Assembly (NCBI GenBank): GCA_000091205.1
Contig: AP006483.2
DNA length: 64,000 bases
Source of the DNA: Cyanidioschyzon merolae
Lineage: Eukaryota
Direction: 5' to 3' (one strand)
In this document: positions 1 through 64,000 of the stretch, one piece after another
Numbering within the stretch: the stretch's first letter is position 1
Layout: every line of letters starts with the position of its first letter
Made by a program: the position numbers and the translations under genes
Notes under the pieces: model-generated
What the model was told of the DNA's origin: nothing
The model's database searches: none
The model's input: the letters and a program-made list of their open reading frames with translations, nothing else

Positions 1-122
1 GCGGTATGCATATCTCGTCGAAAAAAAGCGCCCGATATGAATGTACCAATCCGCTCATCAGGCCTGAATAACCATGAACTTTACACGGGGATACGGCTGC
101 ACCGATTCATCGTCCTAAACCG

Positions 123-231
123 CTACTCCCGTTTCGTCGAGAACGCACCCAGTGCTGGTCGGCTCGCTGGTGTCGCCAGTGTCACCGGTGACGTCCGCTG
201 ATGTCCATCCGCAGTATGATCATAGTCAGCA

Positions 232-268
<37 letters not shown>

Positions 269-2093
269 CAGTAGTAGTAGTCGAATGTTGCAGCGACGCG
301 TAAAACACGCGCAGTTCCTCAAAACGAGCAGCGCATGCGGCTGCGCTTCGTGTCGGAACGAGGGAGGCGATAAGCTGCCACCGGGCTGCACCTTTGGAAG
401 CACCAAAACGTCGCAGCGCCTCCTCCAGTTGCCGCTGCTCACTGACCGTCCAGGAAGCAACATTCGGTGGCGTCAGGCTGGCAATGCGTTGACCAACGCT
501 CTGTGGCGCCCGCATGAGCGCCTGCGCTTGAGCCCGTATCTCAGCCGGCGTATACCGGTGCTGCAACGCTTCCGCGATGCGCGTCCAGCGGTCTCGCGTA
601 CCAGCGGGATACTTTTTCAGTGCACGCGAGAGAAGCGCCAGCTCCTGCGCACTCCATGCATCCGCATTTGCAGCGCGCTGCGTAGACGCGGCATCAGGAG
701 CAATCGTCGCTGCCCCATTTCGGCAACCGCCCACACCGCATGACGTTTCGTGCGATCCCTCTGCGTCTCCGCTGAGCGATGACAACCGCGACGACGAGTT
801 AGAGCCGGCAGTCGTCGCGAGTGCAGCTGCATCGCCACCCGCATCCATGGTGGTGCTTCCAGCGTCTGCGAACTCGCCGCGATGCCTCTGATGCCTTTCG
901 AGCGCATCAGCGCGCCCGGCACGTCCGGTACCCTCATGAACACCAGGCGGTTGTACCAGTGTCTGGCACTGTGCCCCAGGCGTCACTCGATGATCCGTGG
1001 ACGCATGCGACGCCACTGCGTCTACTTCCACAGACGCAGTGCGCAACGCAGGGCGCACAGCTTCTCCATAGACGGCTGCATTCTGAGATAATGACGTTTC
1101 CGCGGGATGCTGCGCCTGCGCAGGCGCTCCATCCGCTGCCTCCAGCCACTGCTCCCGAAAGCGTCGCCGTGCTGCCCGCTCAGCCGCTTTGCGCTGGCGC
1201 TCAGCTTCGCGTATCCTGCGCATACGCGGATCCAACCGATAACTCCGCTCGACAAGCTGCCGAATACGTGCGCGCTCCAGCTGCTTCCGTCGCAGGCGCG
1301 CTTTGCGCTCCTGGCGTTCATGAAAGCGACGTTCCTCGCGAGTCATACTCTGATCCTCCCACAGCTGATCCGCATCTTCCGAAGGGAACTCGCGCCACGA
1401 CTCAAACGCTTGCCAGAACGCGTAAAACGCTAGCACTTCATCGTCTGGTGTCGAGGCATCGCCGAGAAGCGGCACCGGCTGCCGGCAACTCCAGCGTGCA
1501 TTGCGGCGAAACGTTGCCCCGAAGACTGCGTAGAACGCAGCTTCATCGTGCGCATCCTCTTCATCCGGGACACTATCGTCAAAGTTTCCGTCCTTCGAGT
1601 CATAAATCAGGCGACGTTGCGGGTGTAGGAGCACCCGCAGCGCCTGCTGGAGTCCCTGGAATACCTCATGCGCCTGCTGACGTGCGTTCGGAGACAGACG
1701 CACCACTCGATCCGGGTGCACAGCAAGGGATACCCGCTTATACGCTTGTCGAATATCGTCTGTGCTGGCCAGGTATCGAATGTTTTCCAGTCCCAAAAGC
1801 CGGTACCAGTCGCCTTGGCGAACAGCGATCAACAATGCGTCCAGCTTTGCCGGTTGTGGTGCGTTATCCGACACGCTCGGGTCGTCGTGCGTGCCGGTGG
1901 AGTCGGCTTCAGGCAACGCATCGCGAAGGCTGGACTCAAAGCACTCGAAGAAGGTACGCCCAGCGCACTCGAGGCGCCTCGGGCGACAGCGCGCTGCGGA
2001 CGCGAACACCGCACTAGCCGCTGATGTCGTGCTAGCGTACGGAAGCGCCCGCCTGGGTCCCGTCTGTGACCGGGATCGGCTCTCGTGCTCCAT
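123..2093 (-). CDS. DNAJC2: Zuotin / DnaJ subfamily C member 2-like chaperone (J domain followed by two SANT/Myb domains)
   Basis: 656-aa ORF starting at ATG 2093. J-domain signature ...DWYRLLGLENIRYL...IRQAYKRVSLAVHPDRV... lies about 95 aa from the N-terminus, as in zuotin. A charged R/K/E-rich middle region follows. Two C-terminal SANT repeats are present (WSAQELALLSRALKKYPAGTRDRWTRIAEAL; WTVSEQRQLEEALRRFG...RWQLIASLV). The C-terminal poly-Ala comes from the (GCT)n repeat at 229-291. Confidence 0.8.
229..291. repeat. (CAG/GCT)n trinucleotide repeat, encoding poly-Ala at the DNAJC2 C-terminus
   Basis: agcagcagcagc... run. Similar coding GCN/CAG runs occur at about 2250-2280, 3005-3030 and 15090-15125 (poly-Ala in WDR44 and GANP). 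Confidence 0.9.
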
Positions 2094-2111
2094 GCATGGA
2101 AGAGGAGTCTT

Positions 2112-5100
2112 TTACCAAGGCACAAAGTCTGCAGGGATGTTCTCGAAAACCCCAATGGTGCCGTCGTGTGCTGCAACGACGACCACCAGGCCGTCAGAAG
2201 TGGACGTTGCGCGCAGCAGTGCCGCCGTACCAGTTGCAGACGACGACAAGGGCGTTGCTGCTGCTGCTGCTGCTGCTGTTACTGGTGCTGGTGCTATTTT
2301 CGCACGTGTTGGGTAGATGGAAGTGGACGGGCTTCGCTCGATGACGTCCAGTCGATTGGTGCTGCGCTGGGGTGCAAACACCGCAGCTGTAACGTGCGCT
2401 TCACCGAACGGCATGAAGGCCTCGAAACGGTCGTTACGGTAACGACGAATACGAGGCAGTTGACTCGAACTGGTACCGTCGCGGCTTGTGCCTGCTGCTG
2501 CGCTGCTGGACGGATTCGAGGTCAATGCGGATGCGGATGCCCGTTCCGACAGCATACGGTCTGGATAGTACTGCTGCTCGGTACGGGCCGCATTCGTCGT
2601 GCTACTCGGGTTGTTGGTGTTGGTAATGGGCCCTGAGTGCCGCGTCTGCGGGTTACTCGCAAGTGCCGCTGACGCTTCGGGTGCCATTTCATGAGCTGCA
2701 GCAGCGGTGCCGCCACCTGCGTCACGCAACCGGGGCGTGCCTTTCGACCACTGGCTTAGGTGCAAGGCACAACCGGGTGCGCTGTGGTGTCCGGCTTGCT
2801 CGTACAGCACCGTATTCCAGATGTAGACGAGCCGATCCTCACTAGCCGTGATCACGTACCGAAAATCGTCACTGAAACTTGCCCGGATATGGTTCCAAGT
2901 ACAGGAGTGTCCGACGAACTTGCTTACAATGCGCAAGTCCTGAACCCGATACAACCGTATACGACTGTCGTTGGTGCTGATCAATACTTCGTAGTGCTGA
3001 GAGCTGTTGCTGCTGCTGCTGCTGCTGCCGGTGTTGCTGCTGCTGTGTGCACTCGGTGCCATGGTCGCTGCAAACTCGTTGCCGGCGTTCTGTCCAGGTA
3101 CGAAAACGTTGGAGGTCGTCGACACCGCTGGAGCGGTACTGCCGCTGCCGCTGTTGGTGCCTCGACCAGGGCCTCGATCCGGTGTTGGCATCATGGCGAA
3201 ACTGGTGATTTTGCTGCCCTTGCTATTGCGTCCGCGACGACTGTGCACCTCCAGGGTCGTGATGTACTGGAGAGCCCGTTCGCCCTCCTCGAAACGGACA
3301 ACGTTGTAGACTTTGCACTCACCGCGATACGTGCCAACGAGCGCCTGCTCGCCGTTGGGTGTAAACCCACAAGCGGTTACGAGGCCCCGCACTTCTGCAT
3401 AGTCTGAAACGTGCCGCGAGCTAATGTTCCAGAGACGAATACGCTCGTCCAAAGAGCCACTGAGGAAGAAATTCTCGTTCCGCGGATGAAAGGCGACACA
3501 GGTTACAAAATCGGCATGCAGGAACTTGCGCAACACCTGGTTGTAGTCTACGTGCCAAAGACGCACAGTTTTGTCCATAGAGCTGGATAAAAGGAAATTA
3601 TTGGCAGACCACGCGACACAGAGAACGTCACCCCCGTGTCCGCGAAACACTCGATGAGGCTCTCGGACCTCGAATAGACAGCGTGCGTACAGACGCTCGG
3701 GTCCGTCGTCCACGGTGACCGCTGCTCCGTCGCTGCTTTCCGGAGGCGGGGTCAGCAGCCTTTGAAACGCTCGCGCGCCTGCCGTAGCCGGTGAGCGCAA
3801 CCAGCTGGCAATCTCCAACAAGTCCGCATTCGAATAATTCAGCGTGTGCGGCTCGTTCTGCACTTTCCAAACCATGATCACGGCGTCTTGACCGCCAGTC
3901 GCCAGATATCGACCATCGGCAGAGAATTCCATACTCCAGACAGGTCCTGTGTGCGGCCTGAAGCACTGTACCAGACACATGTTGGCGGTGGTGTTAGCTC
4001 CTCGCGACTTGTTCGGAGCATGGACGCGCACAAAGCGCTGTGCAACACGGAATTCCCGAAGCAGCCGTTGGTACTCGCGCTTGTTCAAAGCGCTACCCTT
4101 TTCAGGGAACTTGAATAGAAAGCGCGGCCTACCGAGTACGGTCGTGTCCTCAGTGATAGCGCGTTGCGTCGCTGTACTGGCAGTAGCTGGTGCGGCGGCT
4201 TTTGTAAGCAGGCCCCGGTCGAGGCTGCCCGCGGGTGACCGAAAATCCTCGACTGTGTCGTCGACTACGGAGCCGAACGCTTTTCCATCGCCAGCGAGCG
4301 GCGTCTCTGCGGCCGCACCGGCGGTTGATGTCAGCGATGTGAGCGAGTCTGCACCGGCTTGCACTCGCTGTGTATTGAGCATTGCACCGTCTTGCCTGGT
4401 GCGGGTCGCTGCCGACTTGCTGTGCTGCAAAGCCGCGGCTTGTGTCGAGGATATCGAGGGCGACGCATGCGTCGGTGCTGTTTTCGCGCGCGGTAATAAT
4501 GAAAATGCTCGAATTCGCCCCAGTGGCGTCGAGGAAAAGGTACGTGAACGGCGACTTTTCGTACCGGAGCTTGCGCCCGTCGGATCGTCCTGGTGGGGGT
4601 CACGACGCTGCATGACGGAACGTTGTCGCCGCATCAGTTGCTGCACTGTATCCGCGGAAGTCATCTGGGCAACTTCCTGCTCAGTGAGATACCGTTCTTC
4701 ACCGGTATCCAAGTTCTTAATAAGAAATTCTACACCCTGCTGCGGCTTCCTCGAATCACCCGCGGATCGCTCTCTCATCCGAGTGATCACTTGAAACCCA
4801 GCTTGATCCACTTCAGCAGTACCGAACTCTAGAAGCAGATCTCGTCGACTCGAATCCGGAGACGGTTTGCGCAGTGGCTGGGTTAGCCTGTGCAGCAAAC
4901 TGCGTCCCGACTCTGGGGCAGTGCTGAGGCGGCCCCTCAGGTCCGTGTCACCACCTGCACTGGTGCCGATTGGTGCAGCTAAACTGCCGCTTCCGCTCCT
5001 TTCGAAAGCCGGCGGGTACGTGGCGTCATCGACACTGCGGCTGCGATGCCGCTGACCGGTGCTGGAACCCGAGCGCTGATGCTCCGGGTGCCTTGCACGC

Positions 5101-5552
5101 GTCTCCGAAACTATACTGGTCCGTTTGGGAAGGTTTTTCCCGACGAAGCCTCGAACGGAAGAGAGGAAGCCGCGGAAGCTCAACCACGAGGAGTCCGAAG
5201 CAGGTACATCGGAGCTGGAGCCCACCTCACCGAGTGAATGTCGGGCAGCAGCTGGTCCAGCGATGTCACTAGTTGATACAACGGCACCGCCAGTGCCTCT
5301 TTCGATTTCCGATACCAACGACTTGCAGTCAAGGGGTGCGGGATCCACTTCTGTGGTCTCTTGCGGAGTGGCAGCCAGGTCGAGTGCGCTACCGTAGGAG
5401 CGCAGTGACGAATAACTCATTTCAGGAAGCGCAGAGCCCCGGGAGATACGCTCAGGGCTCGAGTCAAAGCTCTCTGTTCCCGTACGCGATCTTGAATCAC
5501 TCGCGTCACTGCCGATACGTACATAACGCCCAGAGAGCGTCTTTTGATTCAT
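2112..5552 (-). CDS. WDR44: WD40-repeat protein, WDR44 (rabphilin-11)-like
   Basis: 1146-aa ORF starting at ATG 5552. The C-terminal half (HTGPVWSMEFSADGRYLATGGQD ... LLSSSMDKTVRLWHV ... FHPRNENFFLSGSLDERIRLWNI ... SRRGRNSKGSKITS ... DSRIRLY ... ASEDRLVYIWN) aligns closely with the conserved WD propeller of metazoan WDR44. The long N-terminal region is Ser/Ala-rich and disordered. Confidence 0.8.
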   Translation of the reverse strand: MNQKTLSGRYVRIGSDASDSRSRTGTESFDSSPERISRGSALPEMSYSSLRSYGSALDLAATPQETTEVDPAPLDCKSLVSEIERGTGGAVVSTSDIAGPAAARHSLGEVGSSSDVPASDSSWLSFRGFLSSVRGFVGKNLPKRTSIVSETRARHPEHQRSGSSTGQRHRSRSVDDATYPPAFERSGSGSLAAPIGTSAGGDTDLRGRLSTAPESGRSLLHRLTQPLRKPSPDSSRRDLLLEFGTAEVDQAGFQVITRMRERSAGDSRKPQQGVEFLIKNLDTGEERYLTEQEVAQMTSADTVQQLMRRQRSVMQRRDPHQDDPTGASSGTKSRRSRTFSSTPLGRIRAFSLLPRAKTAPTHASPSISSTQAAALQHSKSAATRTRQDGAMLNTQRVQAGADSLTSLTSTAGAAAETPLAGDGKAFGSVVDDTVEDFRSPAGSLDRGLLTKAAAPATASTATQRAITEDTTVLGRPRFLFKFPEKGSALNKREYQRLLREFRVAQRFVRVHAPNKSRGANTTANMCLVQCFRPHTGPVWSMEFSADGRYLATGGQDAVIMVWKVQNEPHTLNYSNADLLEIASWLRSPATAGARAFQRLLTPPPESSDGAAVTVDDGPERLYARCLFEVREPHRVFRGHGGDVLCVAWSANNFLLSSSMDKTVRLWHVDYNQVLRKFLHADFVTCVAFHPRNENFFLSGSLDERIRLWNISSRHVSDYAEVRGLVTACGFTPNGEQALVGTYRGECKVYNVVRFEEGERALQYITTLEVHSRRGRNSKGSKITSFAMMPTPDRGPGRGTNSGSGSTAPAVSTTSNVFVPGQNAGNEFAATMAPSAHSSSNTGSSSSSSNSSQHYEVLISTNDSRIRLYRVQDLRIVSKFVGHSCTWNHIRASFSDDFRYVITASEDRLVYIWNTVLYEQAGHHSAPGCALHLSQWSKGTPRLRDAGGGTAAAAHEMAPEASAALASNPQTRHSGPITNTNNPSSTTNAARTEQQYYPDRMLSERASASALTSNPSSSAAAGTSRDGTSSSQLPRIRRYRNDRFEAFMPFGEAHVTAAVFAPQRSTNRLDVIERSPSTSIYPTRAKIAPAPVTAAAAAAATPLSSSATGTAALLRATSTSDGLVVVVAAHDGTIGVFENIPADFVPW

Positions 5553-6099
5553 AACCTGCTCGGCAGCGTTGCCGCTCAGCGTGTTCCGCTCTGTTCCGCG
5601 TTATTTCCGGAACCTTACGCAAGGTCTTGAGTGCTGGGTTCCACGGAGACACACACACACACACACCGGTTCGCAAGCCTTGCACGCTCCACTGAAAGCA
5701 ACCTTGTCCGCGCCACGACAAGCTCACCCGCTTTTCCACCTGCAATAAGTGCACTGGAGCTCCTCAGGAAGCTCAGGTTCCTGGAATTTTACTCGTACAA
5801 ACGAGTTTCTTACGATCCGCGTTGACTCGTTCCGTTGGCGTCGCACGAGCACTAGTGCCAGCTCGCAAAGCAAAACACCCCTGACCGGAATGACGACACT
5901 CGGGCGCCACTGGCCTGTCTCCAGCAAGCTTCGCAAGAAGCCACTGACCACAGACTGATAAAGTGCGTTAACGAAAACTTACCTCGACGGAAGCAGGCAC
6001 CGCTAAGGGAGTAAAGAGCGCGTTCCTCCGAGCTACAAAGGCAGCTCACTGGTGTCGACGTCGAAACCCGTACAAAAACTCCAGTATCTAACCAGTAGG

Positions 6100-8600
6100 T
6101 TCTGCAACTGCTTCCCTGCGCACAAGTCGGCGCGATAGAGCACGCCACACCGATCGCCTGCTTATCGATGCACCGACGTGCACAAGTCTCCCAGTCTTTT
6201 TGACCGGCTCCCTGTTACCGGTTTCAACTTGTTCTTCTACGTTTCTACCTTGAGAGGCTGACCGACAAAGTTGTCTCTCGTCAGTTCCAGGAGTCTCTTC
6301 TCCAGCACGGCATAGCTCTTTATATTGATAGAAGCACTAAAGTCTCGGTTCACGCACTCCAGGCGTTTCTCGTCGCCGCTTGTACTCACCAGTGCAGGGA
6401 GTCCTCGAACCTGTGCCCTGCTTTCCATTTCCTGCCCTTCCGTCACCGCTCCGTACTTTTGGATATCCCCAGGGCTCCTTTGGCACTTTTCCATCTCAAC
6501 CCTCTGAAGTGTACACCCTAGCTCGTGATGAATGGATGACGTTCCGAACGCATTTATCAGTATCGAAACGAAAAGGTGTGCGCAGTCCTTGTACGCTCGT
6601 GTCGACGGAGCTGGTATACAACCTTTTGTGGACGCCCAGCGTCCTGATCCGTATGCTAATACGAGCATTTTACGCTTGTCCTCCTTGAGGGCCCTCAACT
6701 CATTGAAGAACTTGTCAAATGCACGCTGCTTTCCTCTGTGCAGACGCATATGCAGACGAGCCCATCTGGTCTTGGTGTACTGTTGCCACAGCGCCTCCCA
6801 ATGAGCAGTACAAACTTTCATGAATTCCAGAAAAGCCTCAAAGTCCGCTCCTCGGCTAGTCACCTCGCTCAAAGCTTCCAGGTGCTCTTTCACTCCTCGA
6901 TTCTATTCCTTAATTTTTTCCTCGCGTTCATTTTTCCGGATTCTCGATCGTATCTTGCTCTCGAGAAATTTAAAAGACACATGTCTTCTGACGTAAGCTG
7001 CCGTCAGTGCCATCTTCCGCACGCTTGGGTGCTGCGATGGTCATGATATTCGTGTCCCCAGGGTCCGCGCCAACGACATTGTCGTTCTCCTGGACCTCCT
7101 GCATCACAGGATCCGCCTCGTATATATGTTCATGTTTCGTCGCGGGCGAAGCCGGGGACGGAACTGGACGATCTACCTTCAAGCACTTATAATCTACAAA
7201 TATGGCTACTCCATCACTTTTGATCATCCCAGGGAATAACTTTTGCTTGCTCACTTTGAGGCGTTCGAAATCGAACATATTCTTCCAGTACGTCTCCCGG
7301 TTTTCACCGGAGAACTCGAAATTCCTTACATCGAACTCTGGACTGATCTCCTTCATGATGCCATGAAGGACGCTCGAGTCGATTGCCACAATATCTGACT
7401 TGACGGTGCACAACGGAGCGACATGGAAGCGCTTACCCATTAGGGCAGCCTCCCGTCTCTCCGACTCTTCATTTTTTCCCCACTCAGCTTCATCTCTGCC
7501 TTGCGTTCGAGTTCTCGGTCCAAAAACACAAAATACCGTAGAATGAGGCGATAGTATCTTTCCGTATCCTTTTTCAACTCTGATATCTTTTCTACTGGAT
7601 TCGCTAGCCCCAGTACCGCACGACGCTCTTGAATAGACGCACGGATTCCAGAAGCTTCATTCCTTCTCATGTGTGATGTCTTCTTGTCTACGGATTCGAT
7701 CCTCTGTTCATTCTCCCTATCGTTCGTGATGCCATCGATGGTGACCCATCTCGCCCTGTGAGGCAGGGCCGCCTATAATGCAAACGCGGTGCGTATCATG
7801 AAACGTTCGAGGTTCATAGTCATATCGCTCATCAGGTACGTGGGGTACTTCATCGCTCCGTAGGTGCGAATTCGCCAGTCTCCCCTCTATCGAGTACCGT
7901 TGAGGCGGTATTCGGCGTACTTTTTGTGCAGTATACACACTCGCGCATTTTTCGTCGACATATCCCAGGTGCTTACCATCCGGTAGCGTATAACGGTCTC
8001 GTTGAAAAATTCCTCCGGAACCTCGACTTTTTTGGTGTCCGTCACGTTGTTGTATATCTCTTTTACCAAATGCACTAGTACTGGAAAAGCCTTTACAATA
8101 CTCAAGGAGTACGACTCGACACGGTTTCCGATGGCCTCTCGCAACTTCTGCTTGTACGGATCCTTGATACATCCAAGAAAACGAGCTTTCACTACCATCT
8201 CGTCGTACTGTCGTCTTTGATGCAGGCATAGACGTCTGGGATCCTGTCTCAGCTTCTTGGACGTGTCTTGTTCCTCTTTGCTCGGCACTGTTCTCCGTTT
8301 TCTTCCGGCAGCCGGTGACACCAGGCCTCCAGGATCCTCTACTTCCTTCTCCACAACTTGCCTTTTTTCTATAATTTTAGATTGAATGCTCTTTGAACGC
8401 CTCTGCTGTAAACAGTGTAAAATCACTTGAATTCACTAACTTGAGGGTCGAAGCATAAGTGAACTGAAAACTATACTTTGTTATGACTTGAATGTAAATA
8501 CAAGTTGTGCGTTAGACACCAAGTCAACGAATGATCAGGATCGCATATCCCTTCAATGCCGAGATGCTCGTCGCGTCTGATGCCTCCAAGATGCGGAAAT
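6100..8600 (-). mobile_element. Fanzor/TnpB-like element, copy A (degenerate; interior of window)
   Basis: Homologous at DNA and protein level to the elements at 54.5-57.4 kb and 60.6-63.1 kb. It shares the conserved 5'-flank block (8460-8520, ...gaactgaaaactatactttgttatgacttgaatgtaaatacaag...) and the conserved block just 3' of the stop (6150-6236, ...gacgtgcacaagtctcccagtctttttgaccggctcc...). Boundaries are approximate, taken from where inter-copy similarity fades. Confidence 0.6.
6237..8426 (-). pseudogene. TnpB/Fanzor-like RuvC nuclease ORF broken into at least 5 frame fragments (7887-8426, 7717-8229, 7440-7670, 6970-7440, 6237-6893)
   Basis: Fragment 6970-7440 ends in the RuvC-I-like motif VVGADPGDTNIMTIAAP. 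Fragment 6237-6893 carries ...HELGC..EKC...C followed by the RuvC-III-like VNRDFSASINI. The expected RuvC-II YEFRTS motif reads INAFGTS here (acidic residue lost). Frameshifts occur at about 7440 and about 7890, with a gap at 6894-6969. Confidence 0.6.
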
Positions 8601-9404
8601 GCGCTAACCGACCGGACTATATAGAGCAAAGAACAGAAACGAACCATTAAATAGCAACGAGATGGCAATTTCTTTCCCCTCTACGGTAAACGTTAGAAAA
8701 TGGCAAACGCTTTCCGTATAATCGAATGTCTACAGGTGGCATGTCCCGCGTGCCGGACGAGTCTGCAGGGCTAATGCTTCGTGCTCGCCCCAGTGGCAGA
8801 TGCTTTATTGAGACCTGCGCAACTCGTCCGAAACGCTGCTTATTCTGGGACTAGGAGCGGCTAGCTTGCATCTGGGCATCGCGCTTGTCTCAGCGGACTC
8901 CTCGTGTATTCCTTCGCGCTGCCGCATGCAGTAGATCTGTCTGAACAGATTCCAAGCCCCCAGAATAATAATGAATCGCGACCCGGTATCGCGCTAGCCA
9001 CGCCTCGAGCCAACGTCATCACTCGCATGGTAAAAACGATCTATCTCCGTGATGCTTGTGCTCCAGCGGCATAGGCGCTCCTGCAGGTACAGCACGACAG
9101 GCACTCGGCGCTCGATCGAACGCACAAAACGAATTGTATATCCGAAAAGAAGTATAGGTCATGCAACTTGGAGAAAGGATGCAGCAGCACGATGTACGCC
9201 TCCTCGAAAGCCAATATCCATCCAATCCGCAACCTGAAATCCAAGGTCAACGGACACTTTTCAGCCATCGACAGAATTCCCGCTGCGCTACGCCGCGCGT
9301 ACCCGCAGGCTGCGCGCAGGCGCCCCGTTTCCAATCGATTCGAGCGTTTTCAAACGCAGTGCTCCGTATAGGCACGAGTTCCAGCGCCAAAAGTGCGTGA
9401 TAGA

Positions 9405-9704
9405 ATGCCGGCTCAGCAGATACAGTACTCGGAAAAATATTATGATGATACATACGAGTACCGTCACGTTATTCTGCCCCCAGATATTGCGCGTCTTTTG
9501 CCGAAGAACAAACTTCTCAGCGAGGCAGAGTGGCGGAGCCTTGGCGTGCAGCAGTCACGGGGCTGGGTTCACTACGCTATCCATCGACCAGAGCCCCATA
9601 TTCTCCTATTTAGACGCCCGTTGAACTACTCGCAGGGTGCTACTACTGCGACGACGGGGCTATCGCAGAACCCTTCTGAATCTGCCTCACACGCCGTTCC
9701 GTGA
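9405..9704 (+). CDS. CKS1: Cyclin-dependent kinase regulatory subunit CKS1
   Basis: 99 aa from ATG 9405; the track ORF begins at GTG 9393. [68 protein letters not shown] is near-identical in pattern to eukaryotic Cks1/Suc1. Confidence 0.9.
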
Positions 9705-10614
9705 ACAGCAGAGGATGCGGGGAATCGCTCACCGGCCGCGTCGTTCGGGTGACAGCGGTAGCATTCCCCAGCAAAAAACGTCTTGATGCAAGCGGTACTA
9801 GATGCTTGTATTCGGTTGCGTTGAAGTTACTGCATTCGTTCTTCTGAAACTGTCGCGGAATGAGACCGGGTGTGGTACGACTGGTCAGGGGTGCTTTGCA
9901 GCAAGCCCAGGCCTCGTTTGACGGGAGTATGCGAGCTAGCGCCCCAGCGCGCTCGCCACCTCAGGTACACGCTTTCAGTTCAATGCCTCTGGTTGTCTGA
10001 TTGGCATGGTCCGCTTCGGATTCGGTCTCAAGAGTTGTGACGCTGCGTGCGCCGCCTTGCCCTACTTTCCGCAGCAGCAATGCTGCGGGCCTGCTCGGCA
10101 ACCGTGAGAGTTGACGTTGTCTGGGGTTCGCTGAAGACGCACAGGCAACTGATTCCCCTGAAAAGGTTCGAAGTAGCGGTGATTGCGCTCCAATGTCCAG
10201 AGATGCTACGCAAATAGCGTTATAGCGGATCTTTTGGACCAACAGGGACGAAAGCATGGATTGCGCTTACCCGACAGCACCTGGACGATGCTTACAACCT
10301 GACGAGTGAGGGCCCCGTGTGCTCGTAATGAAAATTTGCACAGTTTAATGTGAACGCAATTTCGTAAAATCGAATGCTCACATCTAGCATCTGCACCTGA
10401 AGCGGTCGAGGAGGCAGCGTCTCTGTCGCGGCGCATCAGACATGGACGCCAATGCAGCAGCCCTGTTACAGGAACGGATTGCACACAGCGGGTGTACGTA
10501 AGCTGTTCAAGCAAGTGCCCGTCCCCCGCCTGCAACGCACAGGGCGGGATCGCCTGCTCAATAGTGCGGTATCCGTGCGCCCCAGCACGATGCTAGCCGC
10601 TCTAGAGATGGGTG

Positions 10615-11226
10615 TTACCTGGCGCTTTCCGCCGCTTCATCCGCCTGCTCCGCGAGCTCAACACAGTGTCGAACTCCAGGCTGCGGCGGGTTCAACGCAG
10701 GCTCTGACGACTTCGAGAACGACCAGTCCAGGAACGCCCCAAAAGCACCGAGCACCGCGCAGATACCGACCCCAGTGCCGAGCGAGCCAGCGCGAACCCC
10801 AAACGCGCTGCCCGCGAGACAGCCGCCTATCGCGCTATTCCAGGGGTCTTGTTTGTCACCACGAAGCGCTCGTGCTGAGTATTCGCCCACGACGAACAGA
10901 CCGCCAATGCTGGACAGGAAACCAGCGTGCGCAGCTACGGTGCGCCACGGTGACTGCAGAGCCGGGTGCACAGGCGCACCGCCTTGTGCGCTCGTCGCGG
11001 ATGTGAAGTCTACAGGCCTGACGCTCCTCGAGAGACCCTGGAAGCTAAACGGGGCACGACGTGGACGCTCGCCCGGTTTCGTGGCTTGGAACTGCGCGAG
11101 CGGGTTCTGCTCGTAGCTGTGCCAGTAGACGATGGAAGCACCCATTGCAGTTCCTAGCAGAGCACCTGTTACCATGCTCTGTACCAGCGTAGGCAAGAAG
11201 CCTGCATCATCCTGATCCGAGGCCAT
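10615..11226 (-). CDS. Tim17/Tim22/Tim23 (PRAT) family mitochondrial inner-membrane translocase subunit
   Basis: 203 aa from the first ATG (11226); the track start at 11574 is a TTG. The Gly-zipper membrane segments NSAIGGCLAGSAFGVRAGSLGTGVGICAVLGAFGAFLD are typical of the Tim17 family. I cannot assign a subfamily. Confidence 0.55.
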   Translation of the reverse strand: MASDQDDAGFLPTLVQSMVTGALLGTAMGASIVYWHSYEQNPLAQFQATKPGERPRRAPFSFQGLSRSVRPVDFTSATSAQGGAPVHPALQSPWRTVAAHAGFLSSIGGLFVVGEYSARALRGDKQDPWNSAIGGCLAGSAFGVRAGSLGTGVGICAVLGAFGAFLDWSFSKSSEPALNPPQPGVRHCVELAEQADEAAESAR

Positions 11227-12246
11227 GAACCGATCCCTCGTCTCGGTGGTAAGCGCCGCGGTGCTGCTGCCGCACAACTGCAGCTGTGCGCGATCTGCTG
11301 CCGTCGAATGCCGTCGACGACGCGCTGTGCCTGCGGGAACGCGCAATGCCCTGCAGACGTCATTCGTTTGGGCGTCGTTGCTCCGGAAATGGGCGTCAAA
11401 GGGTACGCTCCTTGCGACGAGCTTGCTTGTTTTGGTCCCTGATACTGTGCTTAGCGTTTCGCGGAACCCGCTTCCGCATACATTCCCAGAATGGCGACGA
11501 CGGCGCAGGAACACGGACGAGGTCCGAGCGTCCGAGAATGCCAACAAGCGGTAAGCGTTTCTCCAGCGCTTCAAGTCTCATTGTTGTACCGCGACGCGAC
11601 CAAACATACCACGTACTAGAAAAGAGTACGAACGCGCCCTGAGCTGCATATCGTGACCGGAACACCCATGGCGCTGCAGCACCACGTTCGCTAGGGGCTT
11701 CAGTTTTCCGATCGTATATAGAGATGTTCTCGGGGATGCGTCCAGTTGTCATATCTACGGAGGATCGTGCCAGGCACATATTCATCGCTCCGAGCACGCA
11801 TAATCTGCCTATGCTTCGCTTTATCCGTATGTGACAGCATGCCGATCAAGTGCCCCGTACCCATAAAGCCAATCCCCATCGAAGCCGTATTTTCATAGCA
11901 CTCGCATTCGGAACGCTCCCAGGATAGACGCACACTCCAGGTAGGACGTGTACGCTGTACACACGAGTCTATGCATGCACGATTCACTGATTTCTTCGAG
12001 CAAATGTTCATGCATGCATGCATGCACTGCGATGGACACGTCACCCGCAGCCTCGACGAGTGCACGCATCGTGCGCACGCATCGTCGGGCAACGGCTGTG
12101 CGTACAGCGCTCGCTGCGCGCACACGCTCCCTCCGCACTCATTGATTCATTCTCTTTCGTGTTTTTCACGCGACAACGTGCGTGCGCTACTGTACAGGAA
12201 CGTGCGCAAGAGCGTTCCGGTACACCCCGGAGCACTTGGTGCACCC

Positions 12247-13086
12247 ATGGGTAACCGACCCTCCACGGAGCGACGGCTGGCGGGTGATGCAACTCGGCAA
12301 CCGCCACCGCCGCCACCGCCTGGCAGGTCTGTGAATGCACGCAACGGGCCGACTTCATCGACGTCGACCACGTCAGTACCGTGGATGCCGCAACAAGCTC
12401 CAGGCCCTGCATCTGAGTCTCCGCCAACCTTTACAATGGCGGCAGGCACGCGACACATATACGCACCGAGTCTGCCGATACGGCCGCTGACCGAAGTACC
12501 CTACTATCCGTACCTGCGGTATCGGGTTGTTGTCGAAGACGAGTACGGTTCGTTGCTCGTAGTGACACGGGAGGGTCTTCGTCGTCAACGGGATGCCATT
12601 CGAGTTGCTTGTGAAACGGAAGCAGATCCTTACGCACTCATCGCGCTGGCCACGTGGCAGCAACGCAAAGCACGCGTGAGTCCAGTGGAGCTCGACCAGG
12701 TTTGTCCGCCGCAGCGCTTCGCATCGCTGGAGGCCAACGACGCCCACACTGTCGAGACTACAGCTGCGCAGACTTGATCTATCTGTCTGGAGAACTTCGC
12801 ACCGGAGTCTGCTGTTCGAAAACTGCCCCGATGTGGTCATGTTTTCCATGACGATTGCATTCGCGGTTGGGCATGCCACAAGCGTGCACAGTGCCCGGTG
12901 TGCCGAACCTGGGTTCTTGACGACGCTGACATGTTGCGACGTTCCATGGCCGAGGCAGCGATCAGGGCTGAGCTGCAACATGCAGCCCTTGTCGAAGAAC
13001 GAATACGGGAGTACTTGCGTCGTCAGGTTGCTTTATCCAGAGCATGCGGTTGCCGAACCGATACACAGGTTCCGAACGGAACCTGA
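12247..13086 (+). CDS. RING-H2 zinc-finger protein (N-myristoylation-type MGN start), interrupted by an in-frame TGA at 12775-12777
   Basis: The same frame continues on both sides of the TGA: ...DAHTVETTAAQT[TGA]SICLENFAPESAVRKLPRCGHVFHDDCIRGWACHKRAQCPVCRTWVLDD.... The stop sits exactly where the first Cys of the C-x2-C RING pair is expected. A poly-Pro and Ser/Thr-rich region lies upstream. Confidence 0.55.
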
Positions 13087-13097
13087 ACAGTCTCGGG

Positions 13098-15087
13098 TCA
13101 GAATTTGTTTTCTGAACTGAACACACACTCTCGAAGACGCGCTTTCAGATGCTCGAAGGATTCCCTTTCATCGCGAACCTGTCTTACGAGTCGGTACCAG
13201 CGACTCGGAGCGGAGTCGGGTGATTCCATGGACGCTTGTGATTGCGGATCATTCGGGGACTGGCGATTTTCCGCTGGTAACGCCCCAGCAAAGCCCCACG
13301 AGGCAGCACAGCGCGTTTGCTGCGGCCAAAGCGTTGCAGGAACGAGCATATCCGCTGCCCCAAGCTCCGTTAAATGACGCACAACCCAGCCCGCCAGCTG
13401 CGTTTGCAAATAGAACGATTCATGCTGCTGGTTTGCGTCTGTCATGGTAGCTTGCAGGGTCGTTACGCACTGCTCTGTGATCGTTGCGATTTGATAACAT
13501 GTCTCCGCGTGGCGCGAGTTCGTTCGGACATCGGCCCAGCGTCGAAGCGCACTGGCCCAGCTCGCCCAGCGTGAGGCAATACCCGCAACGCCACTTGCGG
13601 TGAAGCTGGTGTCTGTGGGCGCGTCACGAGTCGATTCCGCAGCCACCGTTGGCACATCCGTCTCACTCAGCTTGAGAAGCACAATCGAGAGCGGTAGCAT
13701 CGGCATTGGCTCAGAAATACAGGGGAATGAGATGCACTGGGTTTGGAACCAGTCCCACAGAATGTCGAAAGAAACGTTTTGTGTATGGCGGACAGCAAAA
13801 CATGCAAAGGCAGATTTGCGGTTCTCGTACACGAGCACTGTATCGTGCAAATGTTTTGTGCACGAAATACCCTCAGGCGTTGCTCTCTTTGTCGTCATTG
13901 CTGACGTTGGTGTTGGTGTTGTCGTCGCCAGTGGCGATAGCATCATGAGCACCACCAGCGGGAATCGTCGTTGGCGCGCAAAATCCGTGGACATCTCGGT
14001 CGCTTTCGATCGAATCACTTGTTTGAGCGGAGACGCGCACACTGATGGTGCGTCACCGCGCACCACGGCCAGCAGACCAGCCAGGTTATCGGGACACATG
14101 TTCCCTGGCAAAACAAGCTGCAGCTGTTGCCGCTGATGCTGCGCATACGACTCGGAATCATCTTGCTCGTTGCATCGGATACAGAGGTCCTGACAGAGTC
14201 CTTGGACGAGGTCTTTGCACACAATGTCGTGCGGGGGCCACCAGACACCAATCCGCAGGTCTCCTGCTAGGGATGATGCCAGACGCAGTACCGCGAAGGT
14301 CTCAGGTGGCGGCGCAGTTTGCTGCACGCGCGGGCTTGTTGATGGATGCTCGGGCGCTGCAGCGGCCGCGACCGGCGGTAACGGCAGCGACACTAAACGA
14401 GTCAGCGGACTGGGGCGAAGTACCAGCTCTTGTACGAGGCGATCACGAAGCAGGCGTTGTGTCTGTGCGATGGTGGCTTCTTCACGGAGCTTGGAAGCCG
14501 CCTGGACCGCACGCTCAACAGCGCTTTGATACGCAGCGATTTGGCGGAGTAGGCGGTTGATTCGTGGGCCAACCTCTGAAGCCGGTCGACTAGCTGCGCT
14601 CAGTTGCGCAGCAGTCTGTTTGAGCTGACCCAAAACATGATGTGTTTGCTCTAGACGTGATTCGAGCTCGGTCAATTGCTCCCAGAAAGATGATGGTAGT
14701 GCGCCACCACGCTCACGCAGATTTTGCGCAAGATATCGTTCTAGCATGAGACCAGCGAGCACCAAGTACTCGATGGCATAGGCGGGCTCGTGGCGCGCCA
14801 GGAGCCACTGCGCATCCAATTGTTCCAGGGCTGCTTCGACTTGCTCATCGTGTGCTGCTTCCATTCGCACCAGAGCAGCGCCCGTGGGCGGTATGGGCGG
14901 CGGCATTGCCGTCACCGGGCGCTCGCGTGGCACGTCACTTGGTGCGAGGGTTTTGTCATCGACAGCCACCGAGGAGTGCTCCAGCCCAGACTCGCGCCCT
15001 GTTGGCGTTGCTCGCGTCTGGTGTGGTGTCATCAGTGCTGGGATCGCTTCAATAGGCGCTCTCTGGACGGCATCCGAGGCCATTTCT

Positions 15088-15126
<39 letters not shown>

Positions 15127-17900
15127 TCTGTAGCCTGCCTTTGAGCCTTGTTGTCGAACTGAAAAGACGCGGGCGCTGGCTTCGTAGGCGGCACGATTCC
15201 TGTCTGCCCTGTTGACGACCATGGCGAGCGTGCAACCGCACGCTCCGATACCTCCTCCGGCCGTATGGTGCGTTGCGAGGTCGGTCCCATCACCGCTGCG
15301 GCAGCTTGTACTGGAGCGTTCACAGCTGCCGTAGCAACTGCGTTCCATTCGCGCCGCCGGCTGCCTTCAGCTGCAGCTGGCTGTTGCGCATCCGCGGCAT
15401 AGGCGTCTGCGGCAGAAACTTTGCCTCCTCCACTGATAGACGCCGTCGGGGTGTTGGTCCCAGTTTGGAGCAGCAGCGGCCGCGCATCCTGCAACCTCTG
15501 CGCTCGTTCCGAGTCGTGCACGTCTCGGTCAACACCAGCAGTACATTCATGCATCTGGGGCGTTCCGACTTGTGAGCCAAATGCTACCGGCTCTTTTGTT
15601 GCTGCTTCCGGAGATGGACGCGGTTCGAGAAGCGATTGCGCGTTGCGGACACATGCAGTTGGCAAGTCCACCGAGATGCCGTTGCCACTGCCGCTGCCGC
15701 TGCTGCTGCTCGCCATCTCGTTACGAGGGCATGCGTCCGACCACTTTTCGCCACCAGCAGCGCCAGGCACGCCGCTTCTCAACTCCACGCTCATCTGATG
15801 CGAATCGCTTCTATCCTGAGAAAACGGCGCCGAGTTCGCCGTTGCAGGCACGGCCACGTGCGGGTCTTTGGAAGCCACTTGTCGTTCGGAACGCTGTCTG
15901 GCGAGCTCAGCAGCTATACGCTCCCGCAAACACTGCTCCCGGGATGCGGGCGGCACCTTGCCTTGGATAATTTCACTGGGTTTGAGGCCCAGCGCCTTGC
16001 GTTCGACACAACGCTGGCCTACGAACCAGTAGAGCGGTCGCAAGGTCGCCTGTGTGGCGTCGGCTGTCTTTGCACGCAGTCTGGACACGTGTGGCTCCAG
16101 TGTCGCAAGCGCGACGCTGTCACCGTCGACGGTAACGTGCAAGTCGCAGCTCCGCAGGAATGCTGCTGCATCGTCATCATCATCAAAGGCAAGCAACGAC
16201 ACCAGCGCGCTGAGAGGCCATACTTCCTGACGTGCTGCGGCACGAGCCAACTGCTCCAGCGCCCACAGCCGCATCATACCAAAGTGCCGATGCATCATAC
16301 ACGCTTGGAGGAAGGAGACTTGCGCGAGCAATCGACCGAAAAACGCCTGAAAATCGCCAGCTTGACGAGCCCGAATCACTTGCAGTGCAAGCTGAACTTG
16401 CTCACTGTGCAGTGTCTCCGGATCGAGTTCGCGCAGGATCTGGATGACGGCGTCGTTGCGGTTCTGGAGTAATAGATAGTACGCCTCAAACTCGCTTCGA
16501 TGGGCACTTACAGAACGACCCTGTCGAGCGGCTTCTCGATAGAGGTGACAAAGCGCTAATAAACATTTGTCAAGCTGCTCCATATTCTGTTTTGAGGAGA
16601 AGACCTCTGGTCCAGTGACGGCCAATCGATACTCGGCGAGGATGTGAAAGCGTACGCACTGCTCATGCACCCAGGCACAGTTGGTGTCATAGATACCCTG
16701 GTACGTGAAATCCTGTCGAATACTGCGTGTTCGATCCCGTAAGAACGCGTAGACTTCGTGAAATGGAACATCTTCACGATCCACAATATGCTGCAACAGG
16801 TATTCCATTGTCTGACGCAACACGTGCGGTGGGCGCACTTGTTCCGGACGCACGGCTTCTGCACCGGCAGCCGGTCGCGCAAACTTTTTCACCATGAGTT
16901 GTGGGTTCGGCTCGAGGGTGCGCTCCGGGTTCAAACTCATTTCGAGAACATGCACGTCACGTTGCATCCGACGTTGGTGTTGCTCCTCCAGGGGACACAT
17001 CATCAGGCAGGTACCCAGGAGCGCAGGTTGCGCATCCAGCGGCAACGGCAGCGCAGTGGATGCGCTGCTCCCAGCCTGTTGCTGAGAGTCTCCGTGCTCC
17101 CCAGAAGCGAACACGGGCTCCCGATGCTTCGTCCAGGGATCGGTTGTGGAACGAGCGTTTGGTGGCAGGGCGTCGCTTCGGAGGGTCTCGTCGTGCTGAG
17201 CATTCAGGTCTTCATGATGGGCGTCACTGTGTGCAGTGGTTGTTGCGGGCATCGATGCTTGAAAAACACTGATACGCTGCTCTGGAAACGTACCGACAGT
17301 GGAAGCTGTTCGTGATGCGGTTTCCCAAGTCTCGTTCAACGTCCCGGGTAGTGCTTGATATCCACTGGTCTGGGTCGGCGGCGGGAAAGCGGCAGCTTCT
17401 GTGGTCGAACGAGTTATCGACTGCAGGGATGATTTGGCGGCGTTGACAGATGCTCCTGCTGACGTTCCCGTACGCTCTTCGGGAATCATCGCTGGTCCGA
17501 ATGCGTTCTGAGGAGGATACGCAGCTTGCCAGCGCTGCAGGGACGCTCGTGCTGCAGGCGGGATATAGTAACGAAGGCGAAAGTTCGGTCGGTTTCCCAG
17601 CGCAGAGGTGGTCGTGTTGGGAGCCTTACGAAGCGCTGCAGCTGCAGCTCTTTGCGTCTGAAACTCTATGAGCGCGCTCCGTTTCTGCGGACGCACCTGC
17701 ACGCGGGTCACTTGTTTGGGTACCACCTGTTCGAAGTATGTGCGAAGGCGCTCTTCATCGCAGTACGCTTCAGGGCACTGGAGCAGCAGCAGTGTCCGGC
17801 CACGGTACCGCACCTGTCCGGTTGGCGAGAGGTAGATCTGACCTTCATCGGGTAGCGCTTCGAGTACTTTGCTTCTTTCGTGGAACTCAGCGGTGTCCAT
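13098..17900 (-). CDS. SAC3/GANP-family nuclear mRNA export protein (N-terminal RRM-like region plus SAC3 homology domain)
   Basis: 1600 aa from ATG 17900. The SAC3/GANP signature LLGTCLMMCPLEEQHQRRMQRDVHVLE...PHVLRQTMEYLLQHIV...FHEVYAFLRDRTRSIRQDFTYQG is present. An N-terminal RRM-like fold (RTLLLLQCPEAY...RSALIEFQT) precedes it. The C-terminal half is long, Ala/Ser/Pro-rich and low in complexity. Confidence 0.8.
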
Positions 17901-20797
17901 AGGCTTGCTGCCGGCAAGTCCTCTCCCGGTACGAACAGCCGCGCTTCAAGCGCAGTGCTCGCTCGTGAGTTGAGAAGCTTCCTCCTGGATTCAGCTGTAA
18001 ACCTCAGCGTCGCAGACACGGAAGCAGCAGTATGCTGCAAGTGCGCAAGGCAGTCCAGAGAAGTTGGATGTTCCTCGGTGTCCTACGCGGGGCCGTGTGG
18101 AGCTGCCCTGGCACTCGACCATTCGCCTCGGGGACCCGGAGCGTCCGACCTACAACTTCCCGTCTTCTAAACTAAACCAGTACGGTGCGGTACGAAGTGA
18201 ACGCGTAGCACCAGACGCTCAAAGCACGAACCAGTGGTGGCACGTGGAAGAACGCTTCTTCATGACCGTAACAACGGCAAACGCAAGTCTGCGTTGCTGG
18301 ATGCGCTAGCGGTGTTGGTTTCTGGACTTGTCGCCGGTAACGCGCGGTTGCACTAGTGACAACGTCTCTTGAGCGAAATGGCCTGCTCTGGGACAAGCCA
18401 GCTTTGATGCCTGATAGCTAGAAGCTTGCTTCAGCTGTGAGCGTTCCGGGAACGGGCGTCCCAGCTCCGGCTTCTGACCAGCTGGCCGAGAACTTGCTTC
18501 GAAGCGAGCAGGACTCGTCGTCGGCGTTGCATTCGTTATGATCGAAATCAGTCGAGCGAAACAGAATCTACACGAAGGAACCGCCTTGTATGATACTATC
18601 ACTCGCGACGTGTTGCTATGGAGCAGACGCTGGTGCACGCTCTAACGAGGCGCTCGTTCGTTTGTTGCGTCTCGAACCAGGGGAAACGAGAACATTGACT
18701 CGTAGACTCGCTAGTCTCCGATAGGGACACCTCACTTCCTGCCAAGTTGCAACATATCGCGCAGCGTATTCTAGCGGCTGCTCGTGAGCGAGCTCCTTGG
18801 CTACTTGTTGCGAACGCACTGAGTGGAAGCGCGTCGAGCCTCGGCGTGTACCTCGTCAAGAACGTTGTTTTGTGATGTTGCTGACAAGCTTCACCGGTTT
18901 ATGAACCGAATTCGCTGCGTGGCACCTGCCCATTGTTGCAACGCCAAAGAGGGAGCACGGGCTGGGGACAACCTTCGAGGAGCACGTCCCGCTGCGGGAG
19001 TGTTCAGCGTATCTGCTCACCGCCAGGTGCAGATACAGCTGCAGTCGCTTCCTGTTGTCGGTCGCAAGTGACAGAATTTACACCTGAATGATATCGCGCA
19101 GATGATCGCATGATCCTTTTTCTGCCAATACGGTGACATGGGTACTCCACTAGCGTTCTGTAGCATTCCTAGACCCGAGCGTATTCCATTCGCGTTCACT
19201 GCTTCGATGGTATGGAGCGACTCGTATACGACACATATACGTCACCTATACACATGCTGTGTCGCTACATGTCATCCACACAGTACCGCAGAGCGCCCAC
19301 TGCAGCCGCATTCGGATACGTGTAGGCTGTGGGTGTCGGGCGTTGCCTGGAGGGCGTGAGTTCGCCAGATCGCTCTTGAGCTAGTCGACTTTGGTATTGG
19401 GCATCATCGGATGCTGGAATGGAGCCTTCTGTGGTGACCAGTTCGTTTCTCCTACGTGACCCAAGAAGGCGCTCATCGTTTCGAACGGTAAGCGGTCAGA
19501 GGAGAAGGCAAAAACTGATACCGATGCACACTCGGGCACCTTGCTCTACGAACTGCGTGGCGGCCTCGATCCATCGAGCAGCTCAGCGGTGCATCGATCT
19601 GCAGCAAGTGCAGCGGATGATACCGGTGCTGCGTATCGAGACCAACGCCTCTAGAGCAGTTCGATAACGGAATCGGGTCGAAAGCAATCTTTCCAGGAGG
19701 CCAGCGCTCAGCTAGTGTGCACGCTCATACTGGAAGCTGTTGGAGTGCTTTTTGGATTCGTCGCGGGCGATAAGCGTTTGCGAAGCGTGTGCGTCAGAGC
19801 AGCAAACAGACCCAGCCGGATAGCGGCAAATACAAGCGATATCTAATGAATGGAGTGCCTTAGGTGCCGGTGCGGTGCGAGAGCATTCGCGAGTCTCGTG
19901 GAAACAACAGAGGAAGAGCGCAGCTGCAACTTTCGTGGCAACTGCTGCACAGACGGCTGCTTCCGATTCCATGACCCATAACCACTGCGATAGGTGATGC
20001 ATATGAGTTGCTGCAGCCGCCTCAGCGTAAAAGAGTGCCACCTGGTTGCAGCGCGCTTGCGGTGCATGCATCAGTCGTGCTCAACGCTGCGCTTCTAGTC
20101 CGAGCATCGCGCGTCATCTACAGGCCTGTTCGTTGGACTAGCATCCGCCCCTACCCGCGGGGTATCGATACAGATGGTGCATTGAACTTTCGTCGTGATC
20201 ATTCGAACGACGGATCTGATTTCCCTCAATTTCTTCGTGGATGACAAGGCTGCTTTCTATCCGCCGCATTCGCAAGCGCGTCTTCCTCCCAAACTCTTGA
20301 CGCAGCGAGTTCGCATTAGCCTTGATCCGCCATTGCAACGCTCGAATATCCGATCCAGAAAGCGGTGTTTTGAATACTCGAGCCGTGTGTGCTTCCCGAA
20401 CATTCGAGCTGTTTTCGTCAAGAGCAGCGATCCGGAGAGGTAGCATGGCCCTGGTCAGGACTCCACGGCCCACATCGCGCACGTGACGTACAACTTTGGT
20501 GCACTGACCAGCGCTGTCGTCTTGCGCAAAGCATTCGACGCACCATGCACATCGTCTGCAACTCGCCGCGGCTTGCAGCGAATAAGAAAGGCACGGTTGC
20601 GTCAACCTTACCGACGATGCAGGCATCTACCCAGCGAAGATCGTGCAGCGCATGGTCGCTGCGTGATTGGCTCCCAGGAATGCTATGATGGAAGCGTACC
20701 AAACTTTTGCGATGCCAGGAGCGCACTGATACCAACGTTGTGACGGATCTCGCCAAATGCAAACTCAACGTTTGCAGCTCCGACGTTCGCCTCTGCT

Positions 20798-21436
20798 CTA
20801 GGGAATGGTCTCGAACGGAGCAGTGTCGCGATAACATGGTTCAAATGCACGTTCTACGGCGTCTCGAGCTTCTGCTTCACTACAGTTGCGGTTCATTTTG
20901 ACGCTCATTTCGGCTCTGCGCTTGATGCAACGACGGAACTGCCCGCCGATGCGAAAATGGCTACGAGCGACTTCACGGAGCCAGTCGCAATCACCGCTGA
21001 GTGCAGCGGCTCGAATCTCACTGCAGGCATGGTGGACGCAGTTGCTCCAGTCCAAATATGCCCTACACTGATCGTAGGCGTGAATAAGTTCGTGGACTAG
21101 CGTCGTCGATGTCATTGACTGCGACTGCAAATGATTGGCACACAGGATGACGGTGCCATCGTCCTGGAAGCCACCGCCAACAGCGGCCTCACAGTGGCGA
21201 CAGCAGATCCGAGAAGACAACTTCTCCGCGGCACCGGGCTCCAAGGACTGCACCCCGGGCGAAGGCGGCGTTCCCGTCTGTTCAACGAACACTGGGCACC
21301 CGGCCTCGCGGAGCGCTCTCACCATGAACTGCACAGTCGGGTTCGAATGAACTGCTCGTTGCACGAACTTTTCGCATCGCTCGAGATCGGCCGTATTTCC
21401 AACTCCTTGGTCCTCGATTTGCGCTTCAACAACCAT
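20798..21436 (-). CDS. ATP23: Mitochondrial inner-membrane metalloprotease ATP23
   Basis: 212 aa from the first ATG (21436); the track start at 21616 is a GTG. The HExxH motif lies in LVHELIHAYDQCR, with the conserved Cys pattern (ERCEKFVQRAV...REAGCP..., ...CSEIRAAALSGDC) typical of Atp23/XRCC6BP1. Confidence 0.75.
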   Translation of the reverse strand: MVVEAQIEDQGVGNTADLERCEKFVQRAVHSNPTVQFMVRALREAGCPVFVEQTGTPPSPGVQSLEPGAAEKLSSRICCRHCEAAVGGGFQDDGTVILCANHLQSQSMTSTTLVHELIHAYDQCRAYLDWSNCVHHACSEIRAAALSGDCDWLREVARSHFRIGGQFRRCIKRRAEMSVKMNRNCSEAEARDAVERAFEPCYRDTAPFETIP

Positions 21437-22261
21437 GATCAGGGAGACAAAAAGCTTGTGACAGATTGCTCTGCCAGTGCGCTTCCTGTTTGGGTCTATG
21501 GCACTGCGATTCGCTGCCTGGTCGCAAAAAAGTAAGCAGCGACAACGTCCTTGTTTGAACGTTCTAAGCGGCACTGCACAGTCTTCCAAGCACCTTGAAT
21601 AGTCGGCACCGAACACAGCGTCCTGGTAAAGACCTGTTCTGTTTTACGTGCCCTTCTACCGCTAGTCAGAGCCCGTCGACGTGTCTTCGCAGTGAGCCGG
21701 AGTTCAGTTAAAGCTGTTTTCTAGAGCGTATTCCTTGACCTGGGACTCAGACTTGTCCAATATAGTGTAGCAAGCCCTCTTCGCCGTGCACTTTTTCCGA
21801 CGACTCGAAAAGCGAATGCCACCGCAACAGCTGCTGCAGTTCGGCGTCGACGACGCTCCCGAGGCGCCCGGCTCGAGTTTCACAGTGCAGCGTACGCCCT
21901 TTGAATAACGACACACTTTCGTGCACCCAGTCTCCACTTGATCGAGCGGGAAGTCGCCCACTCGGCGAAGACTAGACGACAAGCGCTGCCCGTACAAGTC
22001 GCTTCGTGCGCCCAGGTCAATGGAGCGATGCGGTGCGGAGACAGGTTGCAAGAAACTACAACAAATAGGACATAAATGTATTAAAATGCCCTGTCGTTTG
22101 GAAAGACTCGCTGTCCATCGTCGAGGCTCGTTGAAGCGATTTGCGGACGTACTACAGCACTGTAGACAAGTTGCTTTCAGGAGACACTCGGTTCGAGAGT
22201 TGAAAGCAATCGCCGCGTGCGAGATATGGTGTGAGTCTAGACGAGGCTGCGGACTCTGCTG

Positions 22262-23056
22262 ATGCTGTCCACAAACAATGATCCGTTTTATCGTTTCAAA
22301 GCTAGCGTGGAGCAGCAGTTGACTGCGCTCGAGACAAGCTTACGACAGACGAGTCCCAACGGCTTTGGGCTTGAACTCGCTTCTCATGATGGCTCGCTAT
22401 CAGTCGACGGATCTTCCAACTTTGAGGCTAGCAAGGCGAAACTGAAAGAGAATCTGCGAGAGCTTTCCGAAACCGTTCGTGTTGTTCGAGGCAACCGCGA
22501 ACGTTTCCCTATAACGGACGCGGAGCTTGCCGAACGAGAGCACGCCATTCATGAACTCTGGCAGCGACTCGACGCTTTGGAGTTGTCAGGAAAACAACCT
22601 GCTGTAGTGGACTCTCTTTTCTCCGCGCGACCTGGGTCGCGCTCGCGTCAGCGAGACACGGAGCCGTTTGCGAGCACCGCGTCGACCGGACGACCCCTGG
22701 ACTACGCAGCACAAAAGGCAGCGCACCGAATTGAGCGCGAAAATGAGGTATTTTTGGATCAAGAGCAAAAAGAGCAGCGAGTTTTGATCGAACAACAGGA
22801 TCAGGACTTGGAAGATATGTTGTCTGTCGTGAAGAGGCTCGGCGATATGGGTCTGGCGATCCGAAGTGAGGCTTTGCGGCACGTTGAACGCATCGATGCA
22901 GTCGATTCGAGCATGAGCGCAGTCCAGTCTCGCTTCAGGCAAGTACAGTCCCGCTTGGAGTCGCTTATTCAGGAGACGGGACGGGAACGTTTATGTTCCT
23001 TGCTGGGACTGTTTGCGGTATTCGTTGTTCTGCTATTGTTGGTACTCTATACCTAG
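22262..23056 (+). CDS. Qc-SNARE, syntaxin-6/Tlg1-like, tail-anchored
   Basis: 264 aa. The N-terminus DPFYRFKASVEQQLTALE resembles the syntaxin-6 N-domain. A C-terminal SNARE heptad motif (DMLSVVKRLGDMGLAIRSEALRHVERIDAVD) is followed by a single TM helix (LCSLLGLFAVFVVLLLLVLYT). Confidence 0.75.
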   Translation: MLSTNNDPFYRFKASVEQQLTALETSLRQTSPNGFGLELASHDGSLSVDGSSNFEASKAKLKENLRELSETVRVVRGNRERFPITDAELAEREHAIHELWQRLDALELSGKQPAVVDSLFSARPGSRSRQRDTEPFASTASTGRPLDYAAQKAAHRIERENEVFLDQEQKEQRVLIEQQDQDLEDMLSVVKRLGDMGLAIRSEALRHVERIDAVDSSMSAVQSRFRQVQSRLESLIQETGRERLCSLLGLFAVFVVLLLLVLYT

Positions 23057-23657
23057 CAATTGGCAACTGACAAGTTAGGACAATGGAAATTGCGTCATGT
23101 CCACGATCTTTGGTTCGAAACTTGTCTGGAAGCCTAAGGTCTCGCATAGCGGAAGCGATCGAGACGGCGGCTGGGTGCTCTCAGGGTATTCGGCACGTCG
23201 TAGCATAGGACATGAGCACCATGTTATGCGAGGCGTGAACCACGAGTGCATCAACTGCTGACGTCGGGTTACCGTTGGCCTCGCAGGACCCCAGCGTTAG
23301 CTGCTTTGAGCGATCGCATACGAACCATTCCCAATGGATATCAGGATACATGACTGGAGAGAAGCCATCTGGACACCGAGGAACGCTCGTTACCCTCGGT
23401 GTCATTAGTAGTTGCCGGCTTGGTGAATAATGCACATGTGTGGGTCCAAAGTCTCCTGGCGCTCTCAGCGAAGTCAGCAAGACTCCCGCGAACAATAGCA
23501 CTATGCTTACAATCATGACACGAAAACGCTGCACGGTCAGTCCGTCGACAGCATTTCACAGCACCAGCGTCGAGTGCCAGCTCGTGCGCCCATGCGTCCA
23601 ACAGGGCAGCGACAGGGCGAGGCGCTTACTGCGCCAGCCGTCGTCTCCGACGCCACC

Positions 23658-23905
23658 ACTAGTATTCGTAATATTTGCGACACCAAGCTAGCGCCATAGA
23701 GACAACTTCGCAGTGTAATGCGTTGGTCAGGTGCAGCGGTTTCGCACGCCCACTGAAGGCATCGCTGCAGCGGGTTGCAACAACTAGTATTTGTAATATT
23801 AGCGACACCAAGCTAGCGCCATAGAGACAACTTCACAGTGTAATGCGTTGGTCAGGTGCAGCGGTTGCGCATGCCCACTGAAGGCATCGCTGCAGCGGGT
23901 TGCAG
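23658..23905. repeat. Tandem direct duplication, 2 units of about 125 bp
   Basis: The unit starts at actagtattcgtaatattTgcgacaccaagctagcgccatagagacaacttc... at 23658 and again at 23783. The two copies differ by about 5 substitutions. Confidence 0.85.
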
Positions 23906-26224
23906 CACGCGCGCGCTAGGATCATGTAAAGTTACCAGCGCTCGATGCAGGTGCCATGTGTTACTTTTTTGAGAGCCCTGGTGTCCGAGTGCACATACAG
24001 ATTGTAGAGCGCACATCTGGAACCCTGGTTGACGAACCAGGTTTGCTCCCAGACATGGCCACACCAGCGACCCAGGGAAAACGTGCATGCGACGCATGCG
24101 GACGGCCCGGCAAGAGCAGGTGTCAGCGCAGTTGTAGCTGTACGTCGCGGTACCGAACCGACTTGGTATTTCCATGGTGTCCTGGACGAGGCATCGACAC
24201 TTGCGTATCAAACGCTCGAATTCATCATTACAACGATCCTCTGTCATGATTCGATCGTTCTGGGTTCAGGTTGTGAGCAGTGTTCGCACTTACCAGCCCA
24301 CGCATCGAGAGCGTCTTGCGAAGACCTCTGCATATATGGAGTGATTCATGGCACAGGCTGCGCCCGTGTCAGATGAGCATGGCGTACCGAAACGCTCGTT
24401 CCGATCATGCCTTGTAATTTCCTACCCAATGTGTCGTTCACATCGATAAACTCGACATTCATGTTGGAGCAAGAACGGTTCATCGAGTCCAATGGTTTTA
24501 CAGATTTTTTGGACAGAGCTTCTCGACGCCTTGCCACTACAGTTCCTTATGTTACCGTCATCATGATGATCGGCGACGTCCGTGAGACACAGTTCGTAAA
24601 GTAACCAATAGCTTCGTGTGATTCACGCGTACAAGCCTCCACGCTGCTCTCAGTCTCAAACGTAGCATGTTCGAATCAGGTATTCTCCATGTTTTCTATT
24701 TTTATGTTTCAAAACGACTTGGAGGCGCTGCAATGCGCTGCACTCCATGGATGACAATCAGTGACTCGAAGCTGTCCATTGACACCTGCATCATAAGCAT
24801 CATGGCGAAATGCCACAATGCTACTGAAATCAAATAATCGGTTCCGTTCCAGAGACAGATACTCTTTTCTTGGTGTCCGTGGACAAAACGGGAATCGACA
24901 GCAGCATGATACCCCTCACGAGAAATATGCTCCAAAGCTCCGCTCTCTTCGGTTTGGACGGAACGACGTCTTGCACTCGGACACAAGTCACTGCTGCGAT
25001 TGCCTCCAATGGTGCGTGCGTCACGGCCTGGCAAGACCAGAGCGTAGATGGATTGAAATCGCCCGACTTCAACTCCAGCTTGGATATCTCTTCCAGTCCG
25101 CGTGTTTATCATGGACAGCATCGCGTTCCATAAACCTCTACTGAATGGCACAGGGCGTGATTGCACATGCAACCGACAGCGTACGCACCGAGGGAATCGT
25201 CCAAGAAAATTCCGTTTTCGCTAGGGACGGCAGCGGGCGCGATAACGAAGGAACACGTATCCGGGAGCGCCTCCTGTACCCGTCGGTGGCATGTATCGAA
25301 CGAGGAAGCGAGCGTTCACACGCCATTTGGGGCACTCCTCAAAGAACCAGGAGGTGCTGCAGACGTAGCGGAAACACCGCATCACAGTCTAGTGTTACTC
25401 GTGCAAGGAATACACCTGAACGGTCGATATCGAAATGAAAAAATGGAAAGCGACGCGTAGATCGCAACGTCCACCCGAGCCCCAAACCCATCGACCAATG
25501 CTGGATACAGCGATATCGGGACCAGAATCATCCGACCAACATCTTGTGACTGCTGACAACGAACCTCGATCATAAATCAAAGACTGACGTGTCTAAGAAC
25601 GGAGACAAGGAAAAGGCAAATTCGTAGCAGAATCCCTCAAAGCCTTCTGTTGATGACAACTAGGGGAAACCAAAACATTTGTGCAAACATCAGAGCTAGC
25701 GTCTACAATGCCCAGCTGCTGAACGTCAGCATCGGTATAGATCGTATCGAGGCAGCTCTCAGTGTCCATATCCAACACGCTATTCGCCCCAGCAATCCAC
25801 AAAAGAAACGAGTCGTTATCCAACCAAGTCCCGCGGGTGCATCTGCATCATCCGATGCGCGATACGCCCGGGCGCGCTCCATCGCCAGATGCGGCGATGC
25901 CAGATGCGGATTCCGCCAGGCGCGCATCGCCGCCAGCCCCTTGAATCCACACCACAGCAACTCGCAGGTACAGGGATGCTGGACGCTTTCTTATCAGAGA
26001 CGAGCTCTGCTTCCGTGAATGTTGCGTCGTGTCTCTAAGCGACAACAAGAGTTCTGCAACGTTCTGACTCTGAGCTCGTATTATCGCACGGTACTGTGAC
26101 TAGACGACTTGACGGGGTAGCGCAGGCTGCATCCGGTGTGACTGCGTGCTTCTCGTGCTGTGTTCGTGGCTGGTCTGGTCACGATTCTAGAACTGACTGA
26201 CGCTGTGTTTGTGTTGTTACGTGC

Positions 26225-27160
26225 ATGTTGGCACTTGATCGCTGGCTGCAGGAAACACCTATCCTGCTCGAGGGTGCTTCTCCAGACTTGAAACGGCAGC
26301 GGCTACGACGGAGCCTTCTCTGGGCGCTTCTCTCGCTGGTAGCCTCGCACCTCTTATGCTATCTTGATGTACCGGCTTTCCTGGAGATAGCCGAGCACCA
26401 ACTGAAGGCCCCAGTGCTATTTTTGCGGGAGCATCGCGCTCGCAGTGTTTCGTCGACGGCGCTCGTGCGACTGGATCATAGCGATGTACGCGCGGCGCTA
26501 ATCAGCATCATTTTAGCGCCGATTCTATGGAATGGACTCGCTCGCCTCGAGTACCACTATCGCCTGTGGACAAGAATGACACGGGGACGGAGCGTATTCG
26601 CACATCGGCTGTTTTCTCTCTTCATCATCGCATGCTCAACGATTCGAGAGTACTGTATCCATAGAGCTGTTCGAACGAGTTCAGTATGGAGTTTGACGCA
26701 TCTTCACCACGGTGCGGAGATTGCTCGCGTGCTTCGCTTTTGGGGTGCGTTCTTGTACACTACTGGTGCTGTGCTCAGTTTGAGTGGGTTCTGGCGGCTG
26801 CGTCTCTACACGTACATGCCCGAGTATTTCGGGCTTTTCTGCTCGGAGATGGTTTCCAGCTTTCCGTTTAACGTTTTCTCAGATCCCATGTACTTGGGTA
26901 GTGCACTCATGCATTTCGGCTATGCGCTCTGGTGTCGTTCATCGACGGGGCTTGTGCTCGCTGTGGTGCTGTCGTTGGTATACTGGGTCGCTGCGCGGTT
27001 GATTGAAGAGCCATTCATGTACAAACTCTATGCAGAAGAATTCCGGCGACGTGGAATGGAGCAGCAACGAGAACATCTCGAGCACAGTGTCGATATCATA
27101 CGCAGTACGACAGCGTGCGTCAAGATGGCGTCGGTGCATGCGTCCAAGAAATGCACTTGA
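26225..27160 (+). CDS. PEMT: Phosphatidylethanolamine N-methyltransferase (PEMT/PLMT family), multi-pass membrane protein
   Basis: 311 aa. The C-terminal catalytic motif block FPFNVFSDPMYLGSALMHFGYALWCRSSTGLVLAVVLSLVYWVAARLIEEPFMYKLYAEEF lines up with the FPFN..D.PMY.GS...G.A......GL.L..L.A..Y.VA...EEPF signature of PEMT. Confidence 0.8.
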   Translation: MLALDRWLQETPILLEGASPDLKRQRLRRSLLWALLSLVASHLLCYLDVPAFLEIAEHQLKAPVLFLREHRARSVSSTALVRLDHSDVRAALISIILAPILWNGLARLEYHYRLWTRMTRGRSVFAHRLFSLFIIACSTIREYCIHRAVRTSSVWSLTHLHHGAEIARVLRFWGAFLYTTGAVLSLSGFWRLRLYTYMPEYFGLFCSEMVSSFPFNVFSDPMYLGSALMHFGYALWCRSSTGLVLAVVLSLVYWVAARLIEEPFMYKLYAEEFRRRGMEQQREHLEHSVDIIRSTTACVKMASVHASKKCT

Positions 27161-27708
27161 AGGTACCCAAGCAGAAAATGCTGGCATTCTGTATCCGGTA
27201 CAAGTAGCGTCAGCATCCTTGAGCAGAAACCTGCAAGCTTCTCGCGGAATCGTCCCGATTTGAGGTGATGTCCGTCTTTCGCTTGTGCAACTGGAAGAGT
27301 GGTCGTTTGCGCACCATCAATTGGTTCGAAGACGGAGCTTGTTATGAAAATAGAATATTCAGAGGCGCTTGAGAAGAATCAAGTGTACATTTTAAAATTT
27401 CGCTAACGTTCAGGTATCTGAAAGACTCCGTTCTGATTGATCGACTGCATACCCCGAGCATCTGCACAACGGCTAGACCTTGACATGAACTGGGTGCCTA
27501 AGCTCGAAACATACCGAGTCCTTCGCCTCGTTATCGTCTGCGTTCGCGTCATCGATGGAATCCTCCTTGAGCGGTGTATCACTGCGTTGGAAGAAAATTC
27601 TCGTTTGCGTCTGTTGCGTGCGAAATACCTGGACTGCCGCTCCGTTATTCTGCTGAGAGGCCAGGAACGAGCATACCTTGTGAACAACCTACAGGGCTTC
27701 AGGCTATC

Positions 27709-28911
27709 ATGCCACAACGACCGAAGCGACCGAACAGAGCTAGGGGCGAGAAAAGCACACTCTGGCTCGTGTTCCTTTGGAGCGGTTTTTTTGGCGTTCT
27801 CGCGGCTGTTTGGCGAGCGATCATTGCCCCAAGCGGACCTTTTTCTATCCGCACGTGGTTCCATATTTGTGTCGACGTGGCTCGGGCTCGTCTCGCGGCC
27901 CCGTCGTGGAACGTCAGGCCGCTGGAACAGGTTACGGAACGTGCAGTTGCTATAGTAACCGGGGGTAACTCAGGTATCGGCTTCGAAACTGCACGCGGCC
28001 TCTGGCTGGCAGGCTACAACGTCATCCTGGCGTGCAGAAGTGAAAATCGTGGCCAAGAGGCCTGTAAACAAATACTGGAGACGGAAAGGCACCCATCGGC
28101 TTCGGCGAAGCGTGGTACGCTGACGGTGCTCCCGTTGGACCTGAGCGAGCTGTCCTCTGTTGTGGCGTTCGTAGAGCGCTATCATCAGCGCTGGAAGACT
28201 TTGGACCTCTTGGTACTGAATGCAGGCATCATGTCACCTTTTCGCTACGAGGAAACAGCCCAAGGTTACGAGGCACACCTTGGTGTGAATCATTTGGCAC
28301 AGTACTTGCTGGTGCGTCTCTTGATGGATATGCTGGAGCAGCGTCGAGGTCGTGTGGTGCTTGTCAGCAGTATTCTCGCGCTGCTCGCGGATGACCTGAG
28401 CTGGCACGGTCCACAGTGGTCGAGGCAAGGTCAGTGGCCCTTCATGGCCTATGGATGGAGCAAGGCGTACAATTATATGCTCTCGCTGGAACTGCAGCGG
28501 CGAGGTCTGGATGCTCGGTGTGTGCATCCCGGTGAGGTTCGCACCGAGGTCGTCCGGCGACTTCCTTCTTGGGTCCAACGTGCCTATACCTGGATCGGAT
28601 CGTTTGTGCTTCGTACACCTGCTGAGGGTGCTGCGACTGTCCTGTTCGCTTGCTTTGCACCATTAGCGGACGACGCCGATGAAAGGGCTGTATCGACACC
28701 GTCCAAGAGTGCACGGACTCCGTCGGGGAACCAGTCAGAGCAGGAGGTCACTGCCTTGACGGTTGCTCAGCGTGAGGCGCTCATTCTTGATGCTGGCACC
28801 CGGTTTCTCGCGATGCCGCTGTGGATGCGTGCCCCAGCGAATACACAGCAGCTGTGGATGCTCTCGGAACACGCTGTTGAGCCGTACTTGCGTACATCGA
28901 CAGGTTCCTGA
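27709..28911 (+). CDS. Short-chain dehydrogenase/reductase, retinol-dehydrogenase (RDH11-14)-like, with N-terminal TM anchor
   Basis: 400 aa from ATG 27709; the track start is a GTG. An N-terminal TM helix (TLWLVFLWSGFFGVLAAVW) precedes the Rossmann motif AIVTGGNSGIGFETARGL...ILACRS and the NAG motif LVLNAGIM. Confidence 0.75.
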   Translation: MPQRPKRPNRARGEKSTLWLVFLWSGFFGVLAAVWRAIIAPSGPFSIRTWFHICVDVARARLAAPSWNVRPLEQVTERAVAIVTGGNSGIGFETARGLWLAGYNVILACRSENRGQEACKQILETERHPSASAKRGTLTVLPLDLSELSSVVAFVERYHQRWKTLDLLVLNAGIMSPFRYEETAQGYEAHLGVNHLAQYLLVRLLMDMLEQRRGRVVLVSSILALLADDLSWHGPQWSRQGQWPFMAYGWSKAYNYMLSLELQRRGLDARCVHPGEVRTEVVRRLPSWVQRAYTWIGSFVLRTPAEGAATVLFACFAPLADDADERAVSTPSKSARTPSGNQSEQEVTALTVAQREALILDAGTRFLAMPLWMRAPANTQQLWMLSEHAVEPYLRTSTGS

Positions 28912-30588
28912 ACCTGCCTTGTTCGGGGTATTGGTTTTTCTTCGGTAGCTGCGCTGCGCACGACCTCGAATGACCGCATAGCGGGGGCAGTATCCACCAA
29001 AGGCGCGCTGTAAGAGGAACTTTCATCGAGTCGCCGATGCAGGGTGCGTTTGCATCTGTACCTTGTAAGGCTCCGGACTGGCGCCGGCTGCTGCTTCATG
29101 GCGTGAACGTGAAAGCCTCAAGCGCAACAGATGCTTTTGCTCCTGCTGTTGCTGCTGCACTGAACGGGGCAAGTTTCTTGGTACCTGGAAAGCATGCAAG
29201 TTGTGTCCTGATCCGAAGCTGCACTAGCAGTGTAGAGGCTGCTGCCGTTACCGCAGAGGCATGCTGAACAGGCCATGTTTCTGGGTACCTGGATCGCACG
29301 TCCGCAATCGGCAGCGTGCACTCGGTACATTAGAAATCGTTCTTGATAGCATATGTAGGCCAGCAGCACTCTATTGTCAAGCAACCTGGCGTTGCCTGTA
29401 CAAGGGCGCAGCGTATATTAGCGTGAGAAACCTTTGGCAGTACTCTAATACTCACCTGAGGCATCGTCATGGATGTTCTGCTTGCACATAGGCACCCAGC
29501 CTGCTCAGAGGCCTTTTGTCTCTGAATCGATGTAACATGGGCATTCGGGGCAACGCAGTGCCGCAAAACGAGGCCCTTGTAGCGCCAGACGCTGATACTT
29601 CGCACCAGGTGTACCGGCAATAGCCGTGTCCGGCTTCGAATGGACAAGCTCGGTACCCGCTTTGCCGCGCGTGACGAACACGAACAGGGCGGCTATTGCT
29701 GCTCGCTGGTCACTGATGTTGTCCAATGTTGCTTTGTGTTTCGTTTCGCGGCTACAGACCGAGCAATGCCGCAGGACAAAGATGCCCACCGAGAAGTTTC
29801 AAGGATGCCAGCGAAACGCTCTGCTATTCATTGGATTTGTGTTTTCGCCATTGCAGGCAACTTTTCCATGGACCAAGACAGTGGAGTATAATGCTCTTAT
29901 CTTGTCGACCAGAGCCCGAAAGCGGAATCCAACAAATACTCGCAAGCGCGCGCTCGAGGACAAGAACTCGAAAGCAAGTTCCCAGCGCGGGTACCACTGC
30001 GGACAACGAACGCCAACGCTGGTGCCCGTCGACGCTGGTTTTGTGCAAAATGGACCACCTCTGGGATCCCTGCAGCTCGGTAATTGCTGAGTCTCAGAAG
30101 CCTCGAATTCTGTGTGCTGAACACGTTGCTGCGATAGAGCTTCCCAGCATCTGCCGCTGCCGCAGCATCTCTATGCATGCACGCTTTGCCGACAAGTGCT
30201 AGAGCCGCTGTGGATTCTCCCGTCTCTCAGCAGTGGCACTGCCGGTGTCCTTTGCTTCGAATCAGGACGATATCCGCTGACTAGCGCAGTCGTTTCGCAG
30301 CATTCGGTACAGCGCAGAAGCTCGCACTCTTCTGTTGCATGTTTGCTGTTCTCGTGGTGCCGTTTACCCAAGCTCGCACACGAGACGACCTGATAGAAGC
30401 GGATTTGCGTATTCACCTTAACACAGGATGTCCGAGGGCGTCTTACTCGAGACGCACTCAGGAAACAGCCAGAGAGAAGCATCTCTGCGGGACAGCTTCC
30501 ACAAATTACTGTATGTATCCTACGCCCTGTTGACTACTGGATGCATATGTATTACTTTCGATTAGGTTGTGGAGGGACTTCCAATTTC

Positions 30589-30608
30589 GTGTGTGTGTGT
30601 GTGTGTGT
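30589..30608. repeat. (GT)10 dinucleotide microsatellite
   Basis: gtgtgtgtgtgtgtgtgtgt. Other short runs: (AC)n at 5648-5665, (GT)n at 41751-41768, (AC)n at 43015-43030, (CAT)7 at 40871-40892, (CATTC)4 at about 42004-42025. Confidence 0.9.
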
Positions 30609-31308
30609 TTGCCTATGTGTGTATGAGCAGGGAGTGTTGTGAGAAACTGCCCGCATGATTCATAGGTCATCAGTACCTGCTTCTCTTCCTTCTTCATTGA
30701 CTTGAGTGTCCATAGATCCATGGGAGAGACTTTACGGCATCCGGCATGACCAGTGCAATCCACTTGTATTGCTAGACGATCTCGAGAATCGATTGAATCT
30801 ATACGCGATAAATTTTGTGAACGAAGCTGTCACAGCTGACGAAAGCATACCATTCGGGTATCGAGTACGCGCTTCCGATGCTGGAGAACAGCGTCATCGG
30901 CACCAGGTACCACTTCCTCGACACCGTGTTCGCGGGTCCACGACGAGAGGTATCAGTTTGGGACTTGTGTGGTTAGGCGAAGGGAGCACGTTTCCCGTCC
31001 GGAGCAGCTCCAAGCCAAAACCGAAAGTTTCTCGAATAGATATCGATTGTGCCTGGAAAGCCGGCGAGCAGGCGTCAGGCACGTGGCGTCGGACGAGTGT
31101 TTGTTTATTTGTCTGGCTATATGGGTGTGGAGCTTCGTTCGACACCAGTGTCCCGTCCAGGCTTTGAAGCCAAACCTCCAAGTCTGTAGGCAAGGCTCGT
31201 TTCGCACTGCAGACAGGACCTGGACAAGTCAACCAATCGTTCTTTAAGAATAGCTGGTGCGCTCCGGTGCCTCTACGACCGCTGTAAATACTGGGAGTTT
31301 GGGTCCCT

Positions 31309-34254
31309 ATGAGCGAGCAAGCGCAGGAATCACTGCCGCCGCTAACGCCAGGCTACCGTGAACTCCTGGTACGTCTGTTGCTAGCGTCAACAGCGGTTGC
31401 GACGCAGCCGTCAACAGCGCTCGAGTCGACGCAGTACCTGGAGCGCTTGGAAGCTGAGCACCCTGGACTATTTGTCCACGGGCTCTTGGAGCTTGCGCTG
31501 GACACGAGTGGAGCGCTAGACCTCCGCGTCCTGAGTGCGATCTGTGCGAAGAATGCGGTAACAAGGCGCTGGTCCCACTACATTGCTCAGCGTGTCTCCG
31601 ACAGGGAGCGTCACCGGGTTCATCAGTTCCTCTGGCGAGCACTGGACTCTACCGAACAGCCCATATCACGAGTGATACTTGAGGTTACTGCGGTGGTGGC
31701 TCGTTACGACTACCCCAAAGCATGGATCAACTTACCCGAACAACTACTCGCGTGGTGTCCAGCCACTGCCCCACTCGAAAGACAATACCGCTGGCTCGTG
31801 ATTGTGAACCACATCTGGAAGACCTTGAGCCGTCATCGAAGTCGTTCCCAGCTTGAACATGTGAGCGTTATGGCACGTTCATTATGGCATCGCCTGGTCG
31901 ACCTGTGGTTCCGTTTGTGGAACCAGAACCTCGCAGCGTGGTTGCCTGGACTCGTACCGGCACCGGCGAGTTGCTTCTGGCAGCCAAGTGCCGACCAGCT
32001 CGACCTCTGGTTGGACTGCGTCCGGGAAAACCTAAAAGGACTACGACGTCTAGTAGCGCAGGAGGTTTTCCAGGGTCCAGACGCCAGCACGCTGATAGCG
32101 TTGCTGCAGCATTGTACACATGTAGAGCGATGCCTCGCTGGTGTTGTTGGGCATGCGGCTGCTGCGCGTCTGCGGTATCTATTGATCAAGTTCAAGTACA
32201 TTTGCTTTACGAATCACCGCTCTATCGAGGATTTTCCTCTTTCCATGTTGTTACCTTGGAGCGAAGACATTTGTGCGATGCTCTTACAGGTACCAGAGAA
32301 GCGCGAGCGCTCAGATGCGGCGCTCGACGAGTCCAACGAACGTCGCAGCCTCTACGCAATGCGCTTTCTCCGAGACATTCTCGGCGAACTGCGGGATCTG
32401 GAAACCGCTGATGATATCGAAGAAGCCTGTCTAGCTGCCTGTGGCGATATCGGTGCACAGCGCGCACTCGAGGATCGGCATCATCCGGTATGGACGACGC
32501 TGCAGGCACTGGTGAAGGCACAGTACGCAGCGCTGACTTGTGCCCTGCTCGATCGCTTTGTGCGACTCTCGGCGACGGAGCTGGCCACCTGGCTAGAGCG
32601 TCCCGCTGCTGCATGCTACGACGATGAGGAATCGGAATGGAACGACGATCAGATGCGTTCACTGGCGGAACAAGTGTGTGCAGCGCTGGCCGCCATTGAT
32701 GCGGATGCCTTTGTCACCACGTTGTCTGCCCGAATAGGCGCCTTGCGAGCTGTACATGACTGGCTCGGCATTGAGGCTGCTTTTCGTGTCCTGGGACGTG
32801 CAATATCCACGCTGGGCGACGCCCTGGACACCAGGGCGCTCCTAGAGTCGATGCTGTACCCGCTGCTGCAGAGCGAAGGCGCTGATGCGGCGGAGCTGTT
32901 CCTGCAGGCTCGTACTGCAATCCTCACGGGTCAGTGCGGTGAGCGTCTCCCGAAAGTGGATCGTTGTCGGTTGTACGGGGCGTTGGTCTCAAAACTCGGG
33001 GACGTGGCGTCGCCAGCGCACCTGGTACGCGCCTTCGGAGCCGCACGCGGATTGCTGATGTTGCTCTGTGATCTCGGATTCTGTGCGGATGACTTTTGCC
33101 CTTATTTACCGGATGCGATGACTCATGTTTTCACGCTGATGGAAGCATGTACGGAGGAGCCGAAGTCCATGTCGCAGCTGCTGGATCTGGTCGTTGTTCT
33201 AGTAGAATCTTGCCCAGGCGCGTTTTTCGACGTGCACGACACTGAGAGCATGATCTCTTGGATTAGTGTTCGCCTGTGTGACGTTATGGAGCGGCTCTTC
33301 TTCGGTGGACACGACGACGGAACCCTGCACCTGGTGCGTTGCCAGCTGGTAGCGCATCTGACACGCCTTCTTGCCGCTGATCGAGGCGGGGTGCTTGCAC
33401 GTCAACCAGCCGTCATAGCGCTGGCGTTAAGGATGATCACGTTTGGCATCGGCTACGGGAGTGATGCCTCGACATACCTCATAGATGATGCATTCGAGTT
33501 GCTTCATCGCGTGCTGCTGGTGGCTTCCGAATACGACGTAGTACTGGATCGCCTATTTTACTCTGTCATGGATTGGCTCGGAAACGGTGACCTGCTGCGT
33601 CCAGTGCTTCGGGTTGTACGCGCCTACGCCATGCTCGGAGGCTGTGTCTGGTATGCTCGGCACGCTGGAGCGCTCGCTGGACACTTTGGCAACCTCTATG
33701 CTTCGGGATTGTCGGATCGAGTTGTCGCAGAGCTTTCGGAGCTGCTGCTTGCTTTGTTCGCCTGTGCAGATGACGCAGAGCGATTTCACAAAGACTTTGG
33801 GATCCTGCTCGGTGCACTGGAGAAGGATCTCCACGCTGGTCAGTTTGGTTGCGGCCCGCGAGCGAGCATCGCTGTCCTTCTGGCTACTGCTCTGCGTGAC
33901 CATGTGCTGATGGATGATGATCTCGCGAGGATTTTCCTCGAAGCGGCTGCGGTGACGTTCTCGACGACCCAGCGAGCGCGCTTGGCTCTGCTCTTGGCCA
34001 AATACTTGGACGCGCATGAGGGCCAGCATTGTTTGCATAGAGATCGCATCCTGCGGCTGCTACGACAAGTGCATCGTGAACTTGGCGAGGACTCGACCCC
34101 CGACGATGATCTGTCGGCACACAATGGCGATGTGGAGCACGTTTCCGGTGTACCTGGGGACACGGGCCTGCTTCCAGATTGTACAGCGCAGGACATACGT
34201 GGTGAATGGAATCGCCTTGTTGAACGACTGCTCGCTAGACACATGTCAGATTAA
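31309..34254 (+). CDS. Importin-beta family karyopherin, importin-11/Kap120-like
   Basis: 981 aa. The N-terminal importin-beta (IBN_N) pattern LSAICAKNAVTRRWSHY and ...VVARYDYPKAWINLPEQLL parallel importin-11 (LAVLYFKHGIDRYWRR; AKVARLDCPRQWPELIP). The rest is Leu/Ala-rich HEAT-like sequence, and the length matches importin-11. Confidence 0.65.
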   Translation: MSEQAQESLPPLTPGYRELLVRLLLASTAVATQPSTALESTQYLERLEAEHPGLFVHGLLELALDTSGALDLRVLSAICAKNAVTRRWSHYIAQRVSDRERHRVHQFLWRALDSTEQPISRVILEVTAVVARYDYPKAWINLPEQLLAWCPATAPLERQYRWLVIVNHIWKTLSRHRSRSQLEHVSVMARSLWHRLVDLWFRLWNQNLAAWLPGLVPAPASCFWQPSADQLDLWLDCVRENLKGLRRLVAQEVFQGPDASTLIALLQHCTHVERCLAGVVGHAAAARLRYLLIKFKYICFTNHRSIEDFPLSMLLPWSEDICAMLLQVPEKRERSDAALDESNERRSLYAMRFLRDILGELRDLETADDIEEACLAACGDIGAQRALEDRHHPVWTTLQALVKAQYAALTCALLDRFVRLSATELATWLERPAAACYDDEESEWNDDQMRSLAEQVCAALAAIDADAFVTTLSARIGALRAVHDWLGIEAAFRVLGRAISTLGDALDTRALLESMLYPLLQSEGADAAELFLQARTAILTGQCGERLPKVDRCRLYGALVSKLGDVASPAHLVRAFGAARGLLMLLCDLGFCADDFCPYLPDAMTHVFTLMEACTEEPKSMSQLLDLVVVLVESCPGAFFDVHDTESMISWISVRLCDVMERLFFGGHDDGTLHLVRCQLVAHLTRLLAADRGGVLARQPAVIALALRMITFGIGYGSDASTYLIDDAFELLHRVLLVASEYDVVLDRLFYSVMDWLGNGDLLRPVLRVVRAYAMLGGCVWYARHAGALAGHFGNLYASGLSDRVVAELSELLLALFACADDAERFHKDFGILLGALEKDLHAGQFGCGPRASIAVLLATALRDHVLMDDDLARIFLEAAAVTFSTTQRARLALLLAKYLDAHEGQHCLHRDRILRLLRQVHRELGEDSTPDDDLSAHNGDVEHVSGVPGDTGLLPDCTAQDIRGEWNRLVERLLARHMSD

Positions 34255-37035
34255 ACTTAAACGCTGAGTTGCGGGTCGTATTGATGGCTCTTGATTCTTT
34301 GTGGGACTTTGACATGTACAGCCCCGAGTTTGGGAGTCAACAATAAGCGTATAGGGATGCTTACGAGTATTTTGGTGATTCTTGGTTGTGTTTCTCGGAA
34401 CGGCTATATTGCGGCTCTGTGTCACCGGCATTCGTTCCATCACCCCGGGATCAAGAACATTCGCTGTGACCTCAAAACAAGGCATCGCATATGAAATGAT
34501 GCAATGATCTCATGCATAGACAGACAATACCATTCGTTTACTGGCTCCGCATGTAGCGTGGTGAAATCATGTATGGTTCCCGTTTTTTGTTTTTCGTTTT
34601 TCGCTCCGTACTGGGCGACGCTTGCGCAAAGGCGGCGCAGGAATGCTCGGAAGAACACGAAGCGTATCGATGAAGAACACGGTTGTTGACTTGCGACATG
34701 GAGCTCATGAGCGTTATGTGCATCTTTGTTTCGCAGATTCGAAGGAACTCACGGACTGCTTTAGAGCGAAAGAGCGAGGGAAGTGAAATGAAAGCAAGAC
34801 GGATCGATTCGCACTACATGGACAAGATGTAGTGTTTCGCTTGGCGGCCAAAAGCGTTGCAATATCCATCGTTATCAACCGCTAAAGTAGGATCTAATTC
34901 AGTACCCCTTCGGAGCTTAAATGCAATCCTGCACTTCTGAGGGAATACGCGGAGGAGCGACGAGCGATATCGCAGTGTCGTTTCGCGGGCATGCTCGCCG
35001 GTGTGATCTGCATCGGCCCGTAGCCAAGGCGTACGAGACTCAGCACCTGCACTTTCGTGACATCCAAAGCCAAGTCCGACATTTCCTTGGTAACAGGCAA
35101 CGCTCTTGATCAACGAGTTTCGAGCACGTCGACCTGCTTCCGCGAGGAGTTTGTTCCCAGCGCATGCACGTCGTAATTTCTCAGCGTTTGCGAGTGAGTG
35201 AAATTAGGGTACGACCTGCAAGCGCGTGATCGAAACAGACCGGATTCGATGACGCCCTATTCGAATGATCCCAAGCGGACTGAAAATGCATGGGCCATGT
35301 AAACGAGTCGATTAGGTACCATGGTGCTCGCCACGCGCATTGGCATGTGTTATGGAAAGGGAACGCGGAGATCGAAGAGAGAGCCAGGAAGCGGATCGCG
35401 AGGTATCGAATAGGATAGCGTCTGCCTGCGCCTGCAGCGGAAACCGTACACGCTGAGCGGGTTGTCCAGCAGAGGCTTAGGATACGAGGGTAAAAAACCG
35501 GACTCGAAACTGGAGAAGCATATCCTGGCGATCCGTCTACACCAGTCGAGGGCATGCACCGGGCAATGAAACAAGCGGTCATGCGCCTCAGGGCGGCGCT
35601 CGGAGGAGGACGAGGTTTAAGGGATTTCCATGGGCACCTACCTACCGCCAAGCGTCTCTTTGCGGGCCGCAGATCGAGGCTCTGTACATCGAAGATGAAC
35701 ATAGCAGCCGTGACGTAGATCGGAAACACCGGCTGTGCTTTGCATGCGTCGACAGCAGCCGAATTTGGCACGATCAGGGTCTTAAAGCGGCCTTCATGGT
35801 CCCTGGGCAGCAAACATCAGATCTGAAGCGAGCCGAGTGAACGTCGTACTTGAACCGGGAGATCACTGGGAGGAAACCAAGCAGTCGCCTTAAAAGCCAC
35901 CAAATGCACGTGTTGGCGTCCATGAGAGGCAAACAAAACGTTTTGCGTGGACGCCCCAAATCAACGGGCACGTTCGATTTTCGTCTGATCTTTTTGTCGA
36001 GGTTTCTGAAGCGTTTAGGTATAGAACCTCGGGAATTAGTGAAGCCTGCATCCGAAGAATGCGTTGTAATCGGGGTAGCGATCACCCAGAGACGGGCAGC
36101 GCCCCATTCGACTTTGGCAGCTTGTCGAGCCGCTGACGTCTCGGAGACGCCGTCCGTAGCGGACCTATCAAGCGGTATGACGATCGAGAGGCCGTGGGCG
36201 AGCACTCTATATCGCAGCTCAGCAGCATTCATCGACGGGTACCTATCACAAGAGTAGCGGACCGGTTCTCATGTGTTGATCGGTGATCCACAAGGAACTC
36301 AGCCAGCGCGATTGCCAGCCACCGGAGCGCGTTTTTCTCCGTCAAAGCGACCTGGTTATCAAGCTGAAGGCAGGCGCAGCGAGTCACAGCCAGCGTCCAT
36401 GGCCTCAGTGTGCTTCCGGGGACGTGATAGTACGCACGCCGGCACTTGTCTACCGGCAGCGCAAAATACCGCTGCACCCCGCGTTGAATGACAAAAACAG
36501 TGCAGCATGAATATCACACATCGGTAGAACCTCTGCCTGTGGCGTGCGGCTCTATACACGCTCGGACCTGGTGGCGTAGTCTCCAGACGATTGCCGCGTA
36601 CCTGTTTCTATTCACGATTCCGATTATTACATAAGCGCCGTGCTTCAAAGCGAGAACCTCTCCAATCGATGCCGGTGGCTTTCCTGTGACGACGCCAGTG
36701 CTCCGTAGCGTCCCTGGTTGTGCAGAGCCGGCTCCATCACAGAGTATCGACGCCGCCGCAGAGCACCAGCGGTACCGGCGACGGGTCCGTGGAGCGCGCG
36801 CCCTGCCGCCTAGACGTCTGTGGCACGCAGTGCACTGGTAGTGCACCCGATGACCAGAGCCCCCGAACAGAAGCGCTGGTCAAGGAAAATGGAGCTAGGA
36901 CGTAGAGAGACGGATGTTATCGCCAGCGTCCGGCGCACAATCGAGGATCCCGCAGTTCGTAGCAACCTTCGATCGAGCCATGAACAGCGCACCCGATAGC
37001 CGTTACGGATTTGCGGGGTGGCGCGCGCGCCAAAT

Positions 37036-37080
37036 GCGCACGCACGCATGCACGCACGCACGCACGCACGCACGCACGCT
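37036..37080. repeat. (ACGC)n microsatellite immediately upstream of the CDC20/CDH1 start
   Basis: cgcacgcacgcatgcacgcacgcacgcacgcacgcacgc, visible directly in the sequence. Confidence 0.9.
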
Positions 37081-37196
37081 GCCAATATTTTTCGAGTTTC
37101 AGCTGTGTCAAGCACGTGAAGAAAAAGCGCTTCTGCTGCTGTGTTTGTGTTCCCAGGCGGTACCAACGACAGGTCCGTGTTCTTTTTTCCTATCCG

Positions 37197-39677
37197 ATGG
37201 AAAGTCTGGATGTTATAGAGGCGAACATTGGCGAGAATGCTCCGGTTCCACGTTGGAAACGGCGCCAGCAGCGCCAACTCGCCGAGCAGCTCGCCAGAGC
37301 CGACTCCGCGAGGCCCGTGTCCATTCGCTCCCACGACGACAACGAAACACGCTCCGTTCTTGAGCGCAGCAACTCAGCTGCTGCTGTTCTTCGGGAGAGA
37401 AACCAGATAACCAGTCCATCGTTGGTTCATCGGAAGCGCTCCCGGTCCACGTTACCGAGTCCAGCATCGCATGCTGCGTCCCCGCGTTGCGACCGCTTCA
37501 TTCCCGATCGTTCTGCCATGGACCTCGAACTGGGTCGTTTCGTGATGACGGCTGCTCTGGGTCGTTCCATCACACCAGGAACAGGGCCAGCGGAAACGCT
37601 GGAAAGCGTAGAGGGTTCACAGGCCTCGAGAACAGAGGTGACTGTGGAGCGCCCAGCCTGGGGCTCGGGCGCATTCAGTGCTCCAGAGCATGCTGTGCAT
37701 ACGCATGAGCTACTCGATGACCGAGCGAATCGGCCAGGTGCATCTTCATCATCGCCGACCTCGAGTACCTACCAGAGGTCGGGCACCCTCAGTAGCGCAC
37801 AGAGCTGGGCCTCTAGCCTCGACACGTTTTCTTCGATACCGAGCACCGCAGACGAACTCACCGGGGAGTGGCAGACAAGTGACGTGCGCTCGCCAGCGCG
37901 TCTGGCTGCAGCCGCAGAGAAGATTCACGCACCTGGAGCAGTCGACCCTCGACAGCTCGCCCAGAGCCTAGAGTACCGGAGCCAACTCGCTAGTGAGCTT
38001 GGTACCGCTGGCTTGCTCGGCTCCGTGATTGATAGCCCCAGCGATGAACCATGGCAAGCACACGAAGACACCAGCGGACTTGGCAGTCGACAGACGGCAA
38101 AACGAGGTAATACAGCCGAGTCCATGCCCGGCAGCGGTACCAAAATCCTCGCCTTCAAACCGAAACCCCCGGTGCACCTCGGCGATAAGGCTGCTCATGC
38201 GGCTATCGCTGTGGTCTATACGCAGAACCGCCTCGGTGCAGCTTGTAGACGACACCTCCATCGACATATCCCGAGTGCGCCGGAGCGAATCCTCGATGCT
38301 CCCGAGATGGTTGATGACTACTATCTGAACCTGTTGGACTGGAGTGCCAACAACGTGCTGGCGGTGGCGCTCGGTTCGGCGGTTTACCTCTGGAATGCCA
38401 GCACTGGTGGCATTGAGCAGCTCACTGACCTTGCACCTGGGGATCAGCACACCAACCAAGACTATGTGTGTTCGCTTAAATGGGTCCAAGGCTCTGGTTG
38501 CGCTCCGCATGCAAACGCAGAAGCTTCAGCACCGTACCTAGCAGTAGGGACCGCCTTTGGTCACGTTCAAATCTGGGATGTTGAAGCGAACAAGCGGCTG
38601 CGAACGCTGCGAACGCACCAGGGACGCGTCGGCTCCCTGCACTGGAACGGACCGCTGCTGTGCTCGGGCAGTCGGGACAGCACCGTGCAGCTTCATGACG
38701 TGCGGGAAGCACGCCACCTTGCCTCGACACTTGTAGCGCACGAACAAGAGGTCTGCGGCCTGCAATGGAGTCCGAACGGTATGCAACTGGCTACGGGCGG
38801 TAACGATAACCTGCTGATGGTTTGGGATCGTCGCGCACTGCAGCATCCACGACTCCGTTTCGATGAGCACACTGCTGCGGTTAAGGCACTCGGCTGGTGC
38901 CCCTGGCAGAGTCATCTGTTGGCGTCGGGTGGTGGTACCACCGATCGCATGCTGCGCTTCTGGAATACCCATACGGGCGTCTGCTTGCAAGCCGTCGATA
39001 CCGAGAGCCAGGTGTGTGCGCTGCAGTGGAGTATGCATTATCGGGAACTCGTCACGGGCCATGGATTCAGCCGCAATCAACTTGTAGTCTGGAAGTATCC
39101 CGACCTGAACAAAGTCGCTGAGCTAACTGGCCACGGGGCACGCGTCCTGCACCTAACCACCTCACCGGATGGTCAAACCGTGGCAAGTGCTGCCGCCGAT
39201 GAGACGCTGCGCTTTTGGAAGATTTTCCCCAAACCCCAAACGAGTCGTTTCGGAGTGGGCAAAGCCCTGCTCGCTGGAACAGCGCGGGAAACGCTGGTGC
39301 CCGAGGACACCAGGCAACTTGCGCATGCTGGCACAGCCTCGTCGTCTTCCAGCAGCCAAAGATCTCATGCAGGTGACAGGAGCGCTTCAGCAACCGGGCG
39401 CTTACCTTTCACAGCGATGTGGAAGTCGCTCGGTTCGGCGGAAAGCGCCCCAGCTGGGGATACGGATGCATCGCCCGCTGTCGAAGGCACTCGTTTCACA
39501 GAGGCATCAGCGTCGGCCTTCGTTCGTGTATCCGCTGCTCGCACAGCGGATGCTTCGCGCACGGGAGACACAGCCTCGATGACGACACTGGAGCAGCTTT
39601 CGTCGCTGCGGAATGAACTGAACCGACGGATCGGAAGCCGACCCTTGACGACCATGCGCTCAAGTGCGATACGTTAA
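37197..39677 (+). CDS. APC/C co-activator of the CDC20/CDH1 (Fizzy) family
   Basis: 826 aa from ATG 37197; the track ORF began upstream, inside the microsatellite. The C-box DRFIPDR is present. The canonical propeller entry YYLNLLDWSANNVLAVALGSAVYLWNASTGGIEQLTDL is followed by 7 WD blades, and the C-terminal IR tail ends ...SSAIR. Confidence 0.85.
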   Translation: MESLDVIEANIGENAPVPRWKRRQQRQLAEQLARADSARPVSIRSHDDNETRSVLERSNSAAAVLRERNQITSPSLVHRKRSRSTLPSPASHAASPRCDRFIPDRSAMDLELGRFVMTAALGRSITPGTGPAETLESVEGSQASRTEVTVERPAWGSGAFSAPEHAVHTHELLDDRANRPGASSSSPTSSTYQRSGTLSSAQSWASSLDTFSSIPSTADELTGEWQTSDVRSPARLAAAAEKIHAPGAVDPRQLAQSLEYRSQLASELGTAGLLGSVIDSPSDEPWQAHEDTSGLGSRQTAKRGNTAESMPGSGTKILAFKPKPPVHLGDKAAHAAIAVVYTQNRLGAACRRHLHRHIPSAPERILDAPEMVDDYYLNLLDWSANNVLAVALGSAVYLWNASTGGIEQLTDLAPGDQHTNQDYVCSLKWVQGSGCAPHANAEASAPYLAVGTAFGHVQIWDVEANKRLRTLRTHQGRVGSLHWNGPLLCSGSRDSTVQLHDVREARHLASTLVAHEQEVCGLQWSPNGMQLATGGNDNLLMVWDRRALQHPRLRFDEHTAAVKALGWCPWQSHLLASGGGTTDRMLRFWNTHTGVCLQAVDTESQVCALQWSMHYRELVTGHGFSRNQLVVWKYPDLNKVAELTGHGARVLHLTTSPDGQTVASAAADETLRFWKIFPKPQTSRFGVGKALLAGTARETLVPEDTRQLAHAGTASSSSSSQRSHAGDRSASATGRLPFTAMWKSLGSAESAPAGDTDASPAVEGTRFTEASASAFVRVSAARTADASRTGDTASMTTLEQLSSLRNELNRRIGSRPLTTMRSSAIR

Positions 39678-42600
39678 GGTTGCCTGCTACTGTTGCTGCT
39701 GTGCATTGAATGCTGCTCACAGGAGCGGCGTTCGCGTAACTCCTCCTGGGGCACCCGTCAAACGCGGTGCTGCATCTCGGAATGCCAGGGCATGACCCCT
39801 GCTTGCAGCCTCCCTCCGCTTCGTTGTTGCACGGAACGCAGGCGCGCTCTGCGGCATGAATAGCATGCTCATGGTCGTCGCAGAGGCTGCTGTCCTCGAC
39901 ACCGTCACAGCAGAGTGCTTGCGGGCATCACATTCCTGATAGGCATGCTACTGGCCGTTGATATCTACGCGGTTGGCGCTACACTTGTCGCGATGGTGTT
40001 TCATCGATAGTTGGCGCAGTACGCGCACCAGAGTAAAAAGGACCGCGATGCTGCCTGATGAAAAGTTCCCAGTGACTGCTGCTGCTGTGCGTTCGGCGTT
40101 GGCAATGAGCGTTCCTCAGCTGAATGCGTCCGGGCATTCTCTGAAGATGCGGGAAAGAAGCAGCCTGGCACAAATCATGGAAAGGCGGGGCTATTTATAG
40201 TTATGCCCAAACTGCTGAAGGTCAACGGGCTCTTTTTCCAGAAGTCATCAGTGGACGCGCTGATACCCACGGTGTGGAGGCAAGCCGCACACGCCCTGGT
40301 GTAGGGTTCCACGGGTATTCGCGGCGTGAATGCGCTTACCACTCGTGGGAGCGAAAAGAGCAGTCAGAAACAAGAGCCTGCTTCTCTATCGTTGAGCGCG
40401 TCATATGCTTACTGGATTTGCGGGACGTCAGGCACAGCCGCTGGAACCTATCGTGGCAGGCACCTCCTACGCAAGCCCTAGAAAAGAAGGGATTCTGAAT
40501 TCGTCAACTGCATGTGCCTTTTTGTTGTTGTTGCTATTGCTACTGACGTCTGGTCGGTGGGAAACGACGGACTGGAGTGCTATCTGTGGTGCCTGAGTTT
40601 GCTGCTGCTTCGTCTACACCGGCGTCGGTATGAAATGGAACCTAGACCTGCTCGCTCCATTCTTGAATTGAGATTTTGTCCCGAATTTGTTTTCGATAAT
40701 CAGGCACAACGTTCCGAGTACAGCGATAATGGCTCAGGGACTAGTTCGTAGAATGAGGATTGTTGGTGAGCCTTAAAGGGTGCTTCTTCAACGCCCTGCC
40801 GCTCGGTTTCTCTACGTCACTGGAATTACGACGATTTACAACACCGCCGAACACGGGTTCGTACCAAAACCATCATCATCATCATCATCATCTTATGCGA
40901 AGGCATGAGCCTTCACTCTGTTTCGTTCCTCAGGTGTGGCATGCTGCAATGCCGCTTGCCTCAAGTTTTCCATATTTCTGTTTCAAGGCCTTTCAGGGCT
41001 AACGTCATGGGCACCGGCAGGTCGACGCCGAGCAGCCATCAAAGCCGTCCTCGACGTCTTCTCTTGAAAGGCTCACAACGAACAATCCCGACACTTTTCA
41101 TGCCAAATAATCGATACCGTTCGAGACGCCTATCATCATCATGCTAGGGTCATTGAAGGAAAGGCGTCCAACAGCATTCGCTAGATTCCTCTTATCCGAC
41201 ATGCTTTCAGAGGCTCGCTTGCCTTTCGTTTGCATGGGAATGTATATCTCGGACTCGGACATCTGGTATCGCTGCATTGACCTCTGGCGGAGAGTGCGTC
41301 ACTGCATTGTCCCAAGGGAGCGCAGAAGAATCGAACGTTCTTGTGCGGCTCTCGACACTGGGTTTTCATTCCTGTACGCGATCCATCATGGACAGGATTG
41401 CGTTCAACACGTCCTTGTGCTAAATAGGACAGCATACGTTACCGTATGCATCGGATGAGGTACTCGCCAAGGAAAACGCCTCAAAAAAGCATGTGATTTT
41501 AGAGTACGAGTGTAGGGCGCAAGAATGGAAACGGGCCTCCAGCGCAGCCTTCTCTCCCCGTCGATAACATGCACCTTGCGGTGAAGCAGGTGTTCATGCT
41601 CCACAGGGCCGTGTCCGACGGAGCAGCTGCGATGGATATACGATATCATCTGACGACTGGCAAGCGCCACCGCAGCACATGGCGCACCGAGACTGGGCAT
41701 GATCAAGCTGAAAATGGAAAGGGAATCGTAAATCGCAACTTTGGGGAGTCTGTGTGTGTGTGTGTGTGAGGCATGCTGAGAAAAAAGCTGGAAGCGGTGA
41801 AATCGGTACTGTAATGCAGCTATCAACATCCTCCGACTGCTGACAAGACAGCGCGAAGGAAACGAGAGTCCAGCGTATTTCAAGCCGGAAATAGGAGAGA
41901 GGGCAGGATGCAGTTATGGGAAAAACCCGAATAGGCTGGTGTTGATCACAGTGGAGTGAGCGACTCGAGCTTTAGCGTAGACGCCTGAGTCAGCACAGTG
42001 GACCCATTCCATTCCATTCCATTCCAGTCTAGTCTCGTCTACTCCAGGCTAGGCAACACAGAAAGCACACACATGGCTAGCTTTACTGTGAATCCAACGG
42101 ACTCGTGTACCGGTCAGCTGTGACATCTGGACAGTTCCTGGTCTCTCCGCTGCTGCGCTCCTTCTATTCGCGTTTGTTTTCAACTCCGCCTACCTAAAGC
42201 GTCCATTCCAAGCCGAGCGCTCGACGCCAGCATACGCAACAAATACCGTACCACTTTTGAACAGTATCATAGCGTCGAGGCTTGCAAACGAAGACAAGCG
42301 CTGCATCCAGCGGCTGCGCACGCAGTCGACGCGCTCTGAGCCTACGGAACACGTCAACGCTGCACGTGCGGAAGGTCCTGCTCGTTCCTCGTCCGAGCAG
42401 ACGAGTTACCAAAGCGCTCAGGGTTTCGATGACGCTCCAGCTACGCGCGTTTACTCCAGAGTGATACAATTACTAGCGCGCCAAGTCGGCTGAGTAGCCT
42501 CGTTACAACGATTCTACTCTGCTCTGACCGCGAAAAGCTTATGCTGGATGTGCATACTCCGCCAAGTCATACGCTAAGCGTAACGAAGAAGTTGCTTCTT

Positions 42601-43135
42601 CCCTCGGGGCAAACGTATGCGCCCAGACTGAGAGCTCTCGCGACGTCCGCACCTCACGTCAGGATTCGGAGCCGGTTCAGCTCGGATCGACGCGCCAGCA
42701 CAATGCCAAAAAGTTCTGTCTGCACAGGTTTAGGCCACAACATTGAAAGTACAACGCATTTCAGTTCGTTGCAGTGCAGTTTCGAAGACAACAAGGCGTG
42801 CCTGCGGTAGTCCCAGTGGAGTCATACGCTGCGAACTTGCCACTGCGGGGAAACCGCACCATATGACCATTGCGCAGCAGTGGTGCTCTCGGCGAAGCGT
42901 TCACGGGAAACTTGCTGGAGTCGGGGTCTCGGAACACTTCCAGGAAGCCTGCTGAACAAGCGACTCACCCTCGATCTATACCAGGGAAGCAGCCTAGGCG
43001 AACCGCTGTGTCCGACACACACACACACGTAAAGACTGGCAAAGGTTGTTCCGGAGCTCGTGTCTTCGCAGTCGTACAAACGGCTCGCGCCGTCGAACGA
43101 GGCTTCCAAGAAAGCGCGTACGCAGCTGTTCCGCA

Positions 43136-46100
43136 ATGCCGCTTCCGTCAGCACAGACGCGTCGCTTTATTAAAAGAGCAAGAGGTGCTGGTGCCACTGG
43201 GCAGGCCTCGGTGCTCCGCGTCTCCCGGGAGCACTACTTGCGGAGTGATCTACCGCTGCCTCCGGAGCCAGCCCTGCGGCCGTTTCTCTTGGTACCCGAC
43301 ACGAACGTAGTGCTGCGTGCAGCGAGCCTTTTCGAACTCGATGCCGTCCAGGAGGTTGTCTTTTTGCAGACCGTGCTGCAGGAGACCCGCAAACAAAGTC
43401 CAGAGACCTACGATCGCATACGGCGACTGTTAGCTTCCCCGGAAGCGAAGCGCCGACACCTCTACCTCTTCAGCAATGAACACTGTGCAGCAACGTTCTC
43501 GGAGCCACTAAAGGGTGAGTCACCAAACGACTACTACGACCGGCTGATTCGCAAGTCTGTGGCGTGGTTGAATACTCAGTACAACGCACTGCAGGGGCCG
43601 CGAGTGGTGCTCCTCACCGAGGATCGCGAGAACGCTCGTCGAGCCAGAGACGATGATCATCTGGTTACCTTCAGCCTCGCGCAAGTGGATGCATGGTGTG
43701 CGGGCGCTGCAGACACGCGAGTTAGGGACCTAGTGGCAGACTCTGGCGGTCACCATGATGCAGCACTGAACGAAAGCGCTTCGGAAAAAGCGCATGCAGC
43801 ACCTGCGTCCAGGACGGAGTCTGCGCCCTACCCGGAGTACTGGCCAGTCGACAAGGTTGAACGCGCGCTCGCCAGTGGTAAACTGTTCCGTGGCGTATTT
43901 CGTGCAACCATGTATGAGCCGTTGGAGAGCGGTGTAGTGGTCATTCGGTCGCCAGCGGGAAATGCGGAGCCCCAGAAGACACAGGTCGCCACACAAGTGC
44001 AGCCAGCGCTGCGCATTCGGGTCCAGGGCGCTGCCGCCGTGAATCGTAGCGTTGACGGAGACCTCGTCGCTGTGCTACCACTGGACGGCGTTGTCGACGG
44101 AGCAGCCAGTGCTGGTCGAAATGCGATACCGACCATCGACGCAGACGCCTTCAGTAGCGTGACAGAGCAGGTGGTGACAGCTGCCTCTGCACTGGGATCC
44201 GAGTCCTCGGATCCGCTGGCTTCGACGCCTTCCCAGGGGCCTCGTCTTGGGAAGATTGTTGCAGTGCTTGAGCGCCGTTGGCGTGCGCAGTACTGTGGAT
44301 CGCTGCAGGCCAAATACACCGCAGATACATTGAGTTTCCAAGGTCGCAGACGACACCTCTTTTTGCCGGTGGATCGGCGGATACCCCCGATCCTACTGGA
44401 GACACTGCAGGCAGCGTCTCTCTACGGCAAGCGGGTGGCTGTTGCTCTTGATCGCTGGGATACCCAATCGCGTTTCCCGGTTGGTCATGTGGTCAGCGTG
44501 CTGGGGCGCATTGGCGATGAGCAAGTCGAAACGCAGGTTTTGCTTCTGGAGAACGGCATTGTGACCCGACCGTTTTCGGAGGCGGCGCTAGCGTGTCTGC
44601 CTCCACCAGACTTTTCCGTTGCGCCTGCCCCGATGGATACCACGCTGGTTGGTCGCCTCGATTTGCGGTCTATGTTTGTTTTCAGTATCGACCCACCGGG
44701 GTGCACCGACATCGACGATGCGTTGCACTGCCGCCTCGTGGATCGGAGCAATGGACAGGGAGCAAATGCGAGAGCGTCGACTCGCCTTCAAGTTGGCGTG
44801 CATATCGCTGATGTGGCGAGCTTCGTTCGAGCAGGGACAGCACTCGATGAAGAGGCACGGGAGCGTGGCTGCACTGTCTACCTGGTGGACCAGCGCATCG
44901 AGATGCTGCCGGCGCTGCTAACGAGCAACCTGTGCTCGCTGGTTGCGGGCAAGGATCGGTATGCGTTCTCGGTTCTCTTCGAGTTGGACGTTGAATCTGC
45001 CCAGATTAACGATGTCCAGTTTACACGCAGCATGATTAGGTCACGAGCATCGTTGACCTACGAACAGGCTCAGTTGATGCTGGATGCATTGGTTGTCGAC
45101 AAACAGAGCGCGAAGCAACTGGGGATACCGCCCGAGCTAGGCGAAGCGCTGCCGCTTCTAGCCCGCGTTGCAGGAAGACTGCGGGCTGAACGACTCGCCA
45201 ATGGTGCGCTCATTCTCGCGTCACCGGAGATCCGTTTCGAGCGAGCGGATGGTGAGAGCCCGAGTCCCAGCGTTGGTTCAGGCTCCAGTTGTCGCAGTTT
45301 TGACACGCACCACCTCGTCGAGGAGTTTATGCTGCTCGCAAATGTGACGGTAGCTAAGCGCATTGTGCACCAGTTTCCGCACTCGGCGTGCTTGCGCCGA
45401 CATCCTCCGCCGAGTGTCGAGCAGTTTGAGCCACTGGTACGGGCGGCAGCAGCATACGGAATCGAGATGCACGTGGATTCGTCCAAGGCGCTTGCGGCAA
45501 GTCTCGACGCCGTCTCAACGACCTCAGCTGGCCAAGAGGACCCACTGCTGGAAGAGCTGTTTCGGATGCTTGCAACTCGTTGCATGATGCAGGCTGCATA
45601 CTGCTCCGCTGGCTCGGCTCCTGCGTCATCCTACTACCACTACGGACTCGCAGTGCCGCTGTATACCCATTTCACGTCACCGATACGGCGCTATGCCGAC
45701 ATTATTGTACATCGCCAATTGGCAGCAAGCTTGGGGTATGAGGATGCTCCTGGTGAGTTGCTCATGAATGAGCAAGTCGAACGTATCTGTGAACACGTGA
45801 ACGAACGCTATCGCAATGCACAGGCCGCAGGACGAGCGAGTTCTGCGCTCCATGTGTTGCTCTGGTTCCATCGGCAATGCCAACGCCCAGCTCATGAAGC
45901 ACGCGATACGGCCTCGATGCTAGAGACAGACGGCCGAATTCTGCGATTCTTGTCGACTGGATTTGTGGCGTACCTGCCCAAGTTTGGTATTGAGGGCGTC
46001 GTTCGCGTAGACGGTGCAGAGACCTCCTGGGTATTGAGCCCTGATTCGCAAACGATCCTCCATAAGGACTCGGGAGTGACGTACCGTATTTTGGGCGCTT

Positions 46101-46282
46101 GTCGTATTCGAATTGTTATTGATGAAAATGCTGTCGGTGCCGATCGTATTCGATTCGAGCTGCTTCCTAGGAACGCCAACAACGCCGTTCAAAGTCGAAC
46201 GACGTCGGGCGTGTGCAGTAGTGGCGGCAACCGCGCCCAAGACGAAACGTCTCCTACTGACGTACAGATGCCACCAAAATAA
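43136..46282 (+). CDS. DIS3: Exosome catalytic subunit DIS3/RRP44 (PIN plus RNB exoribonuclease)
   Basis: 1049 aa from ATG 43136; the track start is a TTG. The N-terminus (VLRVSREHYLRSDLP ... LLVPDTNVVL) matches the Rrp44 PIN region. The RNB catalytic motif FSIDPPGCTDIDDALHC is present, plus RNase II-family C-terminal S1-like sequence. Confidence 0.85.
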   Translation: MPLPSAQTRRFIKRARGAGATGQASVLRVSREHYLRSDLPLPPEPALRPFLLVPDTNVVLRAASLFELDAVQEVVFLQTVLQETRKQSPETYDRIRRLLASPEAKRRHLYLFSNEHCAATFSEPLKGESPNDYYDRLIRKSVAWLNTQYNALQGPRVVLLTEDRENARRARDDDHLVTFSLAQVDAWCAGAADTRVRDLVADSGGHHDAALNESASEKAHAAPASRTESAPYPEYWPVDKVERALASGKLFRGVFRATMYEPLESGVVVIRSPAGNAEPQKTQVATQVQPALRIRVQGAAAVNRSVDGDLVAVLPLDGVVDGAASAGRNAIPTIDADAFSSVTEQVVTAASALGSESSDPLASTPSQGPRLGKIVAVLERRWRAQYCGSLQAKYTADTLSFQGRRRHLFLPVDRRIPPILLETLQAASLYGKRVAVALDRWDTQSRFPVGHVVSVLGRIGDEQVETQVLLLENGIVTRPFSEAALACLPPPDFSVAPAPMDTTLVGRLDLRSMFVFSIDPPGCTDIDDALHCRLVDRSNGQGANARASTRLQVGVHIADVASFVRAGTALDEEARERGCTVYLVDQRIEMLPALLTSNLCSLVAGKDRYAFSVLFELDVESAQINDVQFTRSMIRSRASLTYEQAQLMLDALVVDKQSAKQLGIPPELGEALPLLARVAGRLRAERLANGALILASPEIRFERADGESPSPSVGSGSSCRSFDTHHLVEEFMLLANVTVAKRIVHQFPHSACLRRHPPPSVEQFEPLVRAAAAYGIEMHVDSSKALAASLDAVSTTSAGQEDPLLEELFRMLATRCMMQAAYCSAGSAPASSYYHYGLAVPLYTHFTSPIRRYADIIVHRQLAASLGYEDAPGELLMNEQVERICEHVNERYRNAQAAGRASSALHVLLWFHRQCQRPAHEARDTASMLETDGRILRFLSTGFVAYLPKFGIEGVVRVDGAETSWVLSPDSQTILHKDSGVTYRILGACRIRIVIDENAVGADRIRFELLPRNANNAVQSRTTSGVCSSGGNRAQDETSPTDVQMPPK

Positions 46283-46760
46283 CATACCATCGGAGGAAAT
46301 TCCCTTATACCTCCCCTGCGGTATTCCTCGGCGAGCTACGTCGAAGCTCATCTACGATCGTTGTGATCTCTAAGCGCAGCGCTGCGGAACCCTTGGCACT
46401 ATGTACCGGCGAAGTTGTTGTTCGAAATGGTCAGAGATCTGCCTAGTTTCTGAAAAGGCATTGAGCGCTTGTGCTAGTTGCGCTGAACGCTAGACAATCT
46501 ACGGGAGATTTAGCTCGGACTCTGGACAATTGACGGGCGGTCACTCGTGCCGCTACGCAAAAGAGGTTTTTGACTGGATACGCACACTTACGCGATCGAT
46601 TCTAGCCGATGACGTGATCGGCAGCTTTCGCACCGGAGACGTCCTAACCCAAGAAAGTACAAGGCATGTTTGTCTCTGATCCGCTGTACCAGGGCTAAAG
46701 AGTAGTTCGCTCACCTGCTGTAAGTAGAGCACCGTTTCCGCTGGGTACCGCACGTGACGG

Positions 46761-47867
46761 GTGCTTCGCAGCTCGATACCGTCACCACTGCCAGCGTCCG
46801 CTTCCTTTGGTAATGCAGCGTTCGCCTGTAGCGCGCCGGCAGCACGCGCTGCATCTTCGAAAGGGCCCGAAGCAGTCGCAGATCGCCGTGATCACTGGCG
46901 CGTCCTCTGGGGTCGGTCTGTATGCAGCTCGCGCTCTGATCAGCAAGGGCAACTGGCACATCGTCATGGCATGTCGTGACATTGATCGGGCGGAACGCGC
47001 AGCAAACAGCGTGAACCTTCCAAAGGACGCCTATACAGTGCTGCATTGTGATCTGGATGATTTCGCCTCTGTACTAAAGTTTGTGAGAGAGCTGTCAAGT
47101 GTGGCGCGCATCGATCACCTAGATACCCTGATCTGCAATGCCGCTATCTGGCATCCGCGGGACAAGAAACCGCGTTTCACGGTGGACGGCATCGAGAAGA
47201 CCATACAGGTTTGCCATCTGAGCCATTTGCTTCTATGTCGGGAGCTGTTGCCGAAGCTGAAAATATCGCGCGGGCGCATTGTGTTTCTGACGACTCAGAC
47301 ACACTCGCCGAATTCGCTGCCGGGAAAGATCCCCCCGCAGGCTCGTCTCGGTGATTTGTCTGGTCTAGCCGCGGGGCTTGGTCCGCAGACGACGGGCATG
47401 GTGGACAGTGGCCCGTTTGAGCCCACAAAAGCTTACAAAGACGCCAAAGCCGCGAACGTGTTGACAATGAAGGCGCTCAGTGATCGATACGGCCGCGACG
47501 GGGTGACCTCTGTGGCGATTTTTCCGGGATGTGTCGCCGACAGCAACCTCTTCCGCGAAAAGCGTGGCTGGTTCCGCTGCGTATTCTTTCCGATTCTTCA
47601 AAATACATCACTCGGCAATACGTTCCGAATGATGAGGCCGGACGCCGCGTAGCCGAAGTGGCGCCCCAGGGACAGTTCCCGGACTCGGACTGGTATTATC
47701 AGTGGCGTGGCAAATATACGGAAGGTCGACAGAAGACGAAACCGCAGGTTATTGAACCAACATACGAAATCCACAAGGCAGATCAGTTTTTCGAACTGAG
47801 TCTTGATCTGATCGACCAGGCGTTGCGGCGGCGAGGCCTCAAGTCGACTATCTTGGCCCCTGTCTAA
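46761..47867 (+). CDS. POR: Light-dependent NADPH:protochlorophyllide oxidoreductase (LPOR), with two apparent +/-1 frameshifts
   Basis: Frame 46813-47652 gives VITGASSGVGLYAARAL...WHIVMACRD...YTVLHCDL...NAAIW...GDLSGLAAGL...AYKDAKAANVLTM...FPGCVADSNLFRE, matching LPOR throughout. The C-terminal continuation (KYITRQYVPNDEAGRRVAEV...WYYQWRG) is in another frame (47529-47867), shifted at a caaaa run near 47600. A Ser/Ala-rich transit-peptide-like N-terminus (MLRSSIPSPLPASASFGNAAFACSAPAARAASSKGP) is in a third frame (46761-), shifted at ggg/ccc near 46865. Confidence 0.8.
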
Positions 47868-50655
47868 GGTTTGTTAGTGATGAAAATGAGATGCGGGCTT
47901 CGGAGCGCAGACCGCTGCTTCAAGAACAGATGTGGGAGCAACAGCGTAACGATGAGACGGCACCCCACAGTCACGATCGGATCGTGATCGGGTGAAAGGG
48001 CACTCATCCTGACGTGGTGAACCAAAATCGCTCCGCGAGTCATGAAGCGTACTGCAATAGTGATTAATATAGCTATAGCTATGACCTACTTCGGATCGAA
48101 TGCGCCAGAGTATGCTAAAATCGGTCGTCCGTGAGTGTAGAGCATATGTGCGGCCACTGCATATAGCGTATCCGCTCTGGAGTGTACGCGAAAGCGTTCA
48201 GAATTAGGGACATTTATTGTTGAATCTCATCGTGGGACCTGGTACTGAATATGAAATGCATCCGATTCTTTTGCTCCGGCCGTGAGACAGATGCATGGAA
48301 TCAGGATTTCCCTGGTCCCTAGGAGCTGCCTGGGTACAGGGGATGCTACGAGTGCCCTCTTCCGAATTTGAATGGATTCTACGAGTTGCAGAGCGGTCTC
48401 TCATGTTATATTAGTGGGTCGTACCTTCCGGGCAGTGCGCTAGGACATGTCATTAGTCTGCGACAGCCGAGCGACAGCCATCGAGTGGCGAGCTAGAAGA
48501 AGCTAGACTACTACGGCACGGTGCTGACCAACACAGCCTTCCCCGTGTGTACTGGGAAAGCGGTGCCGAAGAGGAGCAACGTAGGTCGTGTTTGAACACC
48601 GCCACTACGGCGAGGAAACGGGATTTACCATCTCCACAGATTTTACCCTTTCGAGGCAGATTCTGCCAAGAAGGCGAATCGTCAAATTGAAGGATGATTT
48701 CAGCTTTCAACTTCTACTCTGGGGGATTAATTGCGAATATCTAGTTGCGAGCATGTATTTAGCTTCTGTTTCCTTTTTTCTTTGGATACAGTAGGGCAAG
48801 CAGCTGAACCACGCAAGCAGCCCGCATGTTAGATTGCGAAAAATATTGCAGAAGCTGGATCGTAGCATGAAGAAGCTCTAAACTCCAGAACGCGCCTTCA
48901 CATGCGAGGAAATCCAAATAAACCCCGATGAATCCGTAGCAGCGAGCCATCGAACACAGAACAATGCGAGAGGCCCAAGGAATGGATCATGGCTCCGCTC
49001 ACTGACAGAGCCGGTGATCGTGCCTCCCGCGAATCATTGGACAAAAGAGAACAAGGAATCCAGGGCAATATGTCTGGGGAGAGCGTTCAAGAAGAAAGGA
49101 TATGTACTGGGCAATGTGCTGTATGAAAAGCACATTGCGAAACAGGTGCTGGCATCATTGCCTGAGCACGGTTGAAGTTCGAGATAGAATTTGTCCGTAG
49201 ACTTGGTCGCCAAGTCTCGCTGTTTGCTCGATAACTATGCGGAGATTTTCGTGGATCCTGCTGGGAAGACTGTCGGATCGCCAAAGGTATATATGGTACT
49301 TATAAAGTGCCCGCTACTCAACTAAACAGTTACGGAACGACGCCTCTGGGAATACAATTGTTTATGATGCTAGGCACCGTCTTGAAAAAGCAGCTACACA
49401 TTCAGCGACTCTGATCAAGCAGGCAAACATGATCTGATTTCAGTTTTCGAGCCCCAGACGTTGGATCATTGTCTTGGCTGCTGCCAAAAGACCAATTCAG
49501 ACTAGAGCATTTTCAAAGTTCAACAAGTTCCCACTCCGAAATGCGAGCATGGATATTCATTGGTGTCATGACGCCCTTGGCGGGTTACGGATCGAGGCCG
49601 ACATTCATGTAGACAGTGTCATCTGCAGCAGCAGAGCTCTCTTTCCGGGGAGGGGATGTAAAAATACACTCCACGGAGGATTTTTCGGTAAATTGGATGA
49701 AACGTGAGGAAGTCTCCGATTGTGAAAGTATTCTACGCGGATCATTGGTCTGCGCCAGCCCTGCAAATGCATGGTGATGCAAGGCTTGCCAGCGGCAGTT
49801 GAAATACATGCTCAAAGCTTACGCCGAATAAGGTTAGATGAAGAAGTGACTTACGAGTTCCCACTTCGTGGGTTGATAGCTGAAGCATGGGTACGGACAT
49901 GTGCGGGTGTTTTCGAGCAACGAGGGAGGGTCCCGAATCAGAGACCACATTCCTCGCGAGCAATATTGTTTAGTATTCCTCGCAATAGAAACATTGGAGC
50001 TCACTAGTTAATGTTTCTTATCTAAGACAAATACCAATGGTACAGACCTACATAAACCTCCCAACTACTCAGCTTGGCTGTCACCACGAGAACAGGACTG
50101 CAACACAATAAATCTAACACGGAATATTTCCACTACAATCGTCTCCCTAAAATATAAAATAGAAAATACGCCTTAGAGATTCATCTGCCTTTCAGGTGGA
50201 AGACGAACCTCAGCAACCGATAGTTCGTTATTCGCTATCCTTCTTACCCCAAGCCATAGTCTGTTGAGCCCTGCTGACTCGCACCTGGAAGGAGCAGTAC
50301 TCGGGAGTTACTCATTCCAATGAAATCCCACTAGCCTATATATAGCTTTCAGTACCTCTCTCAACTTGGATATTTCGGACTATGAACCCCGAAATCCCTA
50401 CGTCCGTTACGCTCCAGTCTCGACATCAACGTGAATTCTTCATCGCATCATGATGACTCCAATTCAAATTCCTCTGCAGTGCGCGCGCGCGTTTCGCGTT
50501 TTTGGCGCTATCACGTTGTGCGTTGTTGTTTTGGCTTTCACAAAACACGGCGGTTACGTTCGTGTTGACCATAACGAAAAAACAATAGTGAAGAAATATT
50601 CACGCAAGAAAGAACAAATATCCGTATTTATTGGACTGAGAGAGCATCGAACGAG

Positions 50656-53391
50656 ATGTTTCGTGCTCGCTCTCTGGTACGTGCCCTGGGAGTAGCTGTT
50701 TGTCTATTGTTGGCGGCGACGTTTTCCGTTTCGCTTGTGGCTGCGTTGTCGCCTGTGAGTACGGTTAGCTGGACCTGGATAGGTGGAGAGACGGGTGTCA
50801 ATAATCCTGGTAATTATGGAACGCTGAACCAGACTTCAGCAGATAGTGTTCCAGGAGGCCGTTCCGATTCAGCAGCCTGGGTCGGAAGTTCGAGCTTGGT
50901 ATACTTGTTTGGCGGGCTTGGGTATGGAAACCCATATCTGAGCTACTTTAATGATCTATGGACCTTCAACTTGACCTCATATGAATGGACGTGGATAGGA
51001 GGTTCCTCAGAAACCGACCAACCAGGAGTGTACGGCACAGTCGGCACAGGCAGCCCAAATAGTATACCCGGCAGCCGTTACGGAAGTGCGTATTGGCAGA
51101 CGGACGAGCACCATTTTTGGTTGTTTGGAGGACTCGGCTTCGATGTGAACGGTAATCAGGGCGAACTGAACGACATGTGGCGGTACGATACTGAAACGGG
51201 AATCTGGACGTGGTTCAGTGGGAATGATACTTTTAACGCCAATCCAGTCTATGGACCGAAGGATATCTACAGTCAAATTTACAACCCCGGAGGCCGAGGT
51301 AGCGCGGCATTCTGGCTAGGCGCGGACGGTTTGTTTTGGATTTTTGGTGGTGCGCGTATTGCGTATGATCTTCTGTCAGATCTCTGGTCATTCAACCCTG
51401 TTACATTCGAATGGGCATACAGAGGCGGATCACAACTTGTTAACCAGCCTGGTAACTATAGCGCACCTGGCGTGGCGAGCAACTCAAATGCCCCAGGTGC
51501 GCGCGGCTTCTCGCATACGTGGACAGATTTTGAAGGAAATCTCTGGTTGTTCGGCGGCTATGGCTACGGAAACAGCACAGCACTAGGGCAAGGCGAATTG
51601 AATGATCTCTGGGTCTACAACATAAGCCAATCCGTATGGATTTTTATCACAGGGAATACCACTATTAACAATCCAGGATCATATGGAAATCTCGGTGCTT
51701 TCTCCCCAACCAGTTACCCAGGTGCAAGATTCTCAGGCGTAAGTTTTGTGGATCCTTTGGGTAATCTACAGCTGTTTGGCGGTGCGGGACTCGCCAATAC
51801 AAGCGAATCCTTTGGCAATTTGAACGATCTTTGGGTATTTGATATCACACTTGGTCAGTGGGCGTGGATCAATGGAAGCCAAAGTGTGGATGCTCTTTCA
51901 GTATATGGAGTTTTGAACGAATCCGACCCGAGTGTTGTACCTGGTGGTCGCTTTGGACCAGCTTTCTGGAACACCAGTGGGACTGATCCGCTCATATTTG
52001 GTGGAAGTGGATTCTCGAACACGAGCAGAGGTGGCTTTCTCAATGATGCCTTCGCTTTGAGAGAAACGTTCTTTACGCCTACCTCTACGCCTACGCCAAC
52101 ATCAACGCCAACTCTGACACCTACAATTACGGCAAATGCTACTGCGACCCCGACACCCACGCTGACACCTACACCAGTCTGCACCATTGAGATCTGCGGC
52201 TCTCCAGGACAGTACACCAACCAGGACGCTTGCGAGCAAGTCGGATGCTGCTTCAACTCCCAGACAAACGCGTGCACCCTGAAGAGCGTCTCAGTGGCGT
52301 GCAGCGCTGTTCCAGTGACGCAGCGCGTCCCCTGCGGCTGGAGCTACATCTACCCCGACGAGTGCACTGCGATACCGGGATGCTGCTGGCAGCCCACAGC
52401 GAACGGCATCCTCGCGCCCTGGTGCTACTACGACATCAACCATGCACCGCAGGCTTCTGTAGCGCTGCAGGAGGTGCAGGCACCAGTACCCGTCTGCCCG
52501 TCACCGGGAGCGCAGCGCCAGCCGTGCGGCAACGCGGGTATCAACCAGTTTACATGCTATGCCCAGGGCTGCTGCTACGACTCGCAGGCGCAGAACCAGT
52601 GGGTGCAGAACGGCAAGCAGCAGAGCGACTTTGAGTCGAACCCGTACTGCTTCCAGCCCGAGAAGACGTGCGCGGTGGGCGAGTTTGAGCGCCAGCCGTG
52701 CACGAATGCGGTGAATCAGAACCAGCAGCTGAACAATAACATCAACAATAACCAGTTTGTGCGTCTGCTGAACACGCTGCTGTACGGAGAGCAGCATCGG
52801 ACGCAGCGCACGAGCTACTCGCCGCAGCAGTGTCTGGAGGCTGGTTGCTGCCTGGGGCTCGGCAACGAGTGCTTCCAGCCGATGACCGAGTACGTGTGCC
52901 AGACCTACGGGTACGTCTCGAACTCGCTGAGCGGCACGACCGGCAACGTGTCGAACTCGAGCTATATTGCTTGCGGCCCCGAGTGCTGCAACGCCGAGAC
53001 GCAGAACTGTACGTACAACCCCTTCAGCAACAACAACAACCAGCAGCAGCAGCAGCAATTGCAACAACAGCAACAACAACAGGTGCTGCTGCCGTCATTC
53101 TGTGTGTGCAAGGACCCAACGAAGCAGTGCGGGACGTACCTGATCCCTTCGGATAACCTTGTGAACAAGGTGCGTTGCTGCCGCGCTGACGAGGAGTGCA
53201 TCAACAACCAGTGTGTGGTGATTAGTCCAACACCGACTCCGAGTCCCGTGGCTGTGACAGCGACACCCTCTGCGACGGTGTCTGCAACAGTCTCTGCGAC
53301 AGCTTCTGCGACGGTGTCTGCGAGTGCATCAACGAGTGCATCAGCGAGTGCTTCAGTTTCAGCTTCTGTGTCGACGTCTGCGAGCGCCTAG
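50656..53391 (+). CDS. Secreted modular protein: signal peptide, about 6-blade kelch-type beta-propeller, Thr/Pro linker, 4 trefoil-like Cys-rich modules, poly-Q/N, and Ser/Ala/Val/Thr repeat tail
   Basis: 911 aa. Signal peptide: MFRARSLVRALGVAVCLLLAATFS. Repeated kelch blades follow (...WTWIGG..., GGR..AAW...LFGGLG, LNDLW.Y/F...). The linker is TPTSTPTPTSTPTLTPT.... The Cys modules CG....C...GCC(F/W/Y)...W(C) read e.g. ICGSPGQYTNQDACEQVGCCFNS and VPCGWSYIYPDECTAIPGCCWQP...WCYY. Poly-Q derives from (CAG/CAA)n at 53035-53090. The terminal ATVSATVSATASATVSASAS... comes from 12-bp repeats. Confidence 0.6.
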   Translation: MFRARSLVRALGVAVCLLLAATFSVSLVAALSPVSTVSWTWIGGETGVNNPGNYGTLNQTSADSVPGGRSDSAAWVGSSSLVYLFGGLGYGNPYLSYFNDLWTFNLTSYEWTWIGGSSETDQPGVYGTVGTGSPNSIPGSRYGSAYWQTDEHHFWLFGGLGFDVNGNQGELNDMWRYDTETGIWTWFSGNDTFNANPVYGPKDIYSQIYNPGGRGSAAFWLGADGLFWIFGGARIAYDLLSDLWSFNPVTFEWAYRGGSQLVNQPGNYSAPGVASNSNAPGARGFSHTWTDFEGNLWLFGGYGYGNSTALGQGELNDLWVYNISQSVWIFITGNTTINNPGSYGNLGAFSPTSYPGARFSGVSFVDPLGNLQLFGGAGLANTSESFGNLNDLWVFDITLGQWAWINGSQSVDALSVYGVLNESDPSVVPGGRFGPAFWNTSGTDPLIFGGSGFSNTSRGGFLNDAFALRETFFTPTSTPTPTSTPTLTPTITANATATPTPTLTPTPVCTIEICGSPGQYTNQDACEQVGCCFNSQTNACTLKSVSVACSAVPVTQRVPCGWSYIYPDECTAIPGCCWQPTANGILAPWCYYDINHAPQASVALQEVQAPVPVCPSPGAQRQPCGNAGINQFTCYAQGCCYDSQAQNQWVQNGKQQSDFESNPYCFQPEKTCAVGEFERQPCTNAVNQNQQLNNNINNNQFVRLLNTLLYGEQHRTQRTSYSPQQCLEAGCCLGLGNECFQPMTEYVCQTYGYVSNSLSGTTGNVSNSSYIACGPECCNAETQNCTYNPFSNNNNQQQQQQLQQQQQQQVLLPSFCVCKDPTKQCGTYLIPSDNLVNKVRCCRADEECINNQCVVISPTPTPSPVAVTATPSATVSATVSATASATVSASASTSASASASVSASVSTSASA

Positions 53392-54614
53392 GAAGCAGCG
53401 ACATCTTGAGCTCCACGGACTGCGTTGGCGGACGTGTCAACTGTTAATTTGCTCACAGTCTAGATCACGTCTATGCTGATACTCTGTTGCGACAATATTC
53501 CACTCATGTTCACAAGACCCGAGAGTACGAATGAACGAATGCGTTAATGCGGATAAATGTGCGCGGAGTGTCATCTGAGGTCCTCTTCGGGGACTGACAT
53601 TCAGAGATCAGATGAACAGAAAGAATGGACCAGAATTTGCTTTTGGAACGTAAAGGAATGATTACCTCTGCCTATGAGCTTGCCCCCGATGATAGCCTTG
53701 GTGGTAATGGCGGTATATTGGTACCCTTTCTTCTCTTTGTAGTCAGAATACGGTTTCCGAGTTGCATGTAGCGAGTGTGTCTGCAGTAGGGCGTCTGGAA
53801 CTGTTTTTTTAGTTTCGTTGTACTTGAGCACATTCTAGTCCTGAGGAGCGGTTCTGGAGCAAGTTTGACTCGATCCGTACAACCGCAAATTTCACCAAAA
53901 TCCGATTCCTCTTGAGGAAAAGCTAATATTCGTGACGCCTGCATACGGGCTCCGGCTCCGCTTGGCACGAATGGAAGCAGGGCCGCCAGCCTCACAGCGC
54001 ACTTATAGCTTGTTCTGTCGGTCGAGGCATCGTCTCGATATATTCACCACTGTTGCCTACCGTTGCTCGTAGGCTACGTCAATAAAACCGTCTGAAGTGT
54101 TGTGCTGATTTCCGGATTATGTTTATGTCTTGTACACTAGAAAAAAAACGAGAACGAAGTGGTGGTAAGCCGTGAAGACGTAGATGCGCAGTTACCGTTA
54201 CTCGGTCCAGAGGCACACCATGCCAGGCAGTCACATCCTGGGACGAGCTGTACGCTATGTAAGCATTAGCACAGCACCTTGAGCACAGCTGGAGGCATTC
54301 TAGAAGCGGCCAGTATCGATTCTAAACAATTGATCTTGTTCTATATCATTGCAAACAAATTGGTAAACGGATCCGTTGCTAATAAATGGACACAGGGCCC
54401 TCGGAAGATAGATAAACGACAAGGCAGCTGATGATGTATCGAATACAGAAGAACTCGAGTTGCCCATTTTCCACATTTTCTGTCACATCAGTCCTGTTAC
54501 AGCCATGGCAGCGATATCTTCACGAAAAGCATCAACTATTACCACATATACTCTAGGTACTCTTCGCAAATACGGTCTGAATAAGCGACGTAACGCGCCC
54601 GCACCGAACGCTTC

Positions 54615-56943
54615 TCAAACGACGAACGTCGCCGCCGGCCGTGTACGGTAGTGGAGGGAAAACCGCGCCTTGGACAAATCGTCTCCAACTGATGTGCAGA
54701 CGCCCCCCGCCTTTCTCGACGAGCCACCCACTACTGCTTCCAACTTCTTCTCATATAGTTCGACTTTGAGAGGTTGTCCAATAAAATCCTCTTGTGTCCA
54801 CTCTGGAGGTCGTTTCTCCAGCACCGCACATCTCCGTATATTGATAGCGGCATGAAAATCTCGGTTCACGAACTCCATACATTTCGTGCCGTTGGGAGCT
54901 GTACTCACCAATACGAGTAACCCTTGAACTTTCGCCTTCCTTTCCATTTGCTCCTCCGCCAGCGGTCCGTACTTTTGCAATTTCCTCAGCGCTCTTCTGG
55001 CACTTTTCCATCTCCACCCTCTGAAGCGTGCAGCCCAGTTCTTGGTATGTATAGGACGTCCGGAACTCATATACAGGTATCGTAACGAGACGCCGGGCGC
55101 ACTCCTTGTACAGCTTCGTCGCTGGAGCTGGCGTAGTTCCTTTTCTGTTCTTCCAGCGCCCTGCTCCATACGCTTCTACGAGCCTCTGACGGTCATCCCC
55201 CTCAAAGGCGCTCAACTGATTGAAAAAATTCGCAAACGCCCGCTGCTTCACACCGTATAGATTCATTCGCAGACGAGCCCACCGGGGCTTTCTATACTCC
55301 TCCCACAGCGCATCCCAATGGGCAACACGAAATTCCATGAATTTCCGAAAAGCTTCATGGACCGCTCCGCGGCTCGTCGCCTCGCTCAAAGCTTCCAGGT
55401 GATGCTTTATTCCTGCATTCCACGTAACGATTATCATCCTTGCATTCACTACAACGGATTCTCGATAGTATCTCGCTCTCGAGAATCTCAGCAGACGCAT
55501 GTCTTTCTGGCGTAAATTACCGTCCATGCCATCTTCCGCACGCTTCGGTGCTGCGATGGTGATGATATTCGTGTTCCCAGGATCCGCGCCAACCACAATG
55601 TCTTTATCCTGCACTTCCTGTGTGGCAGGATCCGCCTCTTTCTTTCCTTGATGCTTCGTCGCGTCAACCATAAAGTCGTTATCCTGCACATTCTGTTCGG
55701 CAGGATCCGCCTCCTTCTGACCTTCATCCTTCACCGCGCCAACGACACGGTCGTTATCCTGCACTTTCTGCATCACAGGTTCCGCCTCTTTCTCTTTTTC
55801 ATCCTTCACCGCGTCAGCGACAAAGTCGTCATCCTGCACCTCCTGTGTCGCAGGATCCGCTTCTTTGATTTTTTAATGCTTCGCAGAGGGCGAAGCGAAA
55901 GGCACAATCGGACGGTCCACTTTCAAGCGCCGATAGTGTACATACAAGGTTACTCCATCGGTCTCGATCAACGCAGTGAATACCTTTTGGCTTCTCACTT
56001 TGAGCCGTTTGAAATTGTAGATGTTCTTCAAGTACGTCGCCCGGTTTTCACCGGTGAAGTCATCCCTGCTAACAGTGAACACTGGACTGATCTCCTTCAT
56101 GATGCCGTAAAACACGTCCGAATCGATATTCACGAAATGTGACTTGATGCTGCACATTGGAACCACGTTGAAGCGCTTACCCATTAGGACAGCCTTCCGT
56201 CTCTCCCAATCTTCTTTTTTTTCTTCACTCAGCTTCATCTCCGCATTTCGCTCGAGTTCTCGGTCCAGAAACACGAAATAGCGCAGAATAAGACGATAGT
56301 ATCTTTCCTTATCTTTTTTCAACTCTGATGTCTTGTATGTTGGATTCGCCGGCCCCAAGATTGCACGGTGCTCTTGTATAACCGAATGGATTACAGAAGT
56401 ATCATTCGTGCTGTCGTTAAACGCCTTCGTGTCGACGAATTCGACATCACCTTCATGCTTGCGATCGTTCTTGATGCCATTGATAATCACCTATACTCCT
56501 TTGCGAGAGACGCCCGGGTAAAGTGCAAACACGGCGCGTATCATGAAACGTTCTAGGTTCATTGTCAAATGGTTCGTCAGGTTCGTGAGGTTCTTCATCT
56601 CCCCATAGTCGTAAATACTCCGGTCCCCCTTGTATCGAGTACCCTCGAAGCCGTAAAAGGGATGTTTTTCGTGGAGGGCATGAACCCGCTCGTTTTCCTC
56701 CCGCGCTTCCACTGTTGCAAGCATCAGGTATCGAATAAAGGTCTCGTCGAATAACTCGTCCAGAATCTCGACCGTTTCCATGTACGTCACGTCGCGATAC
56801 ATATCCCTCGCAAAATGCATCAGCCCTGACCATGCCTTGATAATACTCTTGGAGTACGAGTCGACACGTTTTTCGATAGCGTCTCGCAAATTTTCCCTGT
56901 AAGGATGCTTGATATGATTAAGAAGACAGGCTTTCACCATCAT
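54615..56943 (-). pseudogene. TnpB/Fanzor-like RuvC nuclease, about 770 codons: one in-frame TAG (56491-56493) and at least two frameshifts (fragments 56491-56943, 55873-56490, 54751-55839, 54615-55169)
   Basis: RuvC-I motif VVGADPGNTNIITIAAP (Asp codon 55582-55584). RuvC-II-like VYEFRTSYTYQELGC...EKC. RuvC-III-like CMEFVNRDFHAAINI (Asp codon 54858-54860). The long N-terminal region is homologous to copy A. The protein end GQPLKVELYEK is conserved in all copies. Confidence 0.65.
55579..55875. repeat. 75-bp tandem repeat (about 3.5 units) inside Fanzor-like copy B, encoding 25-aa acidic repeats (QDNDxVVGAVKDEGQKEADPAEQNV)
   Basis: The units atcctgcac(t/a)t(c/t)ctg...caggatccgcctc(t/c)tt... 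begin at 55606, 55681, 55756 and 55831. Copy A has a single unit at the homologous position. Confidence 0.85.
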
Positions 56944-58416
56944 CTCATTCTACAGTCATCTTTCCCGCCGCCTTCGACCTAGGGCCTCCCGCTTTCGGTT
57001 CTTCTTCTTTTCCTGTTCTTCTGGACTCGGCTCTGTTTTTTGTTTTTATTTCTGGCAGCAGGCGACACTGGGCCTCCGGGATCGTCGACTTGCTTTTTCA
57101 TAGCTTTTCTTTTCATTTTTTTGTGTGAAAAAGAACGCTCTTTGAACCCTTCTATTATATACTGCGAGAAATCAATTGAATATGTTTACTTGAGGGTTGA
57201 GACACAATCGAACTGGAAACTATGATTTGTTACGACTTCCACGCAAATACAGCTTGCCCGTTAGAACATCAAGAAAACGTGTCGTCACGGTCGCGTTTCT
57301 CTTCGAAGGCGACAGATGCGTCGTGTCTCGCAAGTGCCATACTTGGAGATGCACGTATCGAGCGCGCCATACAGGAAAAAGGACAGTGACCTACGATTTA
57401 CAAGAAACGATATAAAATTTTTTCCCGCTCTACGATAAGCGTTTAAGGGGAAATAGATCGCCGTTCTATCGGAAGCTTATGTTCGAGGCGGAAGGTCCCG
57501 CGAGCCGGTCGAGTCTACCGGGCTAGAGCTCGGTATCCCTCTTAAGTGGCTGCTGCCGCTGCTGCTGCAAGACCTGCGTAGCTCGTTCGCAACGCATTTT
57601 ATCCTGAGACTATGCACAGGATGCTGCGTTGGGCCTCGCCCTGGTCGCAGTGGAACCCTAGTACAGCACTTCGCGCTGACGCAGGTAGTACGTCTTTCTG
57701 CGCACTTTGCATGTTCCCAGAATGACAAATAGCCCTGATTCCGTTTCAAGTGAATCATTCCTCGAGCGGACGCCCTTAGTGGTATGGCAAAGCCGTTCTG
57801 TCTCTGTACAGCACCTGCTTGAGCGGTATAAGCGCTACAGCGGGTGCTCACAACAGGCTCGGCGCTCGATAGAACATACGAAACGACCAGTATATCAGAG
57901 AGGTAGTATGGATAATGGGACTTGAGGACAGGTGCACTATGATCGAGATATCCCCGGAAGCCATCGTGCGTTCCGAATTCTGGGATGCATGGGCAATGCA
58001 AACGTTCTTTCATCGAAAAGAAAAAAACGCTCCGGAGGCGGACTCGTCATCGAGACGCGCATCGCTCTGGATCGAATCTCCGGAAGGCGCTTCTGGGCGA
58101 TCGCGAAAGCGCTCAAGCGCATCTTTGTGTCCTCAACGGATAGCATGATTTATTCGGGGCGCTCAGTCTCGAGCGTTCCCTCTGACTTAAAGCAATAGCT
58201 TCGTGGATCCTACAGCTGTGTTGTCAAAGAGCACTGTACCTAGTTTTGGCGAGGCCTATAGTGCTGGAGAACAAAACGATCACGGGTTTGTAGCGATCTC
58301 GGCACCAGTGCTGGAAACAACCCTGCACTGGAGCTCGGGCGATCTGAAACCTGTAGTCGGACTTTTTCGAGGATCTGTCTCGCAAGGAAACAAATCGTGG
58401 AACTGTGCTCTTTGGA

Positions 58417-59481
58417 ATGACGTCGGGGATCGACGAGGCAGCGGCTGAGCTTCAGGGAAGTCTCTTTGGGGAGGTCTCGCCTGCGATCGACTCGCCGGGT
58501 GCGGCGCTTGCACGTTCGTACCCGGTCCGCATCACCGTGGTTGGAGCTGGTGACGTTGGCGTTGCTTGCGCCTATAATATTTTGACCCGAGATATTTGTA
58601 GTGAGCTGGTACTGGTGGACGTTCTCAAGGACAAACTCAAGGGTCAAGTTATGGACTTGCAGCATGGAGGTGCGTTCTACAGCACCCGCATCCGGGCTGC
58701 CGAGTCCTACGAGGATACAGCACATTCGGCAGTATGTATTATAACGGCAGGTGTGCGTCAGCGGCCCGGAGAAAGTCGTCTTGAGCTCATGGATCGCAAT
58801 GCCGCATTGTTCAAAGGCATTATTCCGCCCCTGGTGCAGTATTCGCCGAACACAATCCTGTTGGTTGTGAGTAACCCCGTTGATCTATTGACACATCTAG
58901 CGTGGCAGATGAGTGGCTTGCCCCGCGAACGTGTGATTGGCTCAGGGACATATTTGGACTCTTCGCGTTTCCGCACACTTCTGGCGCAGCGGCTGGGCAT
59001 CGATACCGCTTCTGTCCAGGCCATGGTACTGGGCGAGCACGGAGACTCCTCGTTCGTGTACCGGAGTGGTATTACGGTTGGTGGCGTGCCGTTGCGAACA
59101 TGCTTCGAGCGCATGACCGACGCTGCGAGCGCGTCCACAGCATTCTATGATCTGGTGAAAGGTGTCCATCAGCAAGTTGTAGCCGCGGCTTACGAGGTCA
59201 TTAAGCTGAAAGGCTACACCAACTGGGCCATTGGCAGCGCTGTTGGAAGCATCGTTACAACGATTGTGCATGATCGGCGCAAAGTGCTGCCAATAACGAC
59301 GCATGCGGGCTCGTTGCGAGGCCTCGAGTCGGCGGATGTATTCTTGTCGTTGCCTTGTGTGCTAGGTCGGAATGGTGTCGTTGAAGTACTACAAATACTG
59401 CCGTTCATGGAAAGTGACGAGAAAGAAGACCTCCAATCCAGTATAGAGGCACTCCAGAGCACGCCGAAGAAAGCATCTTGA
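58417..59481 (+). CDS. LDH: L-lactate dehydrogenase
   Basis: 354 aa from ATG 58417; the track start is a GTG. RITVVGAGDVGVACAYNIL...LVDV..DKLKGQVMDLQHGGAF...ITAGVRQRPGESRLEL...VVSNPVDLLT...RVIGSGTYLDSSRFR...LGEHGDSS match the LDH nucleotide-binding, substrate and catalytic-His motifs. Confidence 0.85.
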   Translation: MTSGIDEAAAELQGSLFGEVSPAIDSPGAALARSYPVRITVVGAGDVGVACAYNILTRDICSELVLVDVLKDKLKGQVMDLQHGGAFYSTRIRAAESYEDTAHSAVCIITAGVRQRPGESRLELMDRNAALFKGIIPPLVQYSPNTILLVVSNPVDLLTHLAWQMSGLPRERVIGSGTYLDSSRFRTLLAQRLGIDTASVQAMVLGEHGDSSFVYRSGITVGGVPLRTCFERMTDAASASTAFYDLVKGVHQQVVAAAYEVIKLKGYTNWAIGSAVGSIVTTIVHDRRKVLPITTHAGSLRGLESADVFLSLPCVLGRNGVVEVLQILPFMESDEKEDLQSSIEALQSTPKKAS

Positions 59482-60589
59482 GCATGTTGCCTGCGCATCG
59501 TAACGCGTTGGATGCGGATCGTTTACAGGGACGTTAATCAAATGCCTCGTCGAAGTGCGGGCTCTGCACAAGCGTGCTCGGTCTGTACTCAAAATAAGCG
59601 GATGGACAAGGAGGACTGAGATATGCTGGATACCTATGCCAAACTGGTAGGTCTTGGCACCGTACAAAAGGTGTGGAGGGGAGCGTCCGTAACCATCTCG
59701 GCGAGCTTGTTCCAAATGGACAGCATTGCTGAAGGACAAGGTGGCACCAGAATTGCAGCTGCAGAGTAGCGTTCGCCTACTATCATCATTGTAACCTGCT
59801 AGTCGTGTCATGGATACCGGACGTGCTGGAGTTCGCATCCGCAACAGCGAACAAGGATCAAATCAACTGACTCAAAATTCTCCAAAGCGATGCGTGGATG
59901 AAAGCTGGTGAAAGTTGCGGGTCTGGTACGGCATAACGTACGCTTACCCGGATGCCGATATGCATCGCGCCTGGCCCGAGATACCCTGGTTCAGGTCAAC
60001 CATTCTAAACCGCAGGATAAAAGTATGCCATGATTTAACGTTCACTGATGTTGGCTGGACGGCATCGCAACGCTCCACGAACCTGGGCGCGGCGCCGAAG
60101 GCTTAGTTTCCGAGTATGACCGTGACAGACTTTGCTCTATGCGTACGGATCTGGAAAACACGAGCCGGAAGTGTGCATCAGCACGCATGGGCGACGAATA
60201 AAACCCTTAAAGCGACGTACGAACAGTGACCTAACGATGCAAGTGGAACGAACCGAATACCCTGAGGAAGGTATGATGGCACAGCTTCTGCCTTGAGAGC
60301 AGCTGCACAAGCGCTTCAGTGCGGTAAAGCCGAAATCGTGCCGAAACGTCCGAGTCGCGTCAGCGCTTCTAGTGAACAGGAATGTGCCTCCAGCTTCTCT
60401 GACGTTCCTCTCGCGTCCCAGCAATTCTGGTACAAAGTTTCGCTCTATGCAGCACAGGCGCTGATGCAGCGCTCCTTCGGAAGCCCTGCCTTCCGCAAAC
60501 TTACACCGAGACGTTCCGTACGCAGCTATCGTGGTTATGCTTCAAAACCGGAACGGTATTGCAGTGTCTTGGAAGCGTCGGCTAGAGCT

Positions 60590-63060
60590 TCTGAGGCCGA
60601 AACGTCTCGGACGACCTCCGCACCCGACGACGACAACAAACACCTTTCAAAACAAAAACGTTGCTGCTGGCAGTGTACAGTACTGGCGAGAAACTCGCCC
60701 TAGACCAAAAGTCTCCAGCTGACGTGCAGACGCCTCCCCGTCTTTTTCGACCGGCCACCTACTGCGGGTACCCTTGTTTCTCATACAGTTCCAGTTTAAG
60801 AGGTTGTCCAACAATGTTCTTTCGTGTCGACGCTGGGAGTCTTTTGTCTATTCCCGCACATCTCCGTAGATTGATTCCAGCGTTAAAGACTCGGTTCGCG
60901 AACTCCATACGTTTCTTGCCGATGGTAGTCGTAATTAGTAATGCAAATAGTCCACGAGCTTCTCCCCTCCTTTCCATTTCCTCTCCCGTCAGCTGTCCCT
61001 TACTTTTTTATATCATGAGGACTCCGCTGGCACTTTTCCATCTCCACCCTCTGAAGAGTACATCCCAACTCATGGTGTGTATACGATGTTCGGAACTCAC
61101 CTACAGGTATCGTAGAGAAACACAGTGCGCATTCTTTGTACATTCCTGCCGTTGGAGCTGGTGGAGTCCCTTTTTTTCGGAGCCCAGCTCTCTACTCCAT
61201 ATATAACAACGAGCCTCTGACTTGATCCTCTTTCAAGGCGTTCAACCCATTGAAAAAGTTCGCGAATGCGTGATGCTTACCACAGCACGGATTCATACGC
61301 AAACGACCCCAGCGGGGCTTTGTATACTTGCCCTACAGCGCCACGGAATGAGCAACACGAACTTCCATGAAATTCAGAAAAGCTTGAATGTCCGCTCATC
61401 GGCTCGTCACCATGCTCAAAGCCTCCAGGTGATCCTTCATTGCTACATTCCACGTAACGATCTTCTTCCTTGCATTCATTACACCGGATTCTCGATAGTA
61501 TCTCTCTCTCGAAAACCTCAAAAGACGCATATATTTCTGATGCAAGGTGCCTTCGGTGCAATCTTCCCCGAGCTTGTGAACAGCGATGGTTCTGATATTC
61601 GTGCTCCAGGGACTAAGGCCGACGCCAAAGTGGTTTTCATGGGGCTTATACGTTCCATAGCCCGTAAACCTGTGTTCGTTCTTCGGCAACGCCCGTAACG
61701 AAGACGGGATAGGACGAGCTGCCTTCAACCGCTGATGGTGTACACATATGTGCGCCACATCGAGATCGATTGTTCCAGTGAATAACCTTTTTTTGGCCGG
61801 TTCGGGACGCTTGAAATCGAAGATATTCTTCTCGTAGGCGTCCCGATCTTCACCGGAGACCTATTTGTTGATTACATCGAGCTCTGGACAAATCTCTATC
61901 GTGAAGTCGTGAAGTACTACGGAGTGGTTACTCACAAAATGTGACTTGAACGCGCATAACCGACCGACATTGAAGCGCATCTGGAGAAGACTTCAATGTC
62001 GTTTCTCCCACTCGTCATTTTTTCCTCACTCAGCCCCATGTCGGCTCTGCGGTCGAGGTCTCGGACAGAAAACATGAACCAGGGCAGGATGAGAGAGTAA
62101 CAACTCTCTCCGTCGTTTCTCATATCCGAGAGTTTTCTCTTGGGTTGACATGACCCAAGACCGAACGATGTTTTAGAATAGTGGCGCGAATTACAGGAGC
62201 ATCATTCATTATCCTGCGTGATGTCCTCTTGTCGACGAGTCTGATCTCCTGTTCATGCTGGCGATCGTTCTTCATACCATCGATGATTGCAAGCATCGCT
62301 TCGCGAAATATGCCCGGGTACAGCACAAAGGCGACGCGTATCATGAAACAATCGAGGTTTGCCATTCTATGGTTCCTCATATTCGTGAGGCACCTCTTTG
62401 CCCTGTATTCGTAAATGTCTGCGTCACCCTTGTGTGCAGTACCACTGAGGCGGTATTTGGCCTTATTTTTAAGGAAGGCATGCACTCGCTCACTTATCCC
62501 CGATGTTTTCCCATTAAAAACAATCAGGTAGTTGATGAAAGTCTTTTGGAAAATTTCTTCCGGAAACATCACTTTTGCGATGTGCGTTACGTCCCGATGC
62601 AGGTCGCTGTCCAAATGCCAACGTCCTAAAGAAAAGCTCCAAACATACCCGGCCTACGATCCGCCACGGTTTCTGATAGCGTCTCGCAACAATCAGTCGT
62701 ACGGATCATTGATATGTTGGAGAAGATAAGATTCCACCACCATCTTGTCGTACAGAAGTCACAATTTCGGCCTTCGATGTAAGGCCCCCCATGTTGCTTC
62801 TTCTTCTTTTCCTGACCCTCTTCGCTAGGCAATATGTCTCATTTCATTCTGACATCCGGCAGCACCGGCCACCCCAAACCCACTACATCATACTACATAA
62901 GTGTCAGATTTTTTGGGAGAACATCTCATTGGACGCTTCTGCTTTGAACGGCGAGAATCTGGTGAATAGAGTTACTTTAAGATTGGAACGCCACTGAAGC
63001 CAAAACTATACTTTGCTACGATTCGATCGCAAATACAAGTGGCCCCGATAGAGCAGTCGC
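60590..63060 (-). mobile_element. Fanzor/TnpB-like element, copy C (most degraded; 1-3.4 kb from telomere)
   Basis: ORF fragments 62120-62614, 61932-62123, 61396-61758 and 60759-60977 are homologous in order to copy B (...ESCYSLILPWFMFSVRDLDRRADMGLSEEKM..., ...STNIRTIAVHKLGEDCTEGTLHQKYMRLLRFSRERYYRESGVMNARKKIVTWN..., ...MEFANRVFNAGINL...NIVGQPLKLELYEKQ). The conserved 5' block lies at 62990-63050 and the conserved 3' block at 60600-60758. Confidence 0.6.
60759..62614 (-). pseudogene. TnpB/Fanzor-like nuclease remnant (RuvC-I Asp lost: STNIRTIA; RuvC-III reads NRVFNAGINL, Asp lost)
   Basis: See the element feature above. There are multiple frame breaks and gaps between fragments, and the catalytic Asp residues of motifs I and III are substituted. 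Confidence 0.55.
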
Positions 63061-63975
63061 TCCAGTAGAGGTCATTACCGCGTTTTTCTTGATCGGAGAG
63101 GCGCACGTTGGGTGACGTGACGGCCAGATTTCGCGATGCGTTACCAGGACGCACGACAGAGAAAATGCAAAAAAATTAACCAATATGCACAAACAGGATA
63201 GCAAGTACTATTGCAACCTAGTATAAACGTAAAGAAGATGATTTCGCGTATGGTCAAAGTGTTACATTTAATCGGGAGGTCTGCGTGCCGCGAGACTACC
63301 GGCCTGCCCTCCGTGTGACTTTCAGTGGAGAGTGATATGAGACACTTGGGCAACTCATCCAAAACGCAATTAATTTCGGGACTAGGAGCAGGCATGCTGC
63401 GTCTGAGCACTAACACCGTCGCGGTGAACAGATAGTACGCCGTTTTACGCTACCGCATGCAAATCGTCTGCAAGATCCGCTTGGAGGCTCCAAAGAAAAT
63501 AAATCTCCCTGATCCCATGTAGCATGAACCAAGCCCCTTCCAACGCGCCCAGTGGTATGTCAGAGCTGCCCTGCTTCCGGAGTGCACCCACAGCGGCGAT
63601 AGAGAGGCTACAACGGGTGCTCAAGGTAGGTAAACGGCGCACGATAGAAAGTCAGATACAATCAGTACAGCCGAGATTAGGTAAATGCGACAAAAAGTAC
63701 CGAAATTGTTCAGCGTGACGAAGGATTTTCCGAAACAAGTATCAATCCGGCAATCTCGGCGTCTGGTCAGTAGAACAGGCTCTGTCGAAACAAACCAAAG
63801 CAAAGCGCTGGAAGGAGATCCATAAGGGCACTGGTGTGCTGGATGTAGATAAGAAAGATGCGTATTTGCTCAGATCGTACCGCCGGAAAAATACCCGAAC
63901 GAACCTGGATTGGTAGACATCGCTCTGACAGATGCTTTTTCTCTGAGAACACCGCAGTAATGGGGCATTGCGTCG

Positions 63976-64000
63976 AATGGGGGGAATGGGGGGAATGGGG
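63976..64000 (+). repeat. Telomere repeat (AATGGGGGG)n, G-rich strand running 5'->3' toward the window end; truncated by the window edge
   Basis: aatggggggaatggggggaatgggg. AATGGGGGG is the telomere repeat reported for Cyanidioschyzon merolae. Confidence 0.8.

Follow-up and report, generated by a model that had tools for sequence, protein, structure and literature searches.

Whether the Fanzor-like minus-strand sequence located between CKS1 and a WD40-repeat gene of Cyanidioschyzon merolae is a nuclease variant with a substituted RuvC-II residue, or what is left of a mobile element that died long ago, is the question raised by this locus. The window analyzed here is a single stretch of 64,000 nucleotides of contig AP006483.2 (G+C content, 54.7%). 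When ORF fragments of the flagged region were used as tblastn queries against it, three homologous stretches were recovered, all on the minus strand, at approximately 6.2–8.4 kb (copy A), 54.8–57.0 kb (copy B), and 60.8–62.9 kb (copy C), with similarity far above chance (E = 1e-12 to 1e-56 per fragment). Taken together, our results leave little doubt that window positions 6098–9270 on the minus strand represent an old, dead insertion of CMe-1A between the WD40-repeat gene and CKS1.

Extent and surroundings of copy A

CMe-1A is the sole Fanzor1 family described from C. merolae. It comprises about 150 copies, each ~80% identical to a consensus of ~3 kb; terminal inverted repeats (TIRs) are lacking, target site duplications (TSDs) were left undetermined, the 5' 635 bp equal the repeat TE-N2_CMe, and some of them are reported to have remained intact (Bao & Jurka 2013, Mobile DNA 4:12, PMC3627910). 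The supplementary files of that paper (PMC3627910) were the source of the CMe-1 protein (734 aa) and of the consensus (3,169 bp) used here.

In a global alignment, consensus positions 1–3169 correspond to window positions 9270–6098 with 82.0% identity and 24 indels, and copy A is a full-length but degenerate CMe-1A (Fanzor1) element at 6098..9270 (minus strand). Solid support from blastn covers consensus 9–3092 (window 9261–6172, 81.5% identity); the last ~75 bp (6098–6171) align poorly to the consensus, and the 3' boundary is uncertain. The remnant of the Fanzor1 ORF (consensus 906–3110, 734 codons) occupies 6145..8356 (minus strand) in the alignment to the consensus. Upstream of it, the coordinate map places the rest of the 5' leader (consensus 636–905) at 8357..8628 and the non-coding equivalent of TE-N2_CMe (consensus 1–635) at 8629..9270, both on the minus strand. 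Copy A is therefore like the published copies in its ~80% (82%) identity to the consensus, its 734-codon ORF, its TE-N2_CMe 5' module, and its lack of TIRs, none being evident at its junctions. The span of 6100–8600 first assigned to it covered the ORF but was too short, leaving out ~670 bp of the non-coding 5' module, which is 905 bp long. A search of this module in the consensus for coding function found no long ORF. One candidate, a 178-aa ORF in the 5' module of copy B, was rejected as it is not conserved.

Of the 3.85 kb of divergent intergenic DNA between its two neighbors, copy A occupies 3.17 kb. The WD40-repeat gene (termed WDR44 in the initial annotation) lies at 2112..5552 on the minus strand, with its start codon 546 bp from the 3' end of the element; its ortholog in the environmental contigs described below (L001–L008) is annotated with WD40 Pfam families. 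CKS1, at 9405..9704 on the plus strand, contains the CKS domain PF01111 and is divergent from the element, its ATG being 135 bp from the element's 5' end. Repeats of AATGGGGGG, which we take to be the telomere repeat of Cyanidioschyzon merolae, close the window and, like its G+C content, agree with a chromosome end of this species. A minus-strand homolog is thus found 55–58 kb from the telomere, where the initial annotation had placed a copy between these two genes at ~56 kb. The initial annotation also concluded, correctly, that the family occurs away from the chromosome end, which was already known from the genome-wide distribution of the ~150 copies (PMC3627910).

Homology to Fanzor1

Domain searches against Pfam and NCBIfam detected no TnpB or Fanzor domain in either the raw ORF fragments or the frameshift-corrected proteins, and a profile built from three sequences gave no match among PDB sequences. 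Intact relatives returned only sub-threshold Pfam matches to Cas12f1-like TNB (E = 0.002–0.02). Pfam and NCBIfam missed the fragments and the reconstructed proteins alike; the homology to Fanzor1 rests on a deep family profile together with the predicted fold.

Frameshift-corrected copy B, used as a database query, recovered 38 metagenomic relatives, including intact proteins of ~700 aa at 36–38% identity, and when 1.84 billion cluster representatives were searched with a profile, 2,575 relatives were recovered. A 64-sequence family alignment (A3) was used for both the profile and AlphaFold. Its invariant columns include the Asp of DPG, the Glu of VDEFRT, and the R/N/N of NRDxNAAxNI. When searched against PDB sequences with hmmsearch, the A3 profile matched exactly three sequence groups, all of them Fanzor1: Parasitella PpFz (PpFz1, 9cf0; E = 6e-23), Spizellomyces SpuFz (SpuFz1, 8gkh; E = 1.7e-15), and Guillardia GtFz (GtFz1, 9cer; E = 2e-11). 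The family motifs vDPGrtnI, vdEFRTt, and nRDlNAAiNI are in register with those of the solved enzymes.

The fold comparison gave the same three enzymes. The modeled protein is P0037, a relative that is ~37–41% identical, rather than copy A itself. An AlphaFold (AF2) run with an 8-sequence alignment was unusable (pLDDT 38); with the 64 sequences of A3, the model of P0037 reached pLDDT 88 and pTM 0.86. Its top PDB matches in Foldseek are PpFz, SpuFz, and GtFz (E = 1.7e-17 to 1.7e-13; TM 0.5–0.7), with Cas12 enzymes (including Cas12f) and Fanzor2 among the lower matches. The original description of the sequence as "Fanzor-like" is upheld by its CMe-1A membership, by the profile match to PpFz, SpuFz, and GtFz, and by the fold match of the relative's model.

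Catalytic motifs and decay of the reading frame

Frameshift-corrected copy A matches the family HMM at 1e-139, and its three RuvC motifs fall on family-profile columns that are matched to solved Fanzor1. The RuvC-I catalytic Asp of GADPGDTNI is retained at 7063..7065 (minus strand), in a column that is invariant across the 64 sequences (D422 of P0037) and lines up with DPG/DPN in PpFz, GtFz, and SpuFz. The RuvC-III catalytic Asp of NRDFSASINI, placed by the family profile, is likewise retained at 6342..6344 (minus strand). Between them, at 6549..6551 (minus strand), a GAG>GCG change has converted the alternative RuvC-II Glu to Ala in INAFGTS. This column is also invariant (E593 of P0037), and the Ala of copy A aligns with the E of IDEFRTS in PpFz, LDEYKTS in SpuFz, and VPEHYTS in GtFz; copy B reads VYEFRTS at the same position. 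GADPGDTNI is located in ORF 6970–7440, and INAFGTS and NRDFSASINI share ORF 6237–6893. The initial annotation had recognized the two retained motifs and the difference between copies A and B at RuvC-II from the letters of the sequence, and these assignments hold in the HMM alignment.

In Fanzors, Gly or Pro takes the place of the canonical RuvC-II Glu, and a Glu farther downstream serves instead. In the CMe-1 consensus, VVAYGAGRW has a Gly at the canonical RuvC-II position, and codon 603 (VDEFRTS) encodes the alternative Glu. The signatures reported for Fanzors are DPG and this alternative Glu, or E_alt (PMC10711439), which is needed for cleavage, the E467A mutant of ApmFNuc being dead (PMC10530073). 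Judging from these enzymes, the residue is presumably essential in CMe-1 as well. The family consensus has it and copy A, with Ala, does not; copy A fails on the alternative Glu as an enzyme, not as a homolog.

The heading of the initial annotation stressed the substituted acidic residue, but the gene is dead and this change is only one of its many lesions. The former start codon at 8354..8356 (minus strand) has changed from ATG to GTG. The ORF has also accumulated four frameshifting 1-bp deletions (window positions ~7480, 6987, 6917, and 6202) and four premature stops (7887–7889, 7773–7775, 6903–6905, and 6237–6239). No intact nuclease ORF remains, the longest fragment is 218 aa, and the description of the gene as split into at least five frames was a fair one given these deletions and stops. 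The 3' terminal ~25 nt of the element, terminal hairpin included, have been lost or have diverged. Because its start is lost, its frame is broken, its Glu has become Ala, and its 3' end is degraded, copy A is inert as a nuclease gene. Relative to the published intact copies of CMe-1A, it is non-coding.

Nor is the E>A change special, because other decayed copies also have substituted triad residues. Triad states seen among 80 environmental copies are GGD, GED, DDD, DVD, DGD, NEV, DEN, DEE, and HED, and substitutions such as E>G, E>D, E>V, D>G, and D>N are frequent in decayed copies. Not one of the 80 best environmental CMe-1A copies is fully intact: the consensus frame is interrupted in each by one or more stops or frameshifts, the least damaged copy having 0 frameshifts and 1 stop. 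The E>A change in copy A is a neutral decay lesion and not a functional variant.

The protein of copy A is 70% identical to the CMe-1 consensus. Divergence is nearly flat across the three codon positions (0.175/0.131/0.204). The dN/dS ratio relative to the consensus, one of the checks outlined in the initial annotation, is 0.50. We interpret this value below 1, which is suggestive rather than proof, as the sum of selected divergence in active lineages before the death of the copy and neutral decay afterward.

Copy A in environmental Cyanidioschyzon

Eight JGI metagenome contigs (L001–L008) were retrieved via the neighboring CKS1 protein. Seven of the eight are colinear with window positions 1–19,700 at 99.2–99.4% identity, and these seven contain ORF fragments of 218, 156, and 76 aa as well as NAFGTS (E>A), as in copy A. 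The dead copy A is fixed in the sampled natural Cyanidioschyzon populations. Synteny, another of the checks outlined, was intended to date the insertion. All eight CKS1-bearing contigs carry the element, and no empty (pre-insertion) site was found among them; the insertion is not datable in this way because the divergence among contigs is too shallow and they include no older orthologous lineage. The remaining contig, L004, is 99.3–100% identical to the window in the right flank, switches inside the element to another CMe-1A copy, which is 74.7% identical to copy A, and beyond the element has no relation to the window. Either the repeat has given rise to a chimera or ectopic recombination has taken place; the contig does not represent an older orthologous lineage.

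The occurrence of copy A in these contigs bears on whether it has been exapted as DNA, in the form of a promoter or regulatory sequence for CKS1 and the WD40 gene, two divergent housekeeping genes. Either the TE-N2-like 5' module close to the CKS1 ATG or the 3' part facing the WD40 gene would then act in this way. Exaptation would explain why the element is retained in the strains, and it fits both the 3.17 kb that the element fills in the 3.85-kb intergenic region and its presence in 7/7 colinear environmental contigs. The sampled strains, however, differ by only ~0.5%, so universal presence is uninformative on selection, and the element is at least as dense in SNPs (0.57–0.79%) as its flanks (0.3–0.7%). 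We therefore consider such a regulatory role improbable; it is in any case compatible with a dead insertion rather than exclusive of it.

A function at the protein level can be given hardly any credence. Copy A would then be a domesticated or catalytically dead Fanzor that acts as an RNA-guided DNA binder by way of recoding or internal starts. The four frameshifts, the four premature stops, the missing ATG, and the limit of 218 aa on any ORF fragment all argue against it, as does the degraded 3' terminal region. Moreover, additional non-synonymous polymorphisms (I/M, F/L, Y/C) segregate inside the motif regions of the colinear contigs, and triad residues are often substituted in the other broken copies. 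Domestication is effectively refuted because of the reading-frame lesions, and copy A is best read as a dead insertion.

Relationship among copies A, B, and C

Copy B (54609..58015, minus strand) is a full-length CMe-1A with 83.5% identity to the consensus. It has kept D-E-D, but its reading frame is interrupted by 3 stops and by frameshifts, and a tandem repeat has expanded in frame by 225 bp. Copy C (60641..63787, minus strand), also CMe-1A, is 75.0% identical to the consensus and is interrupted by 9 stops and many frameshifts; its RuvC-I has changed D>S and its RuvC-III D>V, leaving S-E-V. DNA and protein identities are 70.8% and 56% between A and B, 64.5% and 47% between A and C, and 66.4% and 49% between B and C. 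The figure of about 65% amino acid identity in the initial annotation is thus wrong: 65–71% is the range of DNA identity, and the proteins are only 47–56% identical.

For comparison, the family background, obtained from 56 near-full-length environmental copies, has a median pairwise DNA identity of 74% (5th–95th percentile, 67–79%), and the closest sampled relative of copy A is at most 77% identical to it. Non-consensus bases shared by two copies number 36–59 sites per pair, near the chance expectation, and copies A, B, and C share nothing outside the elements. Because their identity is that of the family background, the three are old, independent insertions and not duplicates of one another, in agreement with the earlier view of independently decaying insertions without a segmental duplication. 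By these sequence comparisons, they are ordinary members of an old, star-like family.

That A, B, and C are instead products of segmental duplication, or that copy A is a mis-assembly or chimera, might be suggested by the three copies on one strand of a single 64-kb window and by the switch of CMe-1A copy within contig L004, but we regard it as next to impossible given their background-level identity, the near-chance number of shared derived bases, the lack of shared flanking sequence, and the seven independent contigs that confirm the arrangement base-for-base at ~99.3% and rule out the mis-assembly that the initial annotation had raised against itself.

Comparison with other nucleases

The best fold matches are the solved Fanzor1 structures (SpuFz1, 8gkh and 9ceu–9cez; PpFz1, 9cf0–3; GtFz1, 9cer–t), whose motifs align to those of the CMe-1 family although sequence identity is only 13–15%. 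In the solved enzymes, the TS motif is followed by CP(K/R)C (CxxC), and another Cys pair precedes RuvC-III. At those sites the CMe-1 consensus reads THHELGC and LLALVST, and the zinc-finger ligands are largely absent. The consensus consequently does not have the C-terminal zinc finger (CxxC...CxxC) located between RuvC-II and RuvC-III. This domain is present in "many" Fanzors and TnpBs rather than all, and is no strict defining feature (PMC10711439).

Prokaryotic TnpB (IS200/IS605, IS607) and Cas12f have in common with CMe-1 a single split RuvC and the general architecture. They differ in that the canonical RuvC-II Glu is replaced in CMe-1 (VVAYGAGRW), which has a relocated Glu instead, and in RuvC-I, where CMe-1 has DPG and they have D-hydrophobic-G. 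Unlike TnpB systems, CMe-1 resides in a eukaryotic host, has a basic, NLS-like N-terminus, and is without TnpA. Fanzor2 (e.g., ApmFz2, 9b0l) shares the rearranged catalytic site with CMe-1, but its fold match is much weaker (E = 2.8e-3; TM 0.18–0.26), and Fanzor2 proteins are shorter and IS607-associated.

On the basis of these likenesses, an active CMe-1A would encode a nuclear Fanzor1 of ~734 aa with a basic N-terminus. Fanzor1 is the eukaryotic homolog of TnpB, and its ancestral activity, according to the literature, would be that of an RNA-guided DNA endonuclease. One RuvC site would be assembled from the DPG Asp, the relocated Glu (dEFRTS), and the NRDxNAAxNI Asp. By homology, a guide RNA would be expected from the 3' end of the element, and DNA with a TAM and a match to the guide would be cleaved via D-E(alt)-D, as in the solved and assayed Fanzors.

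Element ends

Searches for a structured RNA gave little signal. An Rfam scan of 5500–9500 yielded a single match at chance level, and the RNAalifold consensus for the last 250 nt of 33 copies, where an omega-RNA-like structure was sought, was weak (-5 kcal/mol). Terminal hairpins are visible in two registers, with pair counts and covariation not above shuffled or slid controls.

Several observations concern the ends of the family more generally. In independent copies, conservation runs past both published consensus ends. CMe-1A copies are flanked by (C)TGATTTYTTT on the 5' side and by TT(T)GYTG on the 3' side. The last ~22 nt of CMe-1A may form a hairpin whose sequence varies among subfamilies, with the arms CGTTTTTC/GAAAGRCG, CGTTCGA/TCGAACG, CGTTCTA/TAGAACG, and CGTCCT/AGGACG. 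In the window, a solo fragment of the CMe-1A 3' end (65 bp) is present at 46211–46275.

Significance

Copy A is a decayed member of a family that was published in 2013 together with its copy number, age, and Fanzor1 identity; Fanzor biochemistry and structures were published in 2023–2024. What is gained here is a clean annotation of one dead copy, which traces the "substituted RuvC-II residue" to decay, and the demonstration that this copy is fixed in wild Cyanidioschyzon populations.

Further value may lie in the missing zinc-finger ligands and in element ends that extend beyond the consensus with a terminal hairpin. These features concern the family and not copy A. A speculative and rather unlikely reading is that CMe-1A belongs to a Fanzor1 clade that is large (2,500 clusters or more at 50% identity) and poor in zinc fingers, with elements that have no TIRs, T-rich conserved borders, and a short 3' hairpin maintained with a different sequence in each subfamily. 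If true, this would fit a hairpin-dependent, single-strand mobilization of the IS200/IS605 or Helitron kind with a defined target or TAM, in a eukaryotic family without a known transposase, and the 635-bp TE-N2 module would carry cis signals.

Element ends and flanking sequence

At the junctions of the environmental copies of the published Fanzor1 element CMe-1A (loci L009-L088), sequence common to independent copies continues past the published consensus at either end, reading (C)TGATTTYTTT on the 5' side and TT(T)G(T/C)TG on the 3' side. Because this flanking sequence recurs in independent copies, the junctions indicate that the true termini of CMe-1A, or a target/TAM-like site, lie elsewhere than at the Repbase ends. 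In the junction comparison, the corresponding 5' flank of copy B, one of three copies in the window, spans 58016-58045 (minus strand). As a separate observation, this flank (GGAGCGTTTTTTTCTTTT) is similar to the 3' end of the element itself (GCAGCGTTTTTCTTTT).

The final ~22 nt of CMe-1A contain a putative terminal hairpin (consensus 3145-3169; columns 231-255 of A4, an alignment of element 3' ends; 54609-54635 in copy B and 60641-60665 in copy C), the sequence of which varies between subfamilies. Its variants are CGTTTTTC-TTTT-GAAAGRCG, CGTTCGA-CTT-TCGAACG, CGTTCTA-CTT-TAGAACG, and CGTCCT...AGGACG, and a GCCGCCA...TGGCGGC stem lies upstream. Pair counts for the putative hairpin were no better than those of controls, and the region has been lost from copy A.

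Copies and neighboring features in the window

A solo 65-bp fragment of the CMe-1A 3' end is present at 46211-46275 (minus strand) and corresponds to consensus 3073-3137 with 87.7% identity. Telomere repeats (AATGGGGGG) occupy the window terminus at 63976-64000, just ~200 bp from the 5' end of copy C (63787). A (CA)9 microsatellite at 5648-5665 is located ~100 bp upstream of the start codon of the WD40 gene that flanks copy A.

One metagenome contig retrieved through the CKS1 neighbor of copy A (L004; Ga0506605_000001, locus 1-9846) matches the window at 99.3-100% identity across its right flank; identity to copy A drops to just 74.7% in the ORF part of the element, and all sequence left of window position 6251 is unrelated. 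Either the metagenome assembly was joined chimerically across the repeat, or CMe-1A copies underwent ectopic recombination with one another.

The encoded protein and its wider family

The zinc-finger cysteines of solved Fanzor1 proteins are missing from the clade of CMe-1, the protein encoded by CMe-1A (consensus residues ~603-672; alignment A3 of family proteins). CMe-1 reads THHELGC where the solved proteins feature CPxC, and LLALVST where they feature the second Cys pair. More distant relatives retain only a single Cys (LLWC). With 2,575 cluster representatives (E <= 1e-3), the majority of which derive from ~3-kb contigs, the wider family is a large one. In the homologous-protein search, many relatives carried the precomputed Pfam label PF26935.1.

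Directly upstream of the RuvC-I motif, a 75-bp unit encoding 25 aa (KEADPATQEVQDNDFVV-like) is expanded in tandem. Copy B harbors a 225-bp insertion of these units at ~55660-55888 (minus strand), and environmental proteins (P0001, P0006, P0011, and P0024) contain 2-6 copies of the 25-aa unit. The array is a variable-number acidic linker within the Fanzor1 ORF.

What the first reader, a model, noticed from the sequence alone, without database searches (positions are those of the whole stretch)
12247..13086. RING-H2 E3-ligase-like gene with an in-frame TGA exactly at the first zinc-ligand cysteine
Upstream and downstream of TGA 12775-12777 the same frame reads ...ETTAAQT * SICLENF...PRCGHVFHDDCIRGW...CPVCR. 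Replacing the stop with Cys gives a textbook C-x2-C...C-x-H-x2-H-x2-C...C-x2-C RING-H2. This is a single-nucleotide TGC/TGT-to-TGA change. The possibilities are a nonsense pseudogene, a sequencing error, or, least likely, a recoded Sec. There is essentially no 3' UTR for a SECIS, because the convergent GANP gene ends 11 bp downstream.
Basis: seen in the sequence. Interest (0 to 1): 0.5.

Follow-up and report, generated by a model that had tools for sequence, protein, structure and literature searches.

The report
Premature stop in red-alga RING ligase gene
In the reference genome of the model red alga Cyanidioschyzon merolae 10D, one base (C to A) turns the first zinc-binding cysteine codon of a conserved ubiquitin-ligase-type gene into a stop; this is an ordinary strain-private knockout or a base-calling error, not selenocysteine recoding.

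Summary
TGA at 12775-12777 sits exactly where a RING-H2 finger needs its first Cys. The 102 codons after it still hit Pfam zf-RING_2 at E=1.3e-11.

The window is C. merolae 10D chromosome 1. GenBank annotates the gene as CMA129C, a truncated 268-aa hypothetical protein.

All 25 distinct conspecific environmental contigs (99.2-99.6% identical DNA) read TGC. Sister species read TGC or TGT, and Cyanidium also has Cys. The A at 12777 is therefore derived and private to the 10D record. It is the only private change in the gene and one of 26 private SNPs in 21 kb.

The N-domain plus RING architecture is shared across Cyanidiaceae and is under strong purifying selection (dN/dS about 0.05-0.1), so this is one gene.

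No SECIS was found, either with Rfam models at E<=10 or with my own pattern scan.

Real allele versus reference error cannot be settled here, because no independent 10D data were reachable. Published resequencing gives only 288 reference-specific SNPs per 16.4 Mb, which favours a real allele. I estimate about 0.6 real, 0.35 error and 0.01 Sec. Interest is low.

The parts
12247..12774 (+). Part of the CMA129C coding sequence before the premature stop (176 codons, MGNRPS...ETTAAQT).
   Evidence: The start MGNR(P/V)(S/T) is conserved in Cyanidiococcus and in a third species. There is no Pfam hit.
12247..12267 (+). Met-Gly-Asn-Arg-Pro-Ser-Thr, a candidate N-myristoylation signal (G-{EDRKHPFYW}-x2-[STAGCN]-{P} right after the initiator Met).
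   Evidence: Regex match. The motif is conserved as MGNRVT in L005 and L006. Myristoylation itself is inferred, not shown.
12496..12705 (+). Conserved lineage-specific N-domain (VPYYPYLRYRVVVEDEYGSLLVVTREGLRRQRD...VELDQVC).
   Evidence: Nearly invariant among three species. Recognisable in Cyanidium caldarium (P0020, E=3.3e-11) and in an unnamed lineage (P0021, E=2.1e-7), in both cases followed by a RING-H2. dN/dS is 0.07.
12775..12777 (+). In-frame TGA at the first zinc-ligand position. A at 12777 is private to the 10D reference; the ancestral codon is TGC (Cys177).
12775..12903 (+). RING-H2 finger (residues 177-219). Seven of the eight ligands are encoded, and there is no in-frame ATG between the stop and the finger.
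   Evidence: Pfam zf-RING_2 E=3.4e-12 with Cys restored and E=1.3e-11 without the first residue. Regex match. dN/dS for the RING plus C-terminus is 0.05-0.10.
12904..13086 (+). C-terminal conserved helical tail (MLRRSMAEAAIRAELQHAALVEERIREYLRRQVAL...) and the normal stop TGA at 13084-13086.
   Evidence: Invariant block in the alignments. Predicted as a helix in a low-confidence model only.
11971..12246 (+). N-terminal extension in the GenBank annotation of CMA129C (the 268-aa product starts at 11971). It is probably 5' leader, and it crosses a (CATG)n microsatellite at 12009-12026.
   Evidence: Exact match of 11971-12774 to BAM78819.1 / XP_005535105.1. An 8-bp indel polymorphism in the repeat shifts the upstream frame in wild contigs. 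Orthologues start at MGNR.
13087..13097 (.). 11-bp spacer between the two convergent stop codons.
13098..17900 (-). Convergent SAC3/GANP gene. Any 3' UTR of the RING gene must run antisense through its coding sequence.
   Evidence: Pfam SAC3_GANP E=3.7e-91. The synteny CKS-Tim17-RING-SAC3 is conserved in all relatives.

Best explanation
Strain 10D, the sequenced laboratory clone of Cyanidioschyzon merolae, carries a recent private C-to-A transversion. It converts codon 177 (TGC, the first zinc ligand of the RING-H2 finger) of gene CMA129C into an ordinary UGA stop.

The gene otherwise encodes a conserved, Cyanidiaceae-specific protein. It is probably N-myristoylated and consists of a lineage-specific N-domain, an ATL-like RING-H2 finger and a C-terminal helix, so presumably a membrane-associated E3 ubiquitin ligase.

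Translation in 10D would stop after 176 residues. The product would keep the myristoylation signal and the N-domain but lose the finger and the tail: a loss-of-function allele, possibly a ligase-dead decoy. Reinitiation cannot rescue the RING, because no in-frame ATG lies between the stop and the finger.

Shown here: the lesion, its polarity, its privacy to the 10D record, the unity of the gene and the constraint on it. Inferred: that the base is truly present in the strain, the myristoylation, the ligase activity, and the fate of the truncated product.
For: - Identity of the window: ORF 11971-12774 is the exact 268-aa CYME_CMA129C of strain 10D, chromosome record of 422,616 bp.
- Polarity and privacy: 25 distinct conspecific contigs from JGI, Logan and ENA samples, 99.2-99.6% identical (one is 93.5%), all read TGC. 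Sister species read TGC (L005) and TGT (L006). Cyanidium and one further lineage have Cys.
- Background of real divergence: 26 10D-private SNPs in 21,081 aligned bp, with no private indels. The private branch has an N/S ratio of 0.41-0.50, like the wild pN/pS of 0.44, and is transition-biased. It therefore looks like natural divergence rather than noise.
- Reference error rate: published resequencing of two 10D descendants found 288 SNPs shared by both against the reference in 16.4 Mb (PMC7291098). That predicts about 0.4 such sites in 21 kb, against 26 private differences observed.
- One gene under constraint: the same architecture occurs in P0003, P0002, P0020 and P0021. dN/dS is 0.05-0.12 on both halves. 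Wild polymorphism in the gene is 4 synonymous to 1 non-synonymous.
- Recency: 12777 is the only private change in the gene.
Against: - No independent 10D reads or assemblies could be reached. Exact look-ups of 10D-specific products return only the NCBI record, so the base rests on one published sequence.
- A stop in a strongly conserved gene, at its most critical codon, is what purifying selection should remove. None of the 98 wild coding polymorphisms in the region creates a stop.
- The reference is known to contain gene-breaking errors. The CMO228C/Tic236 single-base deletion was confirmed by resequencing (PMC7291098).
- About 5 of the 288 reference-specific SNPs are expected to create stops: 3.55% of coding substitutions times a coding fraction of about one half.
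- My odds of about 2:1 for a real allele rest on assumed frequencies of natural nonsense variants, not on data from this species.
Confidence: 0.6

Rival explanations
1. The A at 12777 is a base-calling or assembly error, or a mutation confined to the sequenced DNA preparation. Living 10D cultures would then carry TGC and make the full-length 279-residue RING-H2 protein, and the truncated 268-aa GenBank model CMA129C would be an annotation artefact.
For: - The change is unique to one record among 26 sequences of the species.
- It hits the most constrained kind of codon in a gene with dN/dS of about 0.1.
- No secondary lesions are present.
- 288 SNPs and 81 indels are shared by both resequenced descendants against the reference, including the known gene-breaking error in CMO228C/Tic236 (PMC7291098).
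- About 5 stop-creating reference-specific SNPs are expected genome-wide.
Against: - Reference-specific SNPs run at about 1.8e-5 per base, about 70 times rarer than 10D-private differences from wild relatives, which run at 1.2e-3 per base.
- The surrounding 21 kb shows no frameshift or other private ORF-breaking difference that would mark a low-quality stretch.
Confidence: 0.35
2. The UGA is recoded as selenocysteine. On this reading 10D makes a full-length RING protein with Sec as first metal ligand, which would be the missing selenoprotein of an organism that keeps Sec machinery.
For: - The UGA aligns exactly with Cys in all homologues, a Sec/Cys pair.
- C. merolae is reported to have tRNA-Sec, SBP2, EFsec, SecS and SPS2 but no detected selenoprotein. 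Unusual SECIS elements or lineage-specific selenoproteins have been offered as explanations (PMC2375036; PMC7539508).
Against: - The UGA is absent from all 25 conspecific contigs and from all sister lineages. It is therefore a very recent private change in a gene that never needed a SECIS.
- No SECIS family matched at Rfam gathering score in the window, nor at E<=10 in 11500-16500 or 12700-14200.
- My loose SECIS-like pattern scan found 0 candidates in 3.2 kb downstream. It had no positive control.
- There is no unusual RNA structure after the UGA (z=0.11) or in the first 300 nt past the normal stop (z=-1.1).
- The position is a structural zinc ligand, not a redox site (general knowledge).
- PSTK is reported missing in C. 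merolae (PMC6627142).
- Lobanov et al. ran a genome-wide Sec/Cys-pair search on this genome and accepted nothing.
Confidence: 0.01
3. The stop is real but leaky. Near-cognate decoding of UGA (by Cys-, Trp- or Arg-tRNA) would give a small amount of full-length protein, some of it true wild type, so that 10D is a hypomorph rather than a null.
For: From general knowledge, UGA is the leakiest stop codon, and Cys is one of the residues inserted at UGA by near-cognate tRNAs in yeast and mammals. C. merolae is reported to lack all classical nonsense-mediated-decay factors except UPF1, so the mRNA may be stable (PMC6173133).
Against: The base after the stop is U, not the C of known leaky contexts (the context rule is general knowledge). 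There is no stimulatory structure downstream. Nothing here measures readthrough. At best this is a side effect of the nonsense allele, not a programmed mechanism, since the codon is TGC in every relative.
Confidence: 0.03
4. There are two independent genes: an N-terminal 176-aa gene ending at a true stop, and an unrelated RING ORF downstream.
For: GenBank annotates only the upstream part.
Against: The two parts are one uninterrupted ORF in 25 conspecific contigs and in Cyanidiococcus, a third species, Cyanidium and P0021. There is no in-frame ATG between the stop and the RING ligands. The first ligand would be missing.
Confidence: 0.005

Closest known systems
ATL-type RING-H2 E3 ubiquitin ligases of plants (consensus recalled from memory)
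   Same: The finger, with Cys restored, matches C-x2-C-x13-P-x-C-x-H-x-F-H-x2-C-[IV]-x2-W-x6-7-C-P-x-C-R. This includes the Pro before C3 and the Trp after C6 that ATL fingers use for E2 contact. Pfam zf-RING_2 scores E=3.4e-12.
   Different: There is no transmembrane helix (maximum Kyte-Doolittle 19-residue mean 0.82) and no GLD motif. Instead the protein has a Met-Gly N-terminus (putative myristoyl anchor) and an N-domain found only in Cyanidiaceae. It is a resemblance of the finger, not membership of the family.
Gene-breaking discrepancies in the C. merolae 10D reference, e.g. the single-G deletion in CMO228C/Tic236 (PMC7291098)
   Same: Both are a single-base lesion in the published 10D sequence that truncates a conserved gene model, and both can be detected by comparison with relatives.
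   Different: The Tic236 case was shown by resequencing to differ from the living strains.
Sec/Cys pairs in eukaryotic selenoprotein families
   Same: An in-frame UGA aligned with a conserved Cys in homologues.
   Different: There is no SECIS, the UGA is not shared by any relative, and the residue is a structural zinc ligand.
Strain-private premature-stop (loss-of-function) alleles in laboratory reference strains
   Same: It is a single derived nonsense SNP with no secondary decay. The gene is intact and constrained in the rest of the species.
   Different: Nothing is unusual, apart from the coincidence that the hit codon is the first zinc ligand.

Membership tests
RING-H2 zinc finger (Pfam PF13639 zf-RING_2) | Eight metal ligands C3H2C3 with canonical spacing, as encoded in this window | tested here: not met
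   Seven of the eight are encoded. Ligand 1 is TGA at 12775-12777.
RING-H2 zinc finger (Pfam PF13639 zf-RING_2) | Eight ligands with canonical spacing in the ancestral or wild allele and in orthologues | tested here: met
   TGC or TGT in all relatives. The regex matches residues 177-219.
RING-H2 zinc finger (Pfam PF13639 zf-RING_2) | Profile score above the Pfam gathering threshold (27.3 bits) | tested here: met
   46.8 bits with Cys restored and 45 bits for the post-stop part alone.
RING-H2 zinc finger (Pfam PF13639 zf-RING_2) | E2-dependent ubiquitin ligase activity | not testable with these tools
   Needs an in vitro ubiquitination assay.
ATL family of RING-H2 ligases | RING-H2 variant with Pro before C3, F-H, Trp after C6 and C-P-x-C-R | tested here: met
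   Regex match. The consensus was recalled from memory.
ATL family of RING-H2 ligases | N-terminal transmembrane helix | tested here: not met
   The maximum Kyte-Doolittle 19-residue mean is 0.82, below 1.6.
ATL family of RING-H2 ligases | GLD motif | tested here: not met
   Absent.
Eukaryotic selenoprotein gene | In-frame UGA aligned with Cys or Sec in homologues | tested here: met
Eukaryotic selenoprotein gene | UGA shared by close relatives or orthologues | tested here: not met
   None of the 25 conspecific contigs and none of the 4 other lineages has it.
Eukaryotic selenoprotein gene | SECIS element in the 3' UTR | tested here: not met
   No Rfam SECIS match at gathering score or at E<=10. 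My own pattern scan found 0 hits in 3.2 kb, without a positive control.
Eukaryotic selenoprotein gene | Complete Sec machinery in the genome | not tested
   Literature only. tRNA-Sec, SBP2, EFsec, SecS and SPS2 are present (PMC2375036). PSTK is reported missing (PMC6627142). There is no tRNA in this window.
Unitary pseudogene | Disabling lesion | tested here: met
   A premature stop removes 37% of the protein, including the RING.
Unitary pseudogene | Relaxed constraint or secondary lesions, and fixation in the species | tested here: not met
   12777 is the only private difference in the gene. The gene is intact in all other sequences. dN/dS is about 0.1.
N-myristoylated proteins | Met-Gly start with G-{EDRKHPFYW}-x2-[STAGCN]-{P} | tested here: met
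   MGNRPST in C. merolae and MGNRVT(S/A) in two other species. The pattern has low specificity.
N-myristoylated proteins | Covalent myristate on Gly2 | not testable with these tools
   Needs metabolic labelling or mass spectrometry.

The most novel reading that the evidence does not exclude
The UGA in 10D is decoded as selenocysteine through an unrecognised, non-canonical SECIS lying antisense in the SAC3/GANP coding region. CMA129C would then be the first selenoprotein of C. merolae, an organism long noted for keeping Sec machinery without any known selenoprotein, and the first RING finger with a selenolate metal ligand.
Probability: 0.007. Interest if true: 0.85.

Novelty: new member of a known kind. 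Interest (0 to 1): 0.12.

Why it matters
The value is mostly practical.

1. CMA129C is annotated as a 268-aa hypothetical protein. That model starts too far upstream and ends at a lesion, so it hides a conserved Cyanidiaceae-specific RING-H2 ligase.
2. If the stop is real, the standard laboratory strain of this model alga is a natural knockout, or a ligase-dead truncation, of that gene. C. merolae reportedly lacks classical nonsense-mediated decay, so the truncated product may actually accumulate. Phenotypes of 10D may then not represent the species.
3. If the stop is an error, this is one more correction to a reference described as 100% complete.
4. For selenoproteome searches in C. merolae, which has orphan Sec machinery, this locus is a tempting Sec/Cys pair. 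It should be recorded as a false positive.

Tried and rejected
- **Genetic-code reassignment or many in-frame TGAs.** The organism is C. merolae, which uses the standard code. Neighbouring long ORFs are intact. A scan for stop-split long ORFs found nothing similar with support.
- **An intron spanning the TGA.** Rejected, because all relatives read collinearly through the site with a Cys codon.
- **SECIS.** Rfam at gathering score on the whole window, Rfam at E<=10 on 5 kb and on 1.5 kb, and my own pattern scan were all negative. The own scan had no positive control.
- **RNA structure near the stop or after the gene.** Not different from shuffles.
- **Independent 10D sequence.** I ran exact-product look-ups for the 268-aa, 255-aa and 176-aa truncated products, and for the 10D-specific WD40, SAC3 and small-ORF products. 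I also read all reachable contigs carrying the full-length product P0012. Only the NCBI record carries 10D alleles. Every other contig carries wild alleles at the 10D-private markers 11564, 11774 and 13685.
- **JGI metagenome pattern scan with N at 12777.** It gave two contigs, both TGC.
- **Structure prediction** of the Cyanidiococcus orthologue with a 3-sequence alignment gave mean pLDDT 50.6. That is too poor for fold search, so none was run.
- **Literature search for CMA129C.** No paper found. No supplementary SNP table is held for the resequencing paper.
- **Bacterial promoter and terminator scan.** Irrelevant for this organism and empty.

Full report
**1. The observation**

From ATG 12247 the frame gives 176 codons ending ...ETTAAQT. 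Then comes TGA at 12775-12777, then SICLENFAPESAVRKLPRCGHVFHDDCIRGWACHKRAQCPVCR..., down to a second TGA at 13084-13086.

With Cys at the first TGA, residues 177-219 satisfy the RING-H2 pattern and Pfam zf-RING_2 scores 46.8 bits, E=3.4e-12. The 102 post-stop codons alone score 45 bits, E=1.3e-11. They align from profile position 4 of 44, so exactly the first ligand is missing.

The convergent 1600-codon ORF at 13098-17900 (minus strand) is a SAC3/GANP protein (E=3.7e-91). Its stop codon lies 11 bp from the RING gene's stop.

**2. Where the window comes from**

ORF 11971-12774 is, residue for residue, BAM78819.1 / XP_005535105.1. This is 'hypothetical protein CYME_CMA129C' of Cyanidioschyzon merolae strain 10D, on a 422,616-bp record. 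The neighbouring WD40 and CKS products are likewise exact 10D proteins. The truncated model is therefore already in GenBank, but no paper in the library mentions the gene.

**3. Relatives**

A protein search found a full-length form with Cys at the site (P0001) and orthologues in Cyanidiococcus yangmingshanensis (P0003) and in a third species (P0002). The synteny CKS-Tim17-RING-SAC3 is the same in all of them.

I retrieved 25 distinct conspecific contigs from JGI metagenomes, Logan SRA assemblies and one ENA assembly. They are 99.2-99.6% identical to the window, except one at 93.5%. Every one reads TGC at 12775-12777. The two sister species read TGC and TGT. Ten conspecific protein variants all have Cys.

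The A at 12777 is therefore derived and private to the 10D record.

**4. One gene, under constraint**

A full HMMER scan with the 113 residues before the stop found the same N-domain in four other places at most:
- Cyanidiococcus (P0003);
- Cyanidium caldarium (P0020, E=3.3e-11);
- one unnamed Logan lineage (P0021, E=2.1e-7);
- a fourth, weak hit (P0022, E=1e-4), a 1022-aa repetitive protein with no RING in its sequence, which I treat as spurious.

In P0020 and P0021 the domain is followed by a RING-H2 that begins TCLIC.

All three close species start with MGNR(P/V)(S/T), which fits the N-myristoylation pattern. There is no transmembrane segment and no GLD motif. The finger itself fits the ATL-type consensus, which I recalled from memory.

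Nei-Gojobori dN/dS against the sister species is 0.10-0.12 overall, 0.07 for the N-domain and 0.05-0.10 for the RING plus tail, with dS saturated. Wild polymorphism in the gene is 4 synonymous to 1 non-synonymous. The hypothesis of two unrelated ORFs is refuted.

**5. Is it selenocysteine?**

The question deserves care. C. merolae is reported to keep tRNA-Sec, SBP2, EFsec, SecS and SPS2 while no selenoprotein has been found (PMC2375036; PMC7539508). PSTK is reported missing (PMC6627142).

The evidence against Sec is as follows.
- Rfam finds no SECIS at gathering score in the window.
- Rfam also finds none at E<=10 in 11500-16500 or in 12700-14200.
- A loose SECIS-like pattern scan of my own finds nothing in 3.2 kb downstream, although it finds 26 chance hits in the whole window on both strands. 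It had no positive control.
- Folding after the UGA (z=0.11) and after the gene (z=-1.1) is unremarkable.
- Most important, a UGA that no other member of the species has cannot rely on a pre-existing SECIS. The residue is also a structural zinc ligand.

I put Sec at about 1% or less.

**6. Real allele or reference error?**

In a 21,081-bp alignment (window 2012-23092), 10D has 26 private SNPs and no private indels. Another 339 sites vary among the wild contigs. 12777 is the only private difference in the RING gene and the only ORF-breaking one.

In well-supported genes the private branch carries 5 missense changes, 1 nonsense change and 4 synonymous changes. That is a ratio of 0.41-0.50, like the wild pN/pS of 0.44. 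None of the 98 wild coding polymorphisms creates a stop.

Sato et al. resequenced two descendants of 10D. They found 288 SNPs and 81 indels shared by both against the published sequence in 16.4 Mb, including a known gene-breaking single-base error in CMO228C/Tic236 (PMC7291098). That is 1.8e-5 per base, or about 0.4 expected in 21 kb against 26 private differences. A random private difference is therefore about 70 times more likely to be real than reference-specific.

Conditioning on 'nonsense in a strongly conserved gene' narrows the gap. About 5 reference-specific SNPs genome-wide should create stops, given that 3.55% of coding substitutions do so. My assumed number of real private nonsense alleles in conserved genes is of the order of 6-12. 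This gives roughly 2:1 in favour of a real allele. That figure is an inference resting on assumed frequencies.

**7. The search for independent 10D data**

Exact look-ups of every product a 10D-derived contig should encode returned nothing beyond the NCBI record. The products tried were the truncated forms of 268, 255 and 176 aa, and the 10D-specific WD40, SAC3 and small ORFs.

The full-length product P0012 is what a 10D contig would encode if the reference were wrong. All contigs read for it carry wild alleles at the 10D-private markers 11564, 11774 and 13685. Read support therefore could not be tested here. The accessions that would settle it are DRX207478, DRX207477, BLLC00000000 and BLLD00000000.

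**8. Mechanism and consequence**

If the stop is real, 10D makes at most a 176-residue protein. It would probably be myristoylated and would lack both the finger and the tail. No in-frame ATG allows separate expression of the RING.

C. merolae reportedly lacks classical NMD factors other than UPF1 (PMC6173133). The mRNA and the truncated product may therefore persist, and the product could act as a ligase-dead decoy. Low-level near-cognate readthrough of UGA could restore traces of wild-type protein (general knowledge), but nothing suggests it is programmed.

**9. Verdict**

This is an ordinary single-base premature stop, or a reference error, in an otherwise intact, conserved, lineage-specific RING-H2 gene. 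It is not recoding. Interest is low. Its use is for annotation and for users of strain 10D.

Noticed in passing
window 11971-12246, with (CATG)n at 12009-12026: The GenBank CMA129C model starts 276 nt upstream of the conserved MGNR start. This extension crosses a CATG microsatellite with an 8-bp indel polymorphism that changes the upstream frame in wild contigs, so it is probably not translated.
   Followed up: partly
L006 6001-6830 (Cyanidiococcus yangmingshanensis VWRR01000020.1): The NCBI model F1559_002244 (P0003) ends ...EVRLPD through a predicted intron. The uninterrupted ORF reads ...EYLRRQVVLSRGCGCRTEAQASNGT* like all relatives, so the intron is probably a mis-annotation.
   Followed up: partly
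window 54754-56949, minus strand: Three same-frame stop-free segments of 152, 205 and 373 codons are separated only by TAG (56491-56493) and TAA (55873-55875), in a lower-GC stretch. None has a Pfam hit. This could be a decayed gene, a mobile-element relic or chance.
   Followed up: partly
window 6245-8426, minus strand: A run of four short adjacent ORFs without Pfam hits lies in a GC-poorer stretch (about 0.51). It has 1-bp and 14-bp indel polymorphisms among wild contigs and four 10D-private non-synonymous changes. It is possibly non-coding or a degraded element.
   Followed up: no
window 15088-15682 (SAC3/GANP, minus strand): In-frame length polymorphisms (6, up to 60, and 12 bp) occur among conspecific contigs at the poly-Ala (GCN)n run. 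SAC3 products range from 1596 to 1611 aa.
   Followed up: no
window 2012-23092: The Italian laboratory strain 10D differs from all retrieved environmental contigs by only about 0.12% private SNPs and is 99.2-99.6% identical to them overall. 10D-specific alleles never appear in any metagenome or SRA assembly that was reached.
   Followed up: partly
L022 (JGI 3300050366, Ga0506594_000018): One contig is only 93.5% identical to the window over 8.6 kb, yet it encodes the same 203-aa Tim17 and a 367-aa RING protein with TGC. It may be a more divergent Cyanidioschyzon lineage or a mosaic.
   Followed up: no

What the first reader, a model, noticed from the sequence alone, without database searches (positions are those of the whole stretch)
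46761..47867. Light-dependent protochlorophyllide reductase gene carries two homopolymer-associated frameshifts
The LPOR homology is unambiguous and continuous but is spread over three reading frames. A transit-peptide-like Ser/Ala-rich N-terminus in frame 46761 ends at ...AASSKGP. The catalytic body runs 46813-47652. The conserved C-terminus KYITRQYVPNDEAGRRVAEV...YYQW runs 47529-47867. The shifts fall at a ggg/ccc run near 46865 and a caaaa run near 47600. That pattern is what homopolymer indel errors produce. About 17 kb of neighbouring coding sequence is frame-perfect, though. The alternatives are that a subtelomeric duplicate LPOR copy is degenerating, or that this locus was locally poorly sequenced. 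For an obligate phototroph this matters: it bears on whether there is a second functional copy or a DPOR bypass.
Basis: seen in the sequence. Interest (0 to 1): 0.6.

Follow-up and report, generated by a model that had tools for sequence, protein, structure and literature searches.

The report
Broken subtelomeric copy of LPOR gene
This is a dead, duplicated copy of the light-dependent chlorophyll-synthesis gene LPOR, lying 16 kb from a chromosome end of a Cyanidioschyzon-type red alga, where such copies are already known, so it is ordinary.

Summary
The LPOR homology is real: the repaired protein aligns end to end with Arabidopsis PORB (E 5e-74).

- **Frames.** The homology uses two reading frames, not three.
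- **No shift near 46865.** Intact 403-aa relatives, including two C. merolae 10D proteins, carry their plastid presequence in the same frame as the catalytic body. The "Ser/Ala-rich N-terminus" in frame 46761 is a chance overlapping ORF.
- **Three real lesions.** The start ATG reads GTA (46657-46659). An in-frame TAA lies at codon 14 (46696-46698). One base is missing in CAAAAT (47599-47604).
- **Not sequencing errors.** Each lesion recurs in independent metagenome contigs. These include two contigs that look orthologous, with about 99.5% identical unique flanks.

The copy lies in a P (LPOR), T (Kelch-trefoil), L (lactate dehydrogenase), telomere (AATGGGGGG) arrangement. Nozaki et al. 2007 described these genes in the subtelomeric elements of C. 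merolae. All but three of about 22 distinct, more or less full-length environmental copies are also broken.

C. merolae 10D has three annotated por genes and no plastid DPOR genes (Hunsperger 2015). Function therefore rests on intact paralogues, not on a DPOR bypass. Verdict: an ordinary subtelomeric pseudogene of low interest.

The parts
46657..47867 (+). LPOR ('P') pseudogene, full homologous extent against intact 403-aa copies
   Evidence: DNA alignment to L001 (CDS of P0001) is 91% identical over 46468-48027. The multiple alignment places its CDS columns here.
46657..46659 (+). Lost start codon: GTA where intact copies have ATG
   Evidence: The same GTA occurs in L009, L036, L006 and L028-30.
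46696..46698 (+). In-frame TAA at codon 14 of the plastid presequence
   Evidence: Read directly from the sequence and placed on L001 codon columns. Shared with L009 and the apparently orthologous contig L036.
46813..47652 (+). Longest remaining ATG-started ORF (279 aa). It has the Rossmann fold and catalytic body, lacks the presequence, and ends in the out-of-frame tail NTSLGNTFRMMRPDAA*.
   Evidence: The ATG replaces GTG (Val) of intact copies. The same tail is seen in P0153.
47599..47604 (+). Frameshift site CAAAAT: one base missing relative to CAGAAGTAC or CAAAAGTAC of the other copies
   Evidence: Shared with L018, L020 and L037.
47601..47867 (+). Conserved LPOR C-terminus (KYITRQYVPNDEAGRRVAEV...STILAPV*), read in the other frame
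46761..46979 (+). It is not part of the gene's reading frame.
   Evidence: Searches compared. Homologues are conserved in the other frame here.
46177..48431 (.). Core of the block shared with LPOR-bearing contig ends elsewhere. Some contigs match onward to about 53.2 kb and include the Kelch-trefoil gene.
   Evidence: blastn of the window against 39 loci.
50656..53391 (+). Kelch + trefoil ORF, the 'T' subtelomeric gene family
   Evidence: Pfam. Family described in PMC1955436 and PMC9812998.
58417..59481 (+). L-lactate dehydrogenase, the 'L' subtelomeric gene
   Evidence: Pfam Ldh_1_N and Ldh_1_C, translation. All CmLDH genes are subtelomeric (PMC11387445).
63975..64000 (+). Telomere repeat (G)AATGGGGG, cut by the window end
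   Evidence: AATGGGGGG is the C. merolae telomere unit (PMC1955436).

Best explanation
The locus is a non-functional, degenerating paralogue of the nuclear gene for light-dependent protochlorophyllide oxidoreductase (LPOR). It belongs to the multi-copy subtelomeric 'P' gene family of Cyanidioschyzon-type red algae.

**Origin (inferred).** The copy arose by duplication and ectopic recombination between chromosome ends.

**What disables it (shown).**
- The initiator ATG is lost (GTA).
- A TAA lies at codon 14, inside the plastid-targeting presequence.
- One base is missing at 47600, probably by slippage in a CAAAAA intermediate (inferred). This separates the last 89 residues from the catalytic body.

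**Best possible product (inferred).** A leaderless 279-aa fragment from the ATG at 46813. It would lack both the N-terminal Phe-containing transit peptide and the conserved C-terminus, so it cannot supply plastid LPOR activity.

**Where function comes from (from the literature).** Intact paralogues at other chromosome ends, three annotated in strain 10D. The plastid genome has no DPOR genes.

**Why the rest of the coding sequence looks healthy (inferred).** Every invariant LPOR residue is still present. That fits recent inactivation, sequence exchange with other copies, or both.
For: **It is an LPOR homologue.**
-. Thr-Gly-Ala-Ser-Ser-Gly-Val-Gly, YKDAK and PGC are all present. All 53 invariant columns of a 14-sequence alignment (cyanobacteria to red algae) are retained.

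**Lesions.**
-.

**The lesions are inherited alleles, not errors.**
- GTA and TAA occur in L009 and L036. L036 is about 99.4% identical to the window over roughly 9.5 kb of unique upstream genes.
- The -1 occurs in L018, L020 and L037. L037 is about 99.5% identical over the first 1 kb downstream, falling to about 95% by 50.5 kb. It also occurs in P0152 and P0153.

**Family context.**
- There are 35 metagenome loci at 86-95% nucleotide identity. Many sit at contig ends.
- All but three of about 22 distinct, more or less full-length copies have a lost start, stops or frameshifts.
- Intact 403-aa members include C. merolae 10D BAM81403 and BAM79708.

**Subtelomeric setting.**
- Kelch-trefoil gene, LDH gene and AATGGGGGG repeats lie downstream.
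- Nozaki 2007 lists genes T, P and L at C. merolae chromosome ends.

**Mosaic nearest neighbours along the gene.**
- L009/L036 are closest at the 5' end, L001/L022/L023 in the middle and L018/L020/L037 at the 3' end.
- Identity to the orthologous contigs drops from about 99.5% in the flanks to 92-95% inside LPOR.
Against: - No read-level or transcript data could be examined, so expression and translation were not tested.
- dN/dS against other copies is 0.24-0.53, not about 1. Most of the divergence accrued under constraint or was imported from constrained copies.
- All three other contigs that carry the -1 also carry a compensating +G at 47499-47500, which the window lacks. The window's G-run length is therefore the one position where a miscall cannot be ruled out.
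- Metagenome contigs that end inside a repeat may be chimeric, which weakens the "orthologue shares the lesion" argument somewhat.
- I could not establish which genome the window comes from. Exact look-ups failed for five window ORFs, and the 10D gene positions are not in the index.
Confidence: 0.9

Rival explanations
1. The gene is intact in the organism, and the frame break is a homopolymer sequencing or assembly error at this locus.
For: The break falls in a short A run (47600-47603), and the surrounding large ORFs are uninterrupted.
Against: - The same -1, together with its linked substitutions (TGC for TAC, TTT for TTC, AAA for AAG), is present in contigs from three other samples and in an ENA gene call.
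- Most other copies read CAGAAG at this site, which is not a homopolymer.
- Two further lesions are substitutions (ATG to GTA, and a TAA codon). They are shared with L009 and L036.
Confidence: 0.03
2. The true allele is the compensated double frameshift (+G at about 47499 and -1 at 47600) seen in P0005, L018 and L037, and the window's G run is one base short. That would give one long ORF with 33 scrambled residues.
For: Every other contig with the -1 also carries the +G. P0005 is called as a 403-aa ORF with the segment GDLCGDFPGMCRQRQPLPRKAWLVPLRILSDSS, which equals the window's alternative frame.
Against: - The window as given has GGGG, not GGGGG.
- Even if this were true, the window copy would still lack the start codon and carry the TAA.
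- The scrambled segment replaces the conserved PGC...LFRE...F.P.Q region, so the product would still not be a working LPOR.
Confidence: 0.05
3. The locus is expressed despite the lesions. One route is a -1 ribosomal or transcriptional slip on the A run. Another is a leaderless, C-terminally truncated SDR with a new non-plastid role, translated from the ATG at 46813.
For: - An ATG at 46813 has replaced GTG in exactly the group of copies that lost the upstream start.
- The coding sequence keeps all invariant residues.
- dN/dS is below 1.
Against: - UUC AAA AUA is not a canonical X XXY YYZ slippery heptamer, and four As are too few for known transcriptional slippage (established knowledge).
- Every other copy with the 46813 ATG carries additional stops or frameshifts, so that group is not being kept open.
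- Chromosome ends of C. merolae are enriched in the repressive mark H3K27me3 (PMC5405695).
Confidence: 0.02

Closest known systems
C. merolae 10D NADPH:protochlorophyllide oxidoreductase genes CMG217C and CMN338C (BAM79708 and BAM81403, which share a 90% cluster with P0001) and CMD190C
   Same: About 94% protein identity to the cluster representative P0001 after repair. Same presequence, in the same frame. Same C-terminus ...RRRGLKSTILAPV. Same position at chromosome ends.
   Different: Those genes are uninterrupted 403-aa ORFs. The window copy lacks the start codon, has a TAA at codon 14 and has a -1 frameshift.
Subtelomeric homologous elements of C. merolae (Nozaki et al. 2007, PMC1955436) and subtelomeric gene duplications of Cyanidiales (Cho et al. 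2023, PMC9812998)
   Same: AATGGGGGG telomere, with P, T (Kelch-trefoil) and L (LDH) genes within about 17 kb of it. The block is homologous to many other contig ends.
   Different: I could not assign the window to a named chromosome end. I also could not check whether this copy is already flagged as a pseudogene in the published annotation.
Canonical LPOR (Arabidopsis PORB 9tl6/7jk9, Thermosynechococcus 6l1h, TIGR01289)
   Same: Full-length collinear alignment, an LPOR-specific insertion loop, and the YxxxK and Cys motifs.
   Different: 43-45% identity. The score of 300 bits is below the TIGR01289 cut-off of 331, but the intact Cyanidioschyzon-type members tested (P0001, P0003, P0007) also score only 300-315. 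The ORF is interrupted.
CmLDH4, a degenerate subtelomeric LDH paralogue of C. merolae (PMC11387445)
   Same: Another subtelomeric paralogue in this lineage. Its annotated N-terminus is truncated although the upstream DNA still resembles the intact copies. This is the same mode of decay.
   Different: A different gene family. The LDH copy in this window appears intact.

Membership tests
LPOR (light-dependent protochlorophyllide oxidoreductase, TIGR01289 / EC 1.3.1.33) | SDR Rossmann fold with an N-terminal NADPH-binding glycine motif | tested here: met
   TGASSGVG at repaired residues 28-35. PF00106 E 6e-23. Invariant columns T28, G29, A30, S32 and G35.
LPOR (light-dependent protochlorophyllide oxidoreductase, TIGR01289 / EC 1.3.1.33) | Catalytic Tyr-x-x-x-Lys and the conserved Cys of the PGC motif | tested here: met
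   AYKDAK (Y208, K212) and FPGCVA (C240) align with PORB AYKDSK and YPGCIA.
LPOR (light-dependent protochlorophyllide oxidoreductase, TIGR01289 / EC 1.3.1.33) | LPOR-specific insertion loop and C-terminal region, collinear with solved LPORs | tested here: met
   One continuous alignment of residues 25-334 to 9tl6 residues 43-350, obtained only after joining the two frames.
LPOR (light-dependent protochlorophyllide oxidoreductase, TIGR01289 / EC 1.3.1.33) | Score at or above the curated equivalog cut-off (331.35 bits) | tested here: not met
   300.2 bits. The intact relatives P0001, P0003 and P0007 also score only 300-315, so the shortfall is lineage-wide and not specific to this copy.
LPOR (light-dependent protochlorophyllide oxidoreductase, TIGR01289 / EC 1.3.1.33) | A single open reading frame with a start codon and plastid transit peptide, i.e. 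a functional gene | tested here: not met
   GTA at the start position, TAA at codon 14, and a -1 at 47600.
LPOR (light-dependent protochlorophyllide oxidoreductase, TIGR01289 / EC 1.3.1.33) | Light-dependent reduction of protochlorophyllide | not testable with these tools
   This needs an enzyme assay or complementation.
Cyanidioschyzon subtelomeric duplicated elements (Nozaki 2007) | Adjacent to AATGGGGGG telomere repeats | tested here: met
   Repeats at 63975-64000, about 16 kb downstream of the LPOR copy. The repeat unit is given.
Cyanidioschyzon subtelomeric duplicated elements (Nozaki 2007) | Carries the characteristic gene set (P, T, L, H ...) | tested here: met
   P at 46657-47867, T at 50656-53391, L at 58417-59481. 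No Hint/hedgehog match among the ORFs I scanned.
Cyanidioschyzon subtelomeric duplicated elements (Nozaki 2007) | Homologous to other chromosome ends of the same genome | tested here: inconclusive
   Homologous to 35 metagenome loci, many at contig ends. The rest of this genome was not available.
Pseudogene (duplicated, non-processed) | Two or more independent disabling lesions relative to intact paralogues | tested here: met
   Three lesions.
Pseudogene (duplicated, non-processed) | Neutral evolution (dN/dS about 1) or absence of expression | tested here: inconclusive
   dN/dS is 0.24-0.53 against other copies. Expression is not testable here.

The most novel reading that the evidence does not exclude
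The broken LPOR copies may not be inert. They could form, together with the few intact copies, a recombining subtelomeric pool in which pseudogenes donate and receive sequence tracts. In that case the only protochlorophyllide reductase of this obligate phototroph, which has no DPOR, would be maintained and diversified by gene conversion at chromosome ends. The lesions are shuffled between copies: the +G and the -1 are each found alone and together. Nearest neighbours change along the gene. Divergence inside LPOR is 5-10 times that of the flanks in orthologous contigs. All three observations fit this reading. Chimeric metagenome assembly could also produce them.
Probability: 0.2. Interest if true: 0.45.

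Novelty: already known. Interest (0 to 1): 0.15.

Why it matters
It matters little on its own. The main value is as an annotation caution: this locus should be marked as an LPOR pseudogene and not repaired or counted as a functional por gene.

One wider point is mildly interesting. In this lineage the sole enzyme for the penultimate step of chlorophyll synthesis is encoded only by members of a subtelomeric, recombining and largely decayed gene family. Telomere-to-telomere assemblies would allow a study of how the intact copies are kept.

Tried and rejected
- **Second LPOR copy in the window.** The SDR ORF at 27574-28911 is a PRK06197/PRK06196-type oxidoreductase. It scores only 77 bits on TIGR01289, over the Rossmann half alone. 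Rejected.
- **Frameshift at about 46865.** No indel is seen in any alignment. Rejected.
- **Identifying the source record.** Exact look-ups of five window ORFs found nothing. Only the LDH was found, on a 1.3-kb JGI contig. The 10D protein P0133 is not in the position index either. Whether the window is strain 10D is therefore undetermined.
- **Pfam scan of the 3-kb repeated element.** Ten ORFs gave no hits.
- **Cho et al. 2023.** The main text says nothing about LPOR.
- **Programmed frameshifting.** Considered and rejected for lack of a slippery heptamer and because of the extra lesions.
- **Not run, judged unnecessary.** Structure prediction, Rfam search and the representative-protein search.

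Full report
**What is at the coordinates**

The + strand between about 46.66 and 47.87 kb carries clear LPOR homology. The mechanical ORF list gives 46807-47652 (281 aa, first ATG at 46813) and 47529-47867 (112 aa). Three-frame translation shows the body in the phase of 46762 and the conserved C-terminus (KYITRQYVPNDEAGRRVAEV...) in the phase of 46761. ORF 47529 is in the same phase as 46761, so the homology uses two frames, not three.

Joining ...GWFRCVFFPILQ to KYITRQYV... gives a 351-aa protein.
- It matches PF00106.
- It matches TIGR01289 LPOR at 300.2 bits over model positions 2-312 of 315. The curated cut-off is 331.
- It aligns in one gap-free stretch across the junction to Arabidopsis PORB (9tl6/7jk9, E 5e-74) and to cyanobacterial LPOR structures.

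The homology and one frame break are therefore real and far beyond chance.

**What the intact relatives show**

A search of the large protein collection found a tight group of relatives at 83-95% identity, followed by red-algal LPORs at about 55%. The full-length members are 397-418 aa. They start MQALFVSVPLYQERYIVRARAATRAPFPLRTPRNGCFAAGHCHHCQHPLPLVVQRLPVARRHHALHLRMGPKQSQIAVITG....

The window's body frame reads ...CFAARYRHHCQRPLPLVMQRSPVARRQHALHLRKGPKQSQIAVITG.... The presequence therefore lies in the same frame as the catalytic body.

DNA alignment to the intact copy L001 (CDS of P0001) and a 35-sequence multiple alignment show no indel anywhere near 46865. They show three lesions instead:
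- The codon aligned to the initiator ATG is GTA (46657-46659).
- Codon 14 is TAA (46696-46698).
- One base is missing at 47600. The window reads TTCA-AAATAC. Other copies read TTCAGAAGTAC or TTCAAAAGTAC.

An ATG at 46813 replaces the GTG (Val) of intact copies. It would start a leaderless product. That product would lack the N-terminal Phe-containing motif (MAF.../MQALF...) seen at the start of all red-algal presequences in the alignment.

**Error or real mutation?**

A scan of JGI metagenome contigs returned 35 loci with copies at 86-95% nucleotide identity.
- The -1 at 47600 co-occurs with its neighbouring diagnostic substitutions in L018, L020 and L037, which come from three different samples. 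It is also seen in gene calls P0152 (ENA, a 112-aa ORF equivalent to 47529-47867) and P0153 (same out-of-frame tail ...ILQNTSLGNTFRMM...).
- The GTA and TAA lesions co-occur in L009 and L036.

Two of these contigs appear to be orthologous to the window rather than paralogous.
- L036 matches window 36989-47120, across the unique CDC20-like and Dis3-like genes, at about 99.4% outside LPOR.
- L037 matches 47469-50768, at about 99.5% over the first 1 kb downstream of LPOR and falling to about 95% by 50.5 kb.

Alleles shared with independently sequenced relatives, two of them base substitutions, cannot be homopolymer errors of this assembly.

One caveat remains. All three other contigs that carry the -1 also carry a compensating +G in the G run at 47496-47500, and the window does not. 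That is the only position where a miscall in the window is conceivable. It would not rescue the gene. The 33 residues between the two shifts, which include the conserved PGC motif, would be scrambled as in P0005. The 5' lesions would also remain.

**Context**

Downstream of the LPOR copy lie three landmarks:
- a Kelch + trefoil ORF at 50656-53391;
- an apparently intact L-lactate dehydrogenase at 58417-59481;
- the repeat GAATGGGGG at the window end, 63975-64000.

Nozaki et al. 2007 (PMC1955436) report AATGGGGGG as the telomere unit of Cyanidioschyzon merolae. They also report homologous elements of up to 20 kb at chromosome ends. The genes they list at the chromosome ends include T (trefoil factor), P (NADPH:protochlorophyllide oxidoreductase) and L (lactate dehydrogenase). 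Cho et al. 2023 and a 2024 LDH paper describe the same subtelomeric duplications.

The cluster of P0001 contains two C. merolae 10D proteins, BAM81403/XP_005537439 and BAM79708/XP_005535994. The window is therefore a chromosome end of C. merolae or a very close relative, and its LPOR copy is a member of a family already described as subtelomeric. I could not prove the strain. Exact look-ups of five window ORFs failed, and the 10D gene positions are absent from the index.

**State of the family**

I projected each copy onto the codons of L001. All but three of about 22 distinct, more or less full-length copies have a lost start, premature stops or frameshifts, and these lesions are often shared between groups. 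Only L001 and L007/L008 are open throughout; L007/L008 read CTG at the start position, and P0002 (L008) uses an upstream start.

The lesions are reassorted. The +G occurs alone in L022/L023, the -1 occurs alone in the window, and both occur together in L018/L020/L037.

The window's nearest neighbour changes along the gene:
- L009/L036 at the 5' end;
- L001/L022/L023 in the middle;
- L018/L020/L037 at the 3' end.

Identity to the orthologous contigs falls from about 99.5% in the flanks to 92-95% inside LPOR. This suggests ectopic exchange among copies, although chimeric metagenome assembly within a repeat could mimic it.

dN/dS between the window copy and others is 0.24-0.53, against 0.28-0.34 between the two intact copies L001 and L008. 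All 53 invariant residues of a broad LPOR alignment are retained. Inactivation is therefore recent, or masked by exchange.

**Consequences for the organism**

Hunsperger et al. 2015 (PMC4337275) list three por genes in C. merolae 10D (CMD190C, CMG217C, CMN338C). They find no chlL, chlN or chlB in its plastid genome. Intact LPOR paralogues are the expected source of activity. The other SDR ORF in the window (27574-28911) is not LPOR. Chromosome ends in C. merolae are enriched in H3K27me3 (PMC5405695), which fits low expression but was not tested for this locus.

**Verdict**

It is partly wrong: no second frameshift, a misassigned N-terminus, and two missed lesions.

Sequencing error is not.

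The feature is an ordinary pseudogene in a gene family and genomic setting already described for this lineage, so novelty and interest are low.

The least ordinary reading still open is that the pseudogenes take part in a gene-conversion pool that sustains the only protochlorophyllide reductase of the alga.

Noticed in passing
window 6172-9218, 54607-58038, 60670-63837: A repeated element of about 3 kb occurs three times in the window at 65-89% nucleotide identity to metagenome loci. In most of those loci it lies directly upstream of the LPOR copy. Ten of its ORFs have no Pfam match. Two of the copies coincide with strongly negative GC skew, and one contains a 75-bp tandem repeat (55584-55866). 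One copy lies about 55 kb from the telomere.
   Followed up: partly
L018 and L020 (P0005, P0150, P0151), L037; corresponds to window 47496-47604: A compensated double-frameshift allele (+G in a G run, -1 in the A run 100 nt later) circulates in environmental populations. It is called as a full 403-aa ORF with 33 scrambled residues that replace the conserved PGC...FREKRGWF...FP.LQ region. L022 and L023 carry the +G alone.
   Followed up: partly
window 46489-47968 against L036 and L037: Identity to the apparently orthologous metagenome contigs is about 99.5% in the unique flanks nearest the gene but only 92-95% inside the LPOR copy, with clustered differences (for example 46842-46847). This points to gene conversion or chimeric assembly.
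   Followed up: partly
window 46177-46352: The left edge of the block shared with other LPOR-bearing loci is ragged. In several loci it starts about 100 nt inside the 3' end of the Dis3/Rrp44-like ORF (43046-46282), so the C-terminal tail of that ORF may be encoded by repeat-derived sequence.
   Followed up: no
window 27574-28911 (+): A second SDR ORF of 445 aa. It matches the PRK06197/PRK06196-type oxidoreductase models and is not LPOR.
   Followed up: yes
P0001, P0003, P0007: The intact Cyanidioschyzon-type LPORs tested score only 300-315 bits on TIGR01289, below its 331-bit equivalog cut-off. Automated annotation with that model would not name them LPOR.
   Followed up: partly
window 23658-23904: A 125-bp unit is tandemly duplicated (2.0 copies, 95% identity) in an intergenic stretch just downstream of the point (about 21.6-22.3 kb) where the large ORFs switch from the - strand to the + strand.
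   Followed up: no
L004 (ENA ERZ1300892 NODE_33, LPOR at 10001-11296): The 69%-identical, intact LPOR of a more distant relative (P0007, 431 aa) lies about 29 kb into a 108-kb contig among housekeeping genes. No telomere or repeat was seen within the 10-kb flanks examined. Its LPOR may therefore sit outside the subtelomeric repeats, unlike the copies in the Cyanidioschyzon group.
   Followed up: no

Follow-up and report, generated by a model that had tools for sequence, protein, structure and literature searches.

The analysed window, 64,000 nucleotides of the Cyanidioschyzon merolae 10D genome (GCA_000091205.1 AP006483.2), ends in the right telomere of chromosome 1, with the telomere repeat AATGGGGGG at positions 63,975-64,000. 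Four of its ORFs are equal to C. merolae 10D proteins on a record of 422,616 bp. Three decayed copies of one repeat family were located in it by blastn and tblastn. Copy A (6,172-9,261, minus strand; consensus nucleotides 9-3092, 81.5% identity) has a fragmented open reading frame (ORF) and has lost the glutamate of RuvC motif II (NAFGTS). Copy C (60,643-63,676, minus strand; consensus nucleotides 115-3167, 73.7% identity) lies 0.3 kb from the telomere repeat; its RuvC motif I is degenerate and the aspartate of its RuvC motif III is replaced by valine (NRVFNAGINL). Copy B (54,609-58,015, minus strand), the subject of this report, lies 6-9 kb from the telomere. The initial annotation of this region, which had placed a multi-copy family in a subtelomere, was right on both counts.

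Copy B was identified by comparing the window with the 3,169-bp consensus of CMe-1A from supplementary file 2 of Bao & Jurka 2013 (Mobile DNA 4:12). [quoted passage not shown] The pieces of copy B were also colinear with the CMe-1 consensus protein in tblastn, with 62-71% amino-acid identity. Full-length similarity is accompanied by a 5' part of the TE-N2_CMe type, by a 3' end identical to that of CMe-1A (...TTTTGAAAGGCG), by the same host and by the same lack of terminal inverted repeats, none of which were found joining the two ends of copy B in an inverted-pair search. Copy B differs from the consensus by three additional 75-bp in-frame units and by seven ORF-breaking lesions. We conclude, with a probability of roughly 0.93, that 54,609-58,015 on the minus strand is an old, inactivated, full-length copy of CMe-1A, a Fanzor1-carrying interspersed repeat of C. 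merolae. A TnpB/Fanzor-family element near full length had been proposed, correctly: the consensus aligns end to end, and profile and fold (see below) match Fanzor1. The interval proposed for it, 54,520-57,370, differs slightly from the true span, 54,609-58,015; 57,366-57,370 marks the boundary between the core and a 5' module.

The element is already known. Nozaki 2007 (PMC1955436) described an interspersed repeat of 3.2 kb, present in 253 copies, that contains a truncated ORF resembling WSV486 and makes up approximately 5% of the C. merolae genome, and Bao & Jurka 2013 published the CMe-1A consensus and placed it in Fanzor1. Going by description, namely by size, number of copies and the link to viral Fanzor, the two appear to be the same repeat. 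The suggestion that the element might be catalogued in repeat databases was thus borne out. It is the commonest repeat of a model red alga and, being already described, carries little weight as a discovery; what matters here is that a decayed Fanzor can be recognised correctly from sequence alone, and that its lesions are shown to be ancient.

The mobile nature of the family has one competing account, in which it is a domesticated host gene family. This would fit the absence of a transposase, of inverted repeats and of a recognisable target-site duplication, but not the 150-253 dispersed, mostly decayed copies reported in the literature, nor the presence of three decayed copies inside the window. 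Moreover, copies of the family share sharp 3' ends while their flanks are unrelated, and the majority of 80 related loci are broken. We consider domestication to have next to no probability.

Lesions in the open reading frame of copy B

Three-frame translation of the minus strand revealed an ORF series that begins with MMVKAC at 56,943 and is closed by a stop at 54,615 (2,329 nt, approximately 776 codons), which comprises a REC/WED-like N-terminal half and a split RuvC domain. Comparison with the CMe-1 protein (MEKEVEDPGGPVSPAAGKKRK...) and with the metagenome loci L005 and L006 placed the ancestral ATG at approximately 57,101, upstream of the ORF series read in the initial annotation. The additional segment (56,944-57,101, minus strand) is a degenerate basic, NLS-like N-terminal extension of the ancestral ORF and bears a 2-nt insertion near 57,040, a TGA at 56,958-56,956 and a TAG at 56,952-56,950. 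In the ORF body (54,615-56,943), a TAG at 56,493-56,491 replaces the consensus TGG (Trp), a TAA at 55,875-55,873 replaces GAA (Glu), a +1 frameshift lies in an A-run at 54,970-54,978 (GCAAAAG versus G-AAAAG in the consensus), and a -1 frameshift lies in a G-run near 54,702 (54,698-54,706). Copy B therefore carries seven lesions, four stops and three frameshifts. Where one in-frame TAG had been annotated, the ORF body holds two stops; at least two frameshifts had been annotated, and there are two in the ORF body in addition to the upstream insertion. The linker just upstream of RuvC motif I is further extended by a 75-bp (25-aa) in-frame tandem repeat of 3.8 units (55,584-55,866, minus strand; TRF and self-blastn), which is present as a single unit in the consensus and varies in unit number between relatives.

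Three of the lesions recur in independent hot-spring metagenome contigs: L005 and L006 have the same TAG in the ORF body, and all three of L005, L006 and L023 share the same TAA and +1 frameshift. The -1 frameshift was seen in the C. merolae genome only. Given the shared lesions, we exclude assembly error as their origin. The idea that the living alga has a working, undamaged gene, the stops and frameshifts being sequencing or assembly errors such as homopolymer miscalls, could appeal to the two frameshifts in short homopolymers (A-run at ~54,975, G-run at ~54,702). However, four of the seven lesions are stop codons of the substitution type, unlike homopolymer errors, three are base-for-base identical in independently assembled contigs, the copy as a whole is 14-19% off the family consensus, and directed sequencing had brought the genome to a '100% complete' state (PMC1955436). 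An intact gene is thus highly improbable. Copy B is an old pseudogene, and with four stops and three frameshifts no Fanzor protein can be produced from it. Neither the recent origin nor the assembly indels considered in the initial annotation can be upheld, as three lesions are common to environmental relatives and the divergence from the consensus is 14-19%.

Homology to Fanzor1 and absence of the zinc finger

All three RuvC motifs were found on the minus strand, each with its catalytic residue: motif I, GADPGNTNI (55,564-55,590), with the aspartate; motif II, YEFRTS (55,054-55,071; consensus DEFRTS), with the glutamate; and motif III, NRDFHAAINI (54,837-54,866), with the aspartate. The D-P-G of motif I is invariant in the family and aligns to the DPGR of the Fanzor1 protein PpFz1; motifs II and III were established from the translation, the relatives and the PpFz1 alignment. 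Copy B thereby shows the Fanzor1 order D ... E-x-[RK]-[TS]-[TS] ... RD, and the motifs are invariant among relatives. The tripartite signature in correct order and spacing, on which the initial annotation relied, is hence confirmed, and it is colinear with intact proteins.

Pieces of copy B aligned in order along unbroken proteins of 676-752 aa, with E-values down to 1e-294. A profile built from these relatives, with the window sequence itself excluded, matched the solved Parasitella Fanzor1 PpFz1 (9cf0) with E=9.7e-12 and with DPGR, DEFRTS and NRD aligned; for GtFz1 the same profile gave E=0.29. The PpFz1 match needed a profile search, as phmmer with a single protein against the PDB returned noise only. 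A second, word-indexed homology search with the profile was swamped by Cyanidioschyzon fragments and gained one distant relative. Of the checks proposed with the initial annotation, the one with TnpB/OrfB Pfam models failed: the repaired window protein had no match in Pfam or NCBIfam, and the relatives scored below threshold against Cas12f1-like_TNB (E 0.006-0.23, 12-17 bits versus a cut-off of 26.3). The structural comparison with SpuFz1 used an AF2 model (pLDDT 83, pTM 0.76) of P0044, a relative 37-39% identical to copy B that stands in for the window protein. In the fold search this model matched SpuFz1 (9ceu) with E=3e-18 and TM 0.63/0.69, and PpFz1 and GtFz1 with approximately 1e-16, the next-best match being Cas12f (8e-6). 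CMe-1-type proteins are thus predicted to have the bilobed Fanzor1 fold, with a REC/WED and a RuvC/TNB part.

These data bear directly on whether the RuvC-like motifs could be a chance pattern from joined unrelated frames, with no kinship to TnpB or Fanzor. The conceptual protein has no Pfam or NCBIfam match, as such a pattern would predict, but the colinear uninterrupted proteins, the family profile match to a solved Fanzor1 and the full-length fold match to three Fanzor1 structures already refute it. The artefact of frame joining is excluded by colinearity of the pieces with the 734-aa consensus protein, with the relatives P0001 and P0044 and with the DNA consensus. We accord chance a vanishingly small probability.

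Compared with the solved Fanzor1s, SpuFz1 (8GKH, 9CEU), PpFz1 (9CF0) and GtFz1 (9CER), the close family member shares the whole-chain fold (TM 0.53-0.70), and the family shares the aligned RuvC D/E/D, a eukaryotic host, carriage on a transposon and a length of 600-750 aa. Sequence identity, however, is just 11-16%, the TNB/NUC domain lacks the set of zinc-binding cysteines (one of four positions is still Cys), and CMe-1A has no inverted repeats, in contrast to the SpuFz1 locus. It resembles TnpB of IS200/IS605 elements (e.g. ISDra2) in its split RuvC, in the order of the motifs and in the overlap between the ORF end and a non-coding region at the 3' terminus. Unlike TnpB, it resides in a eukaryote (a red alga) as a single ORF with no TnpA transposase (Y1 or serine), has a far larger REC-like N-terminal half, lacks a C4 zinc finger and falls below the thresholds of TnpB-type Pfam models. 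Cas12f, the next-best structural neighbour (E=8e-6), shares the RuvC/TNB core, but at a TM of merely 0.22-0.34, and a CRISPR array is absent here.

The Cys cluster reported after YEFRTS is no zinc finger: it reads C-x11-C (ELGC...EKC), contains no CxxC and is not conserved in relatives. Between RuvC-II and RuvC-III, the CxxC pair expected of a C4 zinc finger is missing from copy B and the CMe-1 consensus, as well as from approximately 120 of the 135 relatives that allowed both motifs to be placed. In the CMe-1-type clade the motif VRGLLWC.ST replaces the second half of the finger. As the C4 finger is part of the Fanzor1 signature of Bao & Jurka, and the CCCC is common to the SpuFz1 and ISDra2 TnpB structures, its absence weakens membership by the strict signature, not the fold assignment. 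Nor can nuclease or RNA-guided activity of the clade simply be assumed with the finger missing, a useful caution for those who plan to study the biology of a C. merolae Fanzor or to try it for editing. The CMe-1-type clade comprises at least 5,277 clusters at 50% identity (E<=1e-3).

Across 52 copies, codon positions 1 and 2 were conserved at 0.87-0.93 versus 0.80-0.84 for position 3, a pattern that points to selection on the protein in the history of the family.

The 3' tail and a possible guide RNA

The element ends in a 3' tail (54,595-54,745, minus strand), delimited by conservation and MFE predictions, which overlaps the end of the ancestral ORF and carries a terminal hairpin at a sharp 3' boundary. 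Among 50 copies, conservation was 0.73-0.88 until approximately 260 nt past the MEFVNRDF codon, 0.59 in the next 20 nt and about 0.3 beyond. The tails share a recurrent MFE architecture with a predicted terminal hairpin, and both tail and hairpin are kept in copy B. Characterised Fz1 systems draw their ωRNA from the end region of the transposon, and the guide forms the 3' terminus of that RNA (PMC10432273, PMC11423790); by analogy, we infer that the tail may be the ωRNA scaffold region. Conservation of the tail was no higher than that of third codon positions. For 44 tails, RNAalifold returned no predicted pairs, and a hand-built four-helix structure had 77.5% of cells paired versus 77.1% in shuffles, with no covariation excess. 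When duplexes of the terminal hairpin arms were compared within and between copies, no significant copy-specific complementarity emerged, and an Rfam scan gave no match, with just one sub-threshold snoRNA score. Since most copies are decaying neutrally, these negative results have little power either way.

When active, the element encodes a single intronless protein of approximately 734 aa, in which a basic N-terminal tail precedes a half that resembles REC/WED and a split RuvC with a D-E-D triad; it has the Fanzor1 fold but no C4 zinc finger. If it behaves like the characterised Fanzor1 and TnpB systems, the protein would associate with an ωRNA transcribed from the final ~150 nt of the element, a stretch shared with the ORF end. 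Transcription of this RNA would run on into flanking DNA, whose sequence would serve as the guide, and RuvC cleavage of matching DNA directed by it might help the element to persist. The RNA-guided nuclease activity, the placement of the ωRNA and any present-day role are all putative. CMe-1A itself carries no transposase gene. For a hairpin-ended element free of TIRs we had also considered a Replitron or Helitron, and dropped the idea as there is no Rep gene and Replitrons are not reported in red algae.

Copy B might still be used despite its dead ORF, its tail, if transcribed, supplying guide RNA in trans to Fanzor protein from intact copies, or the copy serving in subtelomeric heterochromatin. 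Its tail and terminal hairpin are retained, the repeats are reported as transcribed (PMC1955436), about half of them bear H3K27me3, a mark enriched at chromosome ends (PMC5405695, 2017), and ωRNA loci lacking a gene, 'ghost' loci, occur in other Fanzor hosts (Saito 2023, PMC10432273). Against this, the sequence of copy B shows no constraint, its tail is diverged and has a 1-nt deletion, and the tail fold is no stabler than shuffled sequence (z = +1.4). Continued use is therefore unlikely, and we retain the reading of copy B as an inactivated copy.

The TE-N2_CMe module

Upstream of the Fanzor core lies a non-coding 5' module (57,370-58,015, minus strand; consensus ~1-635, inner boundary approximate), corresponding to TE-N2_CMe, to which the first 635 bp of CMe-1A are equal (Bao & Jurka 2013). 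Alignment end-points of related loci cluster at 58,019-58,025 and at 57,469. A 178-aa ORF in the module was rejected as a gene, as it is not conserved in the consensus, which has no long ORF there. The module is a separate repeat, found elsewhere alone, inverted or beside other copies, and its opposite strand shows a decayed poly(A). TE-N2 may thus be an independent A-tailed retroposon that repeatedly landed at, or travels with, the Fanzor core, which, if true, would bear on how a Fanzor element with no transposase spreads. We can only tentatively propose, and rate as rather doubtful, the wider picture of a C4-less Fanzor1 clade that evolved under purifying selection and may still consist of RNA-guided nucleases, with TE-N2 possibly an independent retroposon; were such C4-less proteins still RNA-guided nucleases, the zinc ribbon would be dispensable for the TNB domain.

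Identity and chromosomal setting of the element

The consensus DNA (CMe-1A, 3,169 bp) and protein (CMe-1, 734 aa) of the single Fanzor1 family of C. merolae, comprising about 150 copies each ~80% identical to the consensus (Bao & Jurka 2013, Mobile DNA 4:12), were taken from the supplementary files of that study and aligned to the window. The element under study (copy B; 58,015-54,609, minus strand) aligned to consensus nt 1-3169 with 81-86% identity. Copy B is thus CMe-1A, and the proviso of the initial annotation that the element may already be catalogued applies. Besides its description in 2013, we infer an earlier one in 2007, when a transcribed 3.2-kb interspersed repeat was reported with 253 copies, accounting for ~5% of the genome, and a truncated ORF weakly similar to WSV486 of the shrimp white spot syndrome virus (Nozaki et al. 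2007, PMC1955436). As this virus is listed with a Fanzor1 (Bao & Jurka 2013), that repeat would be CMe-1A. H3K27me3, a mark enriched at chromosome ends, is found on about half of the repeats of C. merolae (PMC5405695).

Using tblastn and blastn of the copy B region against the window, we found two extra copies, both fragmented and on the minus strand: copy A (9,261-6,172; consensus 9-3092, 81.5% identity) and copy C (63,676-60,643; consensus 115-3167, 73.7% identity). All three catalytic codons are kept in copy B; the Glu has been lost from copy A, and motifs I and III from copy C. The window is closed by AATGGGGGGAATGGGGGG (63,975-64,000), i.e. 2.9 units of the telomere repeat (AATGGGGGG), which lies 6-9 kb from copy B and only 0.3 kb from copy C. 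The element is therefore present in several copies at a chromosome end, as had been proposed. A solitary 65-bp tail fragment (46,211-46,275, minus strand), which matches consensus nt 3073-3137 with 87.7% identity, overlaps a 1,078-aa ORF (43,046-46,282, plus strand) at its 3' end. Between copies B and C lies an intact 358-aa ORF resembling lactate/malate dehydrogenases (58,405-59,481, plus strand), and four long window ORFs are identical to the C. merolae 10D proteins BAM78815, BAM78816, BAM78823 and BAM78825. Related metagenome loci (L005, L050, L059/L060, L069) often contain a pair of copies that point the same way and are separated by 2.4-4.9 kb, like copies B and C, which suggests clustered or tandem insertion.

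Fanzor1 fold and the RuvC-II/RuvC-III segment

The three RuvC motifs noticed initially were all mapped in order on the minus strand: GADPGNTNI (55,590-55,564), YEFRTS (55,071-55,054) and NRDFHAAINI (54,866-54,837). Comparison with Pfam and NCBIfam profiles, along the lines of the check that had been proposed, gave no match for the window protein; relatives reached only 12-17 bits on Cas12f1-like_TNB (cut-off 26.3), and some of them have a weak precomputed match to DUF8286. A family profile built from eleven relatives (27-63% identical to copy B) matched the solved Fanzor1 of Parasitella parasitica with E=9.7e-12, placing DPGR, DEFRTS and NRD..A..N in register. An AlphaFold model of an intact related protein, P0044 (pLDDT 83, pTM 0.76), matched SpuFz1, PpFz1 and GtFz1 over the whole chain (E 3e-18 to 4e-16, TM up to 0.70), whereas its structural match to Cas12f was far weaker. 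Based on the profile match and this predicted structure, the Fanzor1 fold assignment is secure for the family, and it carries over to copy B by unambiguous homology to P0044 (E=1e-122). The original TnpB/Fanzor interpretation was thus right: the element carries a single ORF, for a protein of Fanzor1 fold, with the D-E-D triad intact in the consensus and in the codons of copy B.

Between RuvC-II and RuvC-III, the Fanzor signature has a C4 zinc finger (Bao & Jurka 2013), and this CCCC finger is conserved in SpuFz1 and ISDra2 TnpB alike (Saito et al.); zinc is not mentioned in the Fanzor structural paper PMC11423790. The 'Cys cluster' initially assigned to this place in copy B proved to be two unconserved cysteines eleven residues apart. 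No CxxC is present in the segment between RuvC-II and RuvC-III of copy B (55,053-54,867, minus strand), the CMe-1 consensus or relatives, where it reads either ...EFRTSYTHHELGCTLQRVEMEKCQ...VRGLLALVST... or ...EFRTSKVHWKDDKILKTV...VRGLLWCGST...; the conserved motif VRGLLWC.ST / VRGLLALVST stands where the second half of the finger would be. An exhaustive profile search returned 5,277 relative clusters at E<=1e-3, and 161 relatives (149 newly retrieved top matches and 12 earlier homologues) were surveyed for the finger. In 135 of these both motifs could be located, and approximately 120 of the 135 had no CxxC. Unlike SpuFz1 and ISDra2 TnpB, the CMe-1 clade thus lacks the C4 finger.

Lesions and age of copy B

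The reading frame of copy B comprises ~776 codons distributed over three frames (56,943-54,615, minus strand). It is broken, as recognized at the outset, by more lesions than the one stop and two or more frameshifts first counted: the body contains an in-frame TAG (56,493-56,491) and an in-frame TAA (55,875-55,873), and its frame shifts twice, by +1 within GCAAAAG (about 54,975) and by -1 within a G-run (about 54,702). The ancestral ATG lies upstream of the ORF body near 57,101 and opens a basic N-terminal stretch that is itself disrupted by an insertion of 2 nt and by two additional stops. A 75-bp (25-aa) in-frame minisatellite of 3.8 units (55,584-55,866, minus strand; …KEADPATQEVQDxDxVV…) duplicates the linker into the RuvC-I strand. 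The consensus and copy A each have one unit, copy B and the related protein P0001 about four, and another related protein, P0024, six or seven.

From 422 related stretches obtained by a scan of JGI metagenomes, 80 loci were retained. The ORF is near-complete and uninterrupted in three loci (L001, L009, L019) and broken in most others. The nearest relatives of copy B (L005, L006 and L023, the last also sharing its 3' flank) reproduce exactly its TAG, TAA and +1 frameshift. The remaining lesions of copy B (the deletion in the G-run and, at the N-terminus, the insertion and both stops) occur in the window copy alone. Given these shared lesions and a divergence of 14-19% from the consensus, copy B is an old, dead pseudogene, neither the recent one nor the product of assembly indels that the initial annotation had considered. 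Among 52 non-redundant copies, conservation was higher at codon positions 1 and 2 (0.87-0.93) than at position 3 (0.80-0.84), indicating purifying selection on the protein during diversification of the family, in agreement with the report that some CMe-1A copies stay intact (Bao & Jurka 2013).

Element ends and the putative ωRNA

In the 2013 description, CMe-1A lacks inverted repeats, a target duplication could not be determined, and the 5' 635 bp correspond to a separate repeat, TE-N2_CMe (Bao & Jurka 2013). Likewise, we found neither a transposase nor inverted repeats nor target duplications in CMe-1A, and no inverted repeats linking the ends of copy B.

Across 50 copies, 3' conservation was 0.73-0.90 up to ~260 nt past the MEFVNRDF codon, dropping to 0.59 in the following 20 nt and to ~0.3 thereafter; the published consensus terminus (…TTTTGAAAGGCG; window 54,609) falls within the same drop-off. 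For both main sequence variants, a terminal hairpin is predicted from the last 30-45 nt. Many copies extend this pairing by a further 8-13 nt, mostly with G·U pairs, a pattern consistent with a structure in RNA rather than in DNA. In minimum-energy folds of the last ~145 nt, a recurrent long-range helix (GCAGUAGUGG/CCACUACUGU) encloses two or three hairpins and is followed by the terminal hairpin. Fold z-scores were -2.6 to -4.5 in the best-preserved copies and only -1.2 on average, and RNAalifold and Rfam returned nothing for the tail. Neither covariation nor copy-specific complementarity supported the fold, both tests having little power since the copies differ mostly by neutral decay. By analogy with established Fanzor1/TnpB biology (PMC10432273, PMC11423790), and not from these tail results, an ωRNA would be placed in the 3' tail. 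The CMe-1 protein would then bind RNA made from the 3' end of the element, the adjoining flank would serve as the guide, and RuvC would cut DNA matching it.

At the 5' end, sequence shared by most related copies extends no further than ~420 bp upstream of the coding region, placing the boundary of the Fanzor core near 57,366. At least three or four distinct modules abut this boundary (L006, L008, L058, L075, L029, L065, L017 and other metagenome loci), the TE-N2-like module (~57,370-58,015) being one of them; CMe-1A, i.e. TE-N2 plus core, is therefore only one of several 5' variants. In roughly 14-16 of the 18 copies examined, a T-run that varies in length precedes the left end of the TE-N2-like module, the flanks being otherwise unrelated; read on the opposite strand, this run is a decayed poly(A) tail. 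The window T-run (58,016-58,028; minus-strand GTTTTTTTCTTTT) lies directly upstream of consensus nt 1 (58,015). In three loci (L010, L044, L047) an inverted TE-N2 with an A-run adjoins the 5' boundary of the core. Judged from these sequence arrangements, TE-N2_CMe may be a retroposon-like element with an A-tail that is inserted antisense to the Fanzor ORF. A weak match to the C/D-box snoRNA snR75 (57,977-58,067, minus strand; E=0.09, 23.4 bits, gathering score 40), spanning the left end of the element, is probably due to chance.

Follow-up and report, generated by a model that had tools for sequence, protein, structure and literature searches.

A stretch of 64,000 nucleotides from chromosome 1 of Cyanidioschyzon merolae 10D (contig AP006483.2; here called the window) carries three copies of a repeat with a Fanzor-like gene, and the sequence at the 3' end of that gene raises the question of what is being kept there: the scaffold of an omega-RNA, an end of the transposon, both of these, or sequence that the copies share for no particular reason. 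An original prediction placed a conserved non-coding block at 54520–54760, immediately 3' of the Fanzor-like stop in all three copies, and proposed that it encodes an omega-RNA scaffold or forms the right end, read in the sense direction with the adjoining flank as the guide.

All three full copies are on the minus strand: copy A (ca. 6076–9277), copy B (ca. 54602–58030) and copy C (ca. 60634–63720), each ca. 3.1–3.4 kb long. The short motif quoted in the original prediction does occur in all of them, once per copy, at 6175 (A), 54691 (B) and 60721 (C). In-frame stops or frameshifts are found in every copy. The Fanzor1 pseudogene of copy B (54745–57116, minus strand) is interrupted by two in-frame stops and one frameshift but keeps its GADPG, EFRTS and NRDFHAAINI motifs, while copy A has lost the RuvC glutamate and reads NAFGTS at that point. 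Upstream of the pseudogene, copy B has a 5' non-coding region (57117–58030, minus strand), the outer ca. 700 bp of which are a TE-N2_CMe-like module (PMC3627910).

The protein was correctly recognized as Fanzor-like. When a profile of 23 relatives was run against the PDB, its only matches were structures of Fanzor1 proteins: PpFz1 (9CF0, E=4e-17), SpuFz1 (8GKH, E=2.7e-12) and GtFz1 (9CER, E=1.5e-6). The D/E/D motifs of the RuvC domain, which are GADPG, DEFRTS and NRDFNAAINI in the family consensus, align with those of PpFz1 and SpuFz1. A phmmer search of the PDB with the single consensus protein gave no match, nor did Pfam (local library) with the consensus protein or the ORF pieces from the window. 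As to the C4 zinc-finger (TNB) domain between RuvC-II and RuvC-III, PF07282 was matched by 5 of the 23 relatives (best 4.8e-6); the C. merolae family shows only HH…C…C (THHELGC…EKC). The nearest relatives of the family protein ride in Tc1/mariner (DDE_3) elements. The 5' region was searched for remnants of a DDE_3 transposase, with no significant match (best E=3.5), and no transposase gene, TnpA-type or other, was found inside the element.

The repeat belongs to CMe-1A, a Fanzor1 family, and was assigned to it by the family's published description. CMe-1A has about 150 copies of ca. 3 kb, whose identity to their consensus is ca. 80%; there are no terminal inverted repeats or determinable target-site duplications, and a 5' module is common to it and TE-N2_CMe (Bao & Jurka 2013, PMC3627910). 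The repeat in the window has the same host, identified as C. merolae 10D through exact protein matches, a length of 3.1–3.4 kb and no inverted repeats that could be found, and the 5' module of ca. 700 bp is present in some copies of the family and absent from others. CMe-1A/TE-N2_CMe and the elements studied here are the same, the three window copies being members (PMC3627910). Metagenomes yielded at least 467 confirmed related loci; among the 80 loci that were fetched, none has a fully intact ORF.

The conserved block is shorter than had been predicted. Conservation was found at 54602–54749 on the minus strand of copy B, but the remainder, 54520–54601, is unrelated flank: its information content is ca. 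0, and its identity in the three-way alignment of A, B and C is 46–48% (unrelated flank elsewhere in the alignment, 23–41%). A covariance model (R1) was built from copies of the family and run on the window. R1 matched the block of copy B with 115.8 bits (E=3.9e-23) and that of copy C (60634–60780, minus strand) with 115 bits (E=5.9e-23), both well outside what chance would give. In copy A only a strongly decayed remnant is left (6076–6233, minus strand), with a marginal match of 17 bits (E=0.074); it is recognizable over its first ca. 75 nt only, and past the family stop position it is 42% identical to B and C. A fourth instance of the block was found at 46176–46272 (minus strand; R1 match 46176–46305, 45.8 bits, E=4.5e-8). 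This is a solo right-end fragment of ca. 97 nt, truncated at its 5' end and without a Fanzor gene, which runs from the loop of the P2 hairpin described below to the terminus.

That the block is conserved as well as or better than the coding sequence is borne out for copies B and C (73% against 68% nucleotide identity), but not for copy A compared with B or C (51–53% against 67–73%). Within the window the block has decayed as fast as the rest of the element, and faster in copy A. The step from such conservation to function is a weak one in transposons, because their copies share all sequence by descent.

The right end itself could be placed by aligning the copies, as had been suggested, and it is a sharp boundary, at ca. 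54602 in copy B. Conservation is high for ca. 175 nt beyond the …LYEKK of the protein and then collapses. Among 60 distinct loci, information content drops to ca. 0 within 2–7 nt after the end of the model, and the flanks are mutually unrelated from there on; similarity ends no more than 2–7 nt from a terminal hairpin, and this hairpin marks the right end. Dozens of independent loci carry the block, and their flanks differ. In copy B the flank directly beyond the right end (54582–54601, minus strand), where information content is again ca. 0, is the candidate source of a guide and, by analogy with known Fanzor systems, would be read as one if the RNA is made.

At the left end, the 5' boundary differs between subfamilies, and a small palindrome, GCGCTCGGTGAGCGC, is found close to the 5' limit of the core that carries Fanzor in copies without the TE-N2-like 5' module. 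No conserved upstream motif or candidate TAM, the short motif that Fanzor requires next to its target, emerged from the left-end flanks. A left-end hairpin resembling the one at the right end was considered and rejected, the candidates being weak and inconsistent (−2 to −9 kcal/mol). Classification as a hairpin-ended element of the IS200/IS605 kind, which would have subterminal hairpins at either end and a Y1 HUH transposase, was rejected as well – of the two hairpins only that of the right end is clear, and there is no transposase gene.

The block does not lie immediately 3' of the stop in the three copies. Copies A and C have premature stops, and copy B has an open frame as far as 54615. In the family, the ORF enters the block for ca. 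29 codons (ca. 87 nt) and encodes a C-terminal tail that ends in …LYEKKLEAVVGGRSKKTGRRLHVSWRRFV followed by the stop, a conserved TAG/TAA inside GTCTAGG. Translation of 62 distinct copies found exactly this stop in 22 of them and a stop no more than five codons away from it in a further 13. By alignment to copy B, the in-frame tail (LEAVVGGRSKK..RRFV* in the family) corresponds to 54670–54744 on the minus strand, and the family stop position, 54670–54672, is CAA in that copy. The objection that the block is an in-frame coding extension therefore applies to more than half of it, which is coding tail in the family consensus, but not to the remainder, a truly non-coding part of ca. 65–70 nt.

Diversity at the three codon positions of the tail is 0.188, 0.146 and 0.236, a weak periodicity. 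The value at the third position does not fall below that of the upstream ORF (0.241), and there is no signal of extra constraint at these sites. Relatives with 40–56% protein identity (L083–L092) also have clear ends, …GAGTATA; their ORF ends ca. 23 codons earlier, yet ca. 180–200 nt separate the stop from the end of the element.

Helices were proposed from minimum-free-energy folds of individual metagenomic copies and then tested separately. P1 is formed by a 5' arm inside the coding tail (GCAGTAGTGGGTGGC, 54723–54737 in copy B, minus strand) and a 3' arm at 54645–54657 (minus strand), which reads CCCTCCACTACCGT in copy B and CGCCACTACTGT in the family and is the best-conserved non-coding stretch; 84% of cells are paired. 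P2 (helix 4; 54676–54704, minus strand) is a hairpin of GGCGTCT, the loop GCACRTCAGTTGG and AGACGNNNN, with 83% of cells paired. Its 13-nt loop is conserved (diversity 0.197), and the hairpin includes the motif from which the prediction started. P3 (54602–54634, minus strand) is a terminal hairpin together with the G/T-rich right-end terminus …GCGTTCGGTG. The hairpin is predicted in almost all copies, and the mean dG of the region is −18.6, compared with −12.6 for the control flank. An extension of P3, in which the linker would pair with the G/T-rich terminus, was seen in some copies and was dropped as not general. A CGCC segment has two competing alternative pairings.

Individual metagenomic copies fold far better than shuffled sequences (z = −5.9, −4.1, −2.3, −2.3 and −4.2); copies B and C of the window fold no better than theirs (z = +0.95 for B, +0.02 for C). 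The sense strand is the more stable in 40 of 42 copies, with a minimum free energy of −57.3 kcal/mol against −42.4 kcal/mol for the antisense strand, and 18% of the predicted pairs are G·U. A search of Rfam with copy B and one well-preserved copy found no family. The folds of L083–L092 are not obviously like those of the family, and a common "stem + ACUGKA" motif is an impression only.

Covariation is concentrated in the terminal hairpin and is thin outside it. RNAalifold on a plain MAFFT alignment gave essentially no structure (−0.46 kcal/mol). In the same, unbiased alignment there was a modest excess of pairs that had changed on both sides, 16 compared with 9.1 expected, and 4 of 500 shuffles reached 16. 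In a model-based alignment, which had been made to fit the proposed structure, paired cells make up 81.9%, and 52 cells have changed on both sides compared with 23.7 in shuffles (none of 500 reached this number), though the copies are related and statistical tests over them are for that reason not independent. Nine of the ten P3 pairs have changes on both sides in this fitted alignment. The terminal hairpin is kept in several sequence forms – CGTTCGA/TCGAACG, CGTTTTTC/GAAAGACG, CGTTCTA/TAGAACG and GGCGAGCACGCGC/GCGCGTGCTCGCC – and copy C has a second ("type 2") form, CGTTTTTG…GAAAGGTG. P1 and P2 are nearly invariant and are supported by conservation and energy, not by compensatory change. The pattern across copies is one of conserved stem arms and hypervariable loops: diversity is 0.124 in the 3' arm of P1 and 0.53 in the adjacent loop, with four-fold degenerate sites at 0.282.

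The block is the 3'-terminal module of CMe-1A and, by analogy with characterized Fanzor1 elements, probably an omega-RNA scaffold merged with the right end of the transposon, with the flank as guide. The boundary, the folds, the strand asymmetry and the terminal hairpin argue for this reading, which is in substance that of the original prediction; the thin covariation and the decayed state of the window copies count against it. In active members, a sense transcript would take in ca. 90 nt at the end of the Fanzor1 ORF plus the ca. 65–70 nt from there to the right end. The scaffold RNA would start near GCAGTAGTGG and continue past …TGGTG into flanking DNA. The predicted scaffold of ca. 150 nt would have four parts: the long-range stem P1 (GCAGUAGUGG/CCACUACUGU), an inner hairpin P2 of 7–9 bp with the conserved 13-nt loop, a small hairpin with a variable loop, and the long terminal hairpin P3. 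Once transcribed and processed, the omega-RNA would bind Fanzor1, and its 3' end, taken from the flank, would direct the cleavage of DNA as in SpuFz1, GtFz1 and TnpB. The same DNA also sets the right end of the transposon.

The block could instead be a cis-acting DNA end and nothing else – a subterminal hairpin and terminus recognized by a transposase, as in IS200/IS605 elements or Helitrons, with no role as RNA. Such an end would suit a family without terminal inverted repeats or determinable target-site duplications (PMC3627910), and the strong hairpin right at the end is the part that co-varies best; solo end fragments exist, and the small palindrome GCGCTCGGTGAGCGC could be taken in the same sense. 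We nevertheless consider a DNA end alone unlikely. The ca. 150 nt that are conserved far exceed what an end site needs, the G·U pairs and an antisense fold that is ca. 15 kcal/mol worse favor a sense-strand RNA over a DNA hairpin, and the idea of a left-end hairpin failed. In all characterized Fanzor1 and TnpB elements, moreover, the omega-RNA sits at the 3' end of the ORF and includes the right end (PMC10432273, PMC11423790), and the two roles are therefore not exclusive.

Less likely again is ordinary conservation, a coding extension plus shared descent with no selected non-coding function beyond, at most, that of a 3' UTR. Most members do have ca. 87 of the ca. 150 nt in frame up to a conserved stop, with the weak codon periodicity given above; all parts of a transposon are common to its copies whatever their function, and the block of the window copies decays no more slowly than its surroundings. 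What this reading does not predict is non-coding diversity that follows the predicted structure, low in the stem arm and high in the loop relative to four-fold sites, strand-specific folds far more stable than shuffles in the better-preserved copies, or a terminal hairpin maintained through different sequences. Nor does it fit the 40–56% relatives, which stop earlier and still have ca. 180–200 nt to the end of the element. Recent gene conversion or segmental duplication might be suspected between B and C, which lie 6 kb apart in the same orientation, but it is improbable in the extreme as the source of the similarity and can be excluded because these copies are just 68% identical overall. Their divergence (coding sequence 68% identical, block 73%, with A at 51–53% to either in the block), the unrelated flanks and the many independent loci all refute it.

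The omega-RNAs of Fanzor proteins have been experimentally defined for a handful of proteins, and the length and structure of the scaffold vary greatly between species. Fanzor1 omega-RNAs lie in the interval from stop codon to right end or overlap them, with the guide (14–15 nt) beyond (PMC10432273), and total lengths of 75–150 nt are known (PMC11423790). As an omega-RNA scaffold and right end, the CMe-1A block fits as a new example of this known kind, by its likeness to the characterized cases, and not as a new mechanism. Like the omega-RNAs of SpuFz1, GtFz1 and PpFz1 (PMC10432273, PMC11423790), it is a sense-strand module 3' of a Fanzor1 gene that reaches the right end, with variable flank beyond. 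The predicted scaffold of ca. 150 nt falls within the range of known lengths and has several stem-loops, including a stem of ca. 7 bp. It differs from the Fanzor1 omega-RNAs in having no detectable RNA sequence similarity to them and in overlapping a lineage-specific coding tail by ca. 87 nt. The SpuFz1 scaffold spans the 3' inverted repeat of its element, whereas CMe-1A is without inverted repeats.

The family also resembles TnpB elements. In the IS200/IS605 group, for instance in ISDra2, the scaffold of the TnpB omega-RNA (reRNA) overlaps the nuclease gene at its 3' end and includes the subterminal hairpin of the right end, and the guide comes from the adjacent flank, in elements without inverted repeats and target-site duplications. 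CMe-1A differs in being a eukaryotic nuclear element with a Fanzor1-clade protein and no TnpA-type transposase that could be found. It is a doubtful, though conceivable, extension of the comparison that CMe-1A, inside a eukaryotic nucleus, retains a TnpB/IS605-like layout or has come back to one, with no inverted repeats and with a hairpin right end that is the 3' part of a ca. 150-nt omega-RNA overlapping the coding tail, unlike its closest relatives in Tc1/mariner elements.

Bao & Jurka (2013, PMC3627910), writing before omega-RNAs were discovered, described no structured 3' block, exact right end or coding overlap for these elements. The right end of CMe-1A, previously undetermined, is now fixed, and the omega-RNA reading would explain the conserved 3' end of the "non-autonomous" family. 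It also gives a concrete scaffold model for the C. merolae family, with boundaries, stems and guide position, from which work to reconstitute the Fanzor of a moderately thermophilic eukaryote could begin. If the doubtful TnpB/IS605-like reading is true and better-preserved copies elsewhere in C. merolae or in its hot-spring relatives are active, they would provide a natural pair of RNA-guided nuclease and guide from an alga that loves heat and acid and is genetically tractable.

Within the window, the annotation becomes three Fanzor1 elements, all dead, and a single solo end fragment; all four are relics in which nothing is likely to be functional, and the block of copy B is the relic of a candidate omega-RNA scaffold and of the transposon right end. 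The solo fragment at 46176–46272 recalls the "ghost loci" that Saito et al. (2023) described in Spizellomyces punctatus, in which an end/omega-RNA region is found without a Fanzor gene, but it is only a truncated right end of ca. 97 nt and not a miniature element with both ends. If the TnpB/IS605-like reading is true and better-preserved copies are active, solo right-end fragments of this type could act as orphan guide genes.

The window carries a repeat of ~3.1–3.4 kb in three diverged copies, and the conserved block behind the Fanzor1 gene (54602–54749, minus strand) is the 3' end of copy B. By three-copy comparison, the copies lie at about 6076–9277 (A), 54602–58030 (B) and 60634–63720 (C), all on the minus strand, and each is interrupted by in-frame stops or frameshifts. 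ORFs nearby match proteins including BAM78815 and BAM78816 exactly, which places the window on chromosome 1 of Cyanidioschyzon merolae 10D. The family is the Fanzor1 element CMe-1A, described by Bao and Jurka in 2013: about 150 copies of about 3 kb, each ~80% identical to the consensus, without terminal inverted repeats, with target-site duplications undetermined, and with the 5' 635 bp common to TE-N2_CMe (PMC3627910). The block is best read as a decayed putative omega-RNA scaffold plus right-end module of this known transposon family; its chief value is as a model, open to testing, of a Fanzor in a thermo-acidophilic model alga. The original prediction of an omega-RNA scaffold or right end largely holds in kind, but not in its details of extent, coding overlap and copy A.

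That prediction placed the block at 54520–54760, right after the stop codon in all three copies and conserved at or above the level of the coding sequence. Past 54602, identity falls to 46–48%, near the 23–41% that unrelated flanks show at other places in the alignment, so 54520–54601 is outside the feature. The conservation claim is true of B and C (73% identity in the block, 68% in coding sequence) but not of A compared with B/C (51–53% vs. 67–73%). Nor does the block directly follow the stop: the reading frame of copy B is open as far as 54615, and copies A and C have early stops.

A metagenome contig scan confirmed at least 467 related loci; the 80 that were fetched all belong to seven JGI metagenome sample series, which are related to one another, and give about 60 distinct 3' ends. 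Conservation in these copies is high for ~175 nt past …LYEKK and then collapses. In loci anchored by R1, a covariance model of the block, information content is ~0 within 2–7 nt of the model's end, which defines the right end of CMe-1A, previously not determined. A subfamily with a "type 2" terminal hairpin (L032, L040, L046, L056, L067) shares 7–14 extra nt (…GTTTGTTTCCAGGGG) before flank divergence, and its right end is slightly further out than that of the main group.

The block might instead be an in-frame coding extension, and in part it is. Of 62 distinct copies, 22 have an ORF that enters the block by 29 codons and ends at a TAG/TAA conserved within GTCTAGG (family C-terminus …LYEKKLEAVVGGRSKKTGRRLHVSWRRFV*), and 13 more stop within 5 codons of that position. 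Coding tail therefore makes up about 87 nt of the block, and ~65–70 nt are non-coding. Because transposon copies have all sequence in common by descent, raw conservation is weak proof of function, and diversity (pi) was compared between site classes over 46 copies. Pi was 0.119, 0.091 and 0.241 at codon positions 1, 2 and 3, and 0.282 at four-fold degenerate sites. The tail (0.188, 0.146 and 0.236) showed no extra constraint at third positions (0.236 vs. 0.241). Values were 0.124 for non-coding CGCCACTACTGT, 0.53 for the adjoining 7-nt loop, ~0.31 for the linker and terminal hairpin, and 0.6–0.75 for the flank. The non-coding part is thus unevenly constrained – one stem arm is as constrained as coding sequence.

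Folding and covariation analysis of the block had been proposed as checks on the original prediction. Well-preserved copies had fold z-scores of −5.9, −4.1, −2.3, −2.3 and −4.2; window copies B (z = +0.95) and C (z = +0.02) folded no better than shuffles. Pairs recurring across per-sequence folds gave three predicted helices: P1 (GCAGUAGUGG(…)/(…)CCACUACUGU), a long-range pairing of the coding tail with the non-coding part; P2 (GGCGUCU, a 13-nt conserved loop, AGACGYY), which includes the motif originally quoted; and P3, the terminal hairpin. A small GGCG-loop-CGCC hairpin competes with the inner extension of P1. RNAalifold found no structure on the MAFFT alignment, and no Rfam family matches the block. 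Scored on that alignment, P1–P3 were paired in 80.5% of cells (31–52% with slid partners), with modest covariation (16 pairs vs. 9.1 expected; 4 of 500 shuffles reached 16). Realignment of 72 distinct instances with R1, which leans towards the proposed structure, gave 81.9% of cells paired and 52 cells changed on both sides, compared with 23.7 for shuffles, of which 0 of 500 reached 52. Almost all of these cells lie in P3, 9 of whose 10 pairs vary on both sides. Independently of R1, nearly every copy has a hairpin in the 55 nt after CCACTACTGTACAC, built from several different sequences (mean dG −18.6 vs. −12.6 for control flank). For 40 of 42 copies the sense strand gave the more stable fold (−57.3 kcal/mol, compared with −42.4 for antisense), and 18% of pairs were G·U, which fits RNA better than DNA; as the copies are interrelated, the tests are not independent of one another.

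R1 also matched 46176–46305 (minus strand, E = 4.5e-8), a 5'-truncated solo right end (46176–46272) running from the P2 loop to the terminus, ~97 nt, without a Fanzor gene. It is closer to the family consensus than copy A, and similar partial matches occur in metagenomic loci. It lies opposite in strand to an ORF (43046–46282, plus strand) for a Dis3/Rrp44-like exoribonuclease with PIN, RNB and partial S1 domains and covers its last ~35 codons, so this C-terminus may be transposon-derived.

A majority consensus of the copies restores a protein of ~710–750 aa with GADPG, DEFRTS and NRDFNAAINI motifs. Single-sequence searches with the ORF pieces or consensus protein found no match. A profile of 23 relatives (23–40% identity to A5, the longest fetched family member) matched Fanzor1 structures and no others in the PDB, the RuvC motifs aligning – Parasitella PpFz1 (9CF0, E = 4e-17), Spizellomyces SpuFz1 (8GKH, E = 2.7e-12) and Guillardia GtFz1 (9CER, E = 1.5e-6) – and 5 of the 23 matched the TnpB/Cas12f TNB domain PF07282, which together support Fanzor1 membership. 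Where a C4 zinc finger is expected between RuvC-II and RuvC-III, the C. merolae branch reads HH…C…C (consensus around THHELGC…EKC; about 54990–55060 in copy B). The finger looks degenerate and the zinc site may be altered or lost; some distant relatives still match PF07282. Just upstream of RuvC-I, a 75-nt (25-aa) tandem repeat (55584–55866, minus strand, in copy B; …KHEEKKEADPATQEVQDNDxVVDA…) is a variable linker, with about 1 unit in copy A, 3–4 in B and 4–5 in the metagenomic proteins P0001 and P0011.

Some Fanzors have an RNA that overlaps the gene (PMC10432273). Fanzor1 omega-RNAs measure 75–150 nt, and beyond a first stem-loop of 7 bp they vary (PMC11423790). The block is like these in its position, strand and size and in having a variable flank, but has no sequence similarity to them. 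In relatives at 40–56% protein identity (L083–L092, on lower-GC contigs), Fanzor1 is directly downstream of a DDE_3 (Tc1/mariner) transposase gene in the same orientation. These elements end …GAGTATA, 180–200 nt past their stop, and identical elements at different sites all finish …CATGAGTATA. A transposase is absent from the C. merolae element, as is any detectable remnant of DDE_3; the family lost, or never had, this partner.

Copies B and C run in the same direction, 6030 bp apart, and their flanks are unrelated; a malate/lactate dehydrogenase gene (58405–59481, plus strand) sits between them. The TE-N2_CMe-like module, the 5' ~700 bp (57330–58030 in copy B), is missing from many metagenomic copies (L003, L005, L006, L043, L048), so CMe-1A looks like a composite of a TE-N2 module and a Fanzor core. 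In copies without the module, homology begins at a small palindrome, GCGCTCGGTGAGCGC, which lies ~40 nt upstream of GAGACACGACGC and has a relic in copy B at about 57347–57369. The left end of copy B (57995–58030, minus strand; GCGTTTTTTTCTTTTCGATGAAAGAACGTTTGC) is similar to the right-end hairpin of type 2, AACGTTTTTCTTTTGAAAGACGTTTG; a left-end hairpin is weak or absent in other copies, and the likeness could reflect chance, a solo end that abuts the element, or terminal repeats in direct orientation.
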